Part shown: positions 1-64,000 of the stretch, piece after piece | Layout: each line of letters begins with the position of its first letter | Position numbering within the stretch: the stretch's first letter is position 1 | Source of the DNA: Thermodesulfobacteriota bacterium | GTDB lineage: Bacteria > Desulfobacterota_D > UBA1144 > Nemesobacterales > Nemesobacteraceae | NCBI GenBank assembly: GCA_965220925.1 | Contig: OZ244851.1 | Coordinates: 4,410-68,409 of the forward strand | Direction of reading: 5' to 3' | DNA length: 64,000 bases | Notes under the pieces: generated by a model | What the model saw: the letters and a program-made list of their open reading frames with translations, nothing else | Told to the model about the DNA's origin: nothing | The model's database searches: none | Made by a program: the position numbers and the translations under genes

Positions 1-1461
1 GTGTCGAAAGAACAAATCCTCCAAAGTCTCCGTACCAACAGTCCTTGGTGGGAAGATCGCGGCGACGTCAGGTGGAAAGAGGCCCCCAAGCGGGCTTATT
101 TTACCGAGTTTTTTAACCTAGTAACCAAAAAAACCATTAACCGTGCTGTCGTTCTCATGGGTCCCAGAAGGGTTGGCAAAACCGTCATGATTCATCAGTC
201 GATCGCCGAACTTATAAAGCAAGCCGTGAAACCGGAACAAATTCTTTACGCCCCACTTGACAACCCTCTGTATTCGGGCCTTTCCCTTGAAGAAATACTC
301 CTTATGTTTTGCGAGATGAAAGATGGGGAGGGAAAGGAACCTCGCTACCTTTTTTTCGATGAGATTCAGTACCTCGGCAATTGGGAACGGCACCTGAAGT
401 CCCTTGTCGATACCTATCCGCAGCACAGATTTATAGCCACCGGTTCGGCTGCCGCGGCACTAAAATTGAAAAGCGACGAATCGGGCGCCGGAAGATTCAC
501 TGATTTCATCCTTCCTCCGCTGACGTTTTACGAATATATCACATTCTCTGAACGGGAGGAAAAACTTTTCAAGCGGGGAAAAGACTTTCCTTTGGGTGCT
601 GAATACCCGATGCGTTTTCTTGAAAAAATAGAACGTCTCAACAAAGAATTTGTGAACTACGTAAACTTCGGAGGTTACCCTGAAGCTGTGTTCTCCGAAG
701 AGATAAGGGCTAACCCGGGACGCTTCATAAGGAATGACATTGTCGAGAAAGTACTTCTTCGCGACCTGCCGAGCCTATACGGAATTAGTGATATTCGGGG
801 GCTTAACCGACTGTTCACCACTCTTGTCCGCAACACCGGACAGGAGATTGACCTGCCGGATCTCTCTAGCGGTTCAAATGTGGCAAAAGGCACTATATCA
901 AAATACCTTGAATATCTTGAGGCTGCTTTTCTGATAAGACGTATAAGCCGGATCGACAAAACCGCCAGAAAGTTCCAAAGAGAACACAAGTTTAAGATCT
1001 ATGTTGCCAACCCGTCAATGTATACGGCTCTGTTCGGCACTTTGGAGAAAAACAATTCGACTGTTTTCGGAAAGCTTGCGGAGACGTCGGTTTTCGGCCA
1101 CTTCTTTCATTTTACCGAAAGTTCGGAAAATCCGTATTACGCCCGCTGGAGAAATGGAGAAGTGGACCTCGTAACCATGGATGCGACCGGAGTAACCACA
1201 GCGGTCGAAGTCAAATGGTCCGACAGGCCTTTTAACAACGCATCGGAGATCAAGGGACTGCTTGATTTCGCCGAAAAACACAGGACCGCTGGCCTTAAAT
1301 ACCTGTTTTGCTGTACCCTAAGCAAACTGGGTTGGAAACAGTATGGAGACAAAAGAGTCTTGTTCTTCCCTACAAGCCTTTTCTGTTTTTTGTTGGGGAA
1401 ATTTATAAGCCGTCCACATAAAGAGTGTCTGATAAAATTCGCAAGCGAGCAAGGAGCTTAA
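1..1461 (+). CDS. AAA+ ATPase of the DUF4143/AAA_14 family (P-loop GPRRVGKT); may be slightly 5'-truncated by the window edge
   Basis: 486-aa ORF starting with GTG at base 1. Walker A motif VLMGPRRVGKT near residue 55 and the conserved architecture of archaeal-type ATPases seen in the translation. Confidence 0.7.
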   Translation: MSKEQILQSLRTNSPWWEDRGDVRWKEAPKRAYFTEFFNLVTKKTINRAVVLMGPRRVGKTVMIHQSIAELIKQAVKPEQILYAPLDNPLYSGLSLEEILLMFCEMKDGEGKEPRYLFFDEIQYLGNWERHLKSLVDTYPQHRFIATGSAAAALKLKSDESGAGRFTDFILPPLTFYEYITFSEREEKLFKRGKDFPLGAEYPMRFLEKIERLNKEFVNYVNFGGYPEAVFSEEIRANPGRFIRNDIVEKVLLRDLPSLYGISDIRGLNRLFTTLVRNTGQEIDLPDLSSGSNVAKGTISKYLEYLEAAFLIRRISRIDKTARKFQREHKFKIYVANPSMYTALFGTLEKNNSTVFGKLAETSVFGHFFHFTESSENPYYARWRNGEVDLVTMDATGVTTAVEVKWSDRPFNNASEIKGLLDFAEKHRTAGLKYLFCCTLSKLGWKQYGDKRVLFFPTSLFCFLLGKFISRPHKECLIKFASEQGA

Positions 1462-1853
1462 AAATATTTCGAGATCCGAAAACGCAACTTAGCCGCTATT
1501 GTCCTCCTGTAACTCTTTGTTAAAATTGAATTAATTACCTTTCAGTCAAATAAGCACAATTAATTATTCTTATTTTCCTATCGGGCCGTTTTCTCTGTTC
1601 ACTACCGTGTGTTTGGGTGTTTTCATAAAACCTGAGGAGGTATCGCCAAAAACGCCCATGGTAATGGATATTAATAGCGGTAAAGTGGCGGGGTGTCAGG
1701 TGCGGTAGGTAAATCAAGCGAACTTGCCGCCGATTTGATCATATAGCGAAGAAACTTACACATTACTTAATCTGAATAATATCAGCCCTTCGCTTATCTT
1801 TTCCTTCGAAAGTCGTTTACGCATAGAAAGACTTTATCTGTAAGATTTTTGAA

Positions 1854-2534
1854 TTATTTTACCGCCGAGTAAAGAGCGACTATTCCCAATGTGAGTTCGC
1901 AGTATATGCAATTACGAAATCCCGCGGTTTCAAGATGTCGTATGAATTCGCGTCTTTGCGGGAATGAAGCGGTGGATTCGGCCAGATAGCGGTATTCTTT
2001 TCCTCTGCCGTAAAAGCTTCCGATAAGAGGCATTAAAATCCTGAAATAGAACATGTAAAGCGGTTTAAAAATTGGGTTCTCCGGAATCGTAAATTCAAGT
2101 ATAAAAAGCCTTCCGTTTTCTCTCAGAACCCTTCTTATTTCTCTAAGCGAAAGTTCGTAATCGATAGTGTTTCTTATGCCGAAAGCTATGGTGGCGGAGC
2201 TAAACTTTTTTTCTTCGAAAGGAAGATTTTCCGCCGCGGCCGAAACCAGCTGTATTTTCTCCTGAAAACCTAGAGAGTCAATCTTGTTTTTCGCTATTTT
2301 GAGCATATTCATACTGGGATCGATTCCAGTGGTTTTAACTTCCGGATGCCTCTTGGCTATTTCAATCGCGACTTCTGCGGTTCCGGTGGCGATATCCAGA
2401 TTATAGTCGTCGCCGCAAAGTTTTTCCGCGAGTTTTTTTCTCCATGATTTGTGGATTCCGAGGCTAAAAAGATTGTTTAACCAGTCGTAGTGCTTCGCTA
2501 CTTCATCAAAAATTTTTTTCGTATCGGGCATCAA
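1854..2534 (-). CDS. ubiE: Demethylmenaquinone / ubiquinone biosynthesis C-methyltransferase (UbiE/MenG family, SAM-dependent)
   Basis: 226-aa ORF. The DIATGTAEVAIEIAK SAM-binding motif, ENLPFEEKKFS and GRLFILEF motifs match the UbiE/MenG family. Overlaps the upstream metF stop by 4 bp, consistent with an operon. Confidence 0.8.
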   Translation of the reverse strand: MMPDTKKIFDEVAKHYDWLNNLFSLGIHKSWRKKLAEKLCGDDYNLDIATGTAEVAIEIAKRHPEVKTTGIDPSMNMLKIAKNKIDSLGFQEKIQLVSAAAENLPFEEKKFSSATIAFGIRNTIDYELSLREIRRVLRENGRLFILEFTIPENPIFKPLYMFYFRILMPLIGSFYGRGKEYRYLAESTASFPQRREFIRHLETAGFRNCIYCELTLGIVALYSAVK

Positions 2535-3409
2535 AAAGACTCAAGTATTCTTTCTATGTGAGAAGTTCTGTTGAGAACGTAAAAATGAATTCCGGGGACT
2601 CCTCTTTGAACGAGTTCCTCCACTTGGTCTTTGCATTGAGCGATACCGATCTCTACGGCTTTAACGTTGTCTTCTCCCGCGTCTTGGAGCTTTTTTTTAA
2701 GCGGGGCGGGAATCTGAGTTCCGCAGAGGGAGGATATTCTTATCACTTGTTTTGACGAAAGCACGGGCATGAGTCCTGGAACTATCGGAAGCTCTATTCC
2801 CGCATCCCTTACTCTGTCCACGTAATCGAAGTAGTATCTGTTATCGAAAAAAAGCTGGGTTATTATTATATCGGCTCCCGCGTCCACTTTCTTTTTGAGA
2901 TTCGCTATATCTTCTTCGAAACTCGGGGATTCAATATGTTTTTCCGGGTAACCGGCGACCGCTATGGAGAATTTCTCTGACTTCCGATTTTCATACTTCT
3001 TTATGTGTTCTACAAGCTGATTCGCATGACGAAAAGCTCCGTGAGAGAATTTGCTTTCTCCGTCCTGTTTTGGAATATCGCCCCGAAGAGCCACTATGTT
3101 GTGTATTCCCTCTTTTTTTATTCCATCAAGCATGGATTCTATTTCTTCAACGGAATATCCCGCGCAAGTCATATGACATGCGCTTTCCGTTCCGATTACG
3201 TTTTTTACGTAAGAGGCGACTTCAAGCGTTTTTCTTCTGTTTCCCCCCATTGCTCCGTGGGTTACCGTTATAATTGCCGGAGAGAATTCCGCTAGTCTCG
3301 CGAGAGTTTTCTTTAGTTTTTCAAACTCCACATCGTCCTTCGGAGGAAAAACCTCGAAGGATATGAACGGAGCGTCTTTTTTGTTGTTTTCGTATTTGGA
3401 AAAATCCAT
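2531..3409 (-). CDS. metF: 5,10-methylenetetrahydrofolate reductase
   Basis: 292-aa ORF with the MetF TIM-barrel signature (SFEVFPPK..., TVTHGAMGG, ACHMTCAG, ALRGD). Confidence 0.85.
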   Translation of the reverse strand: MDFSKYENNKKDAPFISFEVFPPKDDVEFEKLKKTLARLAEFSPAIITVTHGAMGGNRRKTLEVASYVKNVIGTESACHMTCAGYSVEEIESMLDGIKKEGIHNIVALRGDIPKQDGESKFSHGAFRHANQLVEHIKKYENRKSEKFSIAVAGYPEKHIESPSFEEDIANLKKKVDAGADIIITQLFFDNRYYFDYVDRVRDAGIELPIVPGLMPVLSSKQVIRISSLCGTQIPAPLKKKLQDAGEDNVKAVEIGIAQCKDQVEELVQRGVPGIHFYVLNRTSHIERILESF

Positions 3410-3484
3410 ATTCTCTCTACCGGGGTTAAGATTCTAAGGTTTGCCGGACGGTTTTCCTCTCTTTTTTCTTAGAAACGCGCTTCA

Positions 3485-4651
3485 TCATTTTTTCCGAACC
3501 GCTTCAAGCGGCGGTCGAGGAAGACCGATAAATTTCCATAAAACGAGGAAGAAAAGCCCGAATATAAGGGGCAAGGATTCATTAATTTCGTAAAGTATGC
3601 CTGAGGACATTCCACCGACGCAAGCTCCCATGAAATTCGCTAGATTGAAAAACCCCGCGAGAACTCCTCTGTTTTCAGAGGAGACCCTTTGCGTGACAAA
3701 CGCGGGAAGTATGGATTGAAATATGGAATGGCCGAGAAAAAACATTCCTCCCGCAAGGTAAAGGGTAAGGTTGTCGGGTTCTCGCAGCAGGTAAATCAAA
3801 AAAGCTGCTACAAGAAAAAAAAGTCCGAGATGTGTCGACTGTTTTAAAGTCTTTTTTCTTTCGGAAATCCTTATGTACGGATGAACCAGAAATGCGCTCG
3901 GGGCAAGTATTACAAGGTAAACGAACCAAAGATCGGCGACTTCCGTGCCGAGATTTCTCCAGTCAAGAGGATATATGAACAATATAAGGTTAAGAGTGAG
4001 AGAAGTTACGAAAGTTGAGGAAAAAATCCTTCCCACTTCCGGTTCTCTAAGTTTAAAAAGAAGATCCTTCCTCTCACCGGTCTTTTTCTTCGGGAGCTTG
4101 GGAAACAGGAAAAGAGTTACCGACCCGGCTACTAAACCTAGAATCGCAAGTATGAAAAAAAGGCTTTCGAAACCGAATTCGGCAGCCAGTATGGGACCGA
4201 TCACCAACGAGATAATAAAAGTTACCCCGACTATTATCCCAGTCAGCATGAAGGATTGCGCTCTTACCTCGTTTCTTGTGGAGTCTCCCAAGGTAGCTAT
4301 CGCGACTGCTCCTATGGCTCCGCTCCCCTGAACGGCCCTGGTTATTATCAGTTCCCAAATGGTATCCGCAAATGCGCAAAGAATGCTGCCTAGGCAAAAA
4401 ATAATTAATCCCGACAATATCACGGGCTTCCTTCCGAATCTGTCGCTTGCCATACCGAAAGGTATTTGCAGAAGACTTTGGGTTAGAGCGTATATTCCAA
4501 ACGCGATTCCCGCGGATGATATGGTGGCTCCCTCGTAGTTTGAGGCGTATACGCTGAAAACGGGAATTATAAGAAATATTCCAAGAAGTCTAAGCGATAT
4601 TATGGTTCCTATTATAAGAACGCAACGAAGTTCGTATCTGTTTAGGTTCAT
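3485..4651 (-). CDS. MFS family transporter
   Basis: 388-aa highly hydrophobic ORF with about 12 predicted TM segments and the MFS motif region GMASDRFGRK. Confidence 0.75.
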   Translation of the reverse strand: MNLNRYELRCVLIIGTIISLRLLGIFLIIPVFSVYASNYEGATISSAGIAFGIYALTQSLLQIPFGMASDRFGRKPVILSGLIIFCLGSILCAFADTIWELIITRAVQGSGAIGAVAIATLGDSTRNEVRAQSFMLTGIIVGVTFIISLVIGPILAAEFGFESLFFILAILGLVAGSVTLFLFPKLPKKKTGERKDLLFKLREPEVGRIFSSTFVTSLTLNLILFIYPLDWRNLGTEVADLWFVYLVILAPSAFLVHPYIRISERKKTLKQSTHLGLFFLVAAFLIYLLREPDNLTLYLAGGMFFLGHSIFQSILPAFVTQRVSSENRGVLAGFFNLANFMGACVGGMSSGILYEINESLPLIFGLFFLVLWKFIGLPRPPLEAVRKK

Positions 4652-4741
4652 ACGGTGTTTTCCCTGATTTTCTCAGTTCCCGCATAAATATAGCCATAAG
4701 AGACTAATTCAACGAAAAACCAAGTTGTATGTTAATTGCCT

Positions 4742-4770
4742 TTGACAATAATAAAACGCTGTAATATAAT
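4742..4770 (+). promoter_or_regulatory. Near-perfect sigma70-type promoter (TTGACA-17 bp-TATAAT) driving the outer-membrane protein gene
   Basis: TTGACA at 4742-4747, a 17-nt spacer, and TATAAT at 4765-4770. An RBS GGGAGGG sits at 4803-4809 and the ATG at 4817. Confidence 0.55.
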
Positions 4771-4816
4771 GGAAAAAAACAGAGGCGTATAAATTGTCTT
4801 TTGGGAGGGATGTCCA

Positions 4817-5797
4817 ATGAAATTGTTCTTTTGGCTTAGATTACCAAGTTTTGTGGCGATAATAGGTTTGTTTGTTGTTCTGGCTTCATCGAATTTTGGT
4901 TCGCCTCTGGCTTTTGCCGGGATGCCGGGTGAATCTGGGGAGGAAGCTGTTGAGGAACAGACCTTTACCGCTCCTGAACCTTCTTCGGAAATAGTGGAAG
5001 AACCGCAAAAGGTAGAAAAAGAAGACTCTCCTTCGATTCCCGGTAGATTTACTATAGGAGCTCGCGGCTCTTTAGGAATTCTGAGCGAATCCGACGCTTC
5101 CTCTGAGCCGATTAGTTTCCAGGGGTTTGATTACGGAAGTTTCGATGGTACAACCGATTTCAACGAAGGTTACGGTCTTAATTTCATGCTTGGTTACGCT
5201 CTTTCAAATGGTATGCGCTTTGAAGCCGAGGTAGGCTACCTCAATAGTGACTTGAATTATGTGGACGTAAATATGCCCGGGACTATAGTCGTTAATTCCG
5301 GGATTGACGCTTCCGGGAATCCTTGCCACGCTTCAAGCGCCGGATGTATTCCCTATGCCCAGCTTCCAGAAGCCGCTCGGGACGCTATTGATCAAGCCGC
5401 TTTGGGAAAGCAAGATCTCGACGGGAATGTTTCCGCGCTTACTTTCATGCTTAACGCTTACTATGATCTGGACTTGGGTGGTAATTTCGTTCCTTATGTG
5501 GGCACTGGAATAGGCGCGGCTCATCTGTCTGCCGAGATTGAGTCAGGAGAGGGAATTACCAAAGGAGATGTTCTTGTCGATGACGAGGATTACGTCCTCA
5601 TTTATCAGGTCGGTGCGGGAATGGGTTATAAAGTCGGCGATTTCGGCTTAGGAAAAGATATAACTTTAACTTTTGACTACCGCTATTTAGCTAGTTTTGA
5701 CGAAGCTAAATTTAAAGGATCCGTGACGGGTAATTTCCTTGAAAGTGAATATCAAGGACATTACATCGGCGGCGGGGTAAGACTCGGACTCCAGTAG
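4817..5797 (+). CDS. Outer-membrane beta-barrel protein (OmpA/OmpW-like porin family) with signal peptide
   Basis: 326-aa ORF with an N-terminal signal peptide and an acidic linker. Alternating hydrophobic/aromatic beta-strand pattern (YGLNFMLGYAL, FEAEVGYLN, TFMLNAYYDL, YQVGAGMGYKV, LTFDYRYL) and a C-terminal barrel-closing strand. Sits behind a consensus promoter. Confidence 0.6.
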   Translation: MKLFFWLRLPSFVAIIGLFVVLASSNFGSPLAFAGMPGESGEEAVEEQTFTAPEPSSEIVEEPQKVEKEDSPSIPGRFTIGARGSLGILSESDASSEPISFQGFDYGSFDGTTDFNEGYGLNFMLGYALSNGMRFEAEVGYLNSDLNYVDVNMPGTIVVNSGIDASGNPCHASSAGCIPYAQLPEAARDAIDQAALGKQDLDGNVSALTFMLNAYYDLDLGGNFVPYVGTGIGAAHLSAEIESGEGITKGDVLVDDEDYVLIYQVGAGMGYKVGDFGLGKDITLTFDYRYLASFDEAKFKGSVTGNFLESEYQGHYIGGGVRLGLQ

Positions 5798-5872
5798 AAA
5801 AACGAGTTGCTCGGGTTTTCGCTTCTTACCGCGTGTGTTTTTCACTTGCGCGTGGTAATTCTTTGATTAGGG

Positions 5873-5900
5873 AATCGGCGATGTGAAATCGCCGATTCTT
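5873..5900 (+). terminator. Putative intrinsic terminator hairpin downstream of the OMP gene
   Basis: Perfect 9-bp inverted repeat AATCGGCGA-tgtgaa-TCGCCGATT followed by CTTATAAG. The U-tract is weak, so the call is tentative. Confidence 0.4.
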
Positions 5901-5976
5901 ATAAGTCCGGGACTCTGGAAGCTTTTATAGAGTGCTTTTCTCGTTATCATCCAGCCTTTAGAGATTTTTCTTAACT

Positions 5977-7065
5977 ATGAGACCCACTTGGGCTGAAATA
6001 AGCCTCGATCGCTTTAAATCCAACCTCGGAGAAGTAAAAAATATTGTCGGAAATAATGTCCGCGTAATGGCGGTTGTGAAAGCCGATGCCTATGGACACG
6101 GCGCTTTGCGGATAAGCGAAGCCGCGCTTAGCTGTGGAGCGGATACTCTGGGAGTCGCTACGGTGCCGGAGGCGATTGAGCTCAGAGAATCCGGAGTAAG
6201 GAGCGAGATATTTCTTTTGGGAGGCGTCTGCCCTCAAGAGGCGGAAACTGTGGTGGAAAACACACTTACCCCGGCGTGTTATTCTCCCGACACGCTTGAA
6301 GCTCTTTCAAAAGCTTCGCAAAAAAAAGGAAAAACCGTAAATTATCATTTGAAAGTCGATACCGGGATGACAAGACTGGGGGTTAGAACCGCCGATGATA
6401 TTAAATCTTTTTTCGCTCGGGTCGCAGGTCTTCCCGGAATAGAACTTGAGGGCGTTTTTACCCATTTGGCATCTTCAGAGAAAGACAATAGCTATACGGA
6501 CTATCAGCTTGAGATTTTTAAAAATAGTCTTTCTTGTATAAAGAAGCTTGGCGTAAGCTACCGCTACGCTCACTCGGCAAACAGCGCTTCCTTACAAAGG
6601 TTTCCCGCTTCCCACATGGATATCGTAAGACCCGGAATAATGCTTTACGGGTCGGGAGATACTGGAAGAGCCAAACTAAAGCCCGTGATGAAACTCAAAA
6701 CAAAAATAGTTCAACTAAAAAAAGTGCCTTCCGGAACTTACGTGGGTTATGGAGGAAGTTTCGTTACGCAAAGGCAGACTCTGGTTGCAACTCTTCCGGT
6801 CGGCTACGCGGACGGATATCCCGTGGCGCTTTCAAATAAAGCCAAAGTTTCTCTCGGAGGAAAACTCGCGCCGGTTATAGGTTCTGTGTGTATGGATTTC
6901 ATAATGGTTGACGCGACCGACGTTCCAAAGGCGGCGGTTGGAGACGAAGTAACTCTTTTTGGAGACGCGCTTGTAACGGTTGAGGATGTTTCTCTTTGGG
7001 CGGAAACCATATCTTATGAGATTCTGTCGAGAATTTCCCCGAGAGTTCCGAGAGTTTACGTGTGA
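5977..7065 (+). CDS. alr: Alanine racemase
   Basis: 362-aa ORF. PLP-binding motif VVKADAYGHG near the N-terminus and the C-terminal beta-domain are typical of Alr. Confidence 0.85.
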   Translation: MRPTWAEISLDRFKSNLGEVKNIVGNNVRVMAVVKADAYGHGALRISEAALSCGADTLGVATVPEAIELRESGVRSEIFLLGGVCPQEAETVVENTLTPACYSPDTLEALSKASQKKGKTVNYHLKVDTGMTRLGVRTADDIKSFFARVAGLPGIELEGVFTHLASSEKDNSYTDYQLEIFKNSLSCIKKLGVSYRYAHSANSASLQRFPASHMDIVRPGIMLYGSGDTGRAKLKPVMKLKTKIVQLKKVPSGTYVGYGGSFVTQRQTLVATLPVGYADGYPVALSNKAKVSLGGKLAPVIGSVCMDFIMVDATDVPKAAVGDEVTLFGDALVTVEDVSLWAETISYEILSRISPRVPRVYV

Positions 7066-7101
7066 TTTTCTGCGAATGCGCGAGTTGGAGAATCTCGAAA
7101 A

Positions 7102-7551
7102 ATGAGAGCGGTTATACAGAGAGTGACGGAGGCTTCGGTAAGCGTGGATAATCGCGTGGTGGCGAACATTGGAACGGGAATGGTGGTTTTTCTCGGGGTT
7201 TGCAAAGATGATTCGGAAAAAGATGTTTCCTATATGGCTGAAAAGATATCAGGTCTTAGGATATTTGAAGATTCTTCGGGAAAAATGAATCTTGGAGTGA
7301 AGGATACCGGAGGAGAAATTCTGGTCGTTTCCCAGTTTACCCTTTACGGGGATTGCAGAAAAGGTAGAAGACCTTCTTACGATCGGGCCGCGGGCGGGGA
7401 TTTTGCGAAGCGGCTTTATGAACTTTTTATCGCCGCTGTTATTGAGTGCGGAATTCCGGTGAAAACCGGCGTTTTCGGCGCTTATATGGATGTTCGCATA
7501 ATGAATAACGGACCCGTTACGCTTCTTATAGACAGTTCAAAAGATTTTTAG
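7102..7551 (+). CDS. dtd: D-aminoacyl-tRNA deacylase
   Basis: 149-aa ORF with MRAVIQRV...SQFTLYGD...GPVT motifs characteristic of Dtd. Confidence 0.85.
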   Translation: MRAVIQRVTEASVSVDNRVVANIGTGMVVFLGVCKDDSEKDVSYMAEKISGLRIFEDSSGKMNLGVKDTGGEILVVSQFTLYGDCRKGRRPSYDRAAGGDFAKRLYELFIAAVIECGIPVKTGVFGAYMDVRIMNNGPVTLLIDSSKDF

Positions 7552-7603
7552 AACCCATCGCGCTACTGGTTATTTCGCCAGGACGAATTATATTCTCAAG
7601 TAA

Positions 7604-8059
7604 ATGAAAACCGTATGCAGTCATCCTACCGCTCACAGAGATTATATATTTGAGGAAAAATACGAAGCCGGTTTAGTATTGAAGGGTTCCGAAGTTAAAT
7701 CTCTAAGAGATGGGAACGCAAGCGTAAAAGAGAGTTTTGTGCTTATAAGGGGAAACGAAGCCAAGCTGATCAATTGTTACATAGCTCCATACACCGCCGC
7801 TAACGTTTTCAACCACGAGCCCACAAGAGAAAGGAAACTTCTTCTGAACTCTCACGAGATAAAAAGACTGATTGGAAAAACCAGTATTAGGGGATATACT
7901 TCAGTTCCTCTAAAAATTTATTTTAAAAACGGCTTTGCGAAACTTGAATTCGCTCTTGCCAGAGGCAAGAAGACGAGAGATAAAAGAGAGGATATCAAAC
8001 GTCGCGAGGCGGAAAGAGATATGCAGAAAGCCGTAAAACGATCTTTGAAACGTTCATAA
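7604..8059 (+). CDS. smpB: SsrA-binding protein
   Basis: 151-aa ORF with SmpB signature (GSEVKSLR, basic C-terminal tail). Immediately followed by the tmRNA gene. Confidence 0.9.
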   Translation: MKTVCSHPTAHRDYIFEEKYEAGLVLKGSEVKSLRDGNASVKESFVLIRGNEAKLINCYIAPYTAANVFNHEPTRERKLLLNSHEIKRLIGKTSIRGYTSVPLKIYFKNGFAKLEFALARGKKTRDKREDIKRREAERDMQKAVKRSLKRS

Positions 8060-8064
8060 GTAAG

Positions 8065-8415
<351 letters not shown>

Positions 8416-8544
8416 ATCATAAAAAGTGAGCTGATTTCAGTTTTGTAGTGTATATGCGCAATATTCCGACTTGAACCTATATTTTCGACGGTAACCGGGG
8501 ACAAGCGATTCCTCTTTTTTTTTCCGACACAGACAAAAAAACGA

Positions 8545-9138
8545 ATGAAACGAAAGACAGTAGTTATTGCGACTAGAAATACGGGGAAATTAAAAGAATT
8601 CAAATCAATCCTCGCCGCAACGTATGATGAAATTCTCTCTCTTTCCGATTTTAAAGATATTCCCGAAATAGAGGAAACGGGCAATTCTTTTAGGGAAAAC
8701 GCTTATATAAAAGCGAAAACGGTTAGCGACTTTCTTAATACGGACGCTATAGGAGATGATTCGGGCCTGGTTGTAAAATCTATTGGAGGTGCTCCGGGAA
8801 TTTATTCCGCTCGATACGCGGGACAAGGAGCTTCGGATGATGAAAATAACGAGAAACTGCTTTGCGAACTTAAAGGGAAAGACGATAGAAGCGCCAAGTT
8901 CGTCTGCTGTATAGCTTTTGTTCAAAGAAACGGTGTAAGGAAATTTTTTGAAGGGGAATGTTCCGGGGAAATACTCTCGGAAAAAAGAGGAAGTGGCGGA
9001 TTTGGCTACGACCCGGTTTTTTACCTCCCCGAATATTCGAAAACGATGGCTGAACTGAGCGCTAGCGAGAAAAATAGGATAAGCCACAGGGCTAGGGCTT
9101 CGGAAAAATTTCTTCTTTATCTATCGAATATAAAGTAG
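8545..9138 (+). CDS. rdgB: Non-canonical purine NTP pyrophosphatase (dITP/XTP pyrophosphatase, Ham1/RdgB family)
   Basis: 197-aa ORF. N-terminal IATRNTGKLKEF, GDDSGL and FGYDPVF motifs are typical of RdgB. Confidence 0.8.
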   Translation: MKRKTVVIATRNTGKLKEFKSILAATYDEILSLSDFKDIPEIEETGNSFRENAYIKAKTVSDFLNTDAIGDDSGLVVKSIGGAPGIYSARYAGQGASDDENNEKLLCELKGKDDRSAKFVCCIAFVQRNGVRKFFEGECSGEILSEKRGSGGFGYDPVFYLPEYSKTMAELSASEKNRISHRARASEKFLLYLSNIK

Positions 9139-9294
9139 AAGTTTTGTTGCCGGAGATTTTTTCACATATAGCTTTGTCCCTGGATTTACTTGAACCTCCC
9201 GCTTTTAATTGTAAGCTTTGCTTGAATTGAATATATTTTAACCCTTAGTTTCGCTTTGTGGTCTCCGTCTTAACTTTATAAAGGAGTTTTCCTG

Positions 9295-10908
9295 TTGAAA
9301 AACGCCAAGTTTATTTTTATTACGGGCGGGGTTATGTCCTCTTTGGGGAAGGGGATTTCCGCTTCCTCGATAGGATTTCTTCTTGAATGCTGCGGTCTCA
9401 GAGTTACTCTTCAGAAGCTCGATCCTTACATAAACGTTGATCCGGGAACCATGAATCCGTTTGAGCACGGCGAGGTATTTGTTACCGACGACGGCGCGGA
9501 AACCGACTTGGATCTGGGTCATTACGAAAGATTCACCAAGGCGAAGCTCGGAAAGAAAAACAATTTGACAAGCGGTAAAGTCTACGATTCCGTTATTTCG
9601 CAGGAGAGGGAAGGGAAATTTCTCGGCAAAACCGTTCAGGTAATTCCCCACGTAACCGACGAGATAAAATCTCGAGTACTGGCGCTTGAGGACGATAACG
9701 ACGTTATTATAGTCGAAATCGGAGGTACCGTGGGAGATATAGAAAGTCTTCCTTTTCTCGAGGCTGTAAGGCAGCTTAGATCCGATCTTGGCAAGCAGAA
9801 CACGCTCTTTATCCACCTTACCTACGTTCCTTACGTCGCGGCGGCGGGAGAACTTAAAACCAAACCGACGCAGCACAGCGTAAAAGAACTTCTCCAAATA
9901 GGAATTCAGCCCGATATACTCCTCTGCCGCACCGAGGACAAGTACCTCACCGAGGAAGTTAAAAGAAAAATAGCTCTTTTCTGCAACATCGAGCGAAAAG
10001 CCGTTATTACCGCGAAGGATGTGAAGCATATATACGAAGTTCCTATTGTTTACAAAAAAGAAGGACTTGCGGAGATAATCGTAGAATATCTCGGGATGTG
10101 GACCAAAAAACCCGATACGAAGCAGTGGGAGGGACTTCTTAAAAGAATAAAAAACCTGAAAAAAAGCGTGAACATAGCGGTTGTCGGTAAATACGTTTCT
10201 CACGGCGACGCTTATAAAAGTCTCCACGAAGCGCTTTATCACGGCGGAGTGAAAAGCGACTCGAAAGTTGAGATTAAATACGTGAATTCCGAAGAAATGG
10301 ACGAAGAGCAAGCCGCGGACATCCTCTCAGATGTCCACGGCGTACTTGTTCCCGGCGGGTTCGGAGAGAGGGGGCTTGGAGGTAAAGTTACCGCCATTAA
10401 ATACGCTAGAGAAAAAAACGTTCCCTTTTTCGGCATATGCTACGGAATGCAGCTTGCCATAATCGAATTCTCAAGGAATGTTTGCGGCTTGAGCGATGCA
10501 GATACGACCGAAACTAACGATACCACTAAAAACCCAGTAATAGACATAATGGAATCGCAGAAGAATATAAGCGAAAAAGGCGGAACGATGAGACTCGGCG
10601 CCTATCCGTGCGTAATAAAAACCGAAACTCTGGCAAGCGGCGTTTACGGAGTTTCGCAAATCTCGGAAAGACACCGTCATCGGTTTGAGGTGAATAATTC
10701 CTACAGAGAGCTTCTCGAGTCAAGGGGAATGATTCTTTGCGGTCTGTCGCCGGATGAGAATCTGGTGGAAATCGTGGAGCTTGAGAGTCATCCCTGGTTT
10801 ATCGGCTGCCAGTTCCACCCGGAATTCAAGTCAAAACCTCTAAGCGCCCACCCGCTTTTCGCAGGTTTCATAAAAGCCGCTCTCAAATACAAAAATTCTA
10901 CAAGCTGA
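9295..10908 (+). CDS. pyrG: CTP synthase
   Basis: 537-aa ORF with a TTG start. [17 protein letters not shown] synthetase N-terminus and a C-terminal glutamine amidotransferase domain ([15 protein letters not shown]). Confidence 0.95.
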
Positions 10909-12924
10909 TTGAATTGTTGTTTGATGAATTTTCCCAAAATAAACGAACTTATCGCTTATAGAAAAAGAAGAGAACCGGCTTTGGGCATTGTGCTTAAAGC
11001 CTATCCCGAAAAACTTTCCATTTTTTCAGAAGATGGAAAACGCTACGATATAGAGCCCAAGAAAATCGCCTTTCTTACGGGAATATCGATTCATGAAACG
11101 CTGACCGACTCTGAGAAAAAACTGGAAATGAGAAGATGGAGAAGAGATCTTGAGCGGGAAAAAGACTCAATGGACCTCGAAACCGTTTGGCAGTGCGTTG
11201 TGGAAGAGACCGACACCGTAGTTTTCGAAGAAGTGCTGGATTTGTATTTCGGTACAAATCAAGTGTCTTCTGAGCAAAGATTCAGACTTTTTTGGTCTTT
11301 GGATAAAAACACGATCTACTTCGCGCGGGATGAAAACGGTTACCTGGTTCGCTCTCGGGAAGACGTATTCGGAACACTTCAAGCGATTGAGCAGAGGGAG
11401 AAAAAAGAGCGAGAGACTCTTGAGGCCGTAAATTGGGTGCGTCGCGTTTTAAGCGGCGAGGTTCCCGCGGTCGTCGATAAAAACCACGTTGAGTTTCTTG
11501 AACTTATCGAGCGCTACGTGATTTATCTTGACAGCTACGAACGTGCGAAAGAAGCCAAATCTTTTCTTTACGACGCCGGACTCAAAGATGCGGAGTCGGC
11601 GGTTGAATTTCTTATAAAAACGAGTTTTTGGGAAAAAGACGACGATACGGAATCAAAAAAAATCGCCTTTCACTTCAAACAATCGAAAAAAGCGCTCGAA
11701 GAGACGCGGGCCATTATGAGCGCCCGGGAAAACTTTGACGAACTTACCGACAGAACGAATCTTGAAGTCTTTTCGGTGGACAGCGAAACGACGGAGGATA
11801 TTGATGACTCAATCTCCTTTGAAACGCACGATGATCAAATAACTCTCGGGGTTCATATCTCAAACGTCACTCACTGGGTGGACAGAGGATGCTTTCTTGA
11901 CAAAGAGGCTTTCGAGCGTGGCGAGACGGTTTATTTCCCCGAAAAAAGCATAGATATGTTTCCTCAAGAGATTGTAAGCGAAAAACTAAGCCTGACGGCT
12001 GGTCGGATTCGTCCCGCTCTCTCTCTCTTCGCTGTTTTCAGCAAAGAAGACTTCTCTCTGATAGATTATCGTTTTGAGACTACGGTTATAAAGGTTTCCG
12101 AGAATCTTACATATGCCGAAGCGAGCGATATTTTCCTTGGGGAGACATGGGGAGAAAAGCTTTTGTCGTTGACCGACTCGCTTCGGCGTCGGAGGATCGA
12201 CAAAGGAGCTTTTATAGTTCAACTTCCCGAACTGAGAATCAGCGTCAAAGAACGGGGAGAAATTTCTATGCAGAAAAACTATATGAATTCCCCCGCCCAT
12301 AAGGTGGTTTCCGAATGCATGATACTTATGAACAGGCTTTCCGGAGAGTTTTTCCGCGGAAACGAAATCCCGGCGCTTTTCCGCTCTCAGCCGCAGGAAA
12401 TTGAGCCGGAAGCTAAAAATCTGGACTCCCAAGAAATTCTTTTTCCGTCAAAAGTATTGAAATATCTAAAACCATCCTTAGTAATTCTTACGCCCGAGGT
12501 TCATAAGTCTTTAGGAGTCGACTGTTACGTTCAGATGACTTCACCTATAAGAAGGTATACGGACCTTCTCATGCAGCGTCAGATAATATCATGGCTCAAG
12601 GATAGAAAAATTTACTACGGGGCAGCCGAGCTGGAAGATATAAACACGCGCGTAAGTCTTTTCACCAGAGAAATAAAAAACGCCCAGAAAAGCAGACACA
12701 GATACTGGCTTATCCGCTATCTTATGGAAAAAGGTATAGAGAGTTCAAGAGGTTATATAACTTCCAGAGGATACAACGGATTCAACGTTTACATCCCGGA
12801 GTTTCTGATAGAACTTCCTCTTTCAAACGTCGGGGGAAAAACTTTTAAAACTGGAGAAGAGATTTCCGTTTCTCTCTGGGGGCTTGATCCGCTGAGGAGA
12901 ACTATACGGGTGACACCAGTTTAG
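10909..12924 (+). CDS. RNB-domain exoribonuclease (RNase II/R family)
   Basis: 671-aa ORF. Central RNB catalytic-domain motifs (DSETTEDIDDSISFE, HISNVTHWV, SPIRRYTDL) and a C-terminal S1-like region. The exact start is uncertain, with several in-frame Met codons near the N-terminus. Confidence 0.65.
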   Translation: MNCCLMNFPKINELIAYRKRREPALGIVLKAYPEKLSIFSEDGKRYDIEPKKIAFLTGISIHETLTDSEKKLEMRRWRRDLEREKDSMDLETVWQCVVEETDTVVFEEVLDLYFGTNQVSSEQRFRLFWSLDKNTIYFARDENGYLVRSREDVFGTLQAIEQREKKERETLEAVNWVRRVLSGEVPAVVDKNHVEFLELIERYVIYLDSYERAKEAKSFLYDAGLKDAESAVEFLIKTSFWEKDDDTESKKIAFHFKQSKKALEETRAIMSARENFDELTDRTNLEVFSVDSETTEDIDDSISFETHDDQITLGVHISNVTHWVDRGCFLDKEAFERGETVYFPEKSIDMFPQEIVSEKLSLTAGRIRPALSLFAVFSKEDFSLIDYRFETTVIKVSENLTYAEASDIFLGETWGEKLLSLTDSLRRRRIDKGAFIVQLPELRISVKERGEISMQKNYMNSPAHKVVSECMILMNRLSGEFFRGNEIPALFRSQPQEIEPEAKNLDSQEILFPSKVLKYLKPSLVILTPEVHKSLGVDCYVQMTSPIRRYTDLLMQRQIISWLKDRKIYYGAAELEDINTRVSLFTREIKNAQKSRHRYWLIRYLMEKGIESSRGYITSRGYNGFNVYIPEFLIELPLSNVGGKTFKTGEEISVSLWGLDPLRRTIRVTPV

Positions 12925-12987
12925 CTTTACGGAGTTTGCCACAAGAAATATTAAACTGTAGAAGTGAAAAAGCGATTTGCGGTTTTG

Positions 12988-14406
12988 TCAGTCGTTTTTT
13001 TCTAGGGCTTCAAATACGTCCTCAAGTTTTGAAAGTTTGTCTCTGGGTTTTCCTTTTTTCGCGCCCTTTTTTTTCTCAACGCTATCGACTTTAAGCCATT
13101 GTCCGTAAGAAATGTATTTCGGCTGCTTTTTTCGGAGAAATTCCTCTATACTCTCTAGCGAAACAAGCGAGGGATTTAGAATTTCTCCCTTTTCGATATC
13201 CTCGATCATGCAACTTACCGTTTCGGCGGAATCTGTCTTGTTCGTTCCTATAACTCCCGTAGGTCCCCTCTTTATCCAACCCGTCGCGTAAAGTCCGGAA
13301 AGGTGTTTCCCGCCGGTTTTGTCAAGAATCCTTCCCTTTTCGTTGGGAATCGTTCCCCACCTGTGTTCGAATGGAACGTCCTGCAGAGAAACTCCCCTGT
13401 ATCCGACCGAGCGAAAAACCAAATCCGTTTCGATTTCTTCAAACTGATTTGTGGCTTTGGGTCGAATAGATCCGTCATCGGACCTGTAAAGTTTGTTCTT
13501 GACGATTTTTACGCTTTTCACTCTTTTATTCTCTCCGGCTACTATCTCCGTTGGGGATACCAGAAACCTGATGATGATTCTTTTCGGTTTGGAAGGAACT
13601 CTCTTTGAAGCGTTTGTTAAAATCTCGATTTTCGTTCGGGTAGCTCTGTCGGGCTTTCTGTCTAGTTCTTCAAGCGTGAGCGGATCGAGTTTGACCTCAT
13701 CGGCGAGCGTAAGCAGATCGGCGTCTTCGAGATTTTCAAGTTCCCGCAACTCCGGGTTGGTGAAAGCCGCCTGAGCGGGTCCCCTTCTTCCCAGTATGTA
13801 TATTTCCCTTACTTCGCTTCGGGCAAGTTTCTTAAGCGCGTAGTCCGCGATATCCGTTTTCTCAAGCTTCTCTTTCGTAAGGCAGAGAACTCTAGCAACG
13901 TCAACGGCGACATTTCCCACTCCCACTATGACGACTTTTTTGCCGGTCAAATCGAAGTCTAGATCGACATGATCCATATGGGCGTTGTACCAGCCGACAA
14001 ATTCGGTCGCCGTGTGACTTCCCGGTATGTCCTCTCCGGGAATTTCCATCTTTCTGTCAGTCTGCGCGCCGGTTGCGAACACTATTTGGTGATAGCGATC
14101 GCGAAGTTCCTCCAAAGTCACGTGTTTTCCGAATTCCACCAAGCCGAAGAATCTGAATTGCGGGTTCGAAGCGATTTTATCGTAAACTCTCGTTACCGTT
14201 TTTATCTTCTGGTGATCCGGCGCCACGCCGCTTCTTACAAGACCGTGCGGAGTGGGAAGTTTCTCAAACATGTCTATAAAAACTTTATTTTCAAGCTTTC
14301 TCTGCAGGTGGTCGGCAGCGTAGAAAGCTGCGGGCCCCGACCCGATAATCGCCACTTTTACTGTTTTAGGATTCATGCCGTGGGAATTATATACGCAATA
14401 TCCCAT
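12988..14406 (-). CDS. FAD-dependent NADPH:ferredoxin/adrenodoxin-type oxidoreductase (FprA-like)
   Basis: 472-aa ORF. N-terminal GxGxxA FAD fold (VAIIGSGPAAFYAADHL) and a second NADP-binding GVGNVAVDVARVL motif, the architecture of FprA/Arh1-type reductases. The start may be the internal Met at 14376. Confidence 0.7.
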   Translation of the reverse strand: MGYCVYNSHGMNPKTVKVAIIGSGPAAFYAADHLQRKLENKVFIDMFEKLPTPHGLVRSGVAPDHQKIKTVTRVYDKIASNPQFRFFGLVEFGKHVTLEELRDRYHQIVFATGAQTDRKMEIPGEDIPGSHTATEFVGWYNAHMDHVDLDFDLTGKKVVIVGVGNVAVDVARVLCLTKEKLEKTDIADYALKKLARSEVREIYILGRRGPAQAAFTNPELRELENLEDADLLTLADEVKLDPLTLEELDRKPDRATRTKIEILTNASKRVPSKPKRIIIRFLVSPTEIVAGENKRVKSVKIVKNKLYRSDDGSIRPKATNQFEEIETDLVFRSVGYRGVSLQDVPFEHRWGTIPNEKGRILDKTGGKHLSGLYATGWIKRGPTGVIGTNKTDSAETVSCMIEDIEKGEILNPSLVSLESIEEFLRKKQPKYISYGQWLKVDSVEKKKGAKKGKPRDKLSKLEDVFEALEKND

Positions 14407-14510
14407 AAATCTATCCGGCGTTTTTTCGATCTTTACTTTTCACCCGGTCTTTTCCTCCAACCGCTTTCGATAATGTATAATAAGACTCCTTACCTTTTCG
14501 GAGCGACTAA

Positions 14511-16805
14511 ATGATTGTTAAAGATCATGCGGAACGGGAGCATTTTCACCTAAAACTAGTCCACGAGATAAGCGATCTGATAAACAAATCCGTGGGGCTG
14601 AATACCGTTTTGGGCAGAGTGGTGAGAAAAATCTCCTCCTCACTCAACTACGACGTTGTCTCCATATATGTTTGGGATAAGCCCAGAAATCTTCTGAAGC
14701 TTGCGGCCAATAGAGGTCTTAATGTTGAACCGAAGAGCGAAATTCTTCTTCGTTCGGATGAAGGTCTTACCGGAATGGTTTACAGAACGAAAGTACCCCT
14801 GGTCGCGATGCCCGCCTCGAAACACTCGAATTACAAATACTTTCCGGAAATAGGCGAGGAGGAATACGAAAGCTACATAGGAGTCCCCATAATGCTTCAC
14901 GACATATGCGTTGGCGTGCTCGTGGGTCAGAACAAAACTCCCATGCGGATAACTCCGGCCGAGCAGACGCTGTTTCAAATCGTCGCGCTTCGGCTGGCGG
15001 GGGTCTTGGAGGTGGCAAATACTCTGGATCGTTTAAAGCTTCCGTCTGCCGTAAAGCGTGAAACGAGAACTTATCAGGGAAAGGGAGTTTCCGAAGGCGT
15101 GGCGGTGGGAGAGGCGATTACTTTTCGCGGACTTTTCCGCAGTATGGCCAACATGGAAAAGTCTTTTCAGACTCCCCGGATAGAGAAAGAGAGGGTTCAG
15201 GCTTCTATTAAAAACGTTTCGGAGGAACTTAAGAACATTATAAAAAAAATGGATTCTGAAGGTAAGCTCTCGAAAAACGAACTGGACATATTTCGCGCTC
15301 ATCTGATGATCGTCGACAGTAGCGACATGGAAAATGGAACGATTAAACTCATAGAGGAAAAGAAAATCTCGGCGGAGGCCGCCGTGGTTGAATATCTTGA
15401 GTCTCACGCCTCCCTTTTCGAAGCCCTCGCCGATCCCTATATGAGGGAGAGGGCTCATGATTTTCGAGATATAGGCGAGAGGATTCTGCGTGATCTTACG
15501 CGTTCGAAAAAGGACGATATCAAGGCCCCGACAGGCAAAAAGCCTTCCATACTTTTCGCAAGAGAGATGGGAGTGTCTTTCATTTCGTCGATGGAGGCGG
15601 AGGTGGGGGGAATAGTGCTTGAAAAGGGCGGAGAAACGTCTCACGCGGTAATAATAGCGAAATCGCTGGGCATTCCGGCGGTGGTTGGCATAGAGAATAT
15701 CGCCAACCACATACGTCCCGGGGAAGAGGTCGTAATTGACGGAAGCGGTGGTTTTATCTTTACGAATCCTGACCAGATGCTCAAAGATGAGTACCTCTCC
15801 ATGCATCGAAAAACCATGGAACTTCGAAATTTCATAGAGACCGAAGCCGTAAAGACTTCCGGCGCCGGTCTTGAAATAGAGATAACGGCGACCGTGGGAA
15901 TTCCCGCCGATATTGAAGTGGCTAGTCGTTACGGAATCGAAAGCGTGGGACTTTTCAGAACGGAGTTCGCCTTTACTCAGTTTAAAAAATGGCCGAGCGT
16001 CAGATCTCAGCTCAAAGTCTACAAAAACATCGCCGAAAGTTTCCCTGGTTCGGTCACCGTCAGAACGCTTGACGTGGGTTCCGACAAGGTGCTTTCTTAT
16101 CTCAAGGTTCCCGATGAGGAAAACCCTCTTCTGGGACTTCGGTCGATCAGATTTTCCATGGAGTATCTGGACCTTTTCAGAGACCAGGTGAAATCCATAT
16201 TGCTTGCGGCGAAAAAAGGAGCGAATCTCAGGATTCTTCTCCCGATGATTTCAAACGTCTGGGAAGTTGAGACCGCGGCGCAAATAATAAGCGAACTTTG
16301 CGTCGAGATTAGCCTTTATCGAGATGACGTTCCAAAGCTTGGAATAATGATGGAGGTCCCCGCGCTTATTTATCAGTTGGAAGATTACGCGGATCTGATA
16401 GATTTCGTTTCCATAGGAACTAACGACCTAATACAGTATTTACTTGCGGTAGATAGAAATTCAAACGCCGTGGGGCATCTCTACACGGCGTTCCATCCTT
16501 CGGTGATCAGGATGCTTGATTTCGCAAGAGAACGGATAACCGCAAGCGGAAAAGAACTTTCCATCTGCGGCGAAATCGCCGGAGTTCCCTCGGGAACCCT
16601 GCTGATGCTCGCGCTTGGTTATCGCAACCTGAGCGTTGCGCCAATTCGGTTTCCCTACGTCAAATTTCTTTCGGATAGGCTGTCGGAGGAAGTGCTTGAA
16701 GAAGTCAGGTCGCACATACTTACCCTCGCCAAGGAGTCCGATATCGAAAGATACTTAAAAGACGTTCTTAATTCCGTAGATCCCATGTTGCTCGAAATAG
16801 ATTAA
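14511..16805 (+). CDS. ptsP: GAF-domain phosphoenolpyruvate-protein phosphotransferase (PTS enzyme I-Ntr type)
   Basis: 764-aa ORF. An N-terminal GAF domain is followed by EI phosphohistidine and PEP-utilising domains (GGETSHAVIIAKSLGIPAVVG, SIGTNDLIQYLLAVDR). Confidence 0.8.
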   Translation: MIVKDHAEREHFHLKLVHEISDLINKSVGLNTVLGRVVRKISSSLNYDVVSIYVWDKPRNLLKLAANRGLNVEPKSEILLRSDEGLTGMVYRTKVPLVAMPASKHSNYKYFPEIGEEEYESYIGVPIMLHDICVGVLVGQNKTPMRITPAEQTLFQIVALRLAGVLEVANTLDRLKLPSAVKRETRTYQGKGVSEGVAVGEAITFRGLFRSMANMEKSFQTPRIEKERVQASIKNVSEELKNIIKKMDSEGKLSKNELDIFRAHLMIVDSSDMENGTIKLIEEKKISAEAAVVEYLESHASLFEALADPYMRERAHDFRDIGERILRDLTRSKKDDIKAPTGKKPSILFAREMGVSFISSMEAEVGGIVLEKGGETSHAVIIAKSLGIPAVVGIENIANHIRPGEEVVIDGSGGFIFTNPDQMLKDEYLSMHRKTMELRNFIETEAVKTSGAGLEIEITATVGIPADIEVASRYGIESVGLFRTEFAFTQFKKWPSVRSQLKVYKNIAESFPGSVTVRTLDVGSDKVLSYLKVPDEENPLLGLRSIRFSMEYLDLFRDQVKSILLAAKKGANLRILLPMISNVWEVETAAQIISELCVEISLYRDDVPKLGIMMEVPALIYQLEDYADLIDFVSIGTNDLIQYLLAVDRNSNAVGHLYTAFHPSVIRMLDFARERITASGKELSICGEIAGVPSGTLLMLALGYRNLSVAPIRFPYVKFLSDRLSEEVLEEVRSHILTLAKESDIERYLKDVLNSVDPMLLEID

Positions 16806-16810
16806 TCAAG

Positions 16811-17734
16811 ATGAGAAACAGCTCTGTCGTTCCCATAGCGCTTTTCCTTCTTACCGCCGCGACCACTTTCATCTCGGGCTATATGATAGGCGGTACTTTT
16901 GCGAAAGGGCTTCTTTTTTCTCTCTCCCTGCTGGGCATTCTCGGAGCTCATGAAATGGGTCACTATTTCTATGGAAAAAAGTACGGAATTTCCATCACCG
17001 CTCCCTGGTTTATTCCGGCTCCTCCGTTTCTTTCTCCTATAGGGACGTTCGGAGCGTTTATAAGAATAAAATCCCGCATCCGAACCCGAAAGGAACTTTT
17101 CGACGTGGGGGTCGCGGGCCCGATAGCCGGTCTGTTGGTAGCTCTTCCGGTTTTGTTTGCGGGGTTGCTTTTCTCAGAGGTCGTGCCAGCCGATTCCGCG
17201 CGGCTTTTGGAAATGCGTACCGCAATGTCTCTTGGCAATTCCCTTGTCTTCGCTCTTTTTTCCGAAATAACCGTCGGTACGATACCGCGCGGGCATGAAC
17301 TTATTATGCATCCCGTGGCGTTTGCCGGGTGGATAGGTCTTTTCGTAACCGCGTTGAATCTCATGCCGGCGGGGCAGCTGGATGGAGGTCATATAGTGTA
17401 CAGCGTCTTTTCCTCAAAGTGGCATGCGACGGTATCGGTTGCGACGATTGTTTTTCTCGCGGCGATGGGAATCGGAACGGCGCCCGTTTTGGAACTCGCT
17501 CGTAACCTGGGTTGGGATCTATTCGGCTACGTTCCGGGGTGGCTTGTGTTTGAAGGCTGGGTGGGATGGTTCTTCTGGGCGATACTGCTTTGCGCGCTAG
17601 GGACGTCACATCCTCCGACTCTCTTGGAAGATTCGGGAATCGGCGCCGCTAGAAAGACTGTAGCTTTTTTTTCGCTGATTATTTTTATTTGCTGTATTTC
17701 CCCCGTTCCTCTGAGTATCGTTGAGTTTGGATAA
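16811..17734 (+). CDS. Membrane zinc metalloprotease, site-2 protease (M50) family
   Basis: 307-aa polytopic membrane ORF with an HEMGH zinc-binding motif in the first TM region and a later LNLMPAGQLDGGH motif. Confidence 0.65.
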   Translation: MRNSSVVPIALFLLTAATTFISGYMIGGTFAKGLLFSLSLLGILGAHEMGHYFYGKKYGISITAPWFIPAPPFLSPIGTFGAFIRIKSRIRTRKELFDVGVAGPIAGLLVALPVLFAGLLFSEVVPADSARLLEMRTAMSLGNSLVFALFSEITVGTIPRGHELIMHPVAFAGWIGLFVTALNLMPAGQLDGGHIVYSVFSSKWHATVSVATIVFLAAMGIGTAPVLELARNLGWDLFGYVPGWLVFEGWVGWFFWAILLCALGTSHPPTLLEDSGIGAARKTVAFFSLIIFICCISPVPLSIVEFG

Positions 17735-17890
17735 ACGCTTTTGCCTTTGGTTCCGTAATCTGTTATAATCCGAAATTAAGGTTGGAGAATATGTTTAGCG
17801 CAAGAATTCGTACTACTTTCGCGCGGAAATCCGATTCAACCTGAATAAGCTTGATTTCAAAAACTTCACTAGTTGCGAGGAGAATAAGAA

Positions 17891-19180
17891 ATGCCCAAAG
17901 ATACTTTGACCGTCACGGACAACCGTACGGGTAAAACATATGAACTGCCGATAGAGAACGATACCATAAGAGCCATTGATCTGCGTCAAATAAGGGTTAA
18001 CGACGGAGATTTCGGCATGATGAGCTACGATCCAGCCTTCGGAAACACCGCCTCATGCAAAAGCAGAGTTACTTTTATCGACGGAGAAAAGGGAATTCTG
18101 AGATACAGAGGATATCCAATAGAGCAGTTGGCGAAGAAAAGCAACTTCCTTGAAGTCGCCTACCTCCTTATCCACGGCGAATTGCCTAGTGAATCGCAAT
18201 ACGGTGATTGGGTGCACGATATAACCCATCACACCTTTATTCATGAGAATATAAAGAAGTTCATGGACGGTTTCCGTTACGACGCTCATCCAATGGGGAT
18301 GCTTCTTGCTACCGTAGGAGCCTTGTCGACTTTCTATCCGAGGGCCAAGGACATATTCGATACCGACGTGCAGAAGCTTGAAACCAGAAGACTTATCGCG
18401 AAAATGCCGACCATAGCGGGCTTTTCCTATCGACAGATCATGGGTCTTCCCTACGTGTATCCGGATAACGACCTTAGTTACGCCGGCAATTTTCTCTCAA
18501 TGATGTTCAAAATGACCGAGGGCAAGTACAAGCCCAATCCGGCGATAGAGAGGGCTATAGACGTTCTCTTCATTCTTCACGCGGACCACGAGCAGAACTG
18601 CAGCGCGAGCGCGATGAGAAACGTGGGAAGCTCCCAACCCGATCCTTACTCCACGGCCGCCGCGGCGATTGCCGCTCTCTACGGACCGCTTCACGGCGGG
18701 GCGAACGAAGCGGTGCTTGAGATGCTGGCCGAAATAGGTTCGGTGGACAAGATTCCTCAGTACATAGAAAGAGCGAAAAAGGGAGAGTTCAGGCTTATGG
18801 GCTTCGGGCACAGAGTATACAAGGCTTACGACCCGAGAGCGGCGATAATAAAGGACATAGCTCACGACGTCTTTGAGGTTACAGGAAAAAATCCCTTGCT
18901 CGATATAGCTCTCGAGCTTGAAAAAATCGCTCTTGAAGACGACTATTTCGTAAGAAGAAAACTTTATCCGAACGTTGATTTCTATTCCGGACTCATCTAC
19001 CAGAGCATAGGTCTTCCAACCAGCATGTTTACCGTTCTTTTCGCAATAGCGAGAATGTCCGGGTGGCTTGCTCAGTGGCTTGAACTGCTGGGCGACTCGG
19101 AAACCAGGATAGCGAGACCGAGGCAGGTATATCTGGGAGAAGACGAAAGAGATTACGTAGCGATGAGCAAAAGAAAGTGA
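17891..19180 (+). CDS. gltA: Citrate synthase
   Basis: 429-aa ORF with citrate synthase signature motifs (GYPIEQL, LHADHEQN, GFGHRVYK, DPRA). Confidence 0.9.
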   Translation: MPKDTLTVTDNRTGKTYELPIENDTIRAIDLRQIRVNDGDFGMMSYDPAFGNTASCKSRVTFIDGEKGILRYRGYPIEQLAKKSNFLEVAYLLIHGELPSESQYGDWVHDITHHTFIHENIKKFMDGFRYDAHPMGMLLATVGALSTFYPRAKDIFDTDVQKLETRRLIAKMPTIAGFSYRQIMGLPYVYPDNDLSYAGNFLSMMFKMTEGKYKPNPAIERAIDVLFILHADHEQNCSASAMRNVGSSQPDPYSTAAAAIAALYGPLHGGANEAVLEMLAEIGSVDKIPQYIERAKKGEFRLMGFGHRVYKAYDPRAAIIKDIAHDVFEVTGKNPLLDIALELEKIALEDDYFVRRKLYPNVDFYSGLIYQSIGLPTSMFTVLFAIARMSGWLAQWLELLGDSETRIARPRQVYLGEDERDYVAMSKRK

Positions 19181-19251
19181 AGCCGAGATAGTGGTGCGGG
19201 GAATGGGGGCTAAGTTTGCGCTTCGGAGAAAAAAAGAGAGAGAGGGGGGGG

Positions 19252-19596
19252 TCAGCTTGAGGAGAAGTGCTTTCCTATTAGCGCCGTGTAGTAATAGTCA
19301 ATCGTTTGCTCGACGGTTGCCATAAGAAGCGAGATTACCTCGTTTCTGTTTTCGTCCGACGAGAGAAACTCTTGCGTATCTTCGGTTTTCTCCAGTTTTT
19401 CTCCCAGCATTTCAAGAAAAGAGTTTTTGAAGGAGCTTTTGTCGTCGCGAAGCGCCGTTTCGAGAAGAGCTTCGTCTTGAAGATCGAATTTTCTTTTTTT
19501 TATCTCCTTTCGAAGAGCTTCGCAGAGTTCGTCAAAGTCGGCTTGAGGAAAGTTCTCTCCGGCTATTTCTCCAAACACGCTTAGCAGTTCTTCCAT
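19252..19596 (-). CDS. Hypothetical small acidic protein, co-oriented with and abutting the M42 peptidase gene
   Basis: 114-aa ORF whose start overlaps the stop of the upstream peptidase gene by 1 nt. Highly acidic and predicted helical. No family recognised. Confidence 0.4.
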   Translation of the reverse strand: MEELLSVFGEIAGENFPQADFDELCEALRKEIKKRKFDLQDEALLETALRDDKSSFKNSFLEMLGEKLEKTEDTQEFLSSDENRNEVISLLMATVEQTIDYYYTALIGKHFSSS

Positions 19597-20651
19597 TACG
19601 ACTCAGAGCCTCGATGTCTTGGCCGCGTCTCGAATTTTCCTATATCGCGAAGCAGCAGAGATACCAGGTCTATAGTGTGGCCGATATCCTTTTTGTAGGC
19701 GACGGAACTCGGGCTGTGAAGATATCTTGTCGGGACCGACAAGACGGCCGCTCTTGTTCCCTTTCCCGTAACTTGCATAGCGGTCGCGTTAGTGCTTCCC
19801 GCTTTTTTTACCGTGAGCTGGCAGGGAATCGCGTTTTGCTCGGCAAGCTCTTTTACGAAAAAGCTAAAAGACCTGTGCGCCACGAGAAATCTGTCGGAAA
19901 GCCTTATTTCCGGACCCTTGCCGATATTGGCAAATGACTTGCTGTCCGGTACGCCCGGTATATCCATGGCTACCGTTCCTTCTAGCGCCACGGCGAAATC
20001 GGGTTCGTAAACGGGAGTGATGAGCCGCGCTCCGCGAAGTCCTACTTCTTCCTGCACGGTAAAAGTAACTATAAGGTCGCAACCGGGGCGGGGGGTTTTT
20101 CTAAGGGCCTCTATTATAACGAAAAGCCCCATTCTGTCGTCAAGGGCTTTCGAAATAACGGAATCTTCGGTTTCGTCAAGAGAAGTGTCAAACGACACCA
20201 TATCACCTATTTTCACAAGATCGGCCACCGTTTCGCCGCGAAGACCCAAATCGACCACGCAGTCTTCCACCTCGGGAACCTCCTTGGCGCTTGCGCCGCC
20301 TTTGCTCACGTGCGGAGGAATCGCTCCCACTACGGCTTTTAGCGGCTTTTTGCCCCATACAACGAGCCTCTGTCCGTAAAAAACCCTAGAATCCATGCCT
20401 CCAAGAGGCGTTACTCTGAGAAAACCCCTTGAGTCTATGTGGTTAACCATGAATCCCACCTCGTCCATGTGCGCGTCAAGAACGAATCTGGGTCCGTCGC
20501 CCGGTATTCGAGCGATTATGTTTCCTAAAACGTCTTCGGTAACGTCTTTGGTGTATTTGCTTATTTCTTCAAGCAGAATTTCACCGACCATTCCCTCATC
20601 CCCCGGCATTCCGGGAACGTCGCATAATTTTTTAAGGAGTTTTATGTCCAT
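19596..20651 (-). CDS. M42 family aminopeptidase (FrvX / glutamyl aminopeptidase-like)
   Basis: 351-aa ORF. LDAHMDEVGFMV metal-binding motif and overall M42/peptidase M20-like layout. Confidence 0.75.
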   Translation of the reverse strand: MDIKLLKKLCDVPGMPGDEGMVGEILLEEISKYTKDVTEDVLGNIIARIPGDGPRFVLDAHMDEVGFMVNHIDSRGFLRVTPLGGMDSRVFYGQRLVVWGKKPLKAVVGAIPPHVSKGGASAKEVPEVEDCVVDLGLRGETVADLVKIGDMVSFDTSLDETEDSVISKALDDRMGLFVIIEALRKTPRPGCDLIVTFTVQEEVGLRGARLITPVYEPDFAVALEGTVAMDIPGVPDSKSFANIGKGPEIRLSDRFLVAHRSFSFFVKELAEQNAIPCQLTVKKAGSTNATAMQVTGKGTRAAVLSVPTRYLHSPSSVAYKKDIGHTIDLVSLLLRDIGKFETRPRHRGSES

Positions 20652-20787
20652 AGCGGCTGATTATAACCACAGAGACGTTATTTCCAATACTTAAGCTTTA
20701 ACCGTTCTAATTGATTTATGGCGCTTTAGTCTCTAACCTTTTAAAAGAAACCGGTAGAACTCAGACTCAAAACTTAAGGAGAAGGAC

Positions 20788-22098
20788 TTGAATCCGGACA
20801 GTCCAAGTCTTTTCAAACCATCTAAAAAATCTCTTCCGCTTCCCGAAAGAATGAGGCCCGAAAAAATAGAGGATATCGTGGGTCAAGAGCATCTGCTGGG
20901 TAGCGACGGCCTTATAACGAAGATTCTTGAAGCAGGGCGGTTACACTCCATGATATTCTGGGGTCCTCCAGGAACTGGGAAAACGACTCTTTCAAGACTG
21001 ATCGCTTCTGAAGCGGGAGCCAGATTCGTGCAGATAAACGCGGTTTCTTCAGGAGTCAAGGAATTAAGGGACATTGTTTCGGAAGCCAAACAAGCTCTTT
21101 ACTCGGAGAGTAAGACCGTACTTTTTATCGACGAGATACACAGATTTAACAAAGCCCAACAGGCGGCGCTTTTAAAGAGCGTGGAGGAGGGGGTTTTGGT
21201 GTTGATAGGGGCTACCACGGAAAATCCTTCGTTTGAGGTCATAAGCCCGCTTCTTTCCCGCTGCCAGGTTTACGTCTTGAATTCGCTTTCGGCAAAGGAG
21301 CTTGAGTCCATACTTGAAAAAACTCTTTCAGAGGACGAATTTCTCTTCGAAGCTTCACTCTCCGAACAAGCCAGAGAGGAGCTTATAGCGCTTTGCGGCG
21401 GAGACGCCAGAGTGATGCTAAACGCCGTTGAAGTCGCTTTTTCTCTTCTTCGTTCGAATAACGGTTCGCAACTGGACGTCGAATTGGTGAGAGAAGTTTT
21501 CCAAAAAACCGGACTTCTTTACGATAAAGCCGGAGAGGAGCATTACAATACGATTTCCGCTTTTATAAAAAGCGTTAGAGGGAGCGATCCCGACGCGGCG
21601 GTTTATTACCTTGCGAGAATGCTTGAGGCCGGAGAGGATCCTAAATTCATAGCCAGACGGCTTGTGATACTCGCTTCAGAAGACGTGGGCAACGCTGAAC
21701 CTTACGCTCTGACTCTTGCGACCGATTGTTTTACGGCGGTAAATTACGTCGGGATGCCGGAGAGTCGAATAATTCTCTCTCAAGTCGCGACGTATCTCGC
21801 AAGCTGTCCAAAGAGCAACGCCGCCTACAGCGCGATAAGCAAGGCGCAGAAAGACGTGAGAAAAAGACCGGGGCTGGAAATTCCGCTTCACCTGCGAAAC
21901 GCTCCCACGGAGCTTATGAAAGATTTGGGCTATAAAAAGGGATATAAATACGCTCACGACTACGAAGACCATTTTGTCGAAGATGATTTTCTTCCTAAGG
22001 AAATAAGAAATAAAATCTATTACGAGCCCACGGAAAAGGGTAGAGAGGCCAACCTGAAAAAATACTTGGAGACTAGATGGAAAAAGAGAAGGAAGTAA
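20788..22098 (+). CDS. rarA: Replication-associated recombination protein A (AAA+ ATPase)
   Basis: 436-aa ORF with a TTG start behind an AAGGAG RBS. Walker A FWGPPGTGKTTL, Walker B LFIDEIHRFNK, and a C-terminal MgsA domain. Confidence 0.85.
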   Translation: MNPDSPSLFKPSKKSLPLPERMRPEKIEDIVGQEHLLGSDGLITKILEAGRLHSMIFWGPPGTGKTTLSRLIASEAGARFVQINAVSSGVKELRDIVSEAKQALYSESKTVLFIDEIHRFNKAQQAALLKSVEEGVLVLIGATTENPSFEVISPLLSRCQVYVLNSLSAKELESILEKTLSEDEFLFEASLSEQAREELIALCGGDARVMLNAVEVAFSLLRSNNGSQLDVELVREVFQKTGLLYDKAGEEHYNTISAFIKSVRGSDPDAAVYYLARMLEAGEDPKFIARRLVILASEDVGNAEPYALTLATDCFTAVNYVGMPESRIILSQVATYLASCPKSNAAYSAISKAQKDVRKRPGLEIPLHLRNAPTELMKDLGYKKGYKYAHDYEDHFVEDDFLPKEIRNKIYYEPTEKGREANLKKYLETRWKKRRK

Positions 22099-22107
22099 AT
22101 TTGAGAA

Positions 22108-22491
22108 TCAACTTTTTCTTTGTATGAGCTCAATTTTGTATGAATCCGGATCCTCGACAAAAGCTATCACCGTGGTTCCGTGCTTCATCGGTCCGGGAGG
22201 TCTTATTATTTTCCCTCCCGCCTGCTCGATCTTTTCGCAAGCCGAGTATATGTCTTCGACTCCGAACGCCATATGTCCGTAACCGTTTCCGCAGTCGTAT
22301 TGAGATGTATCCCAGTTGTGGGTAAGTTCGAGAAACGGTTCGGAGTCCCCGCCGCCGCCTAGGAAAGCGAGAGTGAATCGTCCTTGCGGATAATCGGTTT
22401 TTCTGTGAAATTTAAGCCCCAAAACTTCAGTGTAAAACACAATTGATTTCTCAAGATCCCCAACCCGTATCATAGTGTGAAGATATTCCAT
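22108..22491 (-). CDS. gloA: Lactoylglutathione lyase (glyoxalase I)
   Basis: 127-aa ORF. MEYLHTMIRVGDLEKSIVFYTEVLGL and HNWD...GYGHMAF metal-binding motifs. Confidence 0.85.
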   Translation of the reverse strand: MEYLHTMIRVGDLEKSIVFYTEVLGLKFHRKTDYPQGRFTLAFLGGGGDSEPFLELTHNWDTSQYDCGNGYGHMAFGVEDIYSACEKIEQAGGKIIRPPGPMKHGTTVIAFVEDPDSYKIELIQRKS

Positions 22492-22578
22492 GCCGACACC
22501 CGAAGCGGTTTGTCCAATTCCGCCTTTCGATTATTATACAGTAGCCGCGCGCGCGATTCCATAAATCGGGAAAATGTC

Positions 22579-22722
22579 ATGATGAACGAAAAGAAGCTCA
22601 AAAAACCGAAATCGAGAAAACCCGTCCCTCAAAAACCCGGCAAGGTTATACTCTCGAAAAAAGATGTAGAGAGTAAAAAGAGATTCAGAAAAGCGCATTG
22701 GGAAAAAGAGGCGGAGAAATAA
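22579..22722 (+). CDS. Possible small highly basic protein (47 aa)
   Basis: In-frame ATG ATG at 22579. Translation MMNEKKLKKPKSRKPVPQKPGKVILSKKDVESKKRFRKAHWEKEAEK is Lys/Arg-rich. The upstream part of the listed ORF overlaps gloA and was trimmed. No family recognised. Confidence 0.3.
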   Translation: MMNEKKLKKPKSRKPVPQKPGKVILSKKDVESKKRFRKAHWEKEAEK

Positions 22723-22726
22723 GCAG

Positions 22727-23782
22727 GTGAAAACTCTCGAAGGTAAGACGGCGGGAATAACGGGGGCGACGGGTTTTATCGGAGGCAAGCTTGCGCAAAG
22801 ACTCGTAAGCGACGGTTGTTCGATAAAGTGCCTCGTTAGAGAAACGAGCGATACCGAAGGACTGCGTCGTCTGGGCGCCGAACTCGTTTGCGGAGACTTA
22901 ACAGATCCGGAGTCGTTAAGCGATCTTCCCAAAGAATGCGATTACGTCTTCCATCTTGCTTCCAAAGTTTCGGACTGGGGACCCAGAGAAGAGTTCTTCG
23001 GGGAGAACGTCGTCGCCACGAACACCCTTCTTGATTCCTGCCTAGAAGCTGGAGTGAAAAGATTTATCTACATGAGTTCCTCAACCGTGATTTGGAACGC
23101 TTCGCTTTTCTCAACTCCCAATCTCTCGAACATAGACGAAACTTACCCATACCCGAAAAGCCATCATAATTTCTACAACGAAACCAAAGCCATTTCGGAG
23201 AGACTGGTAAGGGAGTATAACGGAAAAGGAGGTCTTGAAACGGTGATTTTGAGACCGTCCAATGTCTGGGGAGCTGGAGATACGGTCATACTTCCGAGAA
23301 TAGCCGAAGCCTCCCTGAAGGGAATTCTCGTGAACATGGGTTTCGGAAAGAAAGTCGTTTCGCCATGCCATGTGCTTAACTTGGTTTACGCGACGATTCT
23401 TTCGGCCCTTTCCCCGGTTGCCTCCGGCAACATTTACTTCGTAAACGACGGGATTCATATCGACAACCGCCGTTTTGTCTTCGATCAGCTTAAATCCATA
23501 GGTATTGAATGGAAGCCGGCGCTCACGGTGCCCTACGCGCTCGGATATTCCGTCGCTTTCATTCTTGAGAAAATTTTCGAACTTATGGGATCGAAAAAAC
23601 CACCGGTGCTCACGCGCTTCGGAGTCTCCGCTCTTTCGAAAAGCAGAACCTACAGTATAGAAAAAGCGAAGGAAGATTTGGGATACGAACCGGTATGCGG
23701 CTACGAGGAAGGAATGAGAGAGCTTTCCGACTGGATTTCCCAGATGGGGGGTTACGAAAAACTTGTCGCAAAAGGAAGATAA
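22727..23782 (+). CDS. NAD-dependent epimerase/dehydratase (SDR superfamily, 3-beta-HSD-like)
   Basis: 351-aa ORF with a GTG start. Rossmann motif GITGATGFIGGKL and a YxxxK catalytic region (YNETK). Confidence 0.75.
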   Translation: MKTLEGKTAGITGATGFIGGKLAQRLVSDGCSIKCLVRETSDTEGLRRLGAELVCGDLTDPESLSDLPKECDYVFHLASKVSDWGPREEFFGENVVATNTLLDSCLEAGVKRFIYMSSSTVIWNASLFSTPNLSNIDETYPYPKSHHNFYNETKAISERLVREYNGKGGLETVILRPSNVWGAGDTVILPRIAEASLKGILVNMGFGKKVVSPCHVLNLVYATILSALSPVASGNIYFVNDGIHIDNRRFVFDQLKSIGIEWKPALTVPYALGYSVAFILEKIFELMGSKKPPVLTRFGVSALSKSRTYSIEKAKEDLGYEPVCGYEEGMRELSDWISQMGGYEKLVAKGR

Positions 23783-23783
23783 G

Positions 23784-24506
23784 ATGCCCCGAGGCGATTT
23801 TGAAATAGAAGCTAGAGGTCTTCGCAAGCGCTTCGGGTCCTTCGCGGCGCTTAAGGGAGTGACGCTTGAAGTTGAAAAAGGACGGTTTCTCTGCGTTTTC
23901 GGTCCCAACGGGGCGGGGAAATCAACGCTGCTTTCCATCTTGGCGACGTTTATGAAACCCAGCGGGGGAGAAGCGTTTGTCGGCGGTTTCGACGTTTTGC
24001 GGGAAAGGTCTAAAGTAAGAAAGCTCGCCGGTTTCATATCGCACCATACGATGCTTTACGAAAACCTCACCGCGTTGGAAAACTTAAGATTCATAGGGGC
24101 TTTTTACGATACGCCGGATCTTGAAGACAGATGTTCGGATATTTTGCGAAAAGTTGGGCTTTATTCAAAGAAAAACTCGCCCGTAAGTTCTCTTTCTTTC
24201 GGAATGCGCAAGCGTCTTGCGATCGCCAGAACTTTGATTCACGATCCCGGGATATTTTTTCTCGACGAACCCTACAGCGGACTTGATTACTCGGGAGCGG
24301 CCATGCTTACGTCGATACTTGAATCGGTGAAGGAAGATAAAACCGTGATCATGACGACTCATAACGTTTACGAAGGACTTTCCCTGTGCGACAAAGTCGC
24401 GATTCTAAATCGTGGAGAGGTGGTCTACTCCTGCCAGAGTAATCCCGGAAGCCTTGAATTTCAAAAAATCTACGCTTCCCGAATCGCAAACGAAGACGCT
24501 CGATGA
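23784..24506 (+). CDS. ccmA: Heme exporter ABC ATP-binding protein CcmA
   Basis: Walker A GPNGAGKST, ABC signature LSFGMRKRL and Walker B FFLDEP. First gene of a ccmABCDEF series. The start is taken at ATG 23784 behind an AAGGAAG RBS rather than the overlapping upstream ATG. Confidence 0.7.
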   Translation: MPRGDFEIEARGLRKRFGSFAALKGVTLEVEKGRFLCVFGPNGAGKSTLLSILATFMKPSGGEAFVGGFDVLRERSKVRKLAGFISHHTMLYENLTALENLRFIGAFYDTPDLEDRCSDILRKVGLYSKKNSPVSSLSFGMRKRLAIARTLIHDPGIFFLDEPYSGLDYSGAAMLTSILESVKEDKTVIMTTHNVYEGLSLCDKVAILNRGEVVYSCQSNPGSLEFQKIYASRIANEDAR

Positions 24507-25201
24507 GAAAAATACTTTTGATATTCAAAAAAGATCTTACGATCGAGTGGCGCTCGAAACAGCTTTTGCCCACGATGTTTGTGTTCTCGCTTCTGCTGCT
24601 TTTGATTTTTAACGTCGCTTTCGAGTTCCGCTCGCAGATAAATTCCCGGACGCTTTCGGCCGTTATGTGGGCGACATTTATTTTCTCCGGACTTTTCGCT
24701 CTCGCAAGATCTTTTTCCCTCGAAAAGGAAAACAACGCTTTTTTGTTTCTTCTCCTCACTCCGGTGGATAGAAGTTTTATCTATCTCGGGAAGCTCCTAT
24801 CGAACTTGGTCATGGTGCTGCTTTCGGAACTTTTCATAATTCCGCTTTTCTTTCTGTTTTTTCTTTCCTCTTCAGACCTGGTCTCGATTTCCCTGGCGGA
24901 CGCGCTTCTTCCTTTCTTCGGAGTCGTGGCGCTTGGAACCTTGGGTTTCGTAGCGCTCGGCACTTTTTTTTCTTCAATGGCGTTCAATACGAAGCTTCGA
25001 GACATGATGCTTCCCCTGCTGGTTTTTCCCCTGATCATACCCGTGGTGATAACTTCGGTTGGGATATGCTCTTCGATACTGGAAGGAAAGCCGTTTAGTC
25101 ACTATGCTTTTTCTTTGCAGGTACTTATTTCCTTTGATATAATCTTCGTCCTTTTATGCTCCGTTTTGTTCGAGTATCTTGTTGAAGATAGCGTAGATTA
25201 A
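24503..25201 (+). CDS. ccmB: Heme exporter membrane protein CcmB
   Basis: 232-aa polytopic membrane ORF overlapping the ccmA stop. Size and hydropathy match CcmB, and the gene context agrees. Confidence 0.7.
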   Translation: MRKILLIFKKDLTIEWRSKQLLPTMFVFSLLLLLIFNVAFEFRSQINSRTLSAVMWATFIFSGLFALARSFSLEKENNAFLFLLLTPVDRSFIYLGKLLSNLVMVLLSELFIIPLFFLFFLSSSDLVSISLADALLPFFGVVALGTLGFVALGTFFSSMAFNTKLRDMMLPLLVFPLIIPVVITSVGICSSILEGKPFSHYAFSLQVLISFDIIFVLLCSVLFEYLVEDSVD

Positions 25202-25220
25202 CCCGTTTTATTTAAATCTG

Positions 25221-25871
25221 ATGAGAAAAATACTGTTTTTCGCCACTTTCGCGTTAATGGTTCTTTGCACCTGGATGACTCTTTTCTACGCGCCCACGGA
25301 AACCGTGATGGGAGATGTGCAGAGAATTTTCTATTTTCATATGGGAACCGTGTGGGCGGCGACTGTGGCGTTCACGGTGGTTTTTGTAGCGAGCGTGGCA
25401 TATCTTTTGAAGGAGACGGCGAAATGGGATACGCTTGCTTACTGCTCGGCGGAGATAGGTGTTTTGCTGCTTACCCTTACAATCGTAACCGGAAGCATAT
25501 GGGCGAAACCCGTCTGGGGAACCTGGTGGACATGGGATCCGCAGCTTACCACAACTTTTATTCTCTGGGTTCTCTACGCGGTTTATCTGGTTTTGCGTTC
25601 CGGAGCGGGCAATCGTGGGAAAAAGGCCAGATACTCCGCTATTTTCGCCATAATAGCGTATGTGGATCTTCCCTTGGTTTACATTTCCGCTCGTATAAAA
25701 AGAGGCATATCTCCCGTGGTCTTCGGACCTGGGGGAGGGGGAATAGACCCAGCGATGATGCACGCTCTTTTGGTCTGTTTGCTGGGATTCACGCTTCTTT
25801 TCGTCTTGCTTTTAAGCGAAAGGATAAGAGTAATGAACATGGAGAATGCGATTAATTCGCAAAACGAGTGA
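25221..25871 (+). CDS. ccmC: Heme exporter protein CcmC (WWD domain)
   Basis: 216-aa ORF with the tryptophan-rich WGTWWTWDPQLTT motif diagnostic of CcmC/CcmF family heme-handling proteins. Confidence 0.8.
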   Translation: MRKILFFATFALMVLCTWMTLFYAPTETVMGDVQRIFYFHMGTVWAATVAFTVVFVASVAYLLKETAKWDTLAYCSAEIGVLLLTLTIVTGSIWAKPVWGTWWTWDPQLTTTFILWVLYAVYLVLRSGAGNRGKKARYSAIFAIIAYVDLPLVYISARIKRGISPVVFGPGGGGIDPAMMHALLVCLLGFTLLFVLLLSERIRVMNMENAINSQNE

Positions 25872-25879
25872 GGTTATAA

Positions 25880-26020
25880 ATGGAATATTTTTTCTGGTCC
25901 AACGTGGTGGTTTGGAGCTCTCTTGTAGCTTACGCGTTTTATCTTTACGTAAAGTCGAATTCCGCGAGAAAAAAACTTCGCTCTTTTGAAAGCGATCGCC
26001 CAAGCGGAGGTGAAAGTTGA
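25880..26020 (+). CDS. ccmD: CcmD-like small membrane protein (46 aa)
   Basis: Unlisted short ORF. Translation MEYFFWSNVVVWSSLVAYAFYLYVKSNSARKKLRSFESDRPSGGES has a single TM helix and basic tail, fits the ccmC-ccmE gap exactly, and overlaps the ccmE start by 4 nt. Confidence 0.45.
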   Translation: MEYFFWSNVVVWSSLVAYAFYLYVKSNSARKKLRSFESDRPSGGES

Positions 26021-26427
26021 GAGGCAAGTTTAAGTTTATCGTCCCTATTTTCGTAATCGTGTCTTTAATCGGCTGGCTTGTTTTCGCGGGGATTAAGGAT
26101 TCCATGGTTTACTACATAACCGTCGACGAACTGCTTGAGAGTGTCCCCGAAGTTTACGATAGCAAGGTAAGAGTCTCTGGAACGGTCGTTCACGGATCGA
26201 TTCGAAACGATGTGGACGATTCCCTCCGGTTCGAGATAGCCGACGGCCAAGGTAAGGTGGGAGTTGAGTACAGCGGCGTGATTCCCGACATATTCACCGA
26301 CGGAGTCGAGGCGGTTGTGGAAGGAACGCTTTCCGAAGAAAATGTTTTTAAGGCGGATCTTCTTCTCGCGAAATGTCCCACCAAGTATGAATCGGAAGAA
26401 GGTCCCTACCGGAGAAAAGAAGGTTAG
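26017..26427 (+). CDS. ccmE: Cytochrome c-type biogenesis heme chaperone CcmE, variant with Cys in place of the heme-binding His (LAKCPTKY)
   Basis: 136-aa ORF with an N-terminal membrane anchor and OB-fold core (VSGTVVHGSI, FEIADGQGKVGVEYSGVIPDIFTDGVEAVVEG). The C-terminal motif is LAKCPTKY, where canonical CcmE has LAKHDENY. Confidence 0.8.
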   Translation: MRGKFKFIVPIFVIVSLIGWLVFAGIKDSMVYYITVDELLESVPEVYDSKVRVSGTVVHGSIRNDVDDSLRFEIADGQGKVGVEYSGVIPDIFTDGVEAVVEGTLSEENVFKADLLLAKCPTKYESEEGPYRRKEG

Positions 26428-26429
26428 CA

Positions 26430-28391
26430 ATGTCCGATCTCGGAAGCGTTTCAGTACTCCTTTCCTTCTTTATCGCAATTTACGGGTTGGGGGCGAGCGT
26501 ATTTGCAGCCAGAAGCGGGAGTCTTCCGTTTGCCAAAAGTGGCGCAAACGCTCTTTTGTCAGTCGCTTTTCTGCTTTGCGTCGCCGTTGTCTGTCTTCTT
26601 TACGAACTTGTGACGCTTGATTTTTCAATCAGGTACGTGGCGCTTAACACAAGTACCGATCTTCCGACAATATACAGAATAACGGCTCTTTGGGCGGGTC
26701 AGGCGGGTTCCCTTCTCCTTTGGAGCTTCGTTCTATCCGTCTACGCCTCTTTTGTGGTGCTTAAAAGCCGGAGAAATCGTGAAAATTCTTACGTAATCGC
26801 CGTTTTGTGCGCGGTTTCGCTTTTCTTCCTGTTTCTTATAGCCTACGTGGAGGATCCGTTTTCCAAACTCGGCGTCTCGGTTGATCAGGGAAGAGGGCTT
26901 AACCCCATACTTCAAAACGGCTACATGGCGATTCACCCGATCACTCTTTACGTCGGATACGTCGGCATTACCGTTCCGTTCGCTTTCGGCGCCGCGGCTT
27001 TGCTAAATGGAAGCTTGGGAGACGAATGGATAAGAAATTCGAGAAAATACGCTCTTTTTTCCTGGGTGTTTCTCTCCGCCGGCCTTTTCCTCGGCGCCAG
27101 ATGGGCTTATCTTGAACTCGGCTGGGGAGGGTACTGGGCGTGGGATCCCGTTGAGAACGCGGCTTTTATGCCCTGGCTTACCCTTACGGCGTTTATTCAC
27201 TCGGTTATGATTCAGGAGAGAAAAGGGATGCTTAGAAAGTGGAATCTGATTCTGCTTATAACCACCTTCTTCCTTTCCATATTCGGTACTTTCATAACCA
27301 GAAGCGGAGTGGTGTCTTCGGTTCATTCTTTCGCGCGCTCGGATATAGGTCCGCTTTTTCTGGGATTTATGGTTGTCATTCTTCTTTTTTCCTTCTCTCT
27401 TCTTCTCTACAGATCAAACGATCTTAAAAGCGAAGAGAAATTCGATTCCGTGCTTTCCAGGGAAAGCGCTTTTCTTTTTAACAATCTTCTTTTCCTGGCG
27501 GCGGCGTTCACCGTGTTTCTGGGCACGATTTTCCCTATATTGTCGGAAGCGTTCACGGGAGAAAAAATCTTGGTGGGACCTCCTTATTTCAACGCCGTTG
27601 GCGTGCCCATAGGGCTTGTGCTTATTCTGCTTATGGGAGCGGGGCCGCTTATATCGTGGAGAAAGGCTTCTTCGAAAAATTTAAGAAGAAATTTTCTTTT
27701 TCCCGCGGCGGTTTTCTTCGTGACGCTTCTTGCGCTTTTTCTCTCGGGAATGCGAAACCCCGTGGCGCTTTTAAGCTTCTCGCTTTGCGGCTTTGTTTGC
27801 GCTACGGTGTTTCTTGAATATTTTCGAGGTGTCGGGATTCGCGTCTCGAGAGGAGAAAATCCGCTTCGGGCTTTTTTCAACCTCGTCTCAAGAAACCGAA
27901 GACGCTACGGCGGATATATAGTTCATCTGGGAGTGGTGCTGGTAGTGGCGGGAATCACGGCTTCTTCGTTGTTCGTAACGCAGAAGGAAGTGGTTTTGGA
28001 GAAAGGAGATTCGTTTTCTCTCGGAAGATACGATTTGATATTTGGAGGATTAAGCTATATTTCAAACGACGCTAAAGACGGATTTTCCGCGGAATTCTCC
28101 GTCCGAAGCGAAGGTAAAAATCTCGCTAAGATGTATCCGGAGAAAAATATTTACAAGTACGAAGGAAACAGAGAGATAAACCGGGAGACCGAAGTGGCGC
28201 TTCGTTCCACGATAAGAGACGATCTTTATCTTATACTCTCCGAAGTGGCTCCGAGCGGGAGGGTAAACATAAGGGCTCTTTTAAATCCGATGGTTAACTG
28301 GATATGGATGGGCGGAGCGGTTATCGTGGCGGGGGCGATAGTTTCGATGTGGCCTCGTCGCGGGGGAAAAAAGAAGGAGGCCTCGGCGTGA
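26430..28391 (+). CDS. ccmF: Cytochrome c-type biogenesis protein CcmF (heme lyase component)
   Basis: 653-aa polytopic ORF with the WWD motif GWGGYWAWDPVEN and conserved His-containing loops. Confidence 0.85.
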   Translation: MSDLGSVSVLLSFFIAIYGLGASVFAARSGSLPFAKSGANALLSVAFLLCVAVVCLLYELVTLDFSIRYVALNTSTDLPTIYRITALWAGQAGSLLLWSFVLSVYASFVVLKSRRNRENSYVIAVLCAVSLFFLFLIAYVEDPFSKLGVSVDQGRGLNPILQNGYMAIHPITLYVGYVGITVPFAFGAAALLNGSLGDEWIRNSRKYALFSWVFLSAGLFLGARWAYLELGWGGYWAWDPVENAAFMPWLTLTAFIHSVMIQERKGMLRKWNLILLITTFFLSIFGTFITRSGVVSSVHSFARSDIGPLFLGFMVVILLFSFSLLLYRSNDLKSEEKFDSVLSRESAFLFNNLLFLAAAFTVFLGTIFPILSEAFTGEKILVGPPYFNAVGVPIGLVLILLMGAGPLISWRKASSKNLRRNFLFPAAVFFVTLLALFLSGMRNPVALLSFSLCGFVCATVFLEYFRGVGIRVSRGENPLRAFFNLVSRNRRRYGGYIVHLGVVLVVAGITASSLFVTQKEVVLEKGDSFSLGRYDLIFGGLSYISNDAKDGFSAEFSVRSEGKNLAKMYPEKNIYKYEGNREINRETEVALRSTIRDDLYLILSEVAPSGRVNIRALLNPMVNWIWMGGAVIVAGAIVSMWPRRGGKKKEASA

Positions 28392-28741
28392 TGGAGCATC
28401 TGATCTCGTTTTTTCTGGCCTTGCTAGTTTCGGTCTTTACCGTATATCCTCTTTTTCTAAATCGGGAGAGCAAAGCCGGCAGTGCGGCGTATGACTCCGA
28501 TTACTCCCCGATATCGCGGCTTTACGAAAAAAAGAACCTATACAGCCTCTCCGTAAAGGATATAGAGCTTGACAGGGATATGGGAAAGCTAAGCGAAGAG
28601 GATTATTTGGAACTTATCGCGAAATACGAAGAAAAAACATCGGACGTCGAAAAACGTATCTCGTCTCTTGAGTCGGCTTCGGCGACCCGAGGTACGATTG
28701 GAAATACGGAAGTCTCTCCCTTCCAAACTCCCTTACGCTGA
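28391..28741 (+). CDS. Small membrane-anchored protein of unknown function downstream of ccmF (possible ccm accessory)
   Basis: The listed ORF (28304-28741) overlaps ccmF, so the start was trimmed to ATG 28391, which overlaps the ccmF stop. It has an N-terminal TM helix (LISFFLALLVSVFTVYPLF) and then a charged helical region. Abuts the next gene. Confidence 0.4.
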   Translation: MEHLISFFLALLVSVFTVYPLFLNRESKAGSAAYDSDYSPISRLYEKKNLYSLSVKDIELDRDMGKLSEEDYLELIAKYEEKTSDVEKRISSLESASATRGTIGNTEVSPFQTPLR

Positions 28742-30028
28742 ATGAGTTATAAAACGATAAAAGCGTTTCTTCGCGTTTTTTTAATTCTTTTCCCGCTTCT
28801 TTCCGCTACGGCGATTCATTCCGCTTCGGCTCTTGAGTCGGGAGAGAAAATTTTCACAAGCGGCAAGTGTTCACGGTGCCACACGCTTGGACGGGGGAGG
28901 TTCGTCGGTCCTGATCTTTTGGGCGTGGGCGAGAAATACTCAGAAGACGATTTGGTGAAGTGGGCTAAAAATCCGGAGCTTATCTATTCCGAAAGCGAAA
29001 GAAAACCGGTAAACGAAGGCTATCCCCCGATGCCTCCCGCGAATCTTTCAGAAGAAGACGCGCGGCTGGTCGTCGATTACATCTTAAACTATTCGCCCCC
29101 AGCCGGTCTTTCTAAAAGCGGTACCGTTAAGGGTTCTGTGAAAAACCTTACTTCGGCCGATACCGAAGCGGGAATTGACGTTATTCTTACTTCGTATCTG
29201 GGCGATATTGGGAAAAACCGACGTTTCGCAAAGACGGATTCGCTTGGAAGATTCTCTTTTTCCGGCCTCGAGTGGGACAGAAGCCATGAACTTACGCTTT
29301 TTTATCAGGAAGTTCGCTACGTTTCGCGAAAACTGGTCTTTTCTCCCGAAAAAGACGAAATCACGGTAGACCTTCCGGTATATGAAGCTTCCGGCTTGGA
29401 TGAAAATATATCCGTCGACGAGTTAAACGTAATCGTCTATCCGAATGACGAAAGTACTTCGGTAAGCGTTACTTTTCTTTACTCTTTTCAAAACTCGGGA
29501 AATACGGTTTTTACCGGAAAGTCGGTGGATTCGGATATCGTAACTCTGGCTTTTCCCGTCCCAAAAACCGCGCGGGACGTCTCTTTTTCCGAAAACATCC
29601 CGCCCGACTCGGTTGTAAGAAAAAACAAAAGAATTTATAGCCAACTTCCGGTTCTTCCCGGGACGAAAAGGGTCGCGCTTAGCTATTCGATTCCGATTTC
29701 CAGGTTCGGCGGAAGTTTTCCCCTGAGCTTTGATTACGAGGCGGAGAATCTTTCGGTGTTTGTGAGAGAGACCGCTCTCGGACTTAAGATCTCTAAGTTC
29801 GGCGCAATCGAAGAGAAGGTCACGATTCACGGCGAGGAGTTTTCCAAATACGAAAGATCGAACGTGAAGCCCGCGAGTTTCAATGTCTTCATACCGATCG
29901 GGTCGCTTATTAAAAGAGGTTTCGGGAAATATTCTTACGTCTTACTCTTTTTCGGGTTCGTATTTTCGGCGGCTTTGTACTTTTTCTTCTCTAAAAAATT
30001 CTCTTTGCCGCGCGCGGGGAAGAATTGA
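28742..30028 (+). CDS. Membrane-associated c-type cytochrome: N-terminal class I mono-heme domain (CSRCH) fused to a ~300-aa beta-rich domain and C-terminal TM anchor
   Basis: 428-aa ORF. Signal peptide, then the heme-binding site GKCSRCHTLGRGRFVGPDL with a downstream Met-rich YPPMPP candidate axial ligand. A carboxypeptidase-regulatory-like stretch (GTVKGSV...DSLGRFSFSGL) follows. Hydrophobic C-terminal segment YVLLFFGFVFSAALYFFF. Confidence 0.65.
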   Translation: MSYKTIKAFLRVFLILFPLLSATAIHSASALESGEKIFTSGKCSRCHTLGRGRFVGPDLLGVGEKYSEDDLVKWAKNPELIYSESERKPVNEGYPPMPPANLSEEDARLVVDYILNYSPPAGLSKSGTVKGSVKNLTSADTEAGIDVILTSYLGDIGKNRRFAKTDSLGRFSFSGLEWDRSHELTLFYQEVRYVSRKLVFSPEKDEITVDLPVYEASGLDENISVDELNVIVYPNDESTSVSVTFLYSFQNSGNTVFTGKSVDSDIVTLAFPVPKTARDVSFSENIPPDSVVRKNKRIYSQLPVLPGTKRVALSYSIPISRFGGSFPLSFDYEAENLSVFVRETALGLKISKFGAIEEKVTIHGEEFSKYERSNVKPASFNVFIPIGSLIKRGFGKYSYVLLFFGFVFSAALYFFFSKKFSLPRAGKN

Positions 30029-30080
30029 AACGAAAACCGTGTTTGAAAAGATTGATTTCGCCTTCTGAAAAATAAACGAT

Positions 30081-31247
30081 ATGCAGAAAAAACCGTCTTC
30101 CTTGCTCAACGGAAGTTTCGTGCTCGTCACGTTTCTCGGATGCGTTTACTTTTTTACTTTTCACTCGTTTTTGCTTCTTCCCATTCGAATTTTGGATCTG
30201 GGAGGCACGGAAAAGACCGTCGGGTTCGTAATGGGCGTCGCGGGACTCAGCACTTTGTTTCTAACTCCTTACGCGGGTCACGTGACCGACAAGTACGGAA
30301 AGAAGCTTTTGGTGTTGGTGGGATTCGCTTTGCTTGCCGTCTCTACCTTTCCGCTCGTGTTTATGGAGAAAATAAACTACCTGTACTATGTGGTAAGAAT
30401 AATTCACGGATGTTCGTTTTCTCTTTTCTTCGTCGCCGCGGGAGCTCTTACCGTCGATGTTTCAAGCGAAGAGAGAAGGGCTCAGGCGCTCGGCATATAC
30501 GGCGTTTTCACCATAATAAACTACGCGATCGCTCCCTATGTCGGCTCCGCGGTTATAGAAAGCTTCGGGTTCGATTCTTTTGTATTTCTACTTACCGCCA
30601 CGGCGATTTCGGGACTGTGTCTTTCTTTTTTGATATCGGAGAAAAAAAGCTCTCCTCGGGAGAAAAACGCGGGACCGGGATATTTCGACTGTCTTGGCGA
30701 CAAAGCGGTTTTCGTTTCCTCCGCCACTCTTTTTATATGCGGCGCGGCGTTTATAACGACTTTTAACTTTATCTCGGTTTTTTCACTTTCGATAAACGTG
30801 GAGAACTTTGAATTTTACTTTCTGTCGTATACCGTCTCGGTGCTCGCCGTCAGGCTGTTTTTCGGCTGGGTTCCCGACAGGTACGGCAAGAGGAAAGTGG
30901 CGTCTCCGTTTGTTTTCTTTCTGGGACTGAGCGTTTTCACTCTTGGTTTCGCGCAAAACGCGACTCTTCTCGTTCTTTGCGCGATAGTGTTTGGAGTGTC
31001 GCACGGATTCGTGTACCCCTCGATATACTCGATCATAATAGATTCGATCGTAAAAGAGTCGAGGGCCAGAGCTTTCGCCATAAGTAGCGTTTCGTTTACG
31101 GGCGGCGGCATGCTGGGATCTTTCGCTTTCGGAGTTGTCGCGGAATATTTCGGGTTCGAAACGATGTTTTTTTCGATGGGTATTCTCGTGTTTCTGGGTT
31201 TTGCGGTTTTCGCCACAAGTTCGGTTTTAAAAGATAGAGAAATATGA
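30081..31247 (+). CDS. MFS family transporter
   Basis: 388-aa ORF with about 12 TM segments. The conserved MFS loop motif GHVTDKYGKK lies between TM2 and TM3. Confidence 0.7.
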   Translation: MQKKPSSLLNGSFVLVTFLGCVYFFTFHSFLLLPIRILDLGGTEKTVGFVMGVAGLSTLFLTPYAGHVTDKYGKKLLVLVGFALLAVSTFPLVFMEKINYLYYVVRIIHGCSFSLFFVAAGALTVDVSSEERRAQALGIYGVFTIINYAIAPYVGSAVIESFGFDSFVFLLTATAISGLCLSFLISEKKSSPREKNAGPGYFDCLGDKAVFVSSATLFICGAAFITTFNFISVFSLSINVENFEFYFLSYTVSVLAVRLFFGWVPDRYGKRKVASPFVFFLGLSVFTLGFAQNATLLVLCAIVFGVSHGFVYPSIYSIIIDSIVKESRARAFAISSVSFTGGGMLGSFAFGVVAEYFGFETMFFSMGILVFLGFAVFATSSVLKDREI

Positions 31248-31311
31248 ACGGGAAATCGGTTTCTCTATTTTTGTGGTTTCAAGAATAAAACGTAGCGGGT
31301 GTAAATCCAGG

Positions 31312-32046
31312 CTAAATATCTCCAAACCGGGATTGCAAAAGCGCGAGGCTTGCTATTGAAGCCGTTTCGGCTCTCAATATTCTTTTTCCCAGGCCCAGCA
31401 CCGCGTAACCGTTTTTCTTCGCCTCGGAAATTTCTTTTTCCGAAAAACCTCCTTCGGGACCTATAAAGACATTTACACTGTTTACGGGTTTGCTTCGGGA
31501 GTTTATGTAGGTTCCAAGAAGTTCCGTCTCATTTTCATAAAGCATGATTTTCATCTCGCTTCGCTTTTTGATTTCACCGAAATTATGAAAAACGATCGGC
31601 CTCGAAACTTCGGGAGGTCTGGTTCTTCCACACTGCTTCGTCGATTCGACGGCTATTTTGTTCCATCTCTCCACCTTGGCCGTGCGTCTTATCTGGGTCC
31701 TTTCTGAAATCACCGGGAAAATTCTCGACACTCCAAGCTGAGTCGCCTGCCTGATTACATCGTCCATTTTGTTTCCCTTGAGGATTGCCTGAAACAGATA
31801 AAGCTTAAGCGCGGACTCCGTTTCCACGCTGCTGGAACTTTGAATTCGTATCGCGATGAACTCGGAAGATATATTCTCTATGATGCCTTTATATTCGGTG
31901 GATTCATTGTCGAAAACAATTATACGGTCACCGACTCCGAGTCTTAGAACTTTGGTTATGTGTAAGTATTCGCTTTGCGATATAGTTCCGCGCAACATGC
32001 CTTCATCTTCGGCTATGGAATCTTTTCTGATCGAAAACCTGGGCAT
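31312..32046 (-). CDS. rsmE: 16S rRNA (uracil1498-N3)-methyltransferase, RsmE family
   Basis: 244-aa ORF with a PUA-like N-terminus and SPOUT C-terminal motifs (IGPEGGFSEKE, LGKRILRAETA). Confidence 0.75.
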   Translation of the reverse strand: MPRFSIRKDSIAEDEGMLRGTISQSEYLHITKVLRLGVGDRIIVFDNESTEYKGIIENISSEFIAIRIQSSSSVETESALKLYLFQAILKGNKMDDVIRQATQLGVSRIFPVISERTQIRRTAKVERWNKIAVESTKQCGRTRPPEVSRPIVFHNFGEIKKRSEMKIMLYENETELLGTYINSRSKPVNSVNVFIGPEGGFSEKEISEAKKNGYAVLGLGKRILRAETASIASLALLQSRFGDI

Positions 32047-32058
32047 TTTGAATCGTTT

Positions 32059-33579
32059 TTATCTCGATGAACCGTACAAACGCACTATTTCCGCTTTAAG
32101 CTTCTGAGTGGTGTGAATATCGGCTATCGCCGCGGGAGAAAAACCGAAGTCCTCAAGCGTGGCGGCGGTTATGGGTCCTATGCAGGCAAAGCGCGTTTTA
32201 CGGAAAAGTTCGGGATTTTCCCCCAGAAGAGAAAAGAAATTCGTTACCGTGGATGAACTTGTGAACGTAACGAGATCTATTTGTCCGGCTTTGAATTTTC
32301 TTTTAATCGTACGGAGCTTTTCCTCTCCGTATTCGGGAACGAGCGTTTCGTAAACGGGAAGAACTTCTACCGAAGCTCCCATTCGTCGAAGAGCGGAGGG
32401 AAGAAATTCTCTTGCCTCAAGCGCTCTTGGAATGAGTATTTTTTTGTCCTTAACGTTAAGGTTTTCGGCGAGAGAGGCTATTCCTTCAGCCGTATAGCTT
32501 TCGGGCAGGTAATCGGCGTTTACGTTGTACTTTGAAAGCTCTTGCGAGGTTTTCTCCCCTATGGATATTATTTTTTTACCTCCAAGGTTCCTCGAGTCTT
32601 TCCCGTTTGACGCCAGCATGTCGAAATAGTGGCTTACTCCGTTTGCGCTTGTGAATATGAGAAAATCGTATTTCCCCGTATTGTCTATTGAAAGTTTCTG
32701 CTGTCGCGTCGCTCTTATAGGGCTTGTTTCGATTGTGGGAAATTCCACGGTCCGGGCTCCGCACGACCCGAGAAGTCTTGCGAACTTAGCCGCCGCTTTC
32801 TTCTCTCTGGTTATCATCACGGTTTTTCCGAAAAGAGGCTTTTTCTGATACCATCCCGTTTCCCGCGAGACGGAGGCTATCTTTCCGACCACTATGGTTG
32901 CCGGGGTTTGCACGTCGATACCTTCGATTTTCTCGCTTATATCGCAGAGCGTTCCAAAAACCGATAATTGTTCGGGAAGTGTTCCGCACGATATGACCGC
33001 TACCGGAGTTGAAGGCTCTCTTCCAAGACTTATCAGTTTGTTCATTATGTATTCTATGTTGTGAAGTCCCATTAGGAATATCATCGTCTCTATTCGCGCG
33101 GGGTCGCAGTCAAAATCCTCTCCTTGGCTCTGATGTCCGGTAAATACGGCGAAGGACGAGTTGTATTCTCTGTGAGTAACGGGAATTCCCGCGTAGGCAG
33201 GCACTGCGGTAATCGAACTTACTCCGGGAACGATTTCAATCGAAATGCCGCTTTTAATAACCACTTCGGCCTCCTCTCCTCCTCTTCCGAAGACGAAAGG
33301 ATCTCCTCCCTTGAGCCTCGCCACCGTTTTGCCCTCAAGCGCCTTGCTTATCAGAAGTTCGTTTATGACACGTTGGGAAATATGCGTTTTTCCCGCCGCC
33401 TTGCCGGCGAAAATGAGTTCCGCTTCCGAGTTGCAAAATCTAAGAATATCCGGATTTACGAGGGAATCGTAGATTACCACCTGAGCCCGCTTTAAAACCT
33501 CTTTTCCTCTCAGCGTGAAAAGACCCGAATCTCCGGGTCCCGCGCCAACAAGATAGACTTTGCCTTTTTCCTCACTCAT
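32059..33579 (-). CDS. cobA: Bifunctional uroporphyrinogen-III C-methyltransferase / uroporphyrinogen-III synthase (CobA-HemD fusion)
   Basis: 506-aa ORF. The N-terminal half has SUMT motifs (VYLVGAGPGD, GDPFVFGRGGEE). The C-terminal ~250 aa has the HemD fold. Confidence 0.8.
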   Translation of the reverse strand: MSEEKGKVYLVGAGPGDSGLFTLRGKEVLKRAQVVIYDSLVNPDILRFCNSEAELIFAGKAAGKTHISQRVINELLISKALEGKTVARLKGGDPFVFGRGGEEAEVVIKSGISIEIVPGVSSITAVPAYAGIPVTHREYNSSFAVFTGHQSQGEDFDCDPARIETMIFLMGLHNIEYIMNKLISLGREPSTPVAVISCGTLPEQLSVFGTLCDISEKIEGIDVQTPATIVVGKIASVSRETGWYQKKPLFGKTVMITREKKAAAKFARLLGSCGARTVEFPTIETSPIRATRQQKLSIDNTGKYDFLIFTSANGVSHYFDMLASNGKDSRNLGGKKIISIGEKTSQELSKYNVNADYLPESYTAEGIASLAENLNVKDKKILIPRALEAREFLPSALRRMGASVEVLPVYETLVPEYGEEKLRTIKRKFKAGQIDLVTFTSSSTVTNFFSLLGENPELFRKTRFACIGPITAATLEDFGFSPAAIADIHTTQKLKAEIVRLYGSSR

Positions 33580-33775
33580 CGAATCTTCGCAAACCTACTG
33601 AAACAGATTCCACTTCGCGTTTTTTTTTAGTAAGGATTCTTTCCGCGAAAAAAGAATTCATGGTCTTCTTCCCTTTAAAACGTATATTATTTCCCATGGT
33701 TTAGTTTCTGTAAAACCTCGCGGGAGTCGTTTCGCCCGGAGAACTATTTCGATGTAAGTTAGCATAGTCGGTGCG

Positions 33776-35794
33776 ATGAGTCGCGAAGAATCCTTGTTTA
33801 ATCTCAAAAGTCCTTTTGAACCGAAAGGAGACCAGCCGGCGGCAATTTCCGCTCTTAGCGAAGGAGTGAGAAGAGGCGAGAGAAGTCAGGTTCTTCTGGG
33901 GGTTACCGGAAGCGGCAAGACTTTTACGATTGCCCACGTAATTCAAAACTCCGCGCGTCCCGTTTTGCTGCTCGTTCACAACAAAACTCTCGCCGCGCAG
34001 ATATACTCGGAACTCAGGGATTTTTTTCCCGATAACGAAGTTCACTATTTCGTGAGTTACTACGACTACTATCAGCCGGAAGCCTATATACCCGAAACCG
34101 ATACCTACATAGAGAAAGACGCTTCGATAAACGAATATATAGATCGCATGCGTCACGCCGCCACGAAGTCTCTTTTCAGACGTAAAGACGTAATAATCGT
34201 TTCAAGCGTCTCGGCTGTCTACGGAATCGGAGCTCCCAAAGTTTATTACGGAATGCTTACCGAAATTGAAAGTGGGATGGAGCTTTCGAGAAACGAATTT
34301 GCTTTAAGACTAGAACAGGTGCGTTATGAGAGAAAGATCGACGAAATTGAAAGGGGAACTTACAGGGTGAGAGGAGATGCGGTGGACGTGTTCCCTTCGC
34401 ACGAGGAATCGGCGGCTCTTAGGGTAGAGTTTTTCGAAGATTCGGTCGAATCGATACGCAGAATAGATCCCTTAAACGGTCGTACGCTTGAACACCTTCG
34501 GGAAGTTACCATATTCCCGGGGTCGCATTACGTGGCTCCCAAAAGCGTTCTGGAGGAAGCCATAGAGAATATAGAGCGGGAACTTGAGCAAAGACTCCGG
34601 GAACTTATAGGCGGGGGCATGGAGCTTGAGGCCGGGCGGCTTGAGCAAAGAACCAGATTTGACTTGGAACTTCTAAACACGATGGGATTTTGTCCGGGGA
34701 TAGAAAATTATTCACGGTACATATCGGGGCGTCAGGCGGGCGAGGCTCCCTATACGCTGCTTGATTATTTCCCCGAGGATTTTCTCTGCGTAATCGACGA
34801 AAGTCACCAGATGATACCGCAGCTTAGGGGGATGTACCTCGGCGACAGGAGTAGAAAGGCTTCATTGGTTGAAAACGGTTTCAGGCTTCCTTCGGCCTTT
34901 GACAATCGCCCGCTTAACTTCGAAGAGTTTGAAGCGAGAATCGGGCAGGTGATATATGTTTCGGCCACCCCGGGGACTTACGAGATGGCAAGCGCCGAAG
35001 GCAAGATAGTCGAGCAGATCATACGACCGACGGGACTTGCCGATCCGCCTGTTGAGACTCGTTCGGCACAAAACCAGGTGGACGATCTGCTCGGCGAACT
35101 CAAAAAAACCGCCGAGGCTGGACACAGAGCGCTCGTTACCACTCTTACGAAGAAAATGGCGGAAAACCTCGCGAGTTATTACAGGGAGCTGGGGTTAAAA
35201 GTGGAGTATCTGCATTCTGAAATCGATACTCTTGAGAGAATACGCATATTAAGAGATCTGCGGGCATCCAAGTTTGATGTGCTGGTCGGAATAAATCTTC
35301 TACGCGAAGGACTCGATATCCCCGAAGTATCGCTGGTGGCGGTTCTAGATGCGGACAAAGAAGGCTACCTGCGCTCGGAAACCTCCCTGGTTCAAATTTT
35401 CGGTCGGGCCGCGAGAAACGTGGAAGGCAGGGTGATTTTATACGCCGACGCAATAACGGGGTCGATGCGCGCGGCGATGACGGAAACCCGAAGAAGAAGA
35501 GAAATCCAGATGCGATATAACGCGAAAAACAACATAGTCCCCCAAACTATAAAGAAAAACATAGCCGACGTTCTGGGTTCCATATGCGAATCCGACTATC
35601 TGAAGGTCTGCGAACCGCAAGATGAGGATTTTCCGGATATTCCTCCGAACAAAATTCCAGAGACAATAGCCAAGCTTTCAAGGGAGATGAAGTCCGCGGC
35701 GAAGAAACTCGAGTTTGAAAAAGCCGCCGAATTCAGAAACGGGATAAGAAAACTGCGCCAGCTGGAACTCAAATATGCGGAGGATATCGTCTGA
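33776..35794 (+). CDS. uvrB: Excinuclease ABC subunit B
   Basis: 672-aa ORF. Walker A GVTGSGKT, helicase motifs, the beta-hairpin region and a C-terminal UvrC-interaction domain (EFEKAAEFRNGIRKL). Confidence 0.95.
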   Translation: MSREESLFNLKSPFEPKGDQPAAISALSEGVRRGERSQVLLGVTGSGKTFTIAHVIQNSARPVLLLVHNKTLAAQIYSELRDFFPDNEVHYFVSYYDYYQPEAYIPETDTYIEKDASINEYIDRMRHAATKSLFRRKDVIIVSSVSAVYGIGAPKVYYGMLTEIESGMELSRNEFALRLEQVRYERKIDEIERGTYRVRGDAVDVFPSHEESAALRVEFFEDSVESIRRIDPLNGRTLEHLREVTIFPGSHYVAPKSVLEEAIENIERELEQRLRELIGGGMELEAGRLEQRTRFDLELLNTMGFCPGIENYSRYISGRQAGEAPYTLLDYFPEDFLCVIDESHQMIPQLRGMYLGDRSRKASLVENGFRLPSAFDNRPLNFEEFEARIGQVIYVSATPGTYEMASAEGKIVEQIIRPTGLADPPVETRSAQNQVDDLLGELKKTAEAGHRALVTTLTKKMAENLASYYRELGLKVEYLHSEIDTLERIRILRDLRASKFDVLVGINLLREGLDIPEVSLVAVLDADKEGYLRSETSLVQIFGRAARNVEGRVILYADAITGSMRAAMTETRRRREIQMRYNAKNNIVPQTIKKNIADVLGSICESDYLKVCEPQDEDFPDIPPNKIPETIAKLSREMKSAAKKLEFEKAAEFRNGIRKLRQLELKYAEDIV

Positions 35795-35854
35795 TGTGAT
35801 CGCCCGTTTTCTTGCCGATTTTTTTGTTTTATGTACAATTCATTGCCGTTTGAA

Positions 35855-35883
35855 AGAGTGGGTCTAAACCCGCTCTTTTTTAT
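35855..35883 (+). terminator. Rho-independent terminator after uvrB
   Basis: Hairpin AGAGTGGGT-ctaa-ACCCGCTCT (9-bp stem with one G-U pair) followed by a TTTTTTATT run. Confidence 0.6.
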
Positions 35884-35917
35884 TGATAGGTCGTTATGTT
35901 TTGCAAGGGGATGTTTG

Positions 35918-36403
35918 ATGCAGAAAGCTTATAAAGAGCTTGAAAACTCGGTTGTGGAAGTTCTTCATCCGATTTTGAAGGAGAATCGCTGTGAGCTTTT
36001 CGATATAAAGTATCTTAGAGAGTCCGGAGGCAGAATTCTTCGGTTATATATCGACAAAGAAGATGGAGTAACCGTGGACGACTGCGCGAACGTAAGCAGG
36101 GAACTAAGCGTTGTTTTGGACGCCTACGGCATAATTCCCCACTCCTATACTCTCGAAGTTTCCTCTCCCGGACTCAGAAGACCTCTTAGGAACCAAAAAG
36201 ACTACCGGAGATTCAAGGGGAAAAAGGTGAAGATAAAAACCTCGGCTCCGATTGACGACAGGAAAGTTTTTTCCGGCACGCTGCTTGGAACGGAAGGGGA
36301 AAGCATACTGCTTGAGGTCGACGACCGCCGTTACAGCGTGCCTATGGATTCTGTAAAAAAGGCGAATTTGGAAATTGATTTCAACGCAGGAGTGAGAAAA
36401 TGA
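35918..36403 (+). CDS. rimP: Ribosome maturation factor RimP
   Basis: Start trimmed to the in-frame ATG at 35918 behind a GGGGA RBS. Translation MQKAYKELENSVVEVLHP...LRLYIDKEDGVTVDDC matches RimP. Overlaps the nusA start by 4 nt. Confidence 0.8.
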   Translation: MQKAYKELENSVVEVLHPILKENRCELFDIKYLRESGGRILRLYIDKEDGVTVDDCANVSRELSVVLDAYGIIPHSYTLEVSSPGLRRPLRNQKDYRRFKGKKVKIKTSAPIDDRKVFSGTLLGTEGESILLEVDDRRYSVPMDSVKKANLEIDFNAGVRK

Positions 36404-37770
36404 TTACGGAGCTAACCAGAGTGATAGATTCCGTAGGGAAGGACAAGGGGATTGACAGGGAGCGCATAATAAGCGCCGTTGAGGAAGCGGTTTTGTCCGC
36501 TGCGGAGAAGCTTCTTAAGCCTAAGAATCTGGACAAGGAATTTGAGGTCTACTTTAATCCGGAAGAAGGGGAAGTGGAACTCTTCGAATACAGGGAAGTG
36601 GTGGAGGAGGTAACCGAACCGGAAATCGAGATTTCTCTAAAAGAGGCTTGCAAACTGGACCCCGAAGTGGAGGTCGGAGACATGATGGGGGTGAAGATAA
36701 GTCCGGAGTACACAAGAATCGCGATTCACAACGCCAAGCAGAAAGTTCTTCAGAAACTAAAGGAAGCCGAAGGCAAGGTTATATACGAGGAGTTTGTTGG
36801 CAGGAAAGGAACCATTATCGGCGGTATAGTGAGAAGGGTTGAAAGAAGGCACATAATAGTTGATCTGGGAAGAGTTGAGGCCGTCTTGCCTCCGGAACAG
36901 CAGGTTCCGAGAGAGTACTACAAGATGAAGGAAAGAATAAGGGCGGTGCTTCTGGATATAAGGGAATCTCCCAGAGGAGAGCCGAGACTTATTCTCTCAA
37001 GATCTCACGTGAGTTTCGTGACGAAGCTTTTCGAATCCGAAGTTCCGGAAATTTCGGAGAATATAGTCGAGATAAAAGCTATCTCGAGGGACCCCGGAGG
37101 AAGAACCAAGATAGCCGTGGCTTCAAACGATTCGGATATCGACGCGGTGGGAGCGTGCGTGGGTATGCGCGGCTCGCGCGTGCAAAGCATAATTCAGGAG
37201 CTTAAGGGGGAAAAAGTCGATATAGTTCCGTGGTCGGAAGATCCCGCCCGGTACGTTTGCAACGCCCTGTCTCCGGCGGTTGTGAACAAAGTCGTAATCG
37301 ATGAAAACAGCCGTTCTATGGAAGTTATAGTCGACGATGACCAGCTGTCTTTAGCTATAGGAAGAAAGGGCCAGAACGTGAGACTTGCCTCGCAGCTCAC
37401 CGAATGGAAAATAGACATAAAGACCGAATCCAGAATCAAGCAGGAGCAGCAAGAAGTGCTTTCCCTTCTTACAAGCTTGCCGTCGGTAAGCGAGGTTACC
37501 GCCAGCTTGCTCTACAACGACGGTTTTTATTCTCTTGAGCATATAGCTTTTTGCGAGCCGCAGATTCTTATGAAAGTGGGAAGTCTTACCGAAGAGGAGG
37601 TTTCTTCGCTGCAAAAAGCCGCTCGCGTGGCTCTTATGGAAAAACTCGAGGAAATGCCGGTTGAGCAGGAGACCGAACCCGATATCGATACGGAAGAATC
37701 TCAATCCGAACCGTCCGAAACGAAAGAAGCTTCCCCCGAGCCTCCCGGCGAACAAGAGGAGAAGGTATAA
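36400..37770 (+). CDS. nusA: Transcription termination/antitermination factor NusA
   Basis: 456-aa ORF with an N-terminal NusA domain, S1 and tandem KH motifs ([23 protein letters not shown]-like) and an acidic C-terminus. Confidence 0.95.
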   Translation: [456 protein letters not shown]

Positions 37771-37821
37771 GCGGATAGTAACCTAAGTCGGCTTTCGCTT
37801 AAGCGGCCGGCGTCTTTCAAA

Positions 37822-40407
37822 ATGCCCAAAGTAAGAGTACATCAGATCGCCAAGGAATTTGGCATAACCAGCAAAGAGGTGATAAGCGAAAGCGCGAACC
37901 TTGGAATGGGCGATACCGTGAATCATGCGCAAAACGCGCTCTCCGAAGCCGTGGCCCAAAAAATAAGAGAAGCGTTAACCGCACGTCTTAAAGAAAGCTC
38001 TTCGCCGCAGCCCGTCCCGAAGGATAAAGAAGTCGTAAAAATCCTCAAATCCGAAACCGGACAAGACGTGGTGGAAAGAAGAAGCGGTTCGAGGGTGGTC
38101 GTAAGAAGAAAGAAAAGAGTCGCGAAACCCAAAGAGGAAGAACTACAAGAAAGCGCGCCGGAAGCCGCTTCGCCACCCGAGCTGATTGAGCGGGAAATAG
38201 AGCCCGCTTCTTCGCCCGAACCCGAAGAGACGGAGAAACCGGAAGTTTCATCCGTCGAATTGGAGGAGCAGGTTGACGACTCGCCGAAGCTTGAAGAACC
38301 CGACGAACCTGAAGTTGCGGTGTCCGAGGAAGCCGACGATACGGATATTGAGTCTGAGCCGTCTCCTGCCGAGCCTGAAAAACTTGCCGAGAAACCCGAT
38401 GACGATAGCGAAGGTAAAAAGCAGAGGAAGAAAACAAAAAGAAGCCGACCGGCGCAAGAGGAAATTCACGATGAAGAAACTTTGGAGCAGTTAAAAAGAG
38501 CGTTTCGCGCCAAAGTTCCCAGTAGAAAAGAATACGTAATTCAAAACAAAAAACCCAAGCTCAGGCAGCATTTAGACGGAGGCGCGAAAAACAAAAAGTC
38601 GCTCTCCGGCGGGCTCGGTTCCGATGAACAGGCGCTTCCCGCCGCTTATTCCTCGAAAAGACCCATCAAAATCGGTGAAACGGTGATAGTGGCTGATTTT
38701 GCGAAGATGATGAGCGTAAAGGCTTCCGAAGTCGTTAAAAAACTAATGACGATGGGTATCGGAGCTACCCTAAACCAGTCCATAGACAGCGATACCGCCG
38801 AGCTTTTGGCGGATGAACTCGGCTTTGAAGTTACGGTTGAAAGGTTCGTTGAAGAGAATCTGCTTTTCGATAGGGAAGAATCTTCAGACTCCGAAAAAGT
38901 CTCAAGACCTCCGGTCGTTACGGTCATGGGACACGTGGATCACGGAAAGACCACTCTTTTGGATTCGATAAGGGAGACCGACGTGGTCGCGGGAGAAGCC
39001 GGAGGTATAACGCAGCACATAGGCGCCTACGCGGTAAAAGTTAAGGGATCCACGATAGTTTTCGTGGATACGCCGGGCCATGAAGCGTTTACCTCGATGC
39101 GGGCGCGCGGCGCGAGCATAACGGACATAGTGGTTTTGGTGGTGGCGGCGGACGACGGAGTGATGCCCCAGACGATTGAGGCGATAAATCACGCCAAAGC
39201 GGCGGGAGTTCCGATTATAGTCGCCATAAACAAAGTGGATAAGGAAGGCGCCGATGTGGAGAAGATCAAAAGGGAGCTTTCCGAAATAGGTCTCATATCC
39301 GAACAATGGGGAGGAGACACGCTTTTCGCCGAGGTTTCGGCGAAAAAGAAAAAAGGTATAAGCGAGTTGCTTGAACTTATTCTTCTCCAAGCCGATATTC
39401 TTGAACTGCGCGCTTCGCTTGACGGAAAAGCAAACGGCGTGGTGGTGGAAGCGGAGCTTGACAAAGGCAAAGGAGCCGTATCCACCGTTATCGTTAAGGA
39501 AGGCACTCTCAAAGTCGGGGACTATGTGATTTCAGGGGTGTTCGGCGGGAGGATAAGGGCGCTTACCGATGACAAGGGCAAAAAATTAAAAAGCGTCGGT
39601 CCCTCACTTCCGGCGAAGATTATGGGTCTTTCCGGGGTTGCCGAAGCCGGGGATAAGTTTTACGTGGTCAAAAACGATAAAGTCGCTAAGGAGATAATCT
39701 CTCATCGTCAGAATAAAATCAGATCCGCCCACCCTGTTTCAGCTCCCAAACTTTCGCTTGAGGATCTTTTCAGTTCCATAGAAAGTCAGGAAATCAAGGA
39801 ACTCTCTCTTATAATAAAAGCCGATACCCGGGGATCGGTCGAGGCTCTAAGGGAATCTGTGGAGAAACTCTCCAGCGAGAAATGCAGGGTTAAAATCGTC
39901 CACTTTGGAGTCGGCGGAATAAACGAAACCGACGTGGTGCTGGCAAGCGCTTCGAATGCCGTGGTGATAGGATTTAACGTGAGGCCGGATTCAAACGCGC
40001 TTAAAATTTCAGAAAAAGAGGGAGTGTCTCTCGAACTCCACTCGATAATTTACGATGTGGTGACCAGGATAAAAAACGCCATGGAAGGACTTCTGGAACC
40101 CGTGCACAAGGAAGTCGTGGTCGCTCATATGGACGTCAAAGAGCTTTTTCATGTGTCGAGAGTGGGAACTATATCCGGTTGCATGGTTTCCGACGGCAAA
40201 GTGAGCAGGGACGATAACATAAGAGTGGTTCGGGACGGCACGGTGGTTTTCGACGGCAAAGTGGGCTCCCTTCGACGTTTCAAAGAAGATGTGAAGGAAG
40301 TTTCCGCGGGATACGAATGCGGAATAACGATAGAGAATTTCAACGACGTCAAGCAAGGAGACGTCTTCGAGCTGTATAAGCTTGAAGAAATAAAGCAGCA
40401 ACTTTGA
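37822..40407 (+). CDS. infB: Translation initiation factor IF-2
   Basis: 861-aa ORF with an acidic/charged low-complexity N-terminal region. G-domain motifs [20 protein letters not shown] and NKVD, then C-terminal beta-barrel domains. Confidence 0.95.
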
Positions 40408-40421
40408 AGCACGGGTTTTAA

Positions 40422-40712
40422 ATGGTTGTCGGTGTAGCGAGATTTGACGTCTATATGTCGGGCAACAGATCCCTAAAGGATAAAAGACGGTTGGTCAAAA
40501 GCCTTGTTGAGAGGACAAAAGCTAGATTTCCCGGCCTCTCCGTGGCGGAAGTAGATTCTCTCGATCTCAAGGGCAAGGCCACTTTGGGAATCGCCTACGT
40601 TTCAAACGACCTCTCCCTGGCCAATTCGGTTCTGGATAACGTCGTTTCTTACGTGGAAAGCGCGGGAAGCTTTCGCATGGGGGAAAAGCAAATGGAGTTC
40701 ATTCGTTTCTAG
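40422..40712 (+). CDS. DUF503 family protein (YlxP-like)
   Basis: 96-aa ORF. The MVVGVARFDVYMSGNRSLKDKRRLVKSL pattern matches DUF503, and it sits in the conserved infB-rbfA gap. Confidence 0.7.
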   Translation: MVVGVARFDVYMSGNRSLKDKRRLVKSLVERTKARFPGLSVAEVDSLDLKGKATLGIAYVSNDLSLANSVLDNVVSYVESAGSFRMGEKQMEFIRF

Positions 40713-40723
40713 AGTAACGGTGG

Positions 40724-41083
40724 ATGGTTCGCAAATTCAAAAGATCCGCGAGAATATCCGACCTGATAGCGAGGGAGATATCCGAAATGTTTCTGCGCGG
40801 ACAAATCAAAGATCCCAGAGTGTCGTCGGTAAACGTGACGGAAGTACGGGTTTCAGACGATATGGGACACGCGAAGATTTTCTTCGCCTCTTTTCAAGAA
40901 GATTGCGATATTGAGCGGACGCTCGACGGATTGAGAAACGCCACGGGCTATATAAAAACCTCGCTTGCGAAAAAATTGAAGATGAAAAAAATGCCGGAAA
41001 TAGAGTTTCAATACGACGATCTTGTCGAGAGGCGGGCTAGGATAGAAAGCATACTGAAGGATGTGTCCAATGAACGGGATTGA
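40724..41083 (+). CDS. rbfA: Ribosome-binding factor A
   Basis: 119-aa ORF with a KH-like RbfA signature (RISDLIAREISEMF, DPRVSSVNVTEVRVSDD). Confidence 0.85.
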   Translation: MVRKFKRSARISDLIAREISEMFLRGQIKDPRVSSVNVTEVRVSDDMGHAKIFFASFQEDCDIERTLDGLRNATGYIKTSLAKKLKMKKMPEIEFQYDDLVERRARIESILKDVSNERD

Positions 41084-42038
41084 CGATATTGTAAACCTTA
41101 TAAAGGAAAACCGAAGCTTTCTTGTGGTTTCTCATGAAAATCCGGATTGCGACGCTTTGGGCTCTACCCTGGGCATGGTTTTTGTTCTTCGCGATATGGG
41201 AAAAGACGCGATTGCGTACAACTCGGACGAGGTTCCGAGCTACCTACGTTTTCTTCCCGGCTCCTCTTTTGTAACCGATTCTTTTTCCCCCGCCGCCGCG
41301 AACGCGGACGCGATTATCGTTGTCGATTGCGCCGATATTTCCCGGCCGGGAAAAGAATTTGAGAATTTCGTCTCGAAAACAAACGCCGCCATGGCGTTTA
41401 TCGACCACCATGCGACGAACCGTTCGGATTCCAAATATCGCCTCGTGGACGAAAACGCTTCTTGCACCGCGGCGCTTATCTACAGAATTATAAAGCGTAT
41501 GGGGCTTTCTATAAGTTTAGAAATCGCCGAATGTCTTTTTTCCGGCATAGTCGGGGATACGGGCTCTTTTCGGTATTCGAACACCTCCGCGGGTACGTTC
41601 GAAATCGCCGCGGAACTCGTCAAAGGCGGCGCGGATCCTGAGAAAATCTCCAGATGTATCTACGACAACCAACCCATTCGAAAAATAAGACTGAGGGCTT
41701 TGGCGATGAAGACTCTTGAAGTGGACGAAGACGGTAAAACGGCCTTTCTGCACGTTTCAAAAGAGATGTTTGAACTGACGGATACGAAAAAAGAGCACGC
41801 CGAAGGTATCGTAAGTATCGCCAGGTCCATAGAAGGGGTGGAAGTCGCCGTTTTCTGTAGACAGGAGCCGAATTCCGAGTGGAAAATCAGCCTCAGATCG
41901 AAGCGATACGTCGATGTGGCTCGAATCGCCTCGCGATTCGGAGGGGGAGGACACAGAAAAGCGGCCGGTTGCAATATCTCCGCGCCGCTTGAGAAGGTCA
42001 AAAGCGAACTTCGCGCCGCGATTCGGGAGGAGATTTAA
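41061..42038 (+). CDS. nrnA: DHH/DHHA1 family phosphoesterase (NrnA-type oligoribonuclease / pAp phosphatase)
   Basis: 325-aa ORF with DHH motifs (SHENPDCDALGS, DHH at FIDHH), a DHHA1 C-terminal domain and a GGGH motif. Confidence 0.75.
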   Translation: MCPMNGIDDIVNLIKENRSFLVVSHENPDCDALGSTLGMVFVLRDMGKDAIAYNSDEVPSYLRFLPGSSFVTDSFSPAAANADAIIVVDCADISRPGKEFENFVSKTNAAMAFIDHHATNRSDSKYRLVDENASCTAALIYRIIKRMGLSISLEIAECLFSGIVGDTGSFRYSNTSAGTFEIAAELVKGGADPEKISRCIYDNQPIRKIRLRALAMKTLEVDEDGKTAFLHVSKEMFELTDTKKEHAEGIVSIARSIEGVEVAVFCRQEPNSEWKISLRSKRYVDVARIASRFGGGGHRKAAGCNISAPLEKVKSELRAAIREEI

Positions 42039-42949
42039 TGGACGGAGTCGTGGTTATCGACAAGCCAAGAGGCCTTACTTCCGCTCAGACGCTCGATAAA
42101 GTCAAAAAAACTTTGGGAGCTAAAAAAGCCGGTCACACGGGCACTCTCGACCCGTTTGCCACCGGAGTTTTGCCCACGTGCTTCAATCAGGCGACAAAAG
42201 CCATTCCATATATCGGAGACGATACGAAGGAATATGAAGCGACTATGATTCTCGGGGTTTCAACCGATACCATGGACAATACCGGGACGGTAATCAGTAA
42301 AAACGAAGGGAAAAACATCGACAGAAGGGAGATTGAGGAGGTAATCGGCGGTTTTCTTGGAGAGATAACGCAAGTTCCGCCGATGTATTCCGCCGCGAAG
42401 GTATCTGGCACGAAGCTCTACGCGCTTGCCAGAATGGGGAAGCGGATTGAAAGAAAACCGAAACGGGTTTCGATAGAGAAAATAAAACTTCTTGACTTCT
42501 CTTATCCCGAAGCCGCTTTTTACGTGAAGTGCTCCCGCGGGACGTATATCAGAGCTATAGCTTCGGACGCGGGAGACAAACTGGGCTGCGGAGCGCATCT
42601 CTCGGAGCTTAGAAGACTTAGAAGCGGTATTTTCACGTTAAACGACGCAAGCAGCATTGAGGATGTGGAATCCGGCAATTACTGCATGCTTTCTCTGGGA
42701 GAAGTTCTCGCGCGTTATCCCAGGGTTTGCGTGAGTGAAGGTTTTCGCAAAATAACGCGCGACGGAATTCACTTTCGCCGCGAGTTACTTTCGGATGTGG
42801 AGTTGCCCGAATTTAAAAATGGAGATATACTCACCGTCTTTTGCGGCGAGAGGATTCTTTCTATCTGCCAAGCCCAGGAGGATTCGGACAGGCTTGAGTA
42901 TATGGCGGATAAGGATATAGTGTTTCGACATTTAAGAGTGTTTAATTGA
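42038..42949 (+). CDS. truB: tRNA pseudouridine(55) synthase
   Basis: 303-aa ORF with the catalytic motif GHTGTLDPFATGVL and a PUA-like C-terminus. Confidence 0.9.
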   Translation: MDGVVVIDKPRGLTSAQTLDKVKKTLGAKKAGHTGTLDPFATGVLPTCFNQATKAIPYIGDDTKEYEATMILGVSTDTMDNTGTVISKNEGKNIDRREIEEVIGGFLGEITQVPPMYSAAKVSGTKLYALARMGKRIERKPKRVSIEKIKLLDFSYPEAAFYVKCSRGTYIRAIASDAGDKLGCGAHLSELRRLRSGIFTLNDASSIEDVESGNYCMLSLGEVLARYPRVCVSEGFRKITRDGIHFRRELLSDVELPEFKNGDILTVFCGERILSICQAQEDSDRLEYMADKDIVFRHLRVFN

Positions 42950-42981
42950 TAAAGCGGATAGTGTTTAGGAGGAAGTAAGTT

Positions 42982-43251
42982 ATGTCTTTGGAAAAAGAGC
43001 GAAAGACGCAAGTTATAAAGGAATTTCAAAAGCATGAAAACGATGTGGGTTCGGCGGAGGCGCAGATAGGGGTTTTGAACGCGAAAATAAACGAGTTGTC
43101 CGAGCATGTGCAAAGGGCTCCCAAGGATCATCACTCAAGAAGGGGGCTGGTTTCCATGGTTGCGAAGAGAAGAAAGCTGCTCAATTACGTAAAGAGAGTG
43201 AGGCCCGGGGAGTACGGAGCGCTTATTGAGACCTTGGGACTTAGAAAATAA
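42982..43251 (+). CDS. rpsO: 30S ribosomal protein S15
   Basis: 89-aa ORF with S15 signature (GSAEAQIGVLNAKINELSEH, DHHSRRGL). Confidence 0.95.
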   Translation: MSLEKERKTQVIKEFQKHENDVGSAEAQIGVLNAKINELSEHVQRAPKDHHSRRGLVSMVAKRRKLLNYVKRVRPGEYGALIETLGLRK

Positions 43252-43278
43252 AAAAACAGACGATCTGGAGGAAATGAA

Positions 43279-45390
43279 TTGACGGAACAAACGATACGAA
43301 TGGAGGCGGAGCTTTTCGGGGCGACTCTGCGTCTTGAAACTGGAAGGCTTGCTAGGCAGGCAAGCGGGGCGGTGCTCGCTTCCTGCGGAGGAACCACGGT
43401 GCTGGCTACCGTCGTCGCTTCGGAAGAAGCGATAGAAGATGATTTTCTGCCGCTTACGATTAATTATCAGGAAAAATCCTACGCGGCCGGAAAAATTCCC
43501 GGAGGCTATTTTAAAAGAGAAGGTCGTCCCAGCGAAAAGGAGATTCTTACCTCAAGACTGATCGATAGACCGATAAGACCCCTAATACCGAAAGGGTTCT
43601 GCTACCCGACTCAAGTTATAGTGACGGTTATTTCCGCCGACGGTGATAATGCCACGGACGTTCTTTCGCTAATAGCTTCTTCGGCGGCGCTTATGGTCTC
43701 CGATATTCCGTTTGCAGGACCCGTCGCGGCGCTTACCGTCGGGAAAATCGACGGAAAACTAGTTATAAATCCCTCTCCAGCCCAGCTTGACGAAAGCACT
43801 ATGGAGATAACGGTCGCGGGTACCGAGGAGGCTATCGTCATGGTTGAAGGAGGCGCCAAGGAAATAAGCGAAGCGGAAGTCGTGGAAGCTCTCACTTTCG
43901 CTCATGAGGGAATCGGGGAGATAATTTCTTTCCAAAACCGTTTCCTGGAAGGGTTGGAAAAAGAAAAAAGAGACGTCACCGAGGCGCAAACCGACGGAAT
44001 CGTCGAGGATAAAGTCCGCTCCAAAGCCATGGCTTTATTAAGCGGACAACCGATAGTGGCAGATTCCAAACTGAGTAGAAAAAAGCTTATAAAGCGTATT
44101 TACGAAGATACGACAAGCGAACTTGCGGCCGAGCACTCAGAAGACAAAGCCCGAATCGACAAGGCGTTTGACGACCTGATTAAAGACTGCGTAAGGAGCA
44201 AAATAGTCGAGGGAGTCAGGCCCGACGGAAGGGATTACACCACCGTAAGGCCCATATCGGGCGAGGTGGGGATGCTTGAGCGCACTCATGGGTCCGCTCT
44301 TTTTACCCGAGGGGAGACTCAGGCGATAGTTGTCGCGACTCTTGGAAGCTCCTACGACGAGCAGAGAATCGATTCGCTTGAAGGCGATCAGACGAGAAGC
44401 TTTATGCTTCACTATAATTTCCCCCCTTACTCGGTGGGGGAGACAAGCAACCGTCTTGGTCCCGGAAGAAGAGAGATAGGGCACGGCGCTCTTGCCGCGA
44501 GAGCTATAAAGCCGGTTTTGCCCGACAAAGAGAATTTCCCGTATACCATTAGAATCGTTTCGGAAATTCTGGAGTCAAACGGATCCTCCTCGATGGCTAC
44601 CGTGTGCGGTTCCTCAATGGCTCTTATGGATGCCGGAGTGCCTATAAGCGCCCCTGTGGCTGGAATAGCTATGGGCCTTATAAAAGAAGGCGATAAATTC
44701 GTCGTTCTCTCCGATATCCTGGGAGACGAAGATCATCTGGGAGACATGGATTTCAAGGTGGCGGGTACCCAAAACGGTATTACGGCTCTGCAGATGGATA
44801 TAAAGATAAGCGGAATAACGAAGGAAATTCTCACCACCGCGCTCTCGCAAGCCAAAGACTCCAGAATGCATGTTCTGGGGAAAATGGAAGAGATGATAAG
44901 CGTGCCCAGAGAAGAACTTTCTGAGTACGCGCCGAGAATTCTCACTATGCAGCTAAAACCGGAGAAGGTTAAAACCGTGATTGGCTCCGGCGGAAAGACC
45001 ATAAAAAAGATAGTTGAGGATACCGGGGCGCAGATAGACATACAGGACGACGGTCTTGTTAAGATTTTCTCGCCCGACTACGAAGCTTGCAAGAAAGCTG
45101 AGGACTATATAAAGAAAATAGTTGAAGATATTATTGCCGGCAAGTTCTATGTAGGAGTGGTCAAGCGTATTCTGGATTTCGGAGCGATTGTCGAGCTGGG
45201 TCCCGGAAAAGACGGACTTTTGCATATCTCCGAACTTGAAAACCGCAGAGTCGCCAAGGTGACAGATATTCTTAATGAAAAAGACGAAGTTCTCGTAAAA
45301 TGCCTCGCGGTTGAACGCGACGGCAAGGTGAGACTTAGCCGAAAGGCGGCGCTTGATCAGAATATAGAGGATTACAAAGTTTCCGATTAG
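43279..45390 (+). CDS. pnp: Polyribonucleotide nucleotidyltransferase (PNPase)
   Basis: 703-aa ORF with a TTG start. Two RNase PH domains, then KH (TVIGSGGKTIKKI) and S1 C-terminal domains. Confidence 0.95.
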   Translation: MTEQTIRMEAELFGATLRLETGRLARQASGAVLASCGGTTVLATVVASEEAIEDDFLPLTINYQEKSYAAGKIPGGYFKREGRPSEKEILTSRLIDRPIRPLIPKGFCYPTQVIVTVISADGDNATDVLSLIASSAALMVSDIPFAGPVAALTVGKIDGKLVINPSPAQLDESTMEITVAGTEEAIVMVEGGAKEISEAEVVEALTFAHEGIGEIISFQNRFLEGLEKEKRDVTEAQTDGIVEDKVRSKAMALLSGQPIVADSKLSRKKLIKRIYEDTTSELAAEHSEDKARIDKAFDDLIKDCVRSKIVEGVRPDGRDYTTVRPISGEVGMLERTHGSALFTRGETQAIVVATLGSSYDEQRIDSLEGDQTRSFMLHYNFPPYSVGETSNRLGPGRREIGHGALAARAIKPVLPDKENFPYTIRIVSEILESNGSSSMATVCGSSMALMDAGVPISAPVAGIAMGLIKEGDKFVVLSDILGDEDHLGDMDFKVAGTQNGITALQMDIKISGITKEILTTALSQAKDSRMHVLGKMEEMISVPREELSEYAPRILTMQLKPEKVKTVIGSGGKTIKKIVEDTGAQIDIQDDGLVKIFSPDYEACKKAEDYIKKIVEDIIAGKFYVGVVKRILDFGAIVELGPGKDGLLHISELENRRVAKVTDILNEKDEVLVKCLAVERDGKVRLSRKAALDQNIEDYKVSD

Positions 45391-45399
45391 ATCGTAGAA

Positions 45400-46332
45400 T
45401 TGAGTCCTACCGAGGAAAAACCGAAGCTTGTGGTCGTTTTGGGTCCGACGGCTTCGGGTAAGACCGAGACGGCGCTTGAAATAGCGGATAAAACCGGCGC
45501 CTGCGTGATTAACGCCGATTCCATACAAGTCTACAGATATTTCGATATAGGAAGCGCGAAGCTCGCCGAGGAGCAGAGGCGGGGAATTCCGCATTTCATG
45601 ATAGATATCGTGGACCCCGACGAGGAATTTAACGCCGGTGTGTACATGAGACGAGCTCTTGACCTCATAGGAGAACTTATCCGTAAGGGGGAAAGAATAG
45701 TTGTGGTGGGAGGGACTTTCCTCTACATAAAAGCTCTTCTTTACGGGCTTGTGGAAAACGTTCCGGTCGATCGGGAATTTAGAAATAGTCTTGCCCGCGA
45801 GAGGGATGTGAAAGGAACGAAGTCGCTTCACTTAAGGCTTAAATCCGTAGATCCCGAGTCCGCCGAGCGTATAAATCCGAATGATTACGTAAGGATTGAG
45901 CGAGCGCTTGAGGTTTATCACTCAACCGGTGAACCGATGTCCGATCATCAATTTCGCCACGGTTTTTCCGAGCGAAGGTTCGACTCTCTAAAAATAGGTC
46001 TTTTTCAAAGCAGGGATAAATTGCGTGGCACCATAGACAAAAGGGTTAAAGGGATGATTGATCGCGGCTGGGTTGAGGAAGTAAAAGCCATAAGAGCCAT
46101 GGGTTACGAAACCGATTTAAAACCCATGAAGTCCGTAGGGTACAGGCGAATCAACGAATTTCTTGACGGACGTCTTAATTTGGAAACGGCGGCGGAGGCG
46201 ATAAAAACGGATACTAAGAGGCTTGCCAAAAGACAACTTACCTGGCTTCATGCCAAAGCCGGAATAAATCGCTTTGATCCCGCCAGCGAAAAAAACTCTA
46301 TACTTGAATCTTGCCGCGAATTTTTCGACTGA
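45400..46332 (+). CDS. miaA: tRNA dimethylallyltransferase
   Basis: 310-aa ORF with a TTG start. P-loop GPTASGKT and the MiaA core motifs. Confidence 0.85.
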   Translation: MSPTEEKPKLVVVLGPTASGKTETALEIADKTGACVINADSIQVYRYFDIGSAKLAEEQRRGIPHFMIDIVDPDEEFNAGVYMRRALDLIGELIRKGERIVVVGGTFLYIKALLYGLVENVPVDREFRNSLARERDVKGTKSLHLRLKSVDPESAERINPNDYVRIERALEVYHSTGEPMSDHQFRHGFSERRFDSLKIGLFQSRDKLRGTIDKRVKGMIDRGWVEEVKAIRAMGYETDLKPMKSVGYRRINEFLDGRLNLETAAEAIKTDTKRLAKRQLTWLHAKAGINRFDPASEKNSILESCREFFD

Positions 46333-46343
46333 TCGAAGTTTCG

Positions 46344-46772
46344 TTACTTTCTCTGCGGATCTTTGTAAGAATGGATCGTTCGCAATATTATCACCGCGCC
46401 GATTAGAACGGAAAGCACGGGCAAAAGCCATAATATAATACTGAACCCTTTGGCGGGAGGGGATGCGAGAATCGTCTCTCCATAGCTTGAGACGAAATAA
46501 TCCACTATCTGTTCCTTCGTCTCTCCCTCGAGCAATTTCGTTTTTATAACGGCCCTCATGTCTCGGGCAAGTTGGGCGTTTGACTCCGCCACGCTTTGAC
46601 CCTCGCAAACAGGGCACATTAGTTCCGCGGAGATTTCGGCGATTCTGTCTTCCAAAGTGTCCGCGCTTGCGCAAAAGGGAATTAACAAAAGGAGCGGGAA
46701 AAAAAGAAGCTCGGCACTATGCATTTTGCGAAAAAGGCGACTCAAGTGTCTATAACTACTGAAGTTTTTCAT
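46344..46772 (-). CDS. ccmH: Cytochrome c-type biogenesis protein CcmH (CxxC apocytochrome reductant)
   Basis: 142-aa ORF with a signal peptide, the LMCPVCEGQSVAESNA redox motif (equivalent of LRCxxC) and a C-terminal TM segment. Overlaps the ccmG stop. Confidence 0.7.
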   Translation of the reverse strand: MKNFSSYRHLSRLFRKMHSAELLFFPLLLLIPFCASADTLEDRIAEISAELMCPVCEGQSVAESNAQLARDMRAVIKTKLLEGETKEQIVDYFVSSYGETILASPPAKGFSIILWLLPVLSVLIGAVIILRTIHSYKDPQRK

Positions 46773-47311
46773 TTGCCCGTACCCGCTCCGGCACCCCGAA
46801 GATAGTGCGTAATCATCTTTTCGGTAAGCGGTCCTCTGTGTCTGTTGGTGACAATTCCGTCGGGATTTATGAAAAATGTTTCCGGAACTCCCCCTATTCC
46901 GTAATCGAGGTGAATTCTGTTTTCCGGGTCGTAAACGTTGATAAACTTCTCTCCGAACGATTCTATGTACTTTTGCGCGCTTTTCATGTCATCCATTATG
47001 TTTATTCCTATGAATTCAACACGTTTGTTCGAAAACGACATATGCGCTTTCGCAAGTTCCGGAGCTTCTTCTTTGCAGGGGTTGCACCAGGAAGCCCAGA
47101 AATTCAAAAGCAGCGACTTTCCTCTAAAGTCGGAAAGCCTTACTTTTTCCCCTTCAAACGATTGCAGCGTGAAATCTGGGGCGGGTTTTCCGACGAGGAC
47201 GGAAGGAGTTTGAGCGTCTTTATTTCCGGCAAGTCCGGTCCAAAGGGAGTAAACCAGCAACGCCGTGAGTGAAAAAGCGACGGCGACCGAGATAACAGTA
47301 GATGTTTTCAT
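46769..47311 (-). CDS. ccmG: Thiol:disulfide interchange protein CcmG/DsbE (TlpA-like thioredoxin)
   Basis: 180-aa ORF. N-terminal membrane anchor, thioredoxin active site WASWCNPCKEE and a GVPETFFI cis-Pro region. Confidence 0.75.
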   Translation of the reverse strand: MKTSTVISVAVAFSLTALLVYSLWTGLAGNKDAQTPSVLVGKPAPDFTLQSFEGEKVRLSDFRGKSLLLNFWASWCNPCKEEAPELAKAHMSFSNKRVEFIGINIMDDMKSAQKYIESFGEKFINVYDPENRIHLDYGIGGVPETFFINPDGIVTNRHRGPLTEKMITHYLRGAGAGTGK

Positions 47312-47396
47312 GATTGAACTTCGATTTTTCTAGCCTTAGAGGCTCTTTTGGTTATCATTCCACAAGTCCCTAACTTACTTTATTATAATTGATTTT

Positions 47397-49604
47397 ATGA
47401 AAAAGCTAATAATCGTCTCAAACAGGTTGCCGACGACAGTGCGGGAGGAAAACGGGAAACTTTCCTTTGAACCGAGCGTGGGCGGTGTCGCTACCGGACT
47501 TAGCTCTCTCGATACCGATTACGAGAACCACTGGATAGGCTGGTCGGGGGTGGATTACGGGAATCTCTCCCGGAAGCAGGTTGCCGAAGTAAAACGGCGG
47601 CTTGAAGAGGAGAATTTTTTTCCGGTAGATCTCAGCGCGCAAGAGGTTAAAGATTACTATCAAGGTTTTTGCAACGAGGTCATATGGCCGCTTTTTCATT
47701 ACTTCGTCCAGTATGGGACTTACAAAAAGAAGTTTTGGGAATCTTACACTAACGTGAATCGCAAGTTCGCCCAGGCTATACTCGATGTGGCTAGGCAAGG
47801 AGATTACATATGGATTCACGATTACCATCTTATGCTCGTTCCGGATCTTGTGAAAAAAGAGCTTCCCGACTCGAGTATAGGTTTTTTTCTTCATATACCT
47901 TTCCCCTCTTCCGAAATTTTCCGACTTATTCCCTGGTGTCGGGAAATAATACAGGGGCTCACGGGAGCGGACCTCATAGGTTTTCATACTTTCGACTACG
48001 TCAGGCATTTCGCCGAAAGCGTGAGGAGAATACTCGGGCACGAGCATTCTCTCGGAAGATTTATAATCGGAGAAAGAGAGATAAAAATCGATACTTTTCC
48101 CATGGGGATAGATTACGAGAAATTCTCCGTCGCGTATAGGAATAGAAACGTTAAGAAAAGAAAAAAAGAATTTAAAGACCTTCTCGGAAACGGTCGTAAG
48201 ATTATTCTCTCAATTGACCGTCTCGATTACTCAAAAGGAATTCCCGAGAGACTGAGAGCCTTCGATCTTTTTCTCAAAAACAATCCTCAATTTAGAAGCA
48301 AAGTGGTTCTGGTTCTGGTCGCCGTGCCTTCAAGAACCGAAGTTGTTCACTACAAGATACTGAAAAAAGAGGTTGACAATCTTGTCGGTTTGATAAACGG
48401 TCGCTATGGAACCATCGGCTGGAATCCCATTCACTATATGTACAGATCTTTCGGGTTTGAGGAACTAATCTCTCTCTACCTGACCGCGGACATACTTTTC
48501 ATTACCCCGCTTCGCGACGGCATGAATCTGATAGCCAAAGAGTATGTTGCCGCCCGACAGGACAAAACCGGTGTTCTTATACTTGGTGAGATGGCGGGGA
48601 CCGCCCAGGAATTGAGCGAGGCGATAATTATAAACCCAAACGACTTGGAAGCTACTTCGCGGGCGCTTGAAACCGCTTTCGACATGACCGAGGTGGAACA
48701 GAAAAAGCGGATGAAAACGATGCAAAACCGCCTCAGCAGATACGATGTCAAGACATGGACGGCGGATTTCATGCAGAGGCTTGACGAAACGAAAGAAAGA
48801 CAGCTTAAGATGGTCTCCCGTGTAGTGAGTCCTGAAATAGCGAGCGAACTGATAGAAAGATATAAAGCCAGTAAAAGATGTCTTTTTCTGCTCGATTATG
48901 ACGGTTCTCTCGTTTCTTTCAAGAACAATCCCCAAGACTCCAATCCAGATCCGAAACTTTATCGCGCGCTCGAGACGCTTTGTTCAAGGAAGGAAAACGA
49001 ACTTGTCATAATAAGCGGCAGGGACAGGAAAATTCTTACCGACTGGCTTGGAGACGTAACCGACGGTCTAGCGGCGGAGCATGGTCTTTGGATAAGGCGT
49101 GAGGAATGGGAGATGCTCGACATTGTCTCCGAGGGATGGAAAGAAGAAATAAGACCCATACTGGAGGTGTTTGTCGATAGGACCCCGGGATCTCTAATTG
49201 AAGAAAAAAACTATTCTCTAGCCTGGCATTACAGAAAAGTTGATCCCGCGCTTTCCGGCGTGAGGGTGGGAGAACTTAAAGATATGCTGTCGCACATAAC
49301 GGCGAATCTGGAAATTGGAATGCTTGAGGGAAACAAAGTTGTGGAAATCAAGGGTTCTTTTATAAACAAAGGCAAGGCGGCCGCTAAGTGGCTTAATTCG
49401 GAGAAATGGGATCTTATCGTATCGATAGGAGACGACTGGACCGACGAGGATATTTTCGAGCAACTTACAGATGAAGACTATTCAATAAAAGTGGGTTTCG
49501 GTCCATCAAAGGCCAGATACAGAGTTCGGTCGACAAACGAAGCTAGAGAACTTCTTTTTTCTCTGGAAGAGGTAACTAGGGAGATGGAAGAATTCAAAAC
49601 TTAG
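47397..49604 (+). CDS. otsA: Bifunctional trehalose-6-phosphate synthase / trehalose-6-phosphate phosphatase (OtsA-OtsB fusion)
   Basis: 735-aa ORF. The N-terminal ~480 aa form a GT20 trehalose-phosphate synthase (LIIVSNRLP, WIHDYHLMLVP). The C-terminal ~250 aa form a HAD phosphatase with the LFLLDYDGSL motif. Confidence 0.8.
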   Translation: MKKLIIVSNRLPTTVREENGKLSFEPSVGGVATGLSSLDTDYENHWIGWSGVDYGNLSRKQVAEVKRRLEEENFFPVDLSAQEVKDYYQGFCNEVIWPLFHYFVQYGTYKKKFWESYTNVNRKFAQAILDVARQGDYIWIHDYHLMLVPDLVKKELPDSSIGFFLHIPFPSSEIFRLIPWCREIIQGLTGADLIGFHTFDYVRHFAESVRRILGHEHSLGRFIIGEREIKIDTFPMGIDYEKFSVAYRNRNVKKRKKEFKDLLGNGRKIILSIDRLDYSKGIPERLRAFDLFLKNNPQFRSKVVLVLVAVPSRTEVVHYKILKKEVDNLVGLINGRYGTIGWNPIHYMYRSFGFEELISLYLTADILFITPLRDGMNLIAKEYVAARQDKTGVLILGEMAGTAQELSEAIIINPNDLEATSRALETAFDMTEVEQKKRMKTMQNRLSRYDVKTWTADFMQRLDETKERQLKMVSRVVSPEIASELIERYKASKRCLFLLDYDGSLVSFKNNPQDSNPDPKLYRALETLCSRKENELVIISGRDRKILTDWLGDVTDGLAAEHGLWIRREEWEMLDIVSEGWKEEIRPILEVFVDRTPGSLIEEKNYSLAWHYRKVDPALSGVRVGELKDMLSHITANLEIGMLEGNKVVEIKGSFINKGKAAAKWLNSEKWDLIVSIGDDWTDEDIFEQLTDEDYSIKVGFGPSKARYRVRSTNEARELLFSLEEVTREMEEFKT

Positions 49605-49624
49605 TTGATTTGTCTATTAAATGC

Positions 49625-49654
49625 TTGATTTGTTTGTAATGCTAGTTATATAAT
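49625..49654 (+). promoter_or_regulatory. Candidate sigma70-type promoter for the giant repeat-protein gene (TTGATT-18 bp-TATAAT)
   Basis: TTGATT at 49625-49630 and TATAAT at 49649-49654, 10-25 nt upstream of the candidate GTG/TTG starts. A second TTGATT copy lies 20 nt further upstream. Confidence 0.4.
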
Positions 49655-49663
49655 GGGGTTACA

Positions 49664-52600
49664 GTGGGTTGGAGTATTTTGCTTTACTCGAAAATTGTTT
49701 CGTCGATTAGACGTGGTTTCAGGTGCGTAGTCGACTCGTTTGTCGTATTTTCCCTTGTGGCAGTATTTCTTTTGTTTTTGACCTCGGGGGCTCAATACGC
49801 GAAAGCGCAGTCTGTCCCCGCCAAGCCTGATCATTTCACCGTGGGAGTGTCTGGACTCGGTTTTAACGGTCAAGCCCAATTAAACTGGAGAAACCCGAAT
49901 AACCCCAACATAACGAAGTATCAGGTACGGCATAAGGCTGGAACGAGCTTCACATCCTTAGATAGTTGGGTGGATATTCCAGGTAGCGGTGCCAGCACAA
50001 GGAATCATCTTATAACAAATCTGACATTTGGAACGACCTATGCGTTCCAGGTACGGGCGGTGAATGGTAACGGAAACGGAGCGGCGAGCGATGTGCTAAC
50101 GGCGGCACCGACGCCATTGCCAGGTCCCAATGCTGCTGGCAGATTTGTTCATACACCAACAAATGTGGTAGTGGGACTTCCCGGGTTTAACAAGGTCAGT
50201 GTCAGTTGGGATTGGGATGATCCCATATGTTCCGCGCTTTCCGGTGAGCCCTACCTATATGAGGTTGTATACAGGAAGACTACAGGGGGAGTAGCTTGGG
50301 ATACGAACGATAGGGAGACCGACGCAGGTTCTTACGAAATTTACAGCGGAGCAACAACACTAGTGTTTCCTCTGGATGGATTTTTTGGAGAACCAGTATT
50401 GGATCCAGGGGAGTACGAAATCAGCGTTAACTACGCTGGTGGTAATCCCCCATGCAAATCAGGACCTACTGTGGCCGCATTTGGTTCTTGGACCTCTCCG
50501 GTCAGGGTCATGGTACCGGAGCTGTTAAAACTAACAGGGACTCCAGTAACGTTAACGGAGGGAGGTAGTGCCGAGACGTTCAGTGTGGCGTTGAGTGAAG
50601 AGCCGACGGGTAATGTGACGGTAACGGTAACGAGCAATGACACGGGAGCGGCGACGGTATCACCGAGCAGTCTTACGTTCACGCCCACAAACTATTCAAC
50701 GGCACAGGACGTAACTGTAACGCCTGTAGACGATAACGACGCGTTGGATGAGAGTGTATCGGTAAGTTTGAACGCTTCGGGAGGCGGATACGACGGAGCG
50801 GGTAAATATGTAACAGTAACGGTAACGGATGATGAGGATACGACGTTAGAACTTACGGGAACGCCTGTAAGCGTAACGGAGGGCGGAGCGGCGGGAACGT
50901 TCAGCGTGAAGTTAAGCGCGGAGCCGACGGAGACAGTAACGGTAACGGTAACAAGCGACGACACGGGAGCGGCGACGGTATCACCCGATACGTTAACGTT
51001 CACAACTACAGACTACGCGACGACGCAGGATGTAACTGTAACGCCAGTAGACGATAACGACGCGTTGGATGAGAGTGTAACGGTAAGTCTTGACGCTACT
51101 GGAGGGGGCTATGACGACTCGGATGAAGATGTAGCTGTAACGGTGACGGATGATGAGGATACGACGTTAGAACTTACGGGTACGCCAGTAAGCCTAACGG
51201 AAGGCGGAGCGGCCGGAACGTTCAGTGTGAAGTTAAGCGCGGAGCCGACGGAGACAGTAACTGTAACGGTAACAAGTGACGACACGGGAGCGGCGACGGT
51301 ATCACCCGGAACATTGACGTTCACTGTGGCAAACTACGCGACCACGCAAGACGTAACTGTAACGCCGGTAGACGATAACGACGCGTTGGATGAGAGTGTA
51401 ACGGTAAGTCTTGACGCTACTGGAGGGGGCTATAACGACTCGGATGAAGATGTAGCTGTAACGGTAACGGATGATGAGGATACGACATTAGAACTTACGG
51501 GTACGCCTGTAAACATAACGGAGGGAGGAGCGGCCGGGACGTTCAGTGTGAAGTTAAGCGCGGAGCCAACGGCAACGGTAACGGTAACAGTAACAAGTGA
51601 CGACACAGGAGCGGCGACGGTCTCACCCGGAACATTGACGTTCACTGTGGCAAACTACGCGACCACTCAGGATGTAACTGTAACGCCGGTAGACGATAAC
51701 GACGCGTTGGACGAGAGCGTAACGGTAAGTCTTGACGCAAGTGGAGGAGGGTATAACGACTCGGATGAGGATGTAGCTGTAACGGTAACGGATGACGAGG
51801 ATACGACATTGACGCTAAGCGTCGCTACTGTGTCTGTAACGGAGGGAGGAGCGGCCGGGACGTTCAGTGTGAGTTTAAGCGCTGAGCCGACGGCAACAGT
51901 AACTGTAACGGTAACAAGTGACGACACAGGGGCGGCGACTGTATCACCCGGGACATTAACGTTCACAACTACAAACTACGCGACCACTCAGGATGTAACG
52001 GTAACGCCAGTGGATGATAACGACGCGTTGGATGAGAGCGTAACGGTAAGCCTTGACGCAAGTGGAGGGGGCTATAACGACTCGGATGAGGATGTAGCTG
52101 TAACGGTAACGGATGATGAGGATACGACGTTAGAACTTACGGGAACTCCTGTAAACATAACGGAGGGAGGAGCGGCCGGGACATTCAGTGTGAAGTTAAG
52201 CGCTGAGCCAACGGCAACAGTAACGGTAACGGTAACAAGCGACGACACGGGAGCGGCGACGGTATCACCCGGGACATTAACGTTCACGACTACAAACTAC
52301 GCGACGACGCAGGACGTAACTGTAACGCCAGTGGATGATAACGACGCGTTGGATGAGAATGTAACGGTAAGTCTTGACGCAAGTGGAGGAGGATATAACG
52401 ACTCGGATGAGGATGTAGCTGTAACGGTAACGGATGACGAGGATACGACATTGACGCTAAGCGTCGCTACTGTGTCTGTAACGGAGGGAGGAGCGGCCGG
52501 GACATTCAGTGTGAAGTTAAGCGCGGAGCCGACGGCAACAGTAACTGTAACGGTAACAAGTGACGACACAGGGGCGGCGACGGTATCACCCGGGACATTA

Positions 52601-55600
52601 ACGTTCACAACTACAAACTACGCGACCACTCAGGACGTAACTGTAACGCCGGTAGACGATAACGACGCGTTGGATGAGAGCGTAACGGTAAGCCTGGACG
52701 CAAGTGGAGGGGGATATAACGACTCGGATGAGGATGTAGCTGTAACGGTAACGGATGATGAGGATACGACGTTAGAACTTGCGGGTACGCCTGTAAGCGT
52801 AACGGAGGGAGGAGCGGCCGGGACATTCAGTGTGAAGTTAAGCGCTGAGCCAACGGCAACAGTAACGGTAACGGTAACAAGTGACGACACGGGAGCGGCG
52901 ACGGTCTCACCCGGAACATTAACGTTCACAACTACAAACTACGCGACCACTCAGGACGTAACTGTAACGCCAGTGGATGATAACGACGCGTTGGATGAGA
53001 ATGTAACGGTAAGCCTTGACGCAAGTGGAGGCGGGTATAACGACTCGGATGAGGATGTAGCTGTAACGGTAACGGATGACGAGGATACGACGTTAGAACT
53101 TACGGGAACTCCTGTAAACATAACGGAGGGAGGAGCGGCCGGGACATTCAGTGTGAAGTTAAGCGCGGAGCCAACGGCAACGGTAACTGTAACAGTAACA
53201 AGCGACGACACGGGAGCGGCGACGGTATCACCCGGAACATTAACGTTCACTGTGGCAAACTACGCGACCACACAGGACGTAACGGTAACGCCGGTAGATG
53301 ATAACGACGCGTTGGATGAGAATGTAACGGTAAGCCTTGACGCAAGTGGAGGCGGGTATAACGACTCGGATGAGGATATAGCTGTAACGGTAACGGATGA
53401 TGAGGATACGACGTTAGAACTTGCGGGTACGCCCGTAAACATAACGGAGGGAGGAGCGGCCGGGACGTTCAGTGTGAAGTTAAGCGCGGAGCCAACGGCA
53501 ACGGTAACTGTAACGGTAACGAGTGACGACACGGGAGCGGCGACGGTCTCACCCGGAACATTAACGTTCACAACTACAAACTACGCGACGACGCAGGACG
53601 TAACTGTAACGCCGGTAGATGATAACGACGCGTTGGATGAGAATGTAACGGTAAGTCTAGACGCAAGTGGAGGAGGATATAACGACTCGGATGAGGATGT
53701 AGCTGTAACGGTAACGGATGACGAGGATACGACATTGACGCTAAGCGTCGCTACTGTGTCTGTAACGGAGGGAGGAGCGGCCGGGACGTTCAGTGTGAGT
53801 TTAAGCGCTGAGCCTACGGCAACAGTAACTGTAACGGTAACAAGTGACGACACAGGGGCGGTGACGGTATCACCCGGGACATTAACGTTCACAACTACAA
53901 ACTACGCGACCACTCAGGACGTAACTGTAACGCCGGTAGATGATAACGACGCGTTGGATGAGAATGTAACGGTAAGCCTGGACGCAAGTGGAGGGGGGTA
54001 TAACGACTCGGATGAGGATGTAGCTGTAACGGTAACGGATGACGAGGATACGACGTTAGAACTTACGGGAACGCCTGTAAACATAACGGAGGGAGGAGCG
54101 GCCGGGACGTTTAGTGTGAAGTTAAGCGCTGAGCCAACGGCAACAGTAACTGTAACGGTAACAAGTGACGACACAGGGGCGGCGACGGTATCACCCGGAA
54201 CATTAACGTTCACAACTACAAACTACGCGACCACTCAGGACGTAACGGTAACGCCGGTAGATGATAACGACGCGTTGGATGAGAATGTAACGGTAAGTCT
54301 TGACGCAAGTGGAGGAGGGTATAACGACTCGGATGAGGATGTAGCTGTAACGGTAACGGATGACGAGGATACGACATTGACGCTAAGCGTCGCTACTGTG
54401 TCTGTAACGGAGGGAGGAGCGGCCGGGACGTTCAGTGTGAGTTTAAGCGCTGAGCCGACGGCAACAGTAACTGTAACGGTAACAAGTGACGACACAGGGG
54501 CGGCGACGGTATCACCCGGGACATTAACGTTCACAACTACAAACTACGCGACCACTCAGGATGTAACGGTAACGCCAGTGGATGATAACGACGCGTTGGA
54601 TGAGAGCGTAACGGTAAGCCTTGACGCAAGTGGAGGCGGGTATAACGACTCGGATGAGGATGTAGCTGTAACGGTAACGGATGATGAGGATACGACGTTA
54701 GAACTTACGGGAACTCCTGTAAACATAACGGAGGGAGGAGCGGCCGGGACATTCAGTGTGAAGTTAAGCGCTGAGCCAACGGCAACAGTAACTGTAACGG
54801 TAACAAGTGACGACACGGGAGCGGCGACGGTATCACCCGGGACATTGACGTTCACAACTACAAACTACGCGACGACGCAGGACGTAACTGTAACGCCGGT
54901 AGATGATAACGACGCGTTGGATGAGAATGTAACGGTAAGTCTTGACGCAAGTGGAGGAGGATATAACGACTCGGATGAGGATGTAGCTGTAACGGTAACG
55001 GATGACGAGGATACGACATTGACGCTAAGCGTCGCTACTGTGTCTGTAACGGAGGGAGGAGCGGCCGGGACATTCAGTGTGAGTTTAAGCGCTGAGCCGA
55101 CGGCAACAGTAACTGTAACGGTAACAAGTGACGACACAGGAGCGGCGACGGTCTCACCCGGGACATTAACGTTCACAACTACAAACTACGCGACCACTCA
55201 GGATGTAACGGTAACGCCAGTGGATGATAACGACGCGTTGGATGAGAGCGTAACGGTAAGCCTGGACGCAAGTGGAGGGGGATATAACGACTCGGATGAG
55301 GATGTAGCTGTAACGGTAACGGATGATGAGGATACGACGTTAGAACTTACGGGAACTCCTGTAACGATAGTAGAAGGAGGAAACGCGGGAGCGTTCAGCG
55401 TGAGGTTAAGCGCTGAGCCAACGGCAACAGTAACTGTAACAGTAACAAGCGACGACACTGGAGCGGCGACGGTATCACCCGGGACATTAACGTTCACAAC
55501 TACAAACTACGCGACGACGCAGGATGTAACGGTAACGCCGGTAGACGATAACGACGCGTTGGATGAGAATGTAACGGTAAGCCTGGACGCAAGTGGAGGG

Positions 55601-58600
55601 GGCTATAACGACTCGGATGAGGATGTAGCTGTAACGGTAACGGATGATGAGGATACGACATTGACGCTAAGCGTTGCTACTGTGTCTGTAACGGAGGGAG
55701 GAGCGGCCGGGACGTTCAGTGTGAGTTTAAGCGCGGAGCCAACGGCAACGGTAACGGTAACGGTAACAAGCGACGACACAGGAGCGGCGACTGTATCACC
55801 CGGGACATTAACGTTCACAACTACAAACTATGCGACCACTCAGGACGTAACTGTAACGCCGGTAGATGATAACGACGCGTTGGATGAGAATGTAACGGTA
55901 AGCCTTGACGCAAGTGGAGGCGGGTATAACGACTCGGATGAGGATGTAGCTGTAACGGTAACGGATGATGAGGATACGACGTTAGAACTTACGGGAACGC
56001 CTGTAAACATAACGGAGGGAGGAGCGGCCGGGACATTCAGTGTGAAGTTAAGCGCGGAGCCAACGGCAACGGTAACGGTAACGGTAACAAGTGACGACAC
56101 AGGGGCGGCGACGGTATCACCCGGAACATTAACGTTCACAACTACAAACTACGCGACCACTCAGGACGTAACGGTAACGCCGGTAGATGATAACGACGCG
56201 TTGGATGAGAATGTAACGGTAAGCCTTGACGCAAGTGGAGGCGGGTATAACGACTCGGATGAGGATGTAGCTGTAACGGTAACGGATGATGAGGATACGA
56301 CGTTAGAACTTACGGGAACTCCTGTAACGATAGTAGAAGGAGGAAACGCGGGAACGTTCAGCGTGAAGTTAAGCGCTGAGCCAACGGCAACGGTAACGGT
56401 AACGGTAACAAGCGACGACACTGGAGCGGCGACTGTCTCACCCGGGACATTAACGTTCACAACTACAAACTACGCGACGACGCAGGACGTAACTGTAACG
56501 CCGGTAGATGATAACGACGCGTTGGATGAGAATGTAACGGTAAGCCTAGACGCAAGTGGAGGGGGGTATAACGACTCGGATGAGGATGTAGCTGTAACGG
56601 TAACGGATGACGAGGATACGACATTGACGCTAAGCGTCGCTACTGTGTCTGTAACGGAGGGAGGAGCGGCCGGGACATTCAGTGTGAAGTTAAGCGCGGA
56701 GCCAACGGCAACAGTAACTGTAACGGTAACAAGCGACGACACAGGGGCGGCGACGGTATCACCCGGGACATTAACGTTCACAACTACAAACTACGCGACG
56801 ACGCAGGACGTAACTGTAACGCCGGTAGATGATAACGACGCGTTGGATGAGAATGTAACGGTAAGTCTAGACGCAAGTGGAGGAGGATATAACGACTCGG
56901 ATGAGGATGTAGCTGTAACGGTAACGGATGACGAGGATACGACATTGACGCTAAGCGTCGCTACTGTGTCTGTAACGGAGGGAGGAGCGGCCGGTACGTT
57001 CAGTGTGAGTTTAAGCGCTGAGCCTACGGCAACAGTAACTGTAACGGTAACAAGCGACGACACAGGGGCGGCGACGGTCTCACCCGGAACATTGACGTTC
57101 ACTGTGGCAAACTACGCGACCACTCAGGACGTAACTGTAACGCCAGTGGATGATAACGACGCGTTGGATGAGAATGTAACGGTAAGCCTGGACGCAAGTG
57201 GAGGAGGATATAACGACTCGGATGAGGATGTAGCTGTAACGGTAACGGATGATGAGGATACGACGTTATCGTTAAGTGGAACTCCGGTAACTGTCGTAGA
57301 GGGAGGAAACGCGGGAACGTTCAGCGTGAGGTTAAGCGCGGAGCCAACGGCAACGGTAACGGTAACGGTAACAAGCGACGACACAGGAGCGGCGACGGTC
57401 TCACCCGGAACATTGACGTTCACAACTACAAACTACGCGACGACGCAGGACGTAACTGTAACGCCGGTAGATGATAACGACGCGTTGGATGAGAGCGTAA
57501 CGGTAAGCCTTGACGCAAGTGGAGGGGGGTATAACGACTCGGATGAGGATGTATCGGTAACGGTAACGGATGACGAGGATACGACGTTAGAACTTACGGG
57601 AACTCCTGTAAACATAACGGAGGGAGGAGCGGCCGGGACGTTCAGTGTGAAGTTAAGCGCTGAGCCAACGGCAACAGTAACTGTAACGGTAACAAGTGAC
57701 GACACGGGGGCGGCGACGGTATCACCCGGGACATTAACGTTCACAACTACAAACTACGCGACGACGCAGGACGTAACGGTAACGCCAGTGGACGATAACG
57801 ACGCGTTGGATGAGAGCGTAACGGTAAGCCTGGACGCAAGTGGAGGAGGATATAACGACTCGGATGAGGATGTAGCTGTAACGGTAACGGATGATGAGGA
57901 TACGACGTTAGAACTTACGGGAACTCCTGTAAACATAACGGAGGGAGGAGCGGCCGGGACGTTCAGTGTGAAGTTAAGCGCTGAGCCAACGGCAACGGTA
58001 ACTGTAACGGTAACAAGTGACGACACGGGGGCGGCGACGGTATCACCCGGGACATTAACGTTCACAACTACAAACTACGCGACGACGCAGGACGTAACGG
58101 TAACGCCAGTGGACGATAACGACGCGTTGGATGAGAATGTAACGGTAAGTCTAGACGCAAGTGGAGGGGGGTATAACGACTCGGATGAGGATGTAGCTGT
58201 AACGGTAACGGATGATGAGGATACGACGTTAGAACTTACGGGTACTCCTGTAAACATAACGGAGGGAGGAGCGGCCGGGACGTTCAGTGTGAAGTTAAGC
58301 GCGGAGCCAACGGCAACGGTAACGGTAACGGTAACAAGTGACGACACAGGGGCGGCGACGGTATCACCCGGAACATTAACGTTCACAACTACAAACTACG
58401 CGACCACTCAGGACGTAACGGTAACGCCGGTAGACGATAACGACGCGTTGGATGAGAGTGTAACGGTAAGTCTTGACGCAAGTGGAGGAGGGTATAACGA
58501 CTCGGATGAGGATGTAGCTGTAACGGTAACGGATGACGAGGATACGACATTGACGCTAAGCGTCGCTACTGTGTCTGTAACGGAGGGAGGAGCGGCCGGG

Positions 58601-61600
58601 ACGTTCAGTGTGAGTTTAAGCGCTGAGCCGACGGCAACAGTAACTGTAACGGTAACAAGTGACGACACAGGGGCGGTGACGGTATCACCCGGGACATTAA
58701 CGTTCACAACTACAAACTACGCGACCACTCAGGATGTAACGGTAACGCCAGTGGATGATAACGACGCGTTGGATGAGAGCGTAACGGTAAGCCTTGACGC
58801 AAGTGGAGGGGGCTATAACGACTCGGATGAGGATGTAGCTGTAACGGTAACGGATGATGAGGATACGACGTTAGAACTTACGGGAACTCCTGTAAACATA
58901 ACGGAGGGAGGAGCGGCCGGGACATTCAGTGTGAAGTTAAGCGCTGAGCCAACGGCAACAGTAACGGTAACGGTAACAAGTGACGACACGGGAGCGGCGA
59001 CGGTATCACCCGGGACATTAACGTTCACAACTACAAACTACGCGACGACGCAGGACGTAACTGTAACGCCGGTAGATGATAACGACGCGTTGGATGAGAA
59101 TGTAACGGTAAGTCTAGACGCAAGTGGAGGGGGCTATAACGACTCGGATGAGGATGTAGCTGTAACGGTAACGGATGACGAGGATACGACGTTAGAACTT
59201 ACGGGTACGCCTGTAAACATAACGGAGGGAGGAGCGGCCGGGACGTTTAGTGTGAAGTTAAGCGCTGAGCCTACGGCAACGGTAACTGTAACAGTAACAA
59301 GCGACGACACGGGAGCGGCGACGGTATCACCCGGGACATTAACGTTCACTGTGGCAAACTACGCGACGACGCAGGACGTAACTGTAACGCCAGTGGATGA
59401 TAACGACGCGTTGGATGAGAATGTAACGGTAAGCCTTGACGCAAGTGGAGGAGGATATAACGACTCGGATGAGGATGTAGCTGTAACGGTAACGGATGAT
59501 GAGGATACGACGTTAGAACTTACGGGAACTCCTGTAACGATAGTAGAAGGAGGAAACGCGGGAGCGTTCAGCGTGAGGTTAAGCGCTGAGCCGACGGCAA
59601 CAGTAACGGTAACGGTAACAAGTGACGACACGGGAGCGGCGACGGTCTCACCCGGGACATTAACGTTCACAACTACAAACTACGCGACCACTCAGGATGT
59701 AACGGTAACGCCGGTAGACGATAACGACGCGTTGGATGAGAATGTAACGGTAAGCCTGGACGCAAGTGGAGGAGGATATAACGACTCGGATGAGGATGTA
59801 GCTGTAACGGTAACGGATGACGAGGATACGACGTTAGAACTTACGGGTACGCCTGTAAGCGTAACGGAGGGAGGAGCGGCCGGGACGTTTAGTGTGAGGT
59901 TAAGCGCTGAGCCAACGGCAACAGTAACTGTAACGGTAACAAGCGACGACACGGGAGCGGCGACGGTATCACCCGGAACATTAACGTTCACAACTACAAA
60001 CTACGCGACCACTCAGGACGTAACGGTAACGCCAGTAGACGATAACGACGCGTTGGATGAGAATGTAACGGTAAGCCTGGACGCAAGTGGAGGGGGATAT
60101 AACGACTCGGATGAGGATGTAGCTGTAACGGTAACGGATGATGAGGATACGACGTTAGAACTTACGGGAACTCCTGTAACGATAGTAGAAGGAGGAAACG
60201 CGGGAACGTTCAGTGTGAGTTTAAGCGCGGAGCCAACGGCAACAGTAACTGTAACAGTAACAAGCGACGACACTGGAGCGGCGACTGTCTCACCCGGGAC
60301 ATTAACGTTCACAACTACAAACTACGCGACGACGCAGGACGTAACTGTAACGCCAGTAGACGATAACGACGCGTTGGATGAGAATGTAACGGTAAGCCTT
60401 GACGCAAGTGGAGGGGGCTATAACGACTCGGATGAGGATGTAGCTGTAACGGTAACGGATGATGAGGATACGACATTATCGTTAAGTGGAACTCCGGTAA
60501 CTGTCGTAGAGGGAGGAAACGCGGGAACGTTCAGCGTGAGGTTAAGCGCTGAGCCTACGGCAACAGTAACGGTAACAGTAACAAGTGACGATACAGGAGC
60601 GGCGACGGTCTCACCCGGGACATTGACGTTCACAACTACAAACTACGCGACGACGCAGGACGTAACTGTAACGCCGGTAGATGATAACGACGCGTTGGAT
60701 GAGAATGTAACGGTAAGCCTTGACGCAAGTGGAGGAGGATATAACGACTCGGATGAGGATGTAGCTGTAACGGTAACGGATGACGAGGATACGACATTGA
60801 CGCTAAGCGTCGCTACTGTGTCTGTAACGGAGGGAGGAGCGGCCGGGACATTCAGTGTGAGTTTAAGCGCGGAGCCGACGGCAACAGTAACTGTAACGGT
60901 AACAAGTGACGACACAGGGGCGGCGACGGTATCACCCGGGACATTAACGTTCACAACTACAAACTACGCGACCACTCAGGATGTAACTGTAACGCCAGTG
61001 GATGATAACGACGCGTTGGATGAGAGCGTAACGGTAAGCCTTGACGCAAGTGGAGGGGGGTATAACGACTCGGATGAGGATGTAGCTGTAACGGTAACGG
61101 ACGATGAGGATACGACGTTAGAACTTACGGGTACTCCTGTAAACATAACGGAGGGAGGAGCGGCCGGTACGTTCAGTGTGAGTTTAAGCGCGGAGCCAAC
61201 GGCAACGGTAACGGTAACGGTAACAAGCGACGACACGGGAGCGGCGACGGTATCACCCGGGACATTGACGTTCACAACTACAAACTACGCGACGACGCAG
61301 GACGTAACTGTAACGCCGGTAGATGATAACGACGCGTTGGATGAGAATGTAACGGTAAGTCTTGACGCAAGTGGAGGAGGATATAACGACTCGGATGAGG
61401 ATGTAGCTGTAACGGTAACGGATGACGAGGATACGACATTGACGCTAAGCGTCGCTACTGTGTCTGTAACGGAGGGAGGAGCGGCCGGGACATTCAGTGT
61501 GAGTTTAAGCGCGGAGCCGACGGCAACAGTAACTGTAACGGTAACAAGTGACGACACAGGGGCGGCGACGGTCTCACCCGGGACATTAACGTTCACAACT

Positions 61601-64000
61601 ACAAACTACGCGACCACTCAGGATGTAACTGTAACGCCAGTGGATGATAACGACGCGTTGGATGAGAGCGTAACGGTAAGCCTTGACGCAAGTGGAGGGG
61701 GGTATAACGACTCGGATGAGGATGTAGCTGTAACGGTAACGGATGACGAGGATACGACGTTAGAACTTACGGGAACTCCTGTAACGATAGTAGAAGGAGG
61801 AAACGCGGGAGCGTTCAGCGTGAGGTTAAGCGCTGAGCCAACGGCAACAGTAACTGTAACAGTAACAAGCGACGACACGGGAGCGGCGACGGTATCACCC
61901 GGAACATTAACGTTCACAACTACAAACTACGCGACCACTCAGGACGTAACGGTAACGCCAGTGGATGATAACGACGCGTTGGATGAGAATGTAACGGTAA
62001 GCCTGGACGCAAGTGGAGGGGGATATAACGACTCGGATGAGGATGTAGCTGTAACGGTAACGGATGATGAGGATACGACGTTAGAACTTACGGGAACTCC
62101 TGTAACGATAGTAGAAGGAGGAAACGCGGGAACGTTCAGTGTGAGTTTAAGCGCGGAGCCAACGGCAACAGTAACTGTAACAGTAACAAGCGACGACACT
62201 GGAGCGGCGACTGTCTCACCCGGGACATTAACGTTCACAACTACAAACTACGCGACCACTCAGGACGTAACTGTAACGCCAGTAGACGATAACGACGCGT
62301 TGGATGAGAATGTAACGGTAAGCCTTGACGCAAGTGGAGGCGGGTATAACGACTCGGATGAGGATGTAGCTGTAACGGTAACGGATGATGAGGATACGAC
62401 ATTATCGTTAAGTGGAACTCCGGTAACTGTCGTAGAGGGAGGAAACGCGGGAACGTTCAGCGTGAGGTTAAGCGCGGAGCCAACGGCAACGGTAACGGTA
62501 ACAGTAACAAGTGACGATACAGGAGCGGCGACGGTATCACCCGGGACATTGACGTTCACAACTACAAACTACGCGACGACGCAGGACGTAACTGTAACGC
62601 CGGTAGATGATAACGACGCGTTGGATGAGAATGTAACGGTAAGTCTAGACGCAAGTGGAGGAGGATATAACGACTCGGATGAGGATGTAGCTGTAACGGT
62701 AACGGATGATGAGGATACGACGTTAGAACTTGCGGGTACGCCTGTAAGCGTAACGGAGGGAGGAGCGGCCGGGACGTTCAGTGTGAAGTTAAGCGCGGAG
62801 CCAACGGCAACGGTAACTGTAACGGTAACAAGCGACGACACGGGAGCGGCGACGGTCTCACCCGGAACATTGACGTTCACAACTACAAACTACGCGACGA
62901 CGCAGGACGTAACGGTAACGCCGGTAGACGATAACGACGCGTTGGATGAGAATGTAACGGTAAGCCTTGACGCAAGTGGAGGCGGGTATAACGACTCGGA
63001 TGAGGATGTAGCTGTAACGGTAACGGATGATGAGGATACGACGTTAGAACTTACGGGAACGCCTGTAACGATAGTAGAAGGAGGAAACGCGGGAGCGTTC
63101 AGCGTGAGGTTAAGCGCTGAGCCGACGGCAACGGTAACGGTAACAGTAACAAGTGACGACACAGGGGCGGCGACGGTATCACCCGGGACATTAACGTTCA
63201 CAACTACAAACTACGCGACGACGCAGGACGTAACTGTAACGCCAGTGGATGATAACGACGCGTTGGATGAGAATGTAACGGTAAGCCTGGACGCAAGTGG
63301 AGGCGGATATAACGACTCGGATGAGGATGTAGCTGTAACGGTAACGGATGATGAGGATACGACGTTAGAACTTACGGGTACGCCTGTAAACATAACGGAG
63401 GGAGGAGCGGCCGGGACGTTCAGTGTGAGGTTAAGCGCGGAGCCAACGGCAACGGTAACGGTAACGGTAACAAGTGACGACACAGGGGCGGCGACGGTCT
63501 CACCCGGGACATTAACGTTCACAACTACAAACTACGCGACCACTCAGGACGTAACTGTAACGCCGGTAGATGATAACGACGCGTTGGATGAGAATGTAAC
63601 GGTAAGCCTGGACGCAAGTGGAGGGGGCTATAACGACTCGGATGAGGATGTAGCTGTAACGGTAACGGATGATGAGGATACGACGTTAGAACTTACGGGA
63701 ACTCCTGTAACGATAGTAGAAGGAGGAAACGCGGGAACGTTCAGTGTGAGTTTAAGCGCTGAGCCTACGGCAACAGTAACTGTAACAGTAACAAGCGACG
63801 ACACTGGAGCGGCGACTGTCTCACCCGGGACATTAACGTTCACAACTACAAACTACGCGACCACTCAGGACGTAACTGTAACGCCAGTAGACGATAACGA
63901 CGCGTTGGATGAGAATGTAACGGTAAGCCTTGACGCAAGTGGAGGCGGGTATAACGACTCGGATGAGGATGTAGCTGTAACGGTAACGGATGATGAGGAT
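49664..64000 (+). CDS. Giant secreted/surface repeat protein, 3'-truncated by the window: signal peptide, 2 fibronectin type III-like domains, then about 42 tandem 107-aa acidic Calx-beta-like domains (putative Ca2+-binding adhesin stalk)
   Basis: Hand translation of the plus-strand frame (codon positions with coordinate mod 3 = 2) is open from the TAG at 49643-49645 to the window end. Candidate starts are GTG 49664 or TTG 49679 after a GGAG RBS. The N-terminus is positively charged then hydrophobic (KIVSSIRRGFRCVVDSFVVFSLVAVFLLFLTSGAQYAKAQS). An FN3-like domain follows (LNWRNPNNPNITKYQVRHK...TTYAFQVRAVNGNG). From about 50515 comes the repeat: TLELTGTPVNITEGGAAGTFSVKLSAEPTATVTVTVTSDDTGAATVSPGTLTFTTTNYATTQDVTVTPVDDNDALDENVTVSLDASGGGYNDSDEDVAVTVTDDEDT. 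The ORF track does not list it because it has no in-window stop codon. Confidence 0.8.
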   Translation, partial: MGWSILLYSKIVSSIRRGFRCVVDSFVVFSLVAVFLLFLTSGAQYAKAQSVPAKPDHFTVGVSGLGFNGQAQLNWRNPNNPNITKYQVRHKAGTSFTSLDSWVDIPGSGASTRNHLITNLTFGTTYAFQVRAVNGNGNGAASDVLTAAPTPLPGPNAAGRFVHTPTNVVVGLPGFNKVSVSWDWDDPICSALSGEPYLYEVVYRKTTGGVAWDTNDRETDAGSYEIYSGATTLVFPLDGFFGEPVLDPGEYEISVNYAGGNPPCKSGPTVAAFGSWTSPVRVMVPELLKLTGTPVTLTEGGSAETFSVALSEEPTGNVTVTVTSNDTGAATVSPSSLTFTPTNYSTAQDVTVTPVDDNDALDESVSVSLNASGGGYDGAGKYVTVTVTDDEDTTLELTGTPVSVTEGGAAGTFSVKLSAEPTETVTVTVTSDDTGAATVSPDTLTFTTTDYATTQDVTVTPVDDNDALDESVTVSLDATGGGYDDSDEDVAVTVTDDEDTTLELTGTPVSLTEGGAAGTFSVKLSAEPTETVTVTVTSDDTGAATVSPGTLTFTVANYATTQDVTVTPVDDNDALDESVTVSLDATGGGYNDSDEDVAVTVTDDEDTTLELTGTPVNITEGGAAGTFSVKLSAEPTATVTVTVTSDDTGAATVSPGTLTFTVANYATTQDVTVTPVDDNDALDESVTVSLDASGGGYNDSDEDVAVTVTDDEDTTLTLSVATVSVTEGGAAGTFSVSLSAEPTATVTVTVTSDDTGAATVSPGTLTFTTTNYATTQDVTVTPVDDNDALDESVTVSLDASGGGYNDSDEDVAVTVTDDEDTTLELTGTPVNITEGGAAGTFSVKLSAEPTATVTVTVTSDDTGAATVSPGTLTFTTTNYATTQDVTVTPVDDNDALDENVTVSLDASGGGYNDSDEDVAVTVTDDEDTTLTLSVATVSVTEGGAAGTFSVKLSAEPTATVTVTVTSDDTGAATVSPGTLTFTTTNYATTQDVTVTPVDDNDALDESVTVSLDASGGGYNDSDEDVAVTVTDDEDTTLELAGTPVSVTEGGAAGTFSVKLSAEPTATVTVTVTSDDTGAATVSPGTLTFTTTNYATTQDVTVTPVDDNDALDENVTVSLDASGGGYNDSDEDVAVTVTDDEDTTLELTGTPVNITEGGAAGTFSVKLSAEPTATVTVTVTSDDTGAATVSPGTLTFTVANYATTQDVTVTPVDDNDALDENVTVSLDASGGGYNDSDEDIAVTVTDDEDTTLELAGTPVNITEGGAAGTFSVKLSAEPTATVTVTVTSDDTGAATVSPGTLTFTTTNYATTQDVTVTPVDDNDALDENVTVSLDASGGGYNDSDEDVAVTVTDDEDTTLTLSVATVSVTEGGAAGTFSVSLSAEPTATVTVTVTSDDTGAVTVSPGTLTFTTTNYATTQDVTVTPVDDNDALDENVTVSLDASGGGYNDSDEDVAVTVTDDEDTTLELTGTPVNITEGGAAGTFSVKLSAEPTATVTVTVTSDDTGAATVSPGTLTFTTTNYATTQDVTVTPVDDNDALDENVTVSLDASGGGYNDSDEDVAVTVTDDEDTTLTLSVATVSVTEGGAAGTFSVSLSAEPTATVTVTVTSDDTGAATVSPGTLTFTTTNYATTQDVTVTPVDDNDALDESVTVSLDASGGGYNDSDEDVAVTVTDDEDTTLELTGTPVNITEGGAAGTFSVKLSAEPTATVTVTVTSDDTGAATVSPGTLTFTTTNYATTQDVTVTPVDDNDALDENVTVSLDASGGGYNDSDEDVAVTVTDDEDTTLTLSVATVSVTEGGAAGTFSVSLSAEPTATVTVTVTSDDTGAATVSPGTLTFTTTNYATTQDVTVTPVDDNDALDESVTVSLDASGGGYNDSDEDVAVTVTDDEDTTLELTGTPVTIVEGGNAGAFSVRLSAEPTATVTVTVTSDDTGAATVSPGTLTFTTTNYATTQDVTVTPVDDNDALDENVTVSLDASGGGYNDSDEDVAVTVTDDEDTTLTLSVATVSVTEGGAAGTFSVSLSAEPTATVTVTVTSDDTGAATVSPGTLTFTTTNYATTQDVTVTPVDDNDALDENVTVSLDASGGGYNDSDEDVAVTVTDDEDTTLELTGTPVNITEGGAAGTFSVKLSAEPTATVTVTVTSDDTGAATVSPGTLTFTTTNYATTQDVTVTPVDDNDALDENVTVSLDASGGGYNDSDEDVAVTVTDDEDTTLELTGTPVTIVEGGNAGTFSVKLSAEPTATVTVTVTSDDTGAATVSPGTLTFTTTNYATTQDVTVTPVDDNDALDENVTVSLDASGGGYNDSDEDVAVTVTDDEDTTLTLSVATVSVTEGGAAGTFSVKLSAEPTATVTVTVTSDDTGAATVSPGTLTFTTTNYATTQDVTVTPVDDNDALDENVTVSLDASGGGYNDSDEDVAVTVTDDEDTTLTLSVATVSVTEGGAAGTFSVSLSAEPTATVTVTVTSDDTGAATVSPGTLTFTVANYATTQDVTVTPVDDNDALDENVTVSLDASGGGYNDSDEDVAVTVTDDEDTTLSLSGTPVTVVEGGNAGTFSVRLSAEPTATVTVTVTSDDTGAATVSPGTLTFTTTNYATTQDVTVTPVDDNDALDESVTVSLDASGGGYNDSDEDVSVTVTDDEDTTLELTGTPVNITEGGAAGTFSVKLSAEPTATVTVTVTSDDTGAATVSPGTLTFTTTNYATTQDVTVTPVDDNDALDESVTVSLDASGGGYNDSDEDVAVTVTDDEDTTLELTGTPVNITEGGAAGTFSVKLSAEPTATVTVTVTSDDTGAATVSPGTLTFTTTNYATTQDVTVTPVDDNDALDENVTVSLDASGGGYNDSDEDVAVTVTDDEDTTLELTGTPVNITEGGAAGTFSVKLSAEPTATVTVTVTSDDTGAATVSPGTLTFTTTNYATTQDVTVTPVDDNDALDESVTVSLDASGGGYNDSDEDVAVTVTDDEDTTLTLSVATVSVTEGGAAGTFSVSLSAEPTATVTVTVTSDDTGAVTVSPGTLTFTTTNYATTQDVTVTPVDDNDALDESVTVSLDASGGGYNDSDEDVAVTVTDDEDTTLELTGTPVNITEGGAAGTFSVKLSAEPTATVTVTVTSDDTGAATVSPGTLTFTTTNYATTQDVTVTPVDDNDALDENVTVSLDASGGGYNDSDEDVAVTVTDDEDTTLELTGTPVNITEGGAAGTFSVKLSAEPTATVTVTVTSDDTGAATVSPGTLTFTVANYATTQDVTVTPVDDNDALDENVTVSLDASGGGYNDSDEDVAVTVTDDEDTTLELTGTPVTIVEGGNAGAFSVRLSAEPTATVTVTVTSDDTGAATVSPGTLTFTTTNYATTQDVTVTPVDDNDALDENVTVSLDASGGGYNDSDEDVAVTVTDDEDTTLELTGTPVSVTEGGAAGTFSVRLSAEPTATVTVTVTSDDTGAATVSPGTLTFTTTNYATTQDVTVTPVDDNDALDENVTVSLDASGGGYNDSDEDVAVTVTDDEDTTLELTGTPVTIVEGGNAGTFSVSLSAEPTATVTVTVTSDDTGAATVSPGTLTFTTTNYATTQDVTVTPVDDNDALDENVTVSLDASGGGYNDSDEDVAVTVTDDEDTTLSLSGTPVTVVEGGNAGTFSVRLSAEPTATVTVTVTSDDTGAATVSPGTLTFTTTNYATTQDVTVTPVDDNDALDENVTVSLDASGGGYNDSDEDVAVTVTDDEDTTLTLSVATVSVTEGGAAGTFSVSLSAEPTATVTVTVTSDDTGAATVSPGTLTFTTTNYATTQDVTVTPVDDNDALDESVTVSLDASGGGYNDSDEDVAVTVTDDEDTTLELTGTPVNITEGGAAGTFSVSLSAEPTATVTVTVTSDDTGAATVSPGTLTFTTTNYATTQDVTVTPVDDNDALDENVTVSLDASGGGYNDSDEDVAVTVTDDEDTTLTLSVATVSVTEGGAAGTFSVSLSAEPTATVTVTVTSDDTGAATVSPGTLTFTTTNYATTQDVTVTPVDDNDALDESVTVSLDASGGGYNDSDEDVAVTVTDDEDTTLELTGTPVTIVEGGNAGAFSVRLSAEPTATVTVTVTSDDTGAATVSPGTLTFTTTNYATTQDVTVTPVDDNDALDENVTVSLDASGGGYNDSDEDVAVTVTDDEDTTLELTGTPVTIVEGGNAGTFSVSLSAEPTATVTVTVTSDDTGAATVSPGTLTFTTTNYATTQDVTVTPVDDNDALDENVTVSLDASGGGYNDSDEDVAVTVTDDEDTTLSLSGTPVTVVEGGNAGTFSVRLSAEPTATVTVTVTSDDTGAATVSPGTLTFTTTNYATTQDVTVTPVDDNDALDENVTVSLDASGGGYNDSDEDVAVTVTDDEDTTLELAGTPVSVTEGGAAGTFSVKLSAEPTATVTVTVTSDDTGAATVSPGTLTFTTTNYATTQDVTVTPVDDNDALDENVTVSLDASGGGYNDSDEDVAVTVTDDEDTTLELTGTPVTIVEGGNAGAFSVRLSAEPTATVTVTVTSDDTGAATVSPGTLTFTTTNYATTQDVTVTPVDDNDALDENVTVSLDASGGGYNDSDEDVAVTVTDDEDTTLELTGTPVNITEGGAAGTFSVRLSAEPTATVTVTVTSDDTGAATVSPGTLTFTTTNYATTQDVTVTPVDDNDALDENVTVSLDASGGGYNDSDEDVAVTVTDDEDTTLELTGTPVTIVEGGNAGTFSVSLSAEPTATVTVTVTSDDTGAATVSPGTLTFTTTNYATTQDVTVTPVDDNDALDENVTVSLDASGGGYNDSDEDVAVTVTDDED
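50515..64000 (+). repeat. Tandem array of about 42 near-identical 321-bp coding repeats (first unit 328 bp, then 41 units in exact 321-bp register), continuing beyond the window end
   Basis: Minus-strand artefact ORFs all begin MNVNVPG, and their start coordinates fall every 321 bp exactly (51003, 51324, ... 63843). Direct reading shows units differing only at a few cassette positions. Confidence 0.95.

Follow-up and report, generated by a model that had tools for sequence, protein, structure and literature searches.

The window, a 64,000-nucleotide stretch of DNA, comes from Candidatus Dadabacteria, a class that NCBI places in Thermodesulfobacteriota, the phylum that also contains Desulfovibrio. 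It carries an operon at 23763-30028 in which the order is ccmABCDEF, followed by a ccmI-like gene and a gene for a cytochrome c (Table 1). Up to 80 related loci, with CcmE identities of 42-81%, share this arrangement. A pair of genes on the minus strand (46344-47311) forms a separate operon about 20 kb downstream and encodes a CcmG-like thioredoxin and CcmH, the ccmG-like ORF lying immediately upstream of ccmH and overlapping it by 4 nt.

Table 1. Genes of the Ccm system in the window, with the basis of each assignment.
Feature	Positions	Strand	Basis
ccmA, ATPase of heme-release ABC complex	23763..24506	+	Pfam ABC_tran 1.4e-28
ccmB, membrane subunit	24503..25201	+	Pfam CcmB PF03379 2.8e-21
ccmC, WWD-domain heme-handling protein	25221..25871	+	Pfam Cytochrom_C_asm 2.5e-34
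ccmD-like small membrane protein, 46 aa	25880..26020	+	NCBIfam TIGR04391
ccmE, Cys-type heme chaperone	26017..26427	+	136 aa; Pfam, alignment to PDB CcmE, predicted fold
ccmF, heme lyase	26430..28391	+	Pfam CcmF_C 6e-68 + Cytochrom_C_asm
small membrane protein, 117 aa, resembles CcmI N-terminal module	28388..28741	+	weak TIGR03142 match; position
428-aa protein, N-terminal monoheme cytochrome c domain	28742..30028	+	Pfam Cytochrom_C 4.8e-8, residues 32-116
ccmH, apocytochrome thiol-disulfide protein of heme lyase complex	46344..46772	-	Pfam PF03918
CcmG/DsbE/ResA-like membrane-anchored thioredoxin, WASWCNPC	46769..47311	-	Pfam AhpC-TSA/Redoxin/Thioredoxin

Among the 80 related loci, ccmA was syntenic in 61, ccmB was present in 64, and a ccmD-like gene lay between ccmC and ccmE in 62. 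CcmA scored 127.9 bits against NCBIfam TIGR01189, slightly below the cut-off of 131.6, and the CcmD-like protein matched CcmD_alt_fam (TIGR04391) with E=6.3e-4 and 19.7 bits, under the cut-off of 24. CcmC, CcmE and the CcmG-like protein also fell under their NCBIfam curated equivalog cut-offs, and the sub-cut-off scores of these five proteins point to divergence from the characterized ones. CcmF contains exactly four histidines (H169, H257, H299 and H499), all of which aligned to histidines of Thermus thermophilus CcmF (6zmq; 371 bits); it thus has the four conserved histidines, two periplasmic and two transmembrane, together with the WWD domain. Scans of 22000-31500 for promoter and terminator consensus sequences found sites no more often than in shuffled sequence, and are therefore uninformative on the operon boundaries.

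The 117-aa protein, whose gene follows ccmF in 68 of the 80 related loci, consists of one predicted membrane helix and a helical segment that contains the motif DIELDRDMGKLSEEDY. Its match to the CcmI model TIGR03142 was weak (E=0.093, 13 bits; cut-off 29.3), and 11 of the 24 members of its family matched the same model, the best with E=2e-6. The TPR domain expected of CcmI had no match in this protein or in its family, and a C-terminal zinc ribbon was present in 10 of the 24 relatives. The 428-aa protein encoded next has its CSRCH at about 28868, the only CxxCH in any reading frame of at least 80 aa in the window. Past the cytochrome c domain, some 300 aa matched no family, and a hydrophobic C-terminal stretch resembles a membrane anchor. 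The gene was conserved downstream in 73 of the 80 related loci, with exactly one CxxCH in 70. The protein is likely a client of the Ccm system or an accessory protein.

The ccmE gene starts with a TTG codon 6 nt downstream of the RBS GGAGGTG, and its 136-aa product ends in LLAKCPTKYESEEGPYRRKEG, the C-terminus of the ORF reading ADLLLAKCPTKYESEEGPYRRKEG. The protein matched Pfam PF03100 well above the gathering score of 24.6 (E=2.6e-28, 98.7 bits) and scored 96.5 against 126 in the NCBIfam equivalog models. An AlphaFold model predicted a helix at residues 5-29 and beta strands up to residue 118, with pLDDT below 50 at residues 124-136, and its top Foldseek matches were the CcmE structures 8ce8_E, 1lm0, 1sr3 and 1j6q; 2kct ranked ninth. 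The predicted architecture is thus that of an N-terminal membrane anchor, an OB-fold beta-barrel and a flexible tail.

The earlier note had claimed that this CcmE carries the CxxxY variant of the heme-binding motif, with Cys substituted for the His that binds heme and the Tyr retained, and both alignment to solved structures and conservation among homologues bear it out. In phmmer alignments against PDB, 'lakC ptkY' stood opposite 'LAKH DENY' of E. coli CcmE (8ce8_E, 1sr3), placing Cys120 (TGT, 26374-26376) at the position of H130 and Tyr124 (TAT, 26386-26388) at that of Y134; Cys120 also fell in the column of 'MTKCP' in Desulfovibrio vulgaris CcmE (2kct). The motif reads CPTKY, as compared to CPSKY in Desulfovibrio-type proteins. 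Cys120 is the sole Cys of the protein. Its sole His, H59, lies within the OB fold and is not kept in relatives, so that the tail offers no alternative His. Chance does not account for the motif: K-C-xxx-Y was found in all 120 of the best CcmE homologues, and LLAKCPTKYE, including the Tyr, was invariant in a 16-sequence alignment with identities down to 56%. LLAKCPTKY was also found in 81 CcmE matches among the fetched loci of related genomes; LAKCPTKY was one of the two search peptides in the contig scan that retrieved these loci, so that this count is not independent evidence, and the 80 loci document conservation inside the clade but do not survey Cys-CcmE without bias.

Sub-threshold NCBIfam equivalog scores were the one result found that would fit a decaying or non-functional CcmE in which the Cys is incidental, or one that binds heme at another residue. 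We give this explanation hardly any credence, since the motif was invariant among homologues down to about 42% identity, no other Cys and no conserved His is available, and the gene lies within an operon that is intact and syntenic and in which start and stop codons overlap. Judged from these sequence comparisons and the modelled fold, the ORF very probably encodes a functional, membrane-anchored Cys-type CcmE (CcmE*, CPTKY) of a Candidatus Dadabacteria System I. Because Dadabacteria belong to Thermodesulfobacteriota, a Cys-CcmE in this taxon is unsurprising; it extends a known CcmE variant by a member that was to be expected. The range given for this variant in the earlier note, archaea and Desulfovibrio-type bacteria, is outdated: a 2011 review of System I reported many genomes with Cys-CcmE ("System I*"), among which delta-proteobacteria formed the largest group and Chloroflexi and Firmicutes also occurred (PMC3601427).

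According to a passage of the same review that cites Allen 2006 and Goddard 2010, System I* was originally defined by the absence of CcmH, and in Desulfovibrio CcmG is absent too (PMC3601427). The organism might use the minimal form of System I* known from Desulfovibrio and archaea, which combines Cys-CcmE with the lack of CcmH and of a dedicated CcmG. The ccm operon itself contains neither ccmH nor ccmG, none of the fetched related loci has either gene at a distance of 8 kb or less from ccmE, and the Desulfovibrio-type loci L081 and L082 consist of ccmEFABCD and a gene for a TPR protein, with no ccmH. A six-frame search of the window with the pattern [LIVMF]R[CS]xxC also gave no match; this pattern was too strict, and the absence of CcmH that it suggested was rejected when Pfam found a CcmH with the motif LMCPVC.

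This minimal composition is contradicted by the ccmH of the gene pair on the minus strand. CcmH matched Pfam PF03918 with 4.5e-33 and 113.9 bits (cut-off 25), and its LMCPVC aligned to LRCPKC of the solved structures from P. aeruginosa (2hl7) and E. coli (2kw0). LMCPVC was present in all 120 CcmH homologues among the matches listed, several of which are named CcmH [Candidatus Dadabacteria]; these homologues are 132 aa long, which suggests codon 10, a TTG (46745), as a possible true start of ccmH. The thioredoxin encoded upstream matched NCBIfam ResA (8.8e-39) and dsbE TIGR00385 (1.6e-29), both under the curated cut-offs. Close CcmH homologues and Cys-CcmE loci occur on the same Dadabacteria chromosomes, as judged from contigs of matching length, and CcmH is clade-wide. 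We therefore regard a minimal System I* as very improbable here. The wording of the earlier note implies such a minimal system; its conclusion that the organism uses the variant System I stands for CcmE alone. No CcdA or DsbD was found in the 64-kb window. About one third of the bacteria with Cys-CcmE have CcmH (PMC3601427). The window, with Cys-CcmE beside CcmH and a CcmG-like protein, is another case showing that the Cys chemistry does not depend on losing these two proteins.

The other Ccm proteins of the operon had been described as ordinary, which does not hold for CcmC. Its WGTWWTWD is conserved as compared to E. coli CcmC (7f02_C), and P-His1 is present as H40 (25338-25340), opposite E. 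coli H60, and in 73 of 74 clade sequences. At the position of the E. coli heme ligand His184 (P-His2), on the other hand, it has Ser164 (25710-25712). The alignment of loop 5 is gapless, with RSIHPSV in Desulfovibrio-type CcmC against RGISPVV in the window, and Ser occupied the P-His2 column in 73 of the 74 clade CcmCs, whereas among the 150 nearest cluster representatives of CcmC, 125 retained His. A compensating His was sought elsewhere in the 74 clade sequences; H32 was present in 58 and H181 in 42, neither being conserved, and the CcmC of six clade members contains just one His in total. In E. coli, CcmC H184A was null, with no holo-CcmE made (PMC9616876). Since CcmC here is without P-His2, the mechanism of CcmE loading established for E. 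coli cannot be transferred unchanged. Loss of P-His2 as a general trait of Cys-CcmE systems was considered and rejected, as Desulfovibrio-type CcmC retains the His. No ccmE lay in the stretches fetched around the closest His-type representatives of CcmC (L085-L087) and around the Ser-type P0140 (L088), so that their CcmC residue cannot be paired with a CcmE type.

Cys120 might do no more than ligate ferric heme axially through its thiolate, with the heme carried non-covalently and no covalent adduct formed. The nature of the heme-Cys link, covalent or solely axial, is disputed even within Desulfovibrio, and D. vulgaris CcmE is reported to bind ferric heme non-covalently via C127 (PMC3884852); moreover, the loss of P-His2 from the CcmC of this clade leaves a coordination position that a thiolate could fill. 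Arguing against axial binding only, heme was reported to be covalently bound in D. desulfuricans CcmE (PMC3601427), and in M. acetivorans C120 was needed for heme-stainable holo-CcmE and for cytochrome c (PMC9084895). We regard axial binding only as possible but rather unlikely. Covalent and axial heme binding are indistinguishable from sequence data.

The system of the window shares features with several known ones. Like the Desulfovibrio System I* (ccmEFABCDI of D. desulfuricans; 2KCT of D. vulgaris), from the same phylum according to NCBI, it has a CcmE of the same family and fold with Cys for His in a nearly identical motif, K-C-P-S/T-K-Y, and CcmD and CcmF are present in both. The gene order is ccmEFABCD in the Desulfovibrio type and ccmABCDEF here, ccmH and the ccmG-like gene are kept here, the TPR protein of L081 and L082 contrasts with the TPR-less CcmI-like protein, and P-His2 of CcmC is kept there and replaced by Ser here. 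With E. coli System I (1SR3, 8CE8, 7F04) the window has in common the protein set A-F with a G-like protein and H, the architecture of CcmE and the equivalent of its Tyr134, the WWD motif and P-His1 of CcmC, and the four His of CcmF. It differs from E. coli in the replacement of CcmE His130 by Cys and of CcmC His184 by Ser, in the separate location of ccmG-like/ccmH, and in having the CcmI part as a separate small protein without TPR. The CcmE of Methanosarcina acetivorans (CcmABCEF) likewise has CxxxY, and the Cys is residue 120 in both proteins. The streamlined archaeal Ccm is without CcmD, CcmH and CcmI, whereas CcmD-like, CcmH and CcmI-N-like proteins are all encoded here, and CcmF is split in Methanosarcina and unsplit in the window.

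The combination of Cys-CcmE with Ser-type CcmC was also found in a Chloroflexota MAG (GCA_016219275.1, locus L084), in which CcmE reads VLAKCPSKY and CcmC reads ARIWRGISPVLF. There, too, genes for a CcmI-N-like protein and then for a protein of roughly 415 aa come after ccmF, the sequence of the latter resembling by eye the C-terminal part of the 428-aa protein of the window. The locus departs from the window in its gene order, ccmE-F-I'-X-A-B-C-D, after which come genes for a thioredoxin, a glutaredoxin-like protein and CcdA; the zinc ribbon is retained in its CcmI-like protein, X is without the cytochrome c domain, and there is no ccmH within the fetched 12.7 kb.

With a Cys-type CcmE together with CcmH, a CcmG-like protein and a CcmC that lacks P-His2, the system is a mosaic, in which the chaperone chemistry of System I* is combined with retained CcmH and CcmG-like proteins and with the loss of the second heme-ligand His of CcmC. 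The Ccm machinery here is a System I subtype, and we found no description of such a subtype. More tentatively, Dadabacteria and at least one Chloroflexota lineage could share a distinct System I subtype, with Cys-CcmE and a one-His CcmC in which P-His2 has become a conserved Ser, accompanied by a TPR-less CcmI-like protein (with a zinc ribbon in relatives) and, after ccmF, by a conserved membrane protein. In such a subtype, the sixth heme ligand in the CcmC-heme-CcmE complex would come from the Cys120 thiolate or from Tyr124, or would be absent.

By analogy with Ccm systems that have been studied, heme would be presented by CcmC and CcmD at the WWD site, on the membrane's outer face, and captured by Cys120 on the CcmE tail, a part of the model with low confidence. 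The bond to the heme vinyl group would probably be covalent, and Tyr124 may be an iron ligand. Holo-CcmE would then be released by CcmAB, and CcmF with its four conserved His, CcmH, the CcmI-N-like protein and the CcmG-like thioredoxin may pass the heme on to apocytochromes with CxxCH, of which one example is encoded just downstream.

The finding of Cys-CcmE alone is of modest value: the variant has been known since 2006, and the lineage to which it is extended here was to be expected from taxonomy. Its setting is of more use. P-His2 is key to heme binding and to the release of holo-CcmE in current structural models, and in E. coli the process is lost when this residue is mutated. A widely conserved CcmC that is without P-His2 in nature offers a direct test of the purpose of that histidine, and of whether a Cys or Tyr of the chaperone can replace it in iron ligation. 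If the subtype proposed for Dadabacteria and Chloroflexota is indeed distinct, both the loading of holo-CcmE and its ATP-driven release would differ from the E. coli model.

The CcmE protein of the window was found to carry cysteine at the position of the histidine that binds heme, as the earlier note had proposed from its CxxxY motif. In a phmmer alignment with E. coli CcmE, Cys120 (codon TGT, 26374-26376) was opposite His130 and Tyr124 (TAT, 26386-26388) was opposite Tyr134; in the alignment with Desulfovibrio vulgaris CcmE (2kct), the cysteine was opposite that of MTKCP. The C-terminus reads ...ADLLLAKCPTKYESEEGPYRRKEG. The protein contains one cysteine and one histidine in total, and because this histidine, H59, lies within the beta-barrel and is variable among relatives, there is no tail histidine that could substitute for Cys120. 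With no histidine at the heme site of the tail and with Cys and Tyr both in register, the observation stands, and its location is correct. The match to Pfam PF03100 was strong (E=2.6e-28, 98.7 bits, threshold 24.6), and a phmmer search of all PDB sequences returned CcmE from E. coli (8ce8_E and 1sr3), Shewanella (1j6q) and D. vulgaris (2kct). An AlphaFold model based on 16 homologues consisted of an N-terminal membrane helix (residues 5-29), an OB-fold barrel to residue 118 and a low-confidence tail, and its top PDB structural matches were solved CcmE structures. The TTG start of ccmE lies 6 nt past a ribosome-binding site, GGAGGTG, and the reading frame overlaps the preceding small ORF at its stop codon.

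Discovery of Cys-CcmE in archaea and Desulfovibrio is credited to Allen et al. 2006 by a 2011 review of System I, which uses the name System I* and describes many more examples from later genomes, the delta-proteobacteria being the largest group, together with Chloroflexi and Firmicutes; most of these carry CPSKY (PMC3601427). The distribution given in the earlier note, archaea and Desulfovibrio-type bacteria, is therefore out of date. Its suggestion that the substitution changes the chemistry of the heme adduct is supported, by analogy, by published work. CcmE of D. desulfuricans binds heme covalently (PMC3601427); that of D. vulgaris reportedly binds ferric heme non-covalently via the cysteine (PMC3884852); and in Methanosarcina acetivorans, holo-CcmE and all of the cytochromes c depend on C120, whose exchange for histidine (C120H) is not tolerated (PMC9084895).

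The motif K-C-xxx-Y was present in 120/120 of the best homologues from a collection of 5.8 billion proteins, and LLAKCPTKYE was invariant in a CcmE alignment extending to 56% identity. Relatives with names came from Candidatus Dadabacteria and Thermodesulfobacteriota MAGs, and an identical CcmE was present on contigs as large as 1.56 Mb. LLAKCPTKY was also found in 80/80 related loci from species-representative genomes, which is evidence of conservation within the clade and not an unbiased census, because this peptide was one of the two search patterns that fetched the loci. Candidatus Dadabacteria is a class in Thermodesulfobacteriota (NCBI taxonomy), and since Desulfovibrio belongs to the same phylum, Cys-CcmE in this group is unsurprising. 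The window CcmE thus adds a member to a known variant, in a lineage where it was to be expected, and public records already annotate it as CcmE.

Features of the window
Feature	Coordinates	Strand	Remarks
smpB and tmRNA gene	7604-8415	+	tmRNA 8064-8415, Rfam 183.5 bits
NAD-dependent epimerase/3-beta-HSD family gene	22727-23782	+	20-nt overlap with ccmA start
ccmA	23763-24506	+	operon gene 1
ccmB	24503-25201	+	operon gene 2
ccmC	25221-25871	+	operon gene 3
CcmD-like gene	25880-26020	+	46 aa; between ccmC and ccmE
ccmE	26017-26427	+	136 aa; TTG start; Pfam CcmE PF03100
ccmF	26430-28391	+	after ccmE
CcmI-like gene	28388-28741	+	117 aa; after ccmF
428-aa gene	28742-30028	+	monoheme cytochrome c domain, CSRCH
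MFS transporter	30081-31247		after 428-aa gene
Fused TP_methylase/HemD gene	32059-33579	-	2 kb downstream of ccm operon
ccmH	46344-46772	-	Pfam CcmH E=4.5e-33; LMCPVC
CcmG-like thioredoxin gene	46769-47311	-	WASWCNPC; just upstream of ccmH, 4-nt overlap
Giant repeat ORF	49664-64000	+	continues beyond 3' end of window
AAA ATPase, UbiE, MTHFR, alanine racemase, SmpB + tmRNA, CTP synthase, RNase II-type			housekeeping
Citrate synthase, UvrB, RimP-NusA-IF2, TruB, PNPase, MiaA, trehalose-phosphate synthase/phosphatase			housekeeping

In a tblastn search with the window proteins, the 80 related loci had the operon's gene order in common. Of these loci, 78 contained ccmF, 76 ccmC, 73 the cytochrome c protein (exactly one CxxCH in 70 of these) and 68 the small gene. 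CcmF contains four histidines and no more; all four are opposite histidines of the Thermus CcmF whose structure is solved. The epimerase/3-beta-HSD gene lies upstream of ccmA in 50/80 loci, which suggests that it is co-transcribed with the ccm operon. The fused gene for uroporphyrinogen-III methyltransferase and uroporphyrinogen-III synthase places tetrapyrrole synthesis next to heme attachment. Elsewhere in the window, smpB is directly followed by the tmRNA gene (tag peptide AEPINALAA). The giant ORF (>4,780 aa) probably encodes, to judge by its sequence, a huge surface adhesin-like protein: after a likely N-terminal signal/anchor sequence and matches to fibronectin type III comes a tandem array (50548-64000) in which a 321-nt (107-aa) unit is repeated 41.9 times at 90% identity, in a region with GC up to 0.53 and strong GC and AT skew.

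A single N-terminal membrane helix is predicted for the 117-aa protein, which also has a helical segment containing DIE[LF]D..[LM]GKL[ST]..DY. Its match to the CcmI N-terminal model TIGR03142 was weak (E=0.093), but 11/24 of its orthologues matched this model (best E=2e-6), and we tentatively regard the window protein as related to the CcmI N-terminal module, though lacking a TPR domain. Relatives occur in related loci L033-L074. A C-terminal zinc ribbon (CxxCG...FCSKCG) was present in 10 of 24 aligned relatives, none from the window's closest group, and also in two Chloroflexota homologues (locus L084, 2380-2892; locus L087, 746-1159); because of this ribbon, a cytoplasmic C-terminal end is suggested for these relatives. 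The gene after the CcmI-like one in the window, in L084 (3111-4358) and in L087 (1156-2364) encodes a conserved, apparently membrane-anchored protein of ~400-430 aa. In Dadabacteria its N-terminal part contains a monoheme cytochrome c domain, which the L084 counterpart lacks; that of L087 has no Pfam match on record, and the ~300-aa remainder of the window protein matched no Pfam family.

A scan for LRCxxC gave no match in the window, and CcmH was then found by Pfam; its motif is opposite LRCPKC in the CcmH domain structures solved for Pseudomonas and E. coli. The product of the adjoining gene has a membrane-anchored thioredoxin fold with the best likeness to ResA and DsbE/CcmG, at scores below curated cut-offs. 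The two genes form a separate unit ~20 kb from ccmE, between miaA and the trehalose-phosphate synthase/phosphatase gene, and none of the related loci had ccmH or ccmG less than 8 kb from ccmE. LMCPVC was present in all of the 120 CcmH homologues listed, several of them named CcmH [Candidatus Dadabacteria], and their longest contigs were equal in length to chromosomes with Cys-CcmE loci (for example 2,276,242, 1,860,458, 2,441,076, 2,012,872 and 1,544,120 bp). Because the CcmH homologues fall on Cys-CcmE chromosomes, the two proteins are, as judged from these genome records, combined across the whole clade. CcmH is retained in approximately one third of bacteria with Cys-CcmE (PMC3601427), and the Dadabacteria system is among these. 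Two Desulfovibrio-type metagenomic loci (CcmE ...MTKCPSKY) differ in having the order ccmE-F-A-B-C-D, then a TPR protein, without ccmH; a Desulfovibrio/archaeal system lacking CcmH and CcmG is contradicted for this clade by the presence of ccmH.

In E. coli CcmC, P-His1 (H60) and P-His2 (H184, loop 5) hold the heme in the WWD site, and in H60A and H184A alike neither holo-CcmE nor cytochrome c is formed (PMC9616876, Table 1). Reviews assign the mobile P-His2 loop a key role in binding and release across the three members of the family (PMC10663686, PMC10457321). The window CcmC retains WGTWWTWD and P-His1 (H40) and has Ser164 (codon 25710-25712) opposite H184. Loop 5 reads DVPLVFVSARYWRS-I-H-PSVLGSQGGGMEPEM in the Desulfovibrio-type CcmC and DLPLVYISARIKRG-I-S-PVVFGPGGGGIDPAM in the window, with no gaps between them, and E. 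coli H184 lies at an equal distance from the conserved LP, an alignment that is unambiguous. Serine occupied this position in 73/74 CcmCs of the related loci, where H40 was the sole conserved histidine and six proteins contained a single histidine in all; in public records they are called "CcsA" or "hypothetical protein". The earlier note was thus only partly right: its variant System I holds for the Cys-type CcmE alone, given the CcmH/CcmG-like pair, and its otherwise ordinary ccmABCDF does not hold, given a CcmC without P-His2.

With CcmC as query, phmmer was run exhaustively against 1.84 billion cluster representatives and gave 6,492 matches. Among the nearest 150, in which most full-length matches were 35-53% identical to the query, 125 had histidine in both columns and six had serine at P-His2; the others without this histidine were mostly truncated or badly aligned. 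One Ser-type representative, picked via CcmC rather than CcmE, came from a Chloroflexota MAG (GCA_016219275.1, locus L084). In this locus CcmE ends VLAKCPSKY, and there are ccmAB, Ser-type ccmC, ccmF, a CcmI-like zinc-ribbon protein, a thioredoxin, CcdA and a protein of 415 aa whose sequence, compared by eye, is like the C-terminal part of the window's 428-aa protein. In another locus looked up via CcmC (L088, 5725-7259), ccmABC (Ser-type CcmC P0140) is directly followed not by ccmD-ccmE but by a gene for a Y1-type transposase, in opposite orientation, and this operon may be disrupted or rearranged. The Desulfovibrio-type CcmC, in contrast, keeps P-His2 alongside Cys-CcmE. On these alignments, loss of P-His2 is not general to Cys-CcmE systems but characterises, as a conserved feature, a subtype that occurs in Dadabacteria and in at least one lineage of Chloroflexota. 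We found no mention of a natural CcmC without P-His2 in literature naming CcmC with H184 or P-His2, of which our coverage was incomplete.

By analogy with characterised homologues, CcmC and CcmD would present heme, Cys120 on the mobile CcmE tail would capture it, CcmAB would free holo-CcmE, and CcmF, CcmH and the CcmI-like protein would pass heme to reduced CxxCH, with thioredoxin maintaining the reduced cysteines. The simplest hypothesis for the missing ligand is that CcmE, while bound to CcmC, itself provides the distal ligand through its Cys thiolate or Tyr, replacing P-His2. We consider this rather doubtful, because Desulfovibrio-type systems pair a near-identical CcmE motif with an intact P-His2. 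The value added by this system is its context: a Cys-CcmE alongside CcmH and, above all, a single-histidine CcmC.

What the first reader, a model, noticed from the sequence alone, without database searches (positions are those of the whole stretch)
49664..64000. Giant surface protein built from 40-plus near-identical 107-aa Calx-beta-like modules
A single plus-strand reading frame stays open for at least 14.3 kb and continues past the window. It opens with a Sec-type signal peptide and two FN3-like domains. Tandem acidic beta-sandwich modules follow (motifs TEGGAAGTFSVKLSAEPT, TVTVTVTSDDTGAATVSP, QDVTVTPVDDNDALDE, GGGYNDSDEDVAVTVTDDEDT). The Asp/Glu clusters at module boundaries resemble the Ca2+-binding loops of Calx-beta and Big-type extender domains in giant bacterial adhesins such as ice-binding or biofilm RTX adhesins. 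Here the N-terminus carries a signal peptide, whereas those adhesins use a T1SS C-terminal signal. Such proteins are normally missing or collapsed in draft assemblies. This one is probably unannotated, because automatic ORF callers emit dozens of spurious antisense ORFs instead.
Basis: partly seen in the sequence, partly recalled or inferred. Interest (0 to 1): 0.85.

Follow-up and report, generated by a model that had tools for sequence, protein, structure and literature searches.

The report
Giant repeat surface protein, Dadabacteria
A real gene in an uncultured marine Dadabacteria-type bacterium encodes a roughly 1.1-million-dalton exported protein made of about 100 near-identical calcium-site-bearing beta-sandwich modules, most likely a very long cell-surface adhesion fibre; this is a striking example of a known kind of protein, not a new kind.

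Summary
One plus-strand frame is open from 49664 to the window end: 4,779 codons with no stop. It holds 41 complete 107-aa units and one partial unit. All 41 units differ at the DNA level, and dN/dS among them is 0.13, so this is real coding sequence and not an assembly loop. The public gene table of the source contig (808 kb long-read metagenome contig) already calls it as one 10,887-aa product, so "unannotated" is wrong.

This domain family is very large (20,580 cluster representatives). Of the 150 best giant relatives, 62 carry an autotransporter-like C-terminal domain. These include a 5,703-aa Dadabacterial protein with a signal peptide. That would explain the N-terminal signal peptide seen here.

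The gene's own C-terminus lies 18.3 kb beyond the window and could not be read. Only the first FN3 domain is confirmed. Verdict: a new, very large member of a known kind. Interest is moderate.

The parts
49625..49654 (+). Sigma-70-like promoter match, TTGATT-18 nt-TATAAT, ending 10 nt before the GTG at 49664
   Evidence: 10 of 12 matches, but about 0.8 such sites are expected by chance in this 500-nt region, so this is only a candidate. If it is used, GTG 49664 has no room for a ribosome-binding site. TTG 49679, with GGAG 4 nt upstream, would then be the likelier start.
49664..64000 (+). 5' 14.3 kb of the giant gene (4,779 of 10,887 codons); the gene runs on for about 18.3 kb beyond the window
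   Evidence: No stop in frame. The public gene table of contig ERZ26695579:ctg120052 lists one 10,887-residue product starting at this coordinate.
49664..49807 (+). Predicted Sec-type signal peptide, aa 1-48: basic n-region (IRRGFR), hydrophobic core SFVVFSLVAVFLLFLTSGA, and AKA|QS cleavage motif
   Evidence: Read directly from the sequence; no signal-peptide predictor was available. The segment from IRRGFRC onward is conserved in the 90%-identical orthologue in L086. Complete relatives also start with signal-like N-termini.
49808..50119 (+). Fibronectin type III domain (aa about 49-152)
   Evidence: Pfam PF00041 at aa 71-146, E 9.9e-13, 48.6 bits against a cutoff of 25. AF2 pLDDT is 80-92 over this part.
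50120..50521 (+). Orphan N-terminal domain 2 (aa about 153-286), two Cys, predicted all-beta
   Evidence: No Pfam hit at E<=10. The only homologue found is the L086/P0001 orthologue. AF2 pLDDT is about 40-55. 'FN3-like' is not confirmed.
50522..63682 (+). 41 complete tandem units of 321 nt / 107 aa: a divergent Calx-beta-like Ig-fold domain
   Evidence: Searches give the periodicity and identities. One search gives the AF2 three-unit model (pLDDT 97.3, pTM 0.82, about 9 strands per unit). Searches give the remote homology and fold similarity to Calx-beta. One search gives dN/dS 0.13.
63683..64000 (+). 42nd unit, cut by the window end (106 of 107 codons)

Best explanation
This is the first 44% of a real 32.7-kb gene in a diderm Dadabacteria (Thermodesulfobacteriota) genome.

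Its product is about 1.1 MDa and very acidic (pI about 4). It has no Cys, Met, Trp or His in the repeats.

Proposed mechanism, in order:
1. The protein is exported through the Sec pathway by an N-terminal signal peptide.
2. Outside the cell, roughly 95-99 tandem 107-aa beta-sandwich modules of a divergent Calx-beta-like family fold.
3. Each module carries a conserved acidic cluster at its C-terminal end: E13, D71, D73, E77 and D103-D104-E105. This cluster most likely binds Ca2+ at the junction with the next module, which would stiffen the chain into a rod a few tenths of a micrometre long.
4. By analogy with relatives, the chain is most likely held in the outer membrane by a C-terminal autotransporter (type Va) beta-barrel. 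The N-terminal FN3 domain and the orphan domain would then sit at the distal tip as the ligand-binding head.
5. The likely function is Ca2+-dependent adhesion to a host matrix or to other cells.

Shown: the gene, the repeats, purifying selection, the fold, the remote Calx-beta homology, the conservation of the acidic positions, and the architecture of relatives.

Inferred: signal-peptide function, Ca2+ binding, rod-like stiffness, the C-terminal barrel of this particular protein, and adhesion.
For: Gene and repeats:
- Open frame and periodicity.
- One 10,887-aa product in the public gene table.
- All 41 units differ at the DNA level. Variable sites by codon position are 14/10/53. dS is 0.30 and dN/dS is 0.13, falling to 0.03 for codons 28-107.
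- No exact multi-unit duplications; the best 4-unit block pair is 97.7% identical.
- An independent contig from another sample (L086) carries a 90%-identical orthologue with the same N-terminus and at least 9 units.

Fold and family:
- AF2 model of three units: pLDDT 97.3, pTM 0.82, all-beta.
- hhalign against a Calx-beta set gives 98%, E 2e-13 over 101 columns. The 8 set members scanned all pass Pfam PF03160.
- Foldseek hits tandem arrays, including the Aeromonas RTX adhesin repeats, cadherins and NCX1 CBD12.

Acidic sites: across 140 domains from 140 different proteins, E13 is 100% conserved, D71 99%, D73 81%, D/E77 75%, D/E103 99%, D104 74% and D/E105 91%.

Secretion route:
- 62 of the 150 best giant relatives have an autotransporter-like C-terminal domain. 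In 51 it is at the very end, 37 of those end in F, W or Y, and 24 are complete with a signal-like N-terminus.
- Pfam PF03797 scores 38.7 and 42.2 bits for P0126 and P0125.
- The Dadabacterial 5,703-aa protein P0195 (locus L084) combines a signal peptide, FN3, about 26 unit-type domains, one canonical Calx-beta domain and a PF03797-like end at 24.6 bits.

Host: OtsAB is 79-85% identical to Dadabacteria / Thermodesulfobacteriota MAGs. An outer-membrane beta-barrel gene and the ccm genes lie in the window.

Literature: Calx-beta, FN3 and cadherin adhesion genes are enriched and laterally transferred in sponge symbionts, and Dadabacteria are sponge-associated (PMC8163846, PMC11706023). BapP is a Sec-signal, Calx-beta-repeat, Ca2+-dependent adhesin (PMC12153261).
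Against: - The last 6,108 residues were not readable, so the anchor and secretion domain of this protein is unknown. (10,887-286)/107 = 99.07, which fits 99 units plus 8 residues with no C-terminal domain just as well as it fits 95 units plus about 436 residues.
- Classical type Va passengers are beta-helices, not Ig arrays, and no autotransporter passenger of 10,000 residues is known to me.
- PF03797 in the Dadabacterial relative is just below the Pfam cutoff (24.6 against 26). One close relative, P0161, gives no PF03797 hit.
- No Pfam or NCBIfam model assigns the unit to Calx-beta.
- No solved structure is related by sequence (best E 0.038).
- The host and habitat of this MAG are not given.
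Confidence: 0.6

Rival explanations
1. It is a LapA/MpIBP/SiiE-type giant adhesin. In that case it is exported in one step by a type I secretion system, using C-terminal RTX repeats and a C-terminal secretion signal, and the N-terminal hydrophobic stretch is not a cleaved Sec signal.
For: Tandem Ig-like extender arrays with acidic junctions are the hallmark of these adhesins. Foldseek matches the Aeromonas RTX adhesin tetra-repeat 6xi1 at E 4e-8. Pfam LapA matches 24 of 121 homologous fragments. BapP shows that a predicted Sec signal can coexist with a neighbouring T1SS (PMC12153261). The C-terminus here is unread.
Against: The N-terminus has a typical n-h-c signal-peptide layout that is conserved in the orthologue. 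No T1SS genes (ABC transporter, membrane fusion protein, TolC) lie in the 49.6 kb upstream. Among the 150 closest giants, the recurring C-terminal module is an autotransporter-like barrel (62 of 150) and SLH-like ends occur in a few; I did not notice an RTX end, but I did not search for one systematically.
Confidence: 0.1
2. It is exported by Sec but is not an autotransporter. It would be an array that runs essentially to the stop codon, or that ends in another anchor. It would be released or loosely attached, for example through T2SS or as an S-layer-like or sheath/matrix component. Its role would be structural or Ca2+-binding matrix protein, not a tip-directed adhesin.
Against: The closest complete relatives, including the only complete Dadabacterial one, have the barrel-like end. 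SLH anchoring is typical of other cell-envelope types. A distinct FN3 plus orphan head at one end suggests a polar fibre and not a lattice.
Confidence: 0.25
3. The gene is real, but the copy number, and so the 10,887-aa size, is an assembly artefact of a low-coverage (7.48x) long-read metagenome assembly. This is not exclusive of the explanations above.
For: The contig name gives 7.48x coverage. The array of about 31.8 kb is longer than typical HiFi reads. Multi-unit blocks of 96-98% identity exist. The orthologue in another sample is broken at the contig end and carries a frameshift at 2x coverage.
Against: All 41 visible units are distinct at the DNA level. No exact repeat reaches one full unit; the longest is about 295 nt. 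The frame is intact over 14.3 kb here, and over 32.7 kb according to the gene table. One search lists the contig under two samples (samples_with_this_contig = 2). Relatives with 40-66 copies are common.
Confidence: 0.15

Closest known systems
Calx-beta domain (Pfam PF03160; NCX1/CALX CBD1-CBD2, integrin beta4, bacterial Calx-beta repeats)
   Different: The unit fails the Pfam model outright. It lacks the G-x-A-x-A-G-x-DY segment. It has its own signature: P28, LTFT, N-W/Y58, Q62, GG-Y90. Ca2+ binding is untested.
Giant RTX/T1SS adhesins with Ig-like extender arrays (MpIBP of Marinomonas primoryensis, LapA, SiiE, Aeromonas RTX adhesin 6xi1)
   Same: Megadalton size. About 100 near-identical beta-sandwich repeats of about 100-110 aa. 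Acidic inter-domain junctions that bind Ca2+ and stiffen the rod in those proteins (established knowledge for MpIBP and SiiE). Structural match to 6xi1.
   Different: An N-terminal Sec-type signal peptide takes the place of an N-terminal retention module. No T1SS genes lie upstream. Relatives end in autotransporter-like barrels, not RTX repeats. The repeat family is different.
Type Va (classical) autotransporters, Pfam PF03797
   Same: N-terminal signal peptide. Relatives of this protein carry a C-terminal PF03797-type domain that ends in an aromatic residue.
   Different: The passenger is an Ig-like array and not a beta-helix. It would be several-fold longer than characterised passengers. The barrel is not shown for this protein.
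BapP of Pseudoalteromonas tunicata (PMC12153261)
   Same: Marine bacterium, predicted Sec/SPI signal, tandem Calx-beta and BIg beta-sandwich repeats, and Ca2+-dependent adhesion shown experimentally there.
   Different: BapP has 12 repeats and an N-terminal beta-propeller, and it sits next to a T1SS. This protein has about 99 repeats, an FN3 head and no T1SS in view.
Other bacterial proteins above 10,000 aa (surveyed in bioRxiv 10.1101/2023.11.21.568195; SwmB of Synechococcus and Ebh of Staphylococcus, from my own knowledge)
   Same: Rare size class, highly repetitive, extracellular, with proposed adhesion or surface roles.
   Different: Different repeat families and different taxa. Here the host genome is small: related chromosomes are 1.5-2.4 Mb, so this one gene would take about 1.4-2.2% of the genome.

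Membership tests
Calx-beta (PF03160) | Match to the Pfam model at or above the gathering score | tested here: not met
   A single unit gives no Calx-beta hit even at E<=10; the best hit is fn3_6 at E 0.016. Four units give none at E<=0.01. Only 8 of 121 homologous fragments hit PF03160.
Calx-beta (PF03160) | Homology to verified Calx-beta domains detectable by profile-profile comparison | tested here: met
   hhalign of the unit family (141 sequences) against a canonical set (55 sequences) gives probability 98.0%, E 2.1e-13 over 101 columns. All 8 canonical sequences tested pass PF03160 at 28.7-78 bits.
Calx-beta (PF03160) | CBD-type beta-sandwich fold | tested here: met
Calx-beta (PF03160) | Acidic Ca2+-ligand motifs (E in the A-B loop, DxD..E in the E-F loop, DDD after strand G) | tested here: met
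   These positions are present in every unit and are 74-100% conserved in the family. The mapping to NCX1 residues E385, D446-E454 and D498-D500 is from memory of the CBD1 literature. The one direct check, a profile against the CBD1 sequence, aligned only the terminal DDD motif.
Calx-beta (PF03160) | Ca2+ binding | not testable with these tools
   Needs ITC, crystallography, or at least a ligand-aware model.
RTX/T1SS giant adhesins (LapA/MpIBP/SiiE type) | C-terminal RTX nonapeptide repeats and T1SS signal | not testable with these tools
   The C-terminal 6,108 residues lie outside the window and could not be fetched.
RTX/T1SS giant adhesins (LapA/MpIBP/SiiE type) | No cleavable Sec signal; an N-terminal retention module instead | tested here: not met
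   The N-terminus has the n-h-c layout with AKA|Q, and this is conserved in the orthologue. This rests on reading the sequence, not on a predictor.
RTX/T1SS giant adhesins (LapA/MpIBP/SiiE type) | Adjacent T1SS genes (ABC transporter, membrane fusion protein, TolC-like) | tested here: inconclusive
   None among the called genes of the 49.6 kb upstream. The downstream side is unseen.
Type Va autotransporter (PF03797) | C-terminal 12-stranded beta-barrel translocator | not testable with these tools
   Unseen for this protein. Relatives: P0126 38.7 bits, P0125 42.2 bits, Dadabacterial P0195 24.6 bits (cutoff 26). A local HMM finds it in 62 of 150 giants.
Type Va autotransporter (PF03797) | N-terminal Sec signal peptide | tested here: met
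   Sequence features.
Type Va autotransporter (PF03797) | Beta-helical passenger | tested here: not met
   The passenger is a string of Ig-like sandwiches.
Fibronectin type III (PF00041), N-terminal region | Match above the Pfam gathering score | tested here: met
   Domain 1: 48.6 bits against a cutoff of 25, aa 71-146. Domain 2: no hit at E<=10, so the 'two FN3' claim is only half met.

The most novel reading that the evidence does not exclude
This may be the largest example of an essentially undescribed class of type V autotransporters. In this class the passenger is a chain of tens to about 100 Ca2+-site-bearing Calx-beta-like domains, in place of the usual beta-helix. The class is widespread in uncultured bacteria: 62 of the 150 best giant relatives carry the barrel. 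Here it would be carried on a mobile, strain-variable locus of a small-genome Dadabacterium. If the host is a sponge, whose own cell-aggregation factors are built from Calx-beta domains (PMC5400394), the fibre could engage or mimic the host's Ca2+-dependent self-recognition system.
Probability: 0.2. Interest if true: 0.7.

Novelty: new member of a known kind. Interest (0 to 1): 0.4.

Why it matters
- It is a clean, long-read-resolved example of a protein above 10,000 aa, a rare size class. It sits in a lineage whose related chromosomes are only 1.5-2.4 Mb, so the cell would spend 1-2% of its genome on one surface fibre.
- It exposes an annotation gap. A very large domain family (20,580 cluster representatives at E<=0.001) is homologous to Calx-beta but is not captured by Pfam or NCBIfam and has no solved structure.
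- Together with its relatives, it points to autotransporters with Ig-array passengers. That raises a mechanistic question: how can a megadalton chain cross the periplasm and outer membrane?
- For symbiosis research, it is a concrete candidate for Ca2+-dependent host attachment in Dadabacteria.

Tried and rejected
1. Reaching the 3' end of the gene. This failed by every route.
   - An exact 35-mer of the array is absent from the GTDB species-representative genomes.
   - A conserved 21-mer gave one chance match in JGI metagenomes, a sensor-kinase region with no repeats.
   - I guessed from synteny that the aldo/keto reductase following otsAB in relatives might follow the giant gene here. I searched for it and looked up cluster members and their contigs. 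None lies on the 808,335-bp contig, and none has a giant gene between otsAB and the reductase.
   - The two protein search tools did not return the 10,887-aa protein itself.
2. Direct family assignment. Pfam, NCBIfam and a PDB sequence-profile search gave nothing decisive.
3. Conserved synteny. In about 30 related Dadabacteria genomes, otsAB is followed directly by the reductase. Only L023 and L021 have unit-type repeat genes nearby. The gene is therefore not a conserved neighbour.
4. Higher-order repeat structure. None was found; the unit variants occur in irregular order.
5. Second N-terminal domain as FN3. There is no family hit, no homologues beyond the orthologue, and only a low-confidence model.
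6. AFDB structural search. The library was unavailable.
7. Non-coding repeat or pseudogene. Rejected on the codon-position pattern and dN/dS.
Full report
**1. Observation**

Translating 49664-64000 on the plus strand gives 4,779 codons with no stop. The nearest upstream in-frame stop is at 49643. GTG 49664 and TTG 49679 are the only start candidates ahead of the hydrophobic segment.

Tandem Repeats Finder reports a single array at 50548-64000 with period 321 nt, 41.9 copies and 90% matches. At the protein level the motif TVTDDEDT occurs 41 times, always 107 residues apart. In the register I used, the N-terminal non-repeat part is aa 1-286. Forty-one complete units occupy 50522-63682, and a 42nd is cut by the window end.

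The units are 93% identical on average as protein and 90% as DNA. All 41 are distinct DNA sequences, and 25 are distinct proteins. Variable sites fall 14/10/53 on codon positions 1/2/3. Nei-Gojobori estimates give dN 0.039, dS 0.30 and dN/dS 0.13, falling to 0.03 for codons 28-107. This is unmistakably coding sequence under purifying selection in every unit.

No exact repeat reaches a full unit (the longest is about 295 nt), and the best multi-unit block pair is 97.7% identical. This argues against an assembler loop.

**2. Source and full extent**

The exact OtsAB protein encoded just upstream lies on ENA contig ERZ26695579:ctg120052_7.48x_l (808,335 bp). The gene table for that contig lists one product of 10,887 residues starting at the coordinate equal to window 49664. 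The gene is therefore about 32.7 kb, ends about 18.3 kb past the window, and is already called as a single gene. It has no name and no Pfam hit on record.

The contig name format resembles the metaMDBG HiFi assemblies used for sponge and other symbiosis genome projects (PMC12648040). That is an inference from the name only.

(10,887-286)/107 = 99.07. The remainder could be 99 units plus 8 residues, or about 95 units plus a C-terminal domain of about 436 residues. I could not read that part (see section 8).

**3. Organism and neighbourhood**

OtsAB is 79-85% identical to its counterparts in MAGs labelled Candidatus Dadabacteria / Thermodesulfobacteriota, whose complete chromosomes are 1.5-2.4 Mb. 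Several of these MAG names match sponge-microbiome studies, and Dadabacteria are regular sponge associates (PMC8163846, PMC12648040). The habitat of this particular MAG is not known to me.

The rest of the window is housekeeping. It holds cytochrome c maturation genes, nusA-infB-rbfA-truB-rpsO-pnp-miaA, uvrB, citrate synthase, a tmRNA next to smpB, and an outer-membrane beta-barrel gene. No secretion-system genes are present.

In about 30 related genomes, otsAB is followed directly by an aldo/keto reductase, not by a giant gene. A 90%-identical orthologue exists in another sample (L086). There it sits behind an acyl-CoA dehydrogenase and near a Y1 transposase, and its homology to this gene starts inside the signal peptide, at IRRGFRC.

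In relatives, the surrounding region carries transposases, restriction-modification and toxin-antitoxin genes, an SRCR-domain gene and a roughly 509-aa FN3 gene. One relative has a 5,703-aa FN3/Calx-beta gene 8.6 kb further on. The giant gene therefore sits in a strain-variable region and appears to move. This agrees with reports that adhesion genes are laterally transferred among sponge symbionts (PMC8163846).

**4. N-terminal region**

Residues 1-48 have a basic n-region, a hydrophobic core of about 19 residues and an AKA|QS motif. This is a plausible Sec/SPI signal, and it is conserved in the orthologue. No predictor was available.

Residues 71-146 match Pfam fn3 (E 1e-12, 48.6 bits) and are modelled with pLDDT 80-92.

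Residues about 153-286 have no Pfam hit even at E<=10. They have no homologue in my sets other than the orthologue, and only a low-confidence all-beta model. The 'second FN3' is unconfirmed.

A sigma-70-like promoter match (TTGATT-18-TATAAT) ends 10 nt before GTG 49664. If it is real, TTG 49679, with GGAG 4 nt upstream, is the more likely start.

**5. What the unit is**

Direct library searches do not call it Calx-beta. Four units give only weak fn3_6, DUF5006 and DUF4232 matches. NCBIfam gives nothing above its cutoffs. A single unit gives no PF03160 hit at E<=10.

Homologues are abundant. A word-indexed search found 466 fragments. The exhaustive search of 1.84 billion cluster representatives found 20,580 proteins at E<=0.001 and 4,341 at E<=1e-30. 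These include many proteins of 2,000-8,000 aa with 20-66 copies of the unit. Among 121 homologous fragments, Pfam fn3_6 hits 73, LapA 24, GBS104-like Ig 13 and Calx-beta 8.

An AlphaFold2 model of three consecutive units is very confident (pLDDT 97.3, pTM 0.82) and all-beta, with about nine strands per unit.

- Foldseek against the PDB returns tandem Ig-like arrays: ciliary ASH-domain proteins, the S-layer protein SbsB, the Aeromonas RTX adhesin repeats 6xi1, cadherins and NCX1 CBD12.
- No solved structure is related by sequence (best E 0.038).

For an explicit homology test, I collected canonical 'DY-type' domains from the same giant proteins. Eight of eight tested pass PF03160 at 28.7-78 bits. 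hhalign of the unit-family profile against them gives 98.0% probability, E 2e-13, over 101 of 107 columns. In the Dadabacterial protein P0195, about 26 unit-type domains are followed by one canonical Calx-beta domain.

I conclude that the unit is a divergent branch of the Calx-beta superfamily that current models miss.

**6. Acidic sites**

I examined 140 domains taken from 140 different proteins. The most conserved polar positions are E13 (100%), D71 (99%), D73 (81%), D/E77 (75%), D/E103 (99%), D104 (74%) and D/E105 (91%). Core positions P28, F53, W/Y58 and Q62 are conserved alongside them.

In the hhalign alignment these positions coincide with the xEG, D..dE..E and DDD motifs of canonical Calx-beta. 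From my memory of the NCX1 CBD1 literature, those are the Ca2+-ligand positions (E385, D446-E454, D498-D500). That mapping was not verified here.

D103-E105 end one unit and lead directly into the next. The cluster should therefore lie at the inter-domain junction, as in the Ca2+-stiffened rods of MpIBP and SiiE. I could not check the geometry because no coordinates were returned.

The NDSDED cluster (positions 91-96) is specific to this protein and is not conserved.

Each unit carries 20 Asp/Glu against 1 Lys/Arg. The array has pI about 4 and no Cys, Met, Trp or His.

**7. Secretion and anchoring**

Many related giants end in a non-repeat region of about 440-530 residues whose last residue is aromatic. 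Pfam Autotransporter (PF03797) scores 42.2 bits for P0125, 38.7 for P0126 and 24.6 for the Dadabacterial P0195, against a cutoff of 26. P0161 gives no hit.

A local HMM of this region finds it in 62 of the 150 best relatives. In 51 it is at the very C-terminus, and 37 of those end in F, W or Y. Twenty-four are complete proteins with a signal-like N-terminus. A few relatives end in SLH-like repeats instead.

'Sec signal + Calx-beta-like array + type Va barrel' is therefore a recurrent architecture.

For this protein it remains an inference, at about 45-50%. In that topology the FN3 plus orphan domain would be the distal tip. At the roughly 4 nm per Ig-like domain known from other adhesins, about 99 units would span about 0.4 micrometre. 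That length is an inference.

**8. What could not be done**

The C-terminal 6,108 residues were out of reach.
- The array's 35-mer is absent from the species-representative genomes.
- A conserved 21-mer gave only a chance hit in JGI metagenomes.
- The synteny-guided route through the reductase failed.
- The protein search tools did not return the 10,887-aa sequence.
- The AFDB fold library was unavailable.

**9. Comparison with what is known, and novelty**

Giant adhesins built of about 100 near-identical Ca2+-binding Ig-like repeats are well known (MpIBP, SiiE, LapA). Calx-beta repeats in a Sec-signal marine adhesin are described for BapP (PMC12153261). Proteins above 10,000 aa have been surveyed (bioRxiv 10.1101/2023.11.21.568195). 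FN3, cadherin and Calx-beta genes are known to be enriched in sponge symbionts (PMC8163846, PMC11706023).

The following points are less ordinary:
- The size relative to a genome of about 2 Mb.
- The unmodelled but very large repeat family.
- The likely autotransporter context.
- The extreme purine bias at synonymous sites. At four-fold degenerate codons, 82.5% have A or G at the third position in the array. The figure is 44.5% in 12 neighbouring genes and 56% in the gene's own N-terminal part. Weaker versions of the bias appear in related giant genes.

I rate it a new member of a known kind, with moderate interest (0.4). There is a 0.2 chance that it exemplifies an undescribed autotransporter class with possible relevance to host recognition.

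Noticed in passing
window 50522-64000: Extreme purine loading at synonymous sites. At four-fold degenerate codons the third base is A or G in 82.5% of the array, against 44.5% in 12 housekeeping genes of the window and 56% in the gene's own non-repeat N-terminus. Val GTA is 83% against 13%, and Thr ACC is 2% against 37%. Related giant genes show 61-67% against 43-51% in their neighbours. Possible causes are a founder effect of one amplified unit, foreign origin, or selection on a 32.7-kb mRNA (for example a poor Rho substrate, or low self-complementarity). None of these was tested.
   Followed up: partly
window 49605-49703; L002-L030, L082, L084, L086, L091-L094: The giant gene lies in a strain-variable spot. 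In about 30 related Dadabacteria genomes, otsAB is followed directly by an aldo/keto reductase. A 90%-identical orthologue (L086) sits in a different context near a Y1 transposase, and its homology to this gene begins inside the signal peptide.
   Followed up: partly
window 50522-63682, first 27 codons of each unit: Amino-acid variation among units is concentrated in the first 27 residues (strands A-B). It takes the form of a few discrete variants in irregular order. For codons 1-27, dS is 0.63 and dN/dS is 0.24; for the rest of the unit, dS is 0.24 and dN/dS is 0.03. This suggests mosaic homogenisation of the C-terminal three-quarters of the unit.
   Followed up: partly
window 49646-63843, minus strand: There are 43 antisense ORFs of 71-103 aa, about one per unit. 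They are mechanical by-products of the repeat, and the public gene table does not call them.
   Followed up: yes
window 49625-49679: A promoter-like TTGATT-18-TATAAT ends 10 nt before the annotated GTG start, which leaves no room for a ribosome-binding site. TTG 49679 has GGAG 4 nt upstream and may be the true start. The orthologue in L086 has a different, ATG-initiated N-terminal extension.
   Followed up: partly
window 50120-50521: Orphan domain of about 135 aa with two Cys, between the FN3 domain and the array. It has no Pfam hit at E<=10 and no homologue other than the orthologue. If the protein is an autotransporter, this domain would sit near the distal tip.
   Followed up: partly
L084 18620-20993 (protein P0195, 5,703 aa): A related Dadabacterium carries a complete giant protein with a signal peptide, FN3, about 26 unit-type domains, one canonical Calx-beta domain and an autotransporter-like end. 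Its gene lies 8.6 kb downstream of otsAB and the reductase.
   Followed up: partly
L089 847-24049: The closest long relative, P0126 (54% identical units, 4,682 aa), is preceded by a 3,060-aa gene of the same kind that overlaps it by 29 nt. The two are probably one gene of about 7,700 aa split by a frameshift.
   Followed up: no
L091, L093, L094 (about 3,000-5,200 and 13,900-15,500): In relatives, the variable regions flanking the miaA-otsAB block carry an SRCR-domain (eukaryote-like) gene, a roughly 509-aa FN3 gene, IS1595 and DDE transposases, a BsuBI/PstI-type restriction-modification pair and toxin-antitoxin genes.
   Followed up: no
window 7604-8415: smpB is followed by a tmRNA gene at 8064-8415 (Rfam 183.5 bits; tag peptide AEPINALAA). 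This is ordinary.
   Followed up: yes

Follow-up and report, generated by a model that had tools for sequence, protein, structure and literature searches.

The window, by which we mean the whole 64,000-nucleotide stretch of DNA that was analysed, ends inside a giant gene. Its frame stays open from 49646 up to the end of the window, with 4,779 stop-free codons counted from the GTG at 49664. On the source contig, the ENA gene call predicts a 10,887-aa product, which places the expected end of the gene ~18.3 kb past the window and corresponds to an estimated protein mass of ~1.1 MDa. The following features were delineated:

49664..64000, + strand: giant ORF, 5' 14.3 kb, continuing past the window end (open frame and ENA gene call)
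49664..49807, + strand: Sec-type signal peptide (translation read by eye)
49874..50101, + strand: fibronectin type III (Fn3) domain (Pfam PF00041, E 9.7e-11, 42.2 bits against a cutoff of 25)
50144..50521, + strand: second, divergent Fn3-like domain (pattern by eye; alignment to the Fn3 of homolog P0004)
50522..50842, + strand: unit 0, a diverged edge repeat upstream of unit 1 (73/321 differences from the array consensus)
50843..64000, + strand: units 1-41, 321 bp each, 40 of them complete (TRF and in-frame slicing)

The signal peptide, as read by eye, comprises a basic n-region, a hydrophobic core, FVVFSLVAVFLLFL, and the cleavage motif AKA|QS. The second Fn3-like domain matched no Pfam family at E≤1, and fn3_6 (PF17766) scored 25.9 bits on the N-terminal segment, below its cutoff of 26.4. 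TRF found a single array (50548..64000, period 321, 41.9 copies), whose unit 41 is cut by the window end 3 nt short of completion; counting unit 0, the window holds at least 42 in-register 321-bp repeats. The first-pass annotation had described 41 units from 50843 in an exact 321-bp register with no indels, and the sliced units, all in frame and without a stop, bear this out. A start at 50843 leaves out the diverged unit at 50522-50842. Divergence is greatest in the units at the 5' edge, units 1-2 differing from the consensus at 30-32 positions, and edge units are thus less homogenised than interior ones, a statement that applies to the 5' edge, as the 3' edge lies outside the window. The domain order is best explained as an N-terminal pair of Fn3-type domains with at least 42 acidic 107-aa Ig-like domains behind it; the full protein possibly contains about 95-99 of the latter.

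To place the repeat structurally, we modelled two units with AlphaFold2 (pLDDT 97). Each unit is predicted to be a 107-aa acidic Ig-like β-sandwich domain, and among the Foldseek matches of the two-unit model are ASH/hydin-type domains of ciliary central-apparatus proteins, NCX1 CBD12 (Calx-beta) and the S-layer protein SbsC. A unit contains 20 Asp and Glu residues against 1 Lys/Arg (pI 4.05), and residues E13, D71 and D103 vary little or not at all among family members; such units may bind Ca2+. At the sequence level, a three-unit segment matched fn3_6 with 30.4 bits against the cutoff of 26.4, covering profile positions 30-75 of 99 only. Calx-beta (PF03160) gave no match at E≤1 on three units, and membership of that family, lacking Pfam support, was rejected, the likeness to NCX1 CBD12 being one of fold only. 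Among solved structures, no relative was found by sequence (best E-value 0.18), and there was no match to solved BIg extender domains.

The best proteins outside the array are at most 57% identical, with two-unit homolog segments at 33-69%; homologs come from the Amphimedon symbionts AqS1 and AqS3 and from Thioalkalivibrio sp. HK1. One homolog carries the name of Calx-beta protein in its source. Homolog P0004 has a downstream neighbour gene that encodes Fn3 and PF03797. This neighbour is the only lead toward a type V autotransporter, a class that combines an N-terminal Sec signal with a C-terminal β-barrel translocator; of these, the Sec signal is present in the array protein, as judged by eye. 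We infer that the array forms the extender, or stalk, of a Sec-exported giant surface protein of Candidatus Dadabacteria, and the protein is likely a cell-surface or host-contact structure.

For the analysis of variation, each unit was split into a cassette region (columns 1-69) and a body (the other 252 columns, 84 aa). The array had been described as homogenised at the DNA level, with most of each unit nucleotide-identical. We found instead that 89 of the 321 columns are variable, that all 41 units are distinct and that mean pairwise DNA identity is 90.6% (range 82.6-99.4%). Codon position 3 accounts for 60 of the 89 variable columns, and mean protein identity between units is 93.9%. The body carries 51 variable columns out of 252, nearly all synonymous, so that its identity reaches 98.3% in protein versus 94.0% in DNA; the same 84-aa body is encoded by 23 of 40 units, but no two of the 40 body DNAs agree. 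Substitution rates follow the same division, with dS 0.247, dN 0.0092 and dN/dS 0.037 in the body and dS 0.545 and dN/dS 0.315 in the cassettes. The uniformity of the array is that of its protein, under strong purifying selection, and not one of homogenised DNA.

The frequencies of the body variants are bimodal. The body has 44 fourfold sites, of which 22 never vary; a minor-allele count of at least 5 is reached at 18 others, and the remaining 4 carry rare alleles. Private alleles number 19 in total, with 9 in units 1-2 and 10 across the 38 interior units, and a Tajima-like D of +1.7 in the body and +2.4 in the cassettes reflects a strong excess of intermediate-frequency alleles. The body variants are old, shared and reshuffled among units. 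Second-site variants noted earlier are indeed present, FTVANY in 5 units and DESV in 13 of 40. One part of the body is free of common variation:

51110..51153, + strand: 44-nt block without a common variant, columns 268-311, unit 1 as example (column variation)

This block ends 12 nt upstream of the next cassette region, with columns 312-321 between them and a common variant at column 312.

The first strand of the domain is organised differently from the body. Five N-terminal versions had been reported in an irregular order, and the string (E,E,A,B,...,C,A,C) was reproduced exactly. The further claim that these are recurring blocks rather than scattered substitutions also held, with 16 haplotypes over columns 1-36 as against ~41 after column-wise permutation. 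Examples of the five types are:

51806..51874, + strand: 69-nt cassette region, type B, unit 4 (recurring blocks in columns 1-69)
51485 (A), 55337 (C), 57263 (D) and 50843 (E), + strand: start positions of the other cassette types (recurring blocks)

Of the 11 B units, 10 carry exactly the same 36-nt B block, and 7 of the 8 C units likewise share one C block. A and B cassettes differ at 21 of 36 nt, too diverged for internal exchange, and the cassettes therefore move as blocks. In the AlphaFold2 model, the cassette contributes strands at residues 2-5, 9-12 and 18-24. Residues L2, L4, V9, E13, F20, V22 and L24 are fixed, and the variation falls at alternating positions that presumably face outward in the modelled fold. 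The cassette was also considered as the least constrained part of the domain, which we rejected, since family-wide entropy is 1.90 for residues 1-23 versus 1.86 for the rest.

Linkage between sites is almost entirely absent from the body. When body sites lie more than 5 bp from each other, 94-100% of their pairs show all four gametes, and the Hudson-Kaplan Rm is at least 35 within one 321-bp unit. Beyond 5 bp, body r2 is 0.03-0.07 against a floor (1/n) of 0.025; linkage is essentially gone beyond about 4 bp, and some sites 3 bp apart are already unlinked. A decay of linkage over distance is visible only in the cassette region. Long identical tracts are in excess. Tracts of at least 100 bp number 114, as compared with 4.6 under a linkage-equilibrium null and 40 under a block-preserving null, and tracts of at least 200 bp number 8, as compared with 0 and 0.03, respectively. 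The long tracts, 200-299 bp, join units 2-28 positions apart and cross unit borders. The longest is:

51941..52239 and 58682..58980, + strand: longest exact internal repeat, 299 bp, at the borders of units 4/5 and 25/26, respectively

With its copies 21 units apart, this repeat is the footprint of a recent copy event. That exchange may be ongoing is suggested by a single kind of observation, the mutation-free tracts of 200-299 bp in this one contig.

We consider the pattern as a whole to be probably that of short-tract intragenic gene conversion under strong purifying selection, a mechanism that we deduce from the variation itself. The units would evolve as one well-mixed pool, with in-register patches of tens of bp to ~300 bp repeatedly copied between units anywhere in the array. 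At the molecular level, misaligned units could form heteroduplexes, which patchy repair would then resolve. Such copying would spread and reshuffle a fixed stock of old, mostly synonymous variants, and strong purifying selection would hold the 84-aa body of every unit near-identical. The first 69 nt (strands A, A' and B) would behave as a few deeply diverged alleles that recombine only at a few internal joints. Simple neutral conversion and drift do not predict the excess of intermediate-frequency alleles, for which a few diverged founder units or balancing selection would be needed.

The first-pass annotation had attributed the array to unequal crossing-over or gene conversion. Recombinational shuffling, the common element of the two, is supported by the four-gamete counts, Rm and the excess of tracts. 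For unequal crossing-over or replication slippage to be the main homogenising and shuffling process, whole units would be gained or lost, with one hybrid per event. The strictly kept register and the greater divergence of the 5' edge units are in keeping with it, and some such process must have first built the array. A weak higher-order signal also points this way, as cassettes, and cassettes only, are slightly more alike at lag 2 (13.0 differences) than at lag 1 (16.4), owing to A-B-A-B runs. Against it, the longest exact repeat is shorter than one unit and no multi-unit duplicated block was found within the window. Body similarity shows no lag dependence, being flat over lags 1-20, and the distances of neighbouring unit pairs are barely correlated (r = 0.10). 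In a toy Moran-type simulation, the observed lack of linkage together with 12-26 of 26 sites polymorphic was obtained only at mean tracts of ~100 bp or less; 300-bp tracts left merely 3-5 of 26 sites polymorphic, unit-length events fixing most sites before linkage at 6-10 bp was lost. The tract maximum, the lag-independent similarity and the simulation thus count against the crossing-over half of the earlier claim, and we regard it as an unlikely main process.

An old static array would arise from ancient amplification, independent silent divergence and purifying selection alone, with no unit-to-unit exchange. It would account for the substantial silent divergence (dS 0.25-0.55), for every unit being distinct and for the lack of distance structure, and the strand types LTGTPV and LSxxTV both occur in P0004, which is 52% identical and from another assembly. 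It predicts, however, many private alleles and slight variation at all fourfold sites; what is seen is half of these sites invariant, 18 of 44 intermediate and 10 private alleles among the 38 interior units. The eight identical tracts of at least 200 bp, between distant units, would have near-zero probability without copying, and we judge a static array to be improbable.

Could the heterogeneity itself be selected, rather than be a passive by-product of conversion and drift? DNA heterogeneity and cassette diversity at intermediate frequency could protect an array of roughly 100 units against recombinational collapse ("natural codon scrambling") or neighbour misfolding, or could vary an exposed patch. 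The positive D values fit such selection, as do the 40 different DNAs that encode near-uniform bodies, many of them identical in protein. So does the placement of cassette variation between fixed residues at presumably outward positions, in a 23-residue N-terminal segment that is no less constrained across the family than the rest. Long identical tracts are over-represented, though, and not avoided, and adjacent units are no more different than distant ones. Same-class avoidance between neighbours was not detected (7 same-class adjacencies versus 9.1 expected, P = 0.27), and the cassette dN/dS, 0.32, does not exceed 1. Selected heterogeneity therefore seems to us quite improbable.

Chimeric units might also be produced by assembly or polishing, if reads from different units were pooled and called by site-wise majority. 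A typical HiFi read is shorter than the 32-kb gene. Judged by its name, ctg120052_7.48x_l, the contig would have ~7.5x coverage and come from a metaMDBG-style assembly, the naming and pipeline being deduced from PMC12648040. The cassette blocks of the same units are nevertheless clean haplotypes, with no site-wise A/B hybrids, and 4,779 codons are read through with neither a frameshift nor a stop. Because no two units are the same and exact repeats reach 299 bp at most, multi-kb reads would be placed uniquely, and majority voting would pull units toward the consensus and not toward 50/50 alleles. Another array, in a MAG from the genome scan that may come from a different kind of assembly pipeline, was assembled with zero differences among its 7 units. 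We hold an artefact to be very improbable. Lastly, a subset of silent sites might be hypermutable and have mutated recurrently. Linkage decay alone cannot discriminate this, since in the body no linkage is left by 6 bp, but the long tracts and the bimodal site-frequency spectrum both speak against it.

Read as short-tract gene conversion, the array can be set beside several known systems. Region II of MpAFP/MpIBP from Marinomonas primoryensis and the extenders of other giant RTX adhesins are likewise arrays of ~104-107-aa Ig-like β-sandwiches in exact register (PMC4083281, PMC7493085, PMC3492233). Those arrays run to ~100 copies and form most of a protein of >1 MDa, as the present array would of its own; highly acidic units, diverged flanking edge repeats and a presumed role as Ca2+-stiffened extenders are also shared. 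They differ in that the Marinomonas adhesin has 120 DNA-identical repeats, whereas here DNA identity is 90.6%, all units are unique and variants are shuffled. The array protein, moreover, starts with a Sec-type signal peptide (by eye) followed by Fn3. RTX adhesins of the MpIBP and LapA type, by contrast, begin with a retention module and lack a cleavable Sec signal peptide; they are T1SS substrates with C-terminal signals and RTX nonapeptide repeats, and they coordinate Ca2+ in the linkers between domains. The Calx-beta, cadherin-like and Fn3 "eukaryotic-like" repeat proteins of marine and sponge-associated bacteria share the β-sandwich, the conserved Glu and the Asp clusters; unlike Calx-beta repeat proteins, the units here match only fn3_6, marginally and partially.

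Concerted evolution by gene conversion shares with the present array units that are nearer each other than to outside homologs, mosaic shared polymorphisms and edge units that escape. The array departs from the standard form in that homogenisation is incomplete, silent sites are near linkage equilibrium down to 3-6 bp, and the bimodal site-frequency spectrum includes very few new mutations. In Neisseria pilE/pilS and Borrelia vlsE, as here, short in-register patches copied between cassettes give mosaics, and variable blocks adjoin conserved sequence. There, silent donor loci serve a single expression site, resulting in clonal antigenic variants; here, donors and recipients would be units of one ORF, all expressed together. 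No unit-like sequence was found by blastn or tblastn elsewhere in the window (1-50200), and therefore no donor cassettes there, and Rfam identified a tmRNA only, with nothing inside the array.

The evolution of this array is of an ordinary kind for repeats, seen in unusual detail. Assemblies usually collapse or break giant repeat proteins, and the internal evolution of such arrays is therefore rarely visible; with every unit distinguishable, the array is a natural record of intragenic exchange. It indicates that ~40 domains can stay uniform in protein by selection while their DNA is ~6-10% divergent, that exchange patches can be much shorter than one unit, and that strongly diverged first-strand cassettes behave as recombination-proof blocks. 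This array and the Marinomonas adhesin would represent opposite extremes that bracket the dynamics of bacterial extender arrays.

The locus further draws attention to a giant Sec-exported protein, specific to its lineage, in Candidatus Dadabacteria, to our knowledge a candidate phylum without cultured members, with a repeat family shared with sponge-symbiont genomes. The gene is absent at the same site in related Dadabacteria. A GTDB genome scan returned N-terminal relatives of at most 54% identity and no comparable array, and JGI metagenomes contained neither an exact 27-mer from the conserved block nor a close relative. A synteny-based search for the downstream neighbour, an aldo-keto reductase after otsAB in relatives, returned no protein from this genome. 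Proteins identical to those flanking the gene also occur on a 1.56-Mb contig.

The window holds a single tandem array (50548..64000, period 321, 41.9 copies by Tandem Repeats Finder), and it belongs to a giant open reading frame laid out as follows:

49646 to window end: frame containing the array, open throughout
49664: GTG, most likely the gene start
50522-50842: extra upstream unit (unit 0), far more diverged than the rest
50843-64000: 40 full-length 321-bp units, then a 41st that the window end leaves 3 nt short

By slicing and translation, all units are in frame, with zero indels and zero stops, so the exact register reported in the first-pass annotation holds. Its five versions of the N-terminal strand (classes A-E) recur in an order that matched letter for letter, and the second-site variants that it listed are real (FTVANY, 5 units; DESV, 13 of 40). 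Its description of the array as homogenised at the DNA level is wrong: it is the protein that is uniform, not the DNA. No two units are identical. Variable columns number 89 of 321, of which 60 are third codon positions, and pairwise DNA identity averages 90.6% (range 82.6-99.4%). Past residue 23, amino-acid identity averages 98.3%, and the same exact 84-residue body (codons 24-107) is encoded by 23 of 40 units, with all 40 body DNAs different.

Divergence among units (Nei-Gojobori)
Body (codons 24-107): dS 0.247; dN 0.0092; dN/dS 0.037
First 23 codons: dS 0.545; dN 0.172; dN/dS 0.315

Almost all variants are common to several units. Private alleles number 19 in 12.8 kb, nine of which fall in units 1 and 2, and the 44 fourfold-degenerate sites of the body divide into 22 that are invariant across 40 units, 18 whose minor allele is present in 5-24 units, and four with rare alleles only. 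Columns 78-210 are rich in silent polymorphism and the final third of the unit is poor in it; there, a 44-nt stretch (columns 268-311, e.g. 51110-51153) has no common variant in any unit, fourfold sites included, and lies 12 nt upstream of every variable cassette. Common silent variants comprise about as many transversions as transitions; valine is almost always GTA (invariant at 8 of 10 body valine codons), and threonine codons switch among ACG, ACA, ACT and ACC. The coding strand is strongly purine-loaded (GC skew ~+0.2 and AT skew ~+0.27 over 50843-64000), and array GC is 53%, against 45-49% in the remaining window.

The common body variants combine in nearly all possible ways. Body sites more than 5 bp apart have r2 of 0.03-0.07, with a sampling floor of 0.025, and all four gametes occur in 94-100% of such pairs; the Hudson-Kaplan minimum is 35 recombination events within the 321 bp. 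Outside the cassette (columns 1-69, the first 23 codons), significant linkage is confined to a few sites 1-4 bp apart, others at 3 bp being unlinked. Within the cassette, r2 is 0.34-0.44 up to 20 bp, columns 1-36 form 16 haplotypes against ~41 with column-wise permutation, and 10 of 11 B units share one identical 36-nt B block. The recurring blocks proposed earlier are thus real in the first strands; the remainder of each unit is mosaic on a far finer scale than the first-pass annotation could show. The cassettes, too, are built of modules: residues 1-12, 13-20 and 21-23 recombine, so that the C cassette, for instance, may carry K, S or R at position 23. Its variable positions and those of the other classes alternate with invariant hydrophobics (L2, L4, V9, F20, V22 and L24) on strands 2-5, 9-12 and 18-24 of an AlphaFold2 model, in which they probably form one exposed face. 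Across the family, lower intrinsic constraint was not found in this region (entropy 1.90 versus 1.86 for the rest), so the concentration of amino-acid variation in the cassette is a feature of the present array.

Identical tracts shared between units were compared with two nulls, one permuting each variable column independently and one keeping cassette blocks.

Identical tracts between units
At least 100 bp: observed 114; column-permutation null 4.6; block-keeping null 40
At least 200 bp: observed 8; column-permutation null 0; block-keeping null 0.03

The long tracts join units 2-28 positions apart and span unit borders. The longest is 299 bp (51941 = 58682), and none exceeds one unit. It is conceivable that the mosaic was produced by polishing during assembly, since the contig name suggests ~7.5x coverage and a metaMDBG-style HiFi assembly (naming and pipeline inferred from PMC12648040). 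However, the cassettes of the same units are clean haplotypes free of site-wise hybrids, the reading frame is intact across 4,779 codons, and with a longest exact repeat of this size, reads should place uniquely.

The first-pass annotation had attributed the shuffling to unequal crossing-over or gene conversion, and predicted length polymorphism from it. Mean body distance is flat over lags 1-20, and the distance between units i and j scarcely predicts that between i+1 and j+1 (r = 0.10), which, together with the lack of tracts longer than one unit, argues against whole-unit events; unequal crossing-over is therefore not favoured as the shuffling process. In a toy Moran-type simulation (100 units, two founder haplotypes, observed site spacing; a feasibility check rather than a fit), the observed non-linkage at 5-10 bp with 12-26 of 26 sites polymorphic arose only with mean tracts of at most ~100 bp. 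With 300-bp tracts, 3-5 sites were still polymorphic once linkage had decayed, and most units were near-identical. The tract, lag and simulation results favour gene conversion, in which short tracts would be copied in register among all units. The original construction of the array must have needed some duplication process.

The data do not support selection for heterogeneous DNA or for alternation of the first strands: long identical tracts are over-represented instead of being avoided, adjacent units are no more different than distant ones, and same-class adjacency is 7 versus 9.1 expected (P = 0.27). Static divergence of an old array whose units do not exchange predicts many private alleles and zero invariant fourfold sites, the opposite of the data.

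Concerted evolution by gene conversion is textbook, and what the array mainly offers is an example that can be read unusually well. Units 0, 1 and 2 are more diverged than the others, the classical edge effect of concerted evolution. Intermediate-frequency alleles are in strong excess, with a Tajima-like D of +1.7 in the body (units 3-40) and +2.4 in the cassette; this goes beyond simple neutral conversion and drift and needs either a few diverged founder units or some balancing force.

On the source contig (ena:ERZ26695579:ctg120052_7.48x_l, 808 kb), the gene call gives a product of 10,887 residues, so that up to ~95-99 units are possible. The N-terminus reads, by eye, as a Sec signal peptide, which makes the protein unlike a T1SS substrate. 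After the signal peptide come an Fn3 domain (PF00041, E 9.7e-11) and another Fn3-like domain, which has no Pfam match. For a three-unit segment the sole Pfam match was fn3_6 (PF17766), marginal at 30.4 bits versus a cutoff of 26.4, with none to Calx-beta, and no sequence relative of the unit with a solved structure was found. An AlphaFold2 model of two units, built from 32 aligned homolog segments, shows two beta-sandwiches (pLDDT 97). By Foldseek, the two-unit model matched Ig-like folds of a generic kind, among them ASH/hydin-type domains from proteins of the ciliary central apparatus, NCX1 Calx-beta CBD12 and S-layer SbsC. A unit contains 20 Asp+Glu and one basic residue (pI 4.05), with E13, D71 and D103 conserved family-wide. 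If the extender regions of giant adhesins (PMC7493085, PMC4083281) are a guide, the array may serve as a Ca2+-stiffened stalk. Among described systems, region II of the Marinomonas primoryensis adhesin comes closest: its architecture is the same and its role is probably shared. In dynamics the present array lies at the opposite end from that region, whose 120 repeats are DNA-identical: its variants are old and held in common, shuffling is fine-grained, and purifying selection is strong.

Housekeeping genes flank the giant gene (nusA, infB, rbfA, truB, rpsO, pnp, miaA, ccmH, otsAB). The closest relatives of the PNPase share 84-88% identity with it, and those that carry a name are 'Candidatus Dadabacteria' MAGs. 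The giant gene is absent from the syntenic site in three related Dadabacteria contigs and is therefore a lineage-specific insertion. Two of them (L021, L022) have an aldo-keto reductase gene directly after otsAB; the third (L017) also lacks otsAB and carries ResIII helicase-domain, N6/N4 DNA-methyltransferase and toxin-antitoxin (HepT/nucleotidyltransferase) genes instead. The repeat domain family is common though poorly annotated, with 666 matches, several from sponge symbionts (AqS1, AqS3, Thioalkalivibrio sp. HK1); relatives in GTDB genomes have only short and more diverged arrays. Further features are:

L020 (contig carrying P0004, the best N-terminal homolog) 3520-5148: 542-aa gene, Fn3 and Autotransporter beta-domain (PF03797), immediately downstream of P0004 (52% identity)
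L006 (contig of a Gammaproteobacteria MAG with a distant relative of the N-terminal domains) 1-2051: array of seven 279-bp units encoding another domain, putatively He_PIG-like from its sequence pattern
Window 8064-8415 (+): full-length tmRNA gene (RF00023, 183.5 bits), the only Rfam match in the window

The L020 gene is a lead that the family could be type V-secreted. Coverage of L020 is only 3x, so its two genes may be one split gene. The L006 units have zero DNA differences, unlike the shuffled 321-bp array. Exact-sequence look-up also places the proteins that flank the giant gene on another contig, 1,564,412 bp long (sources NCBI and ENA).
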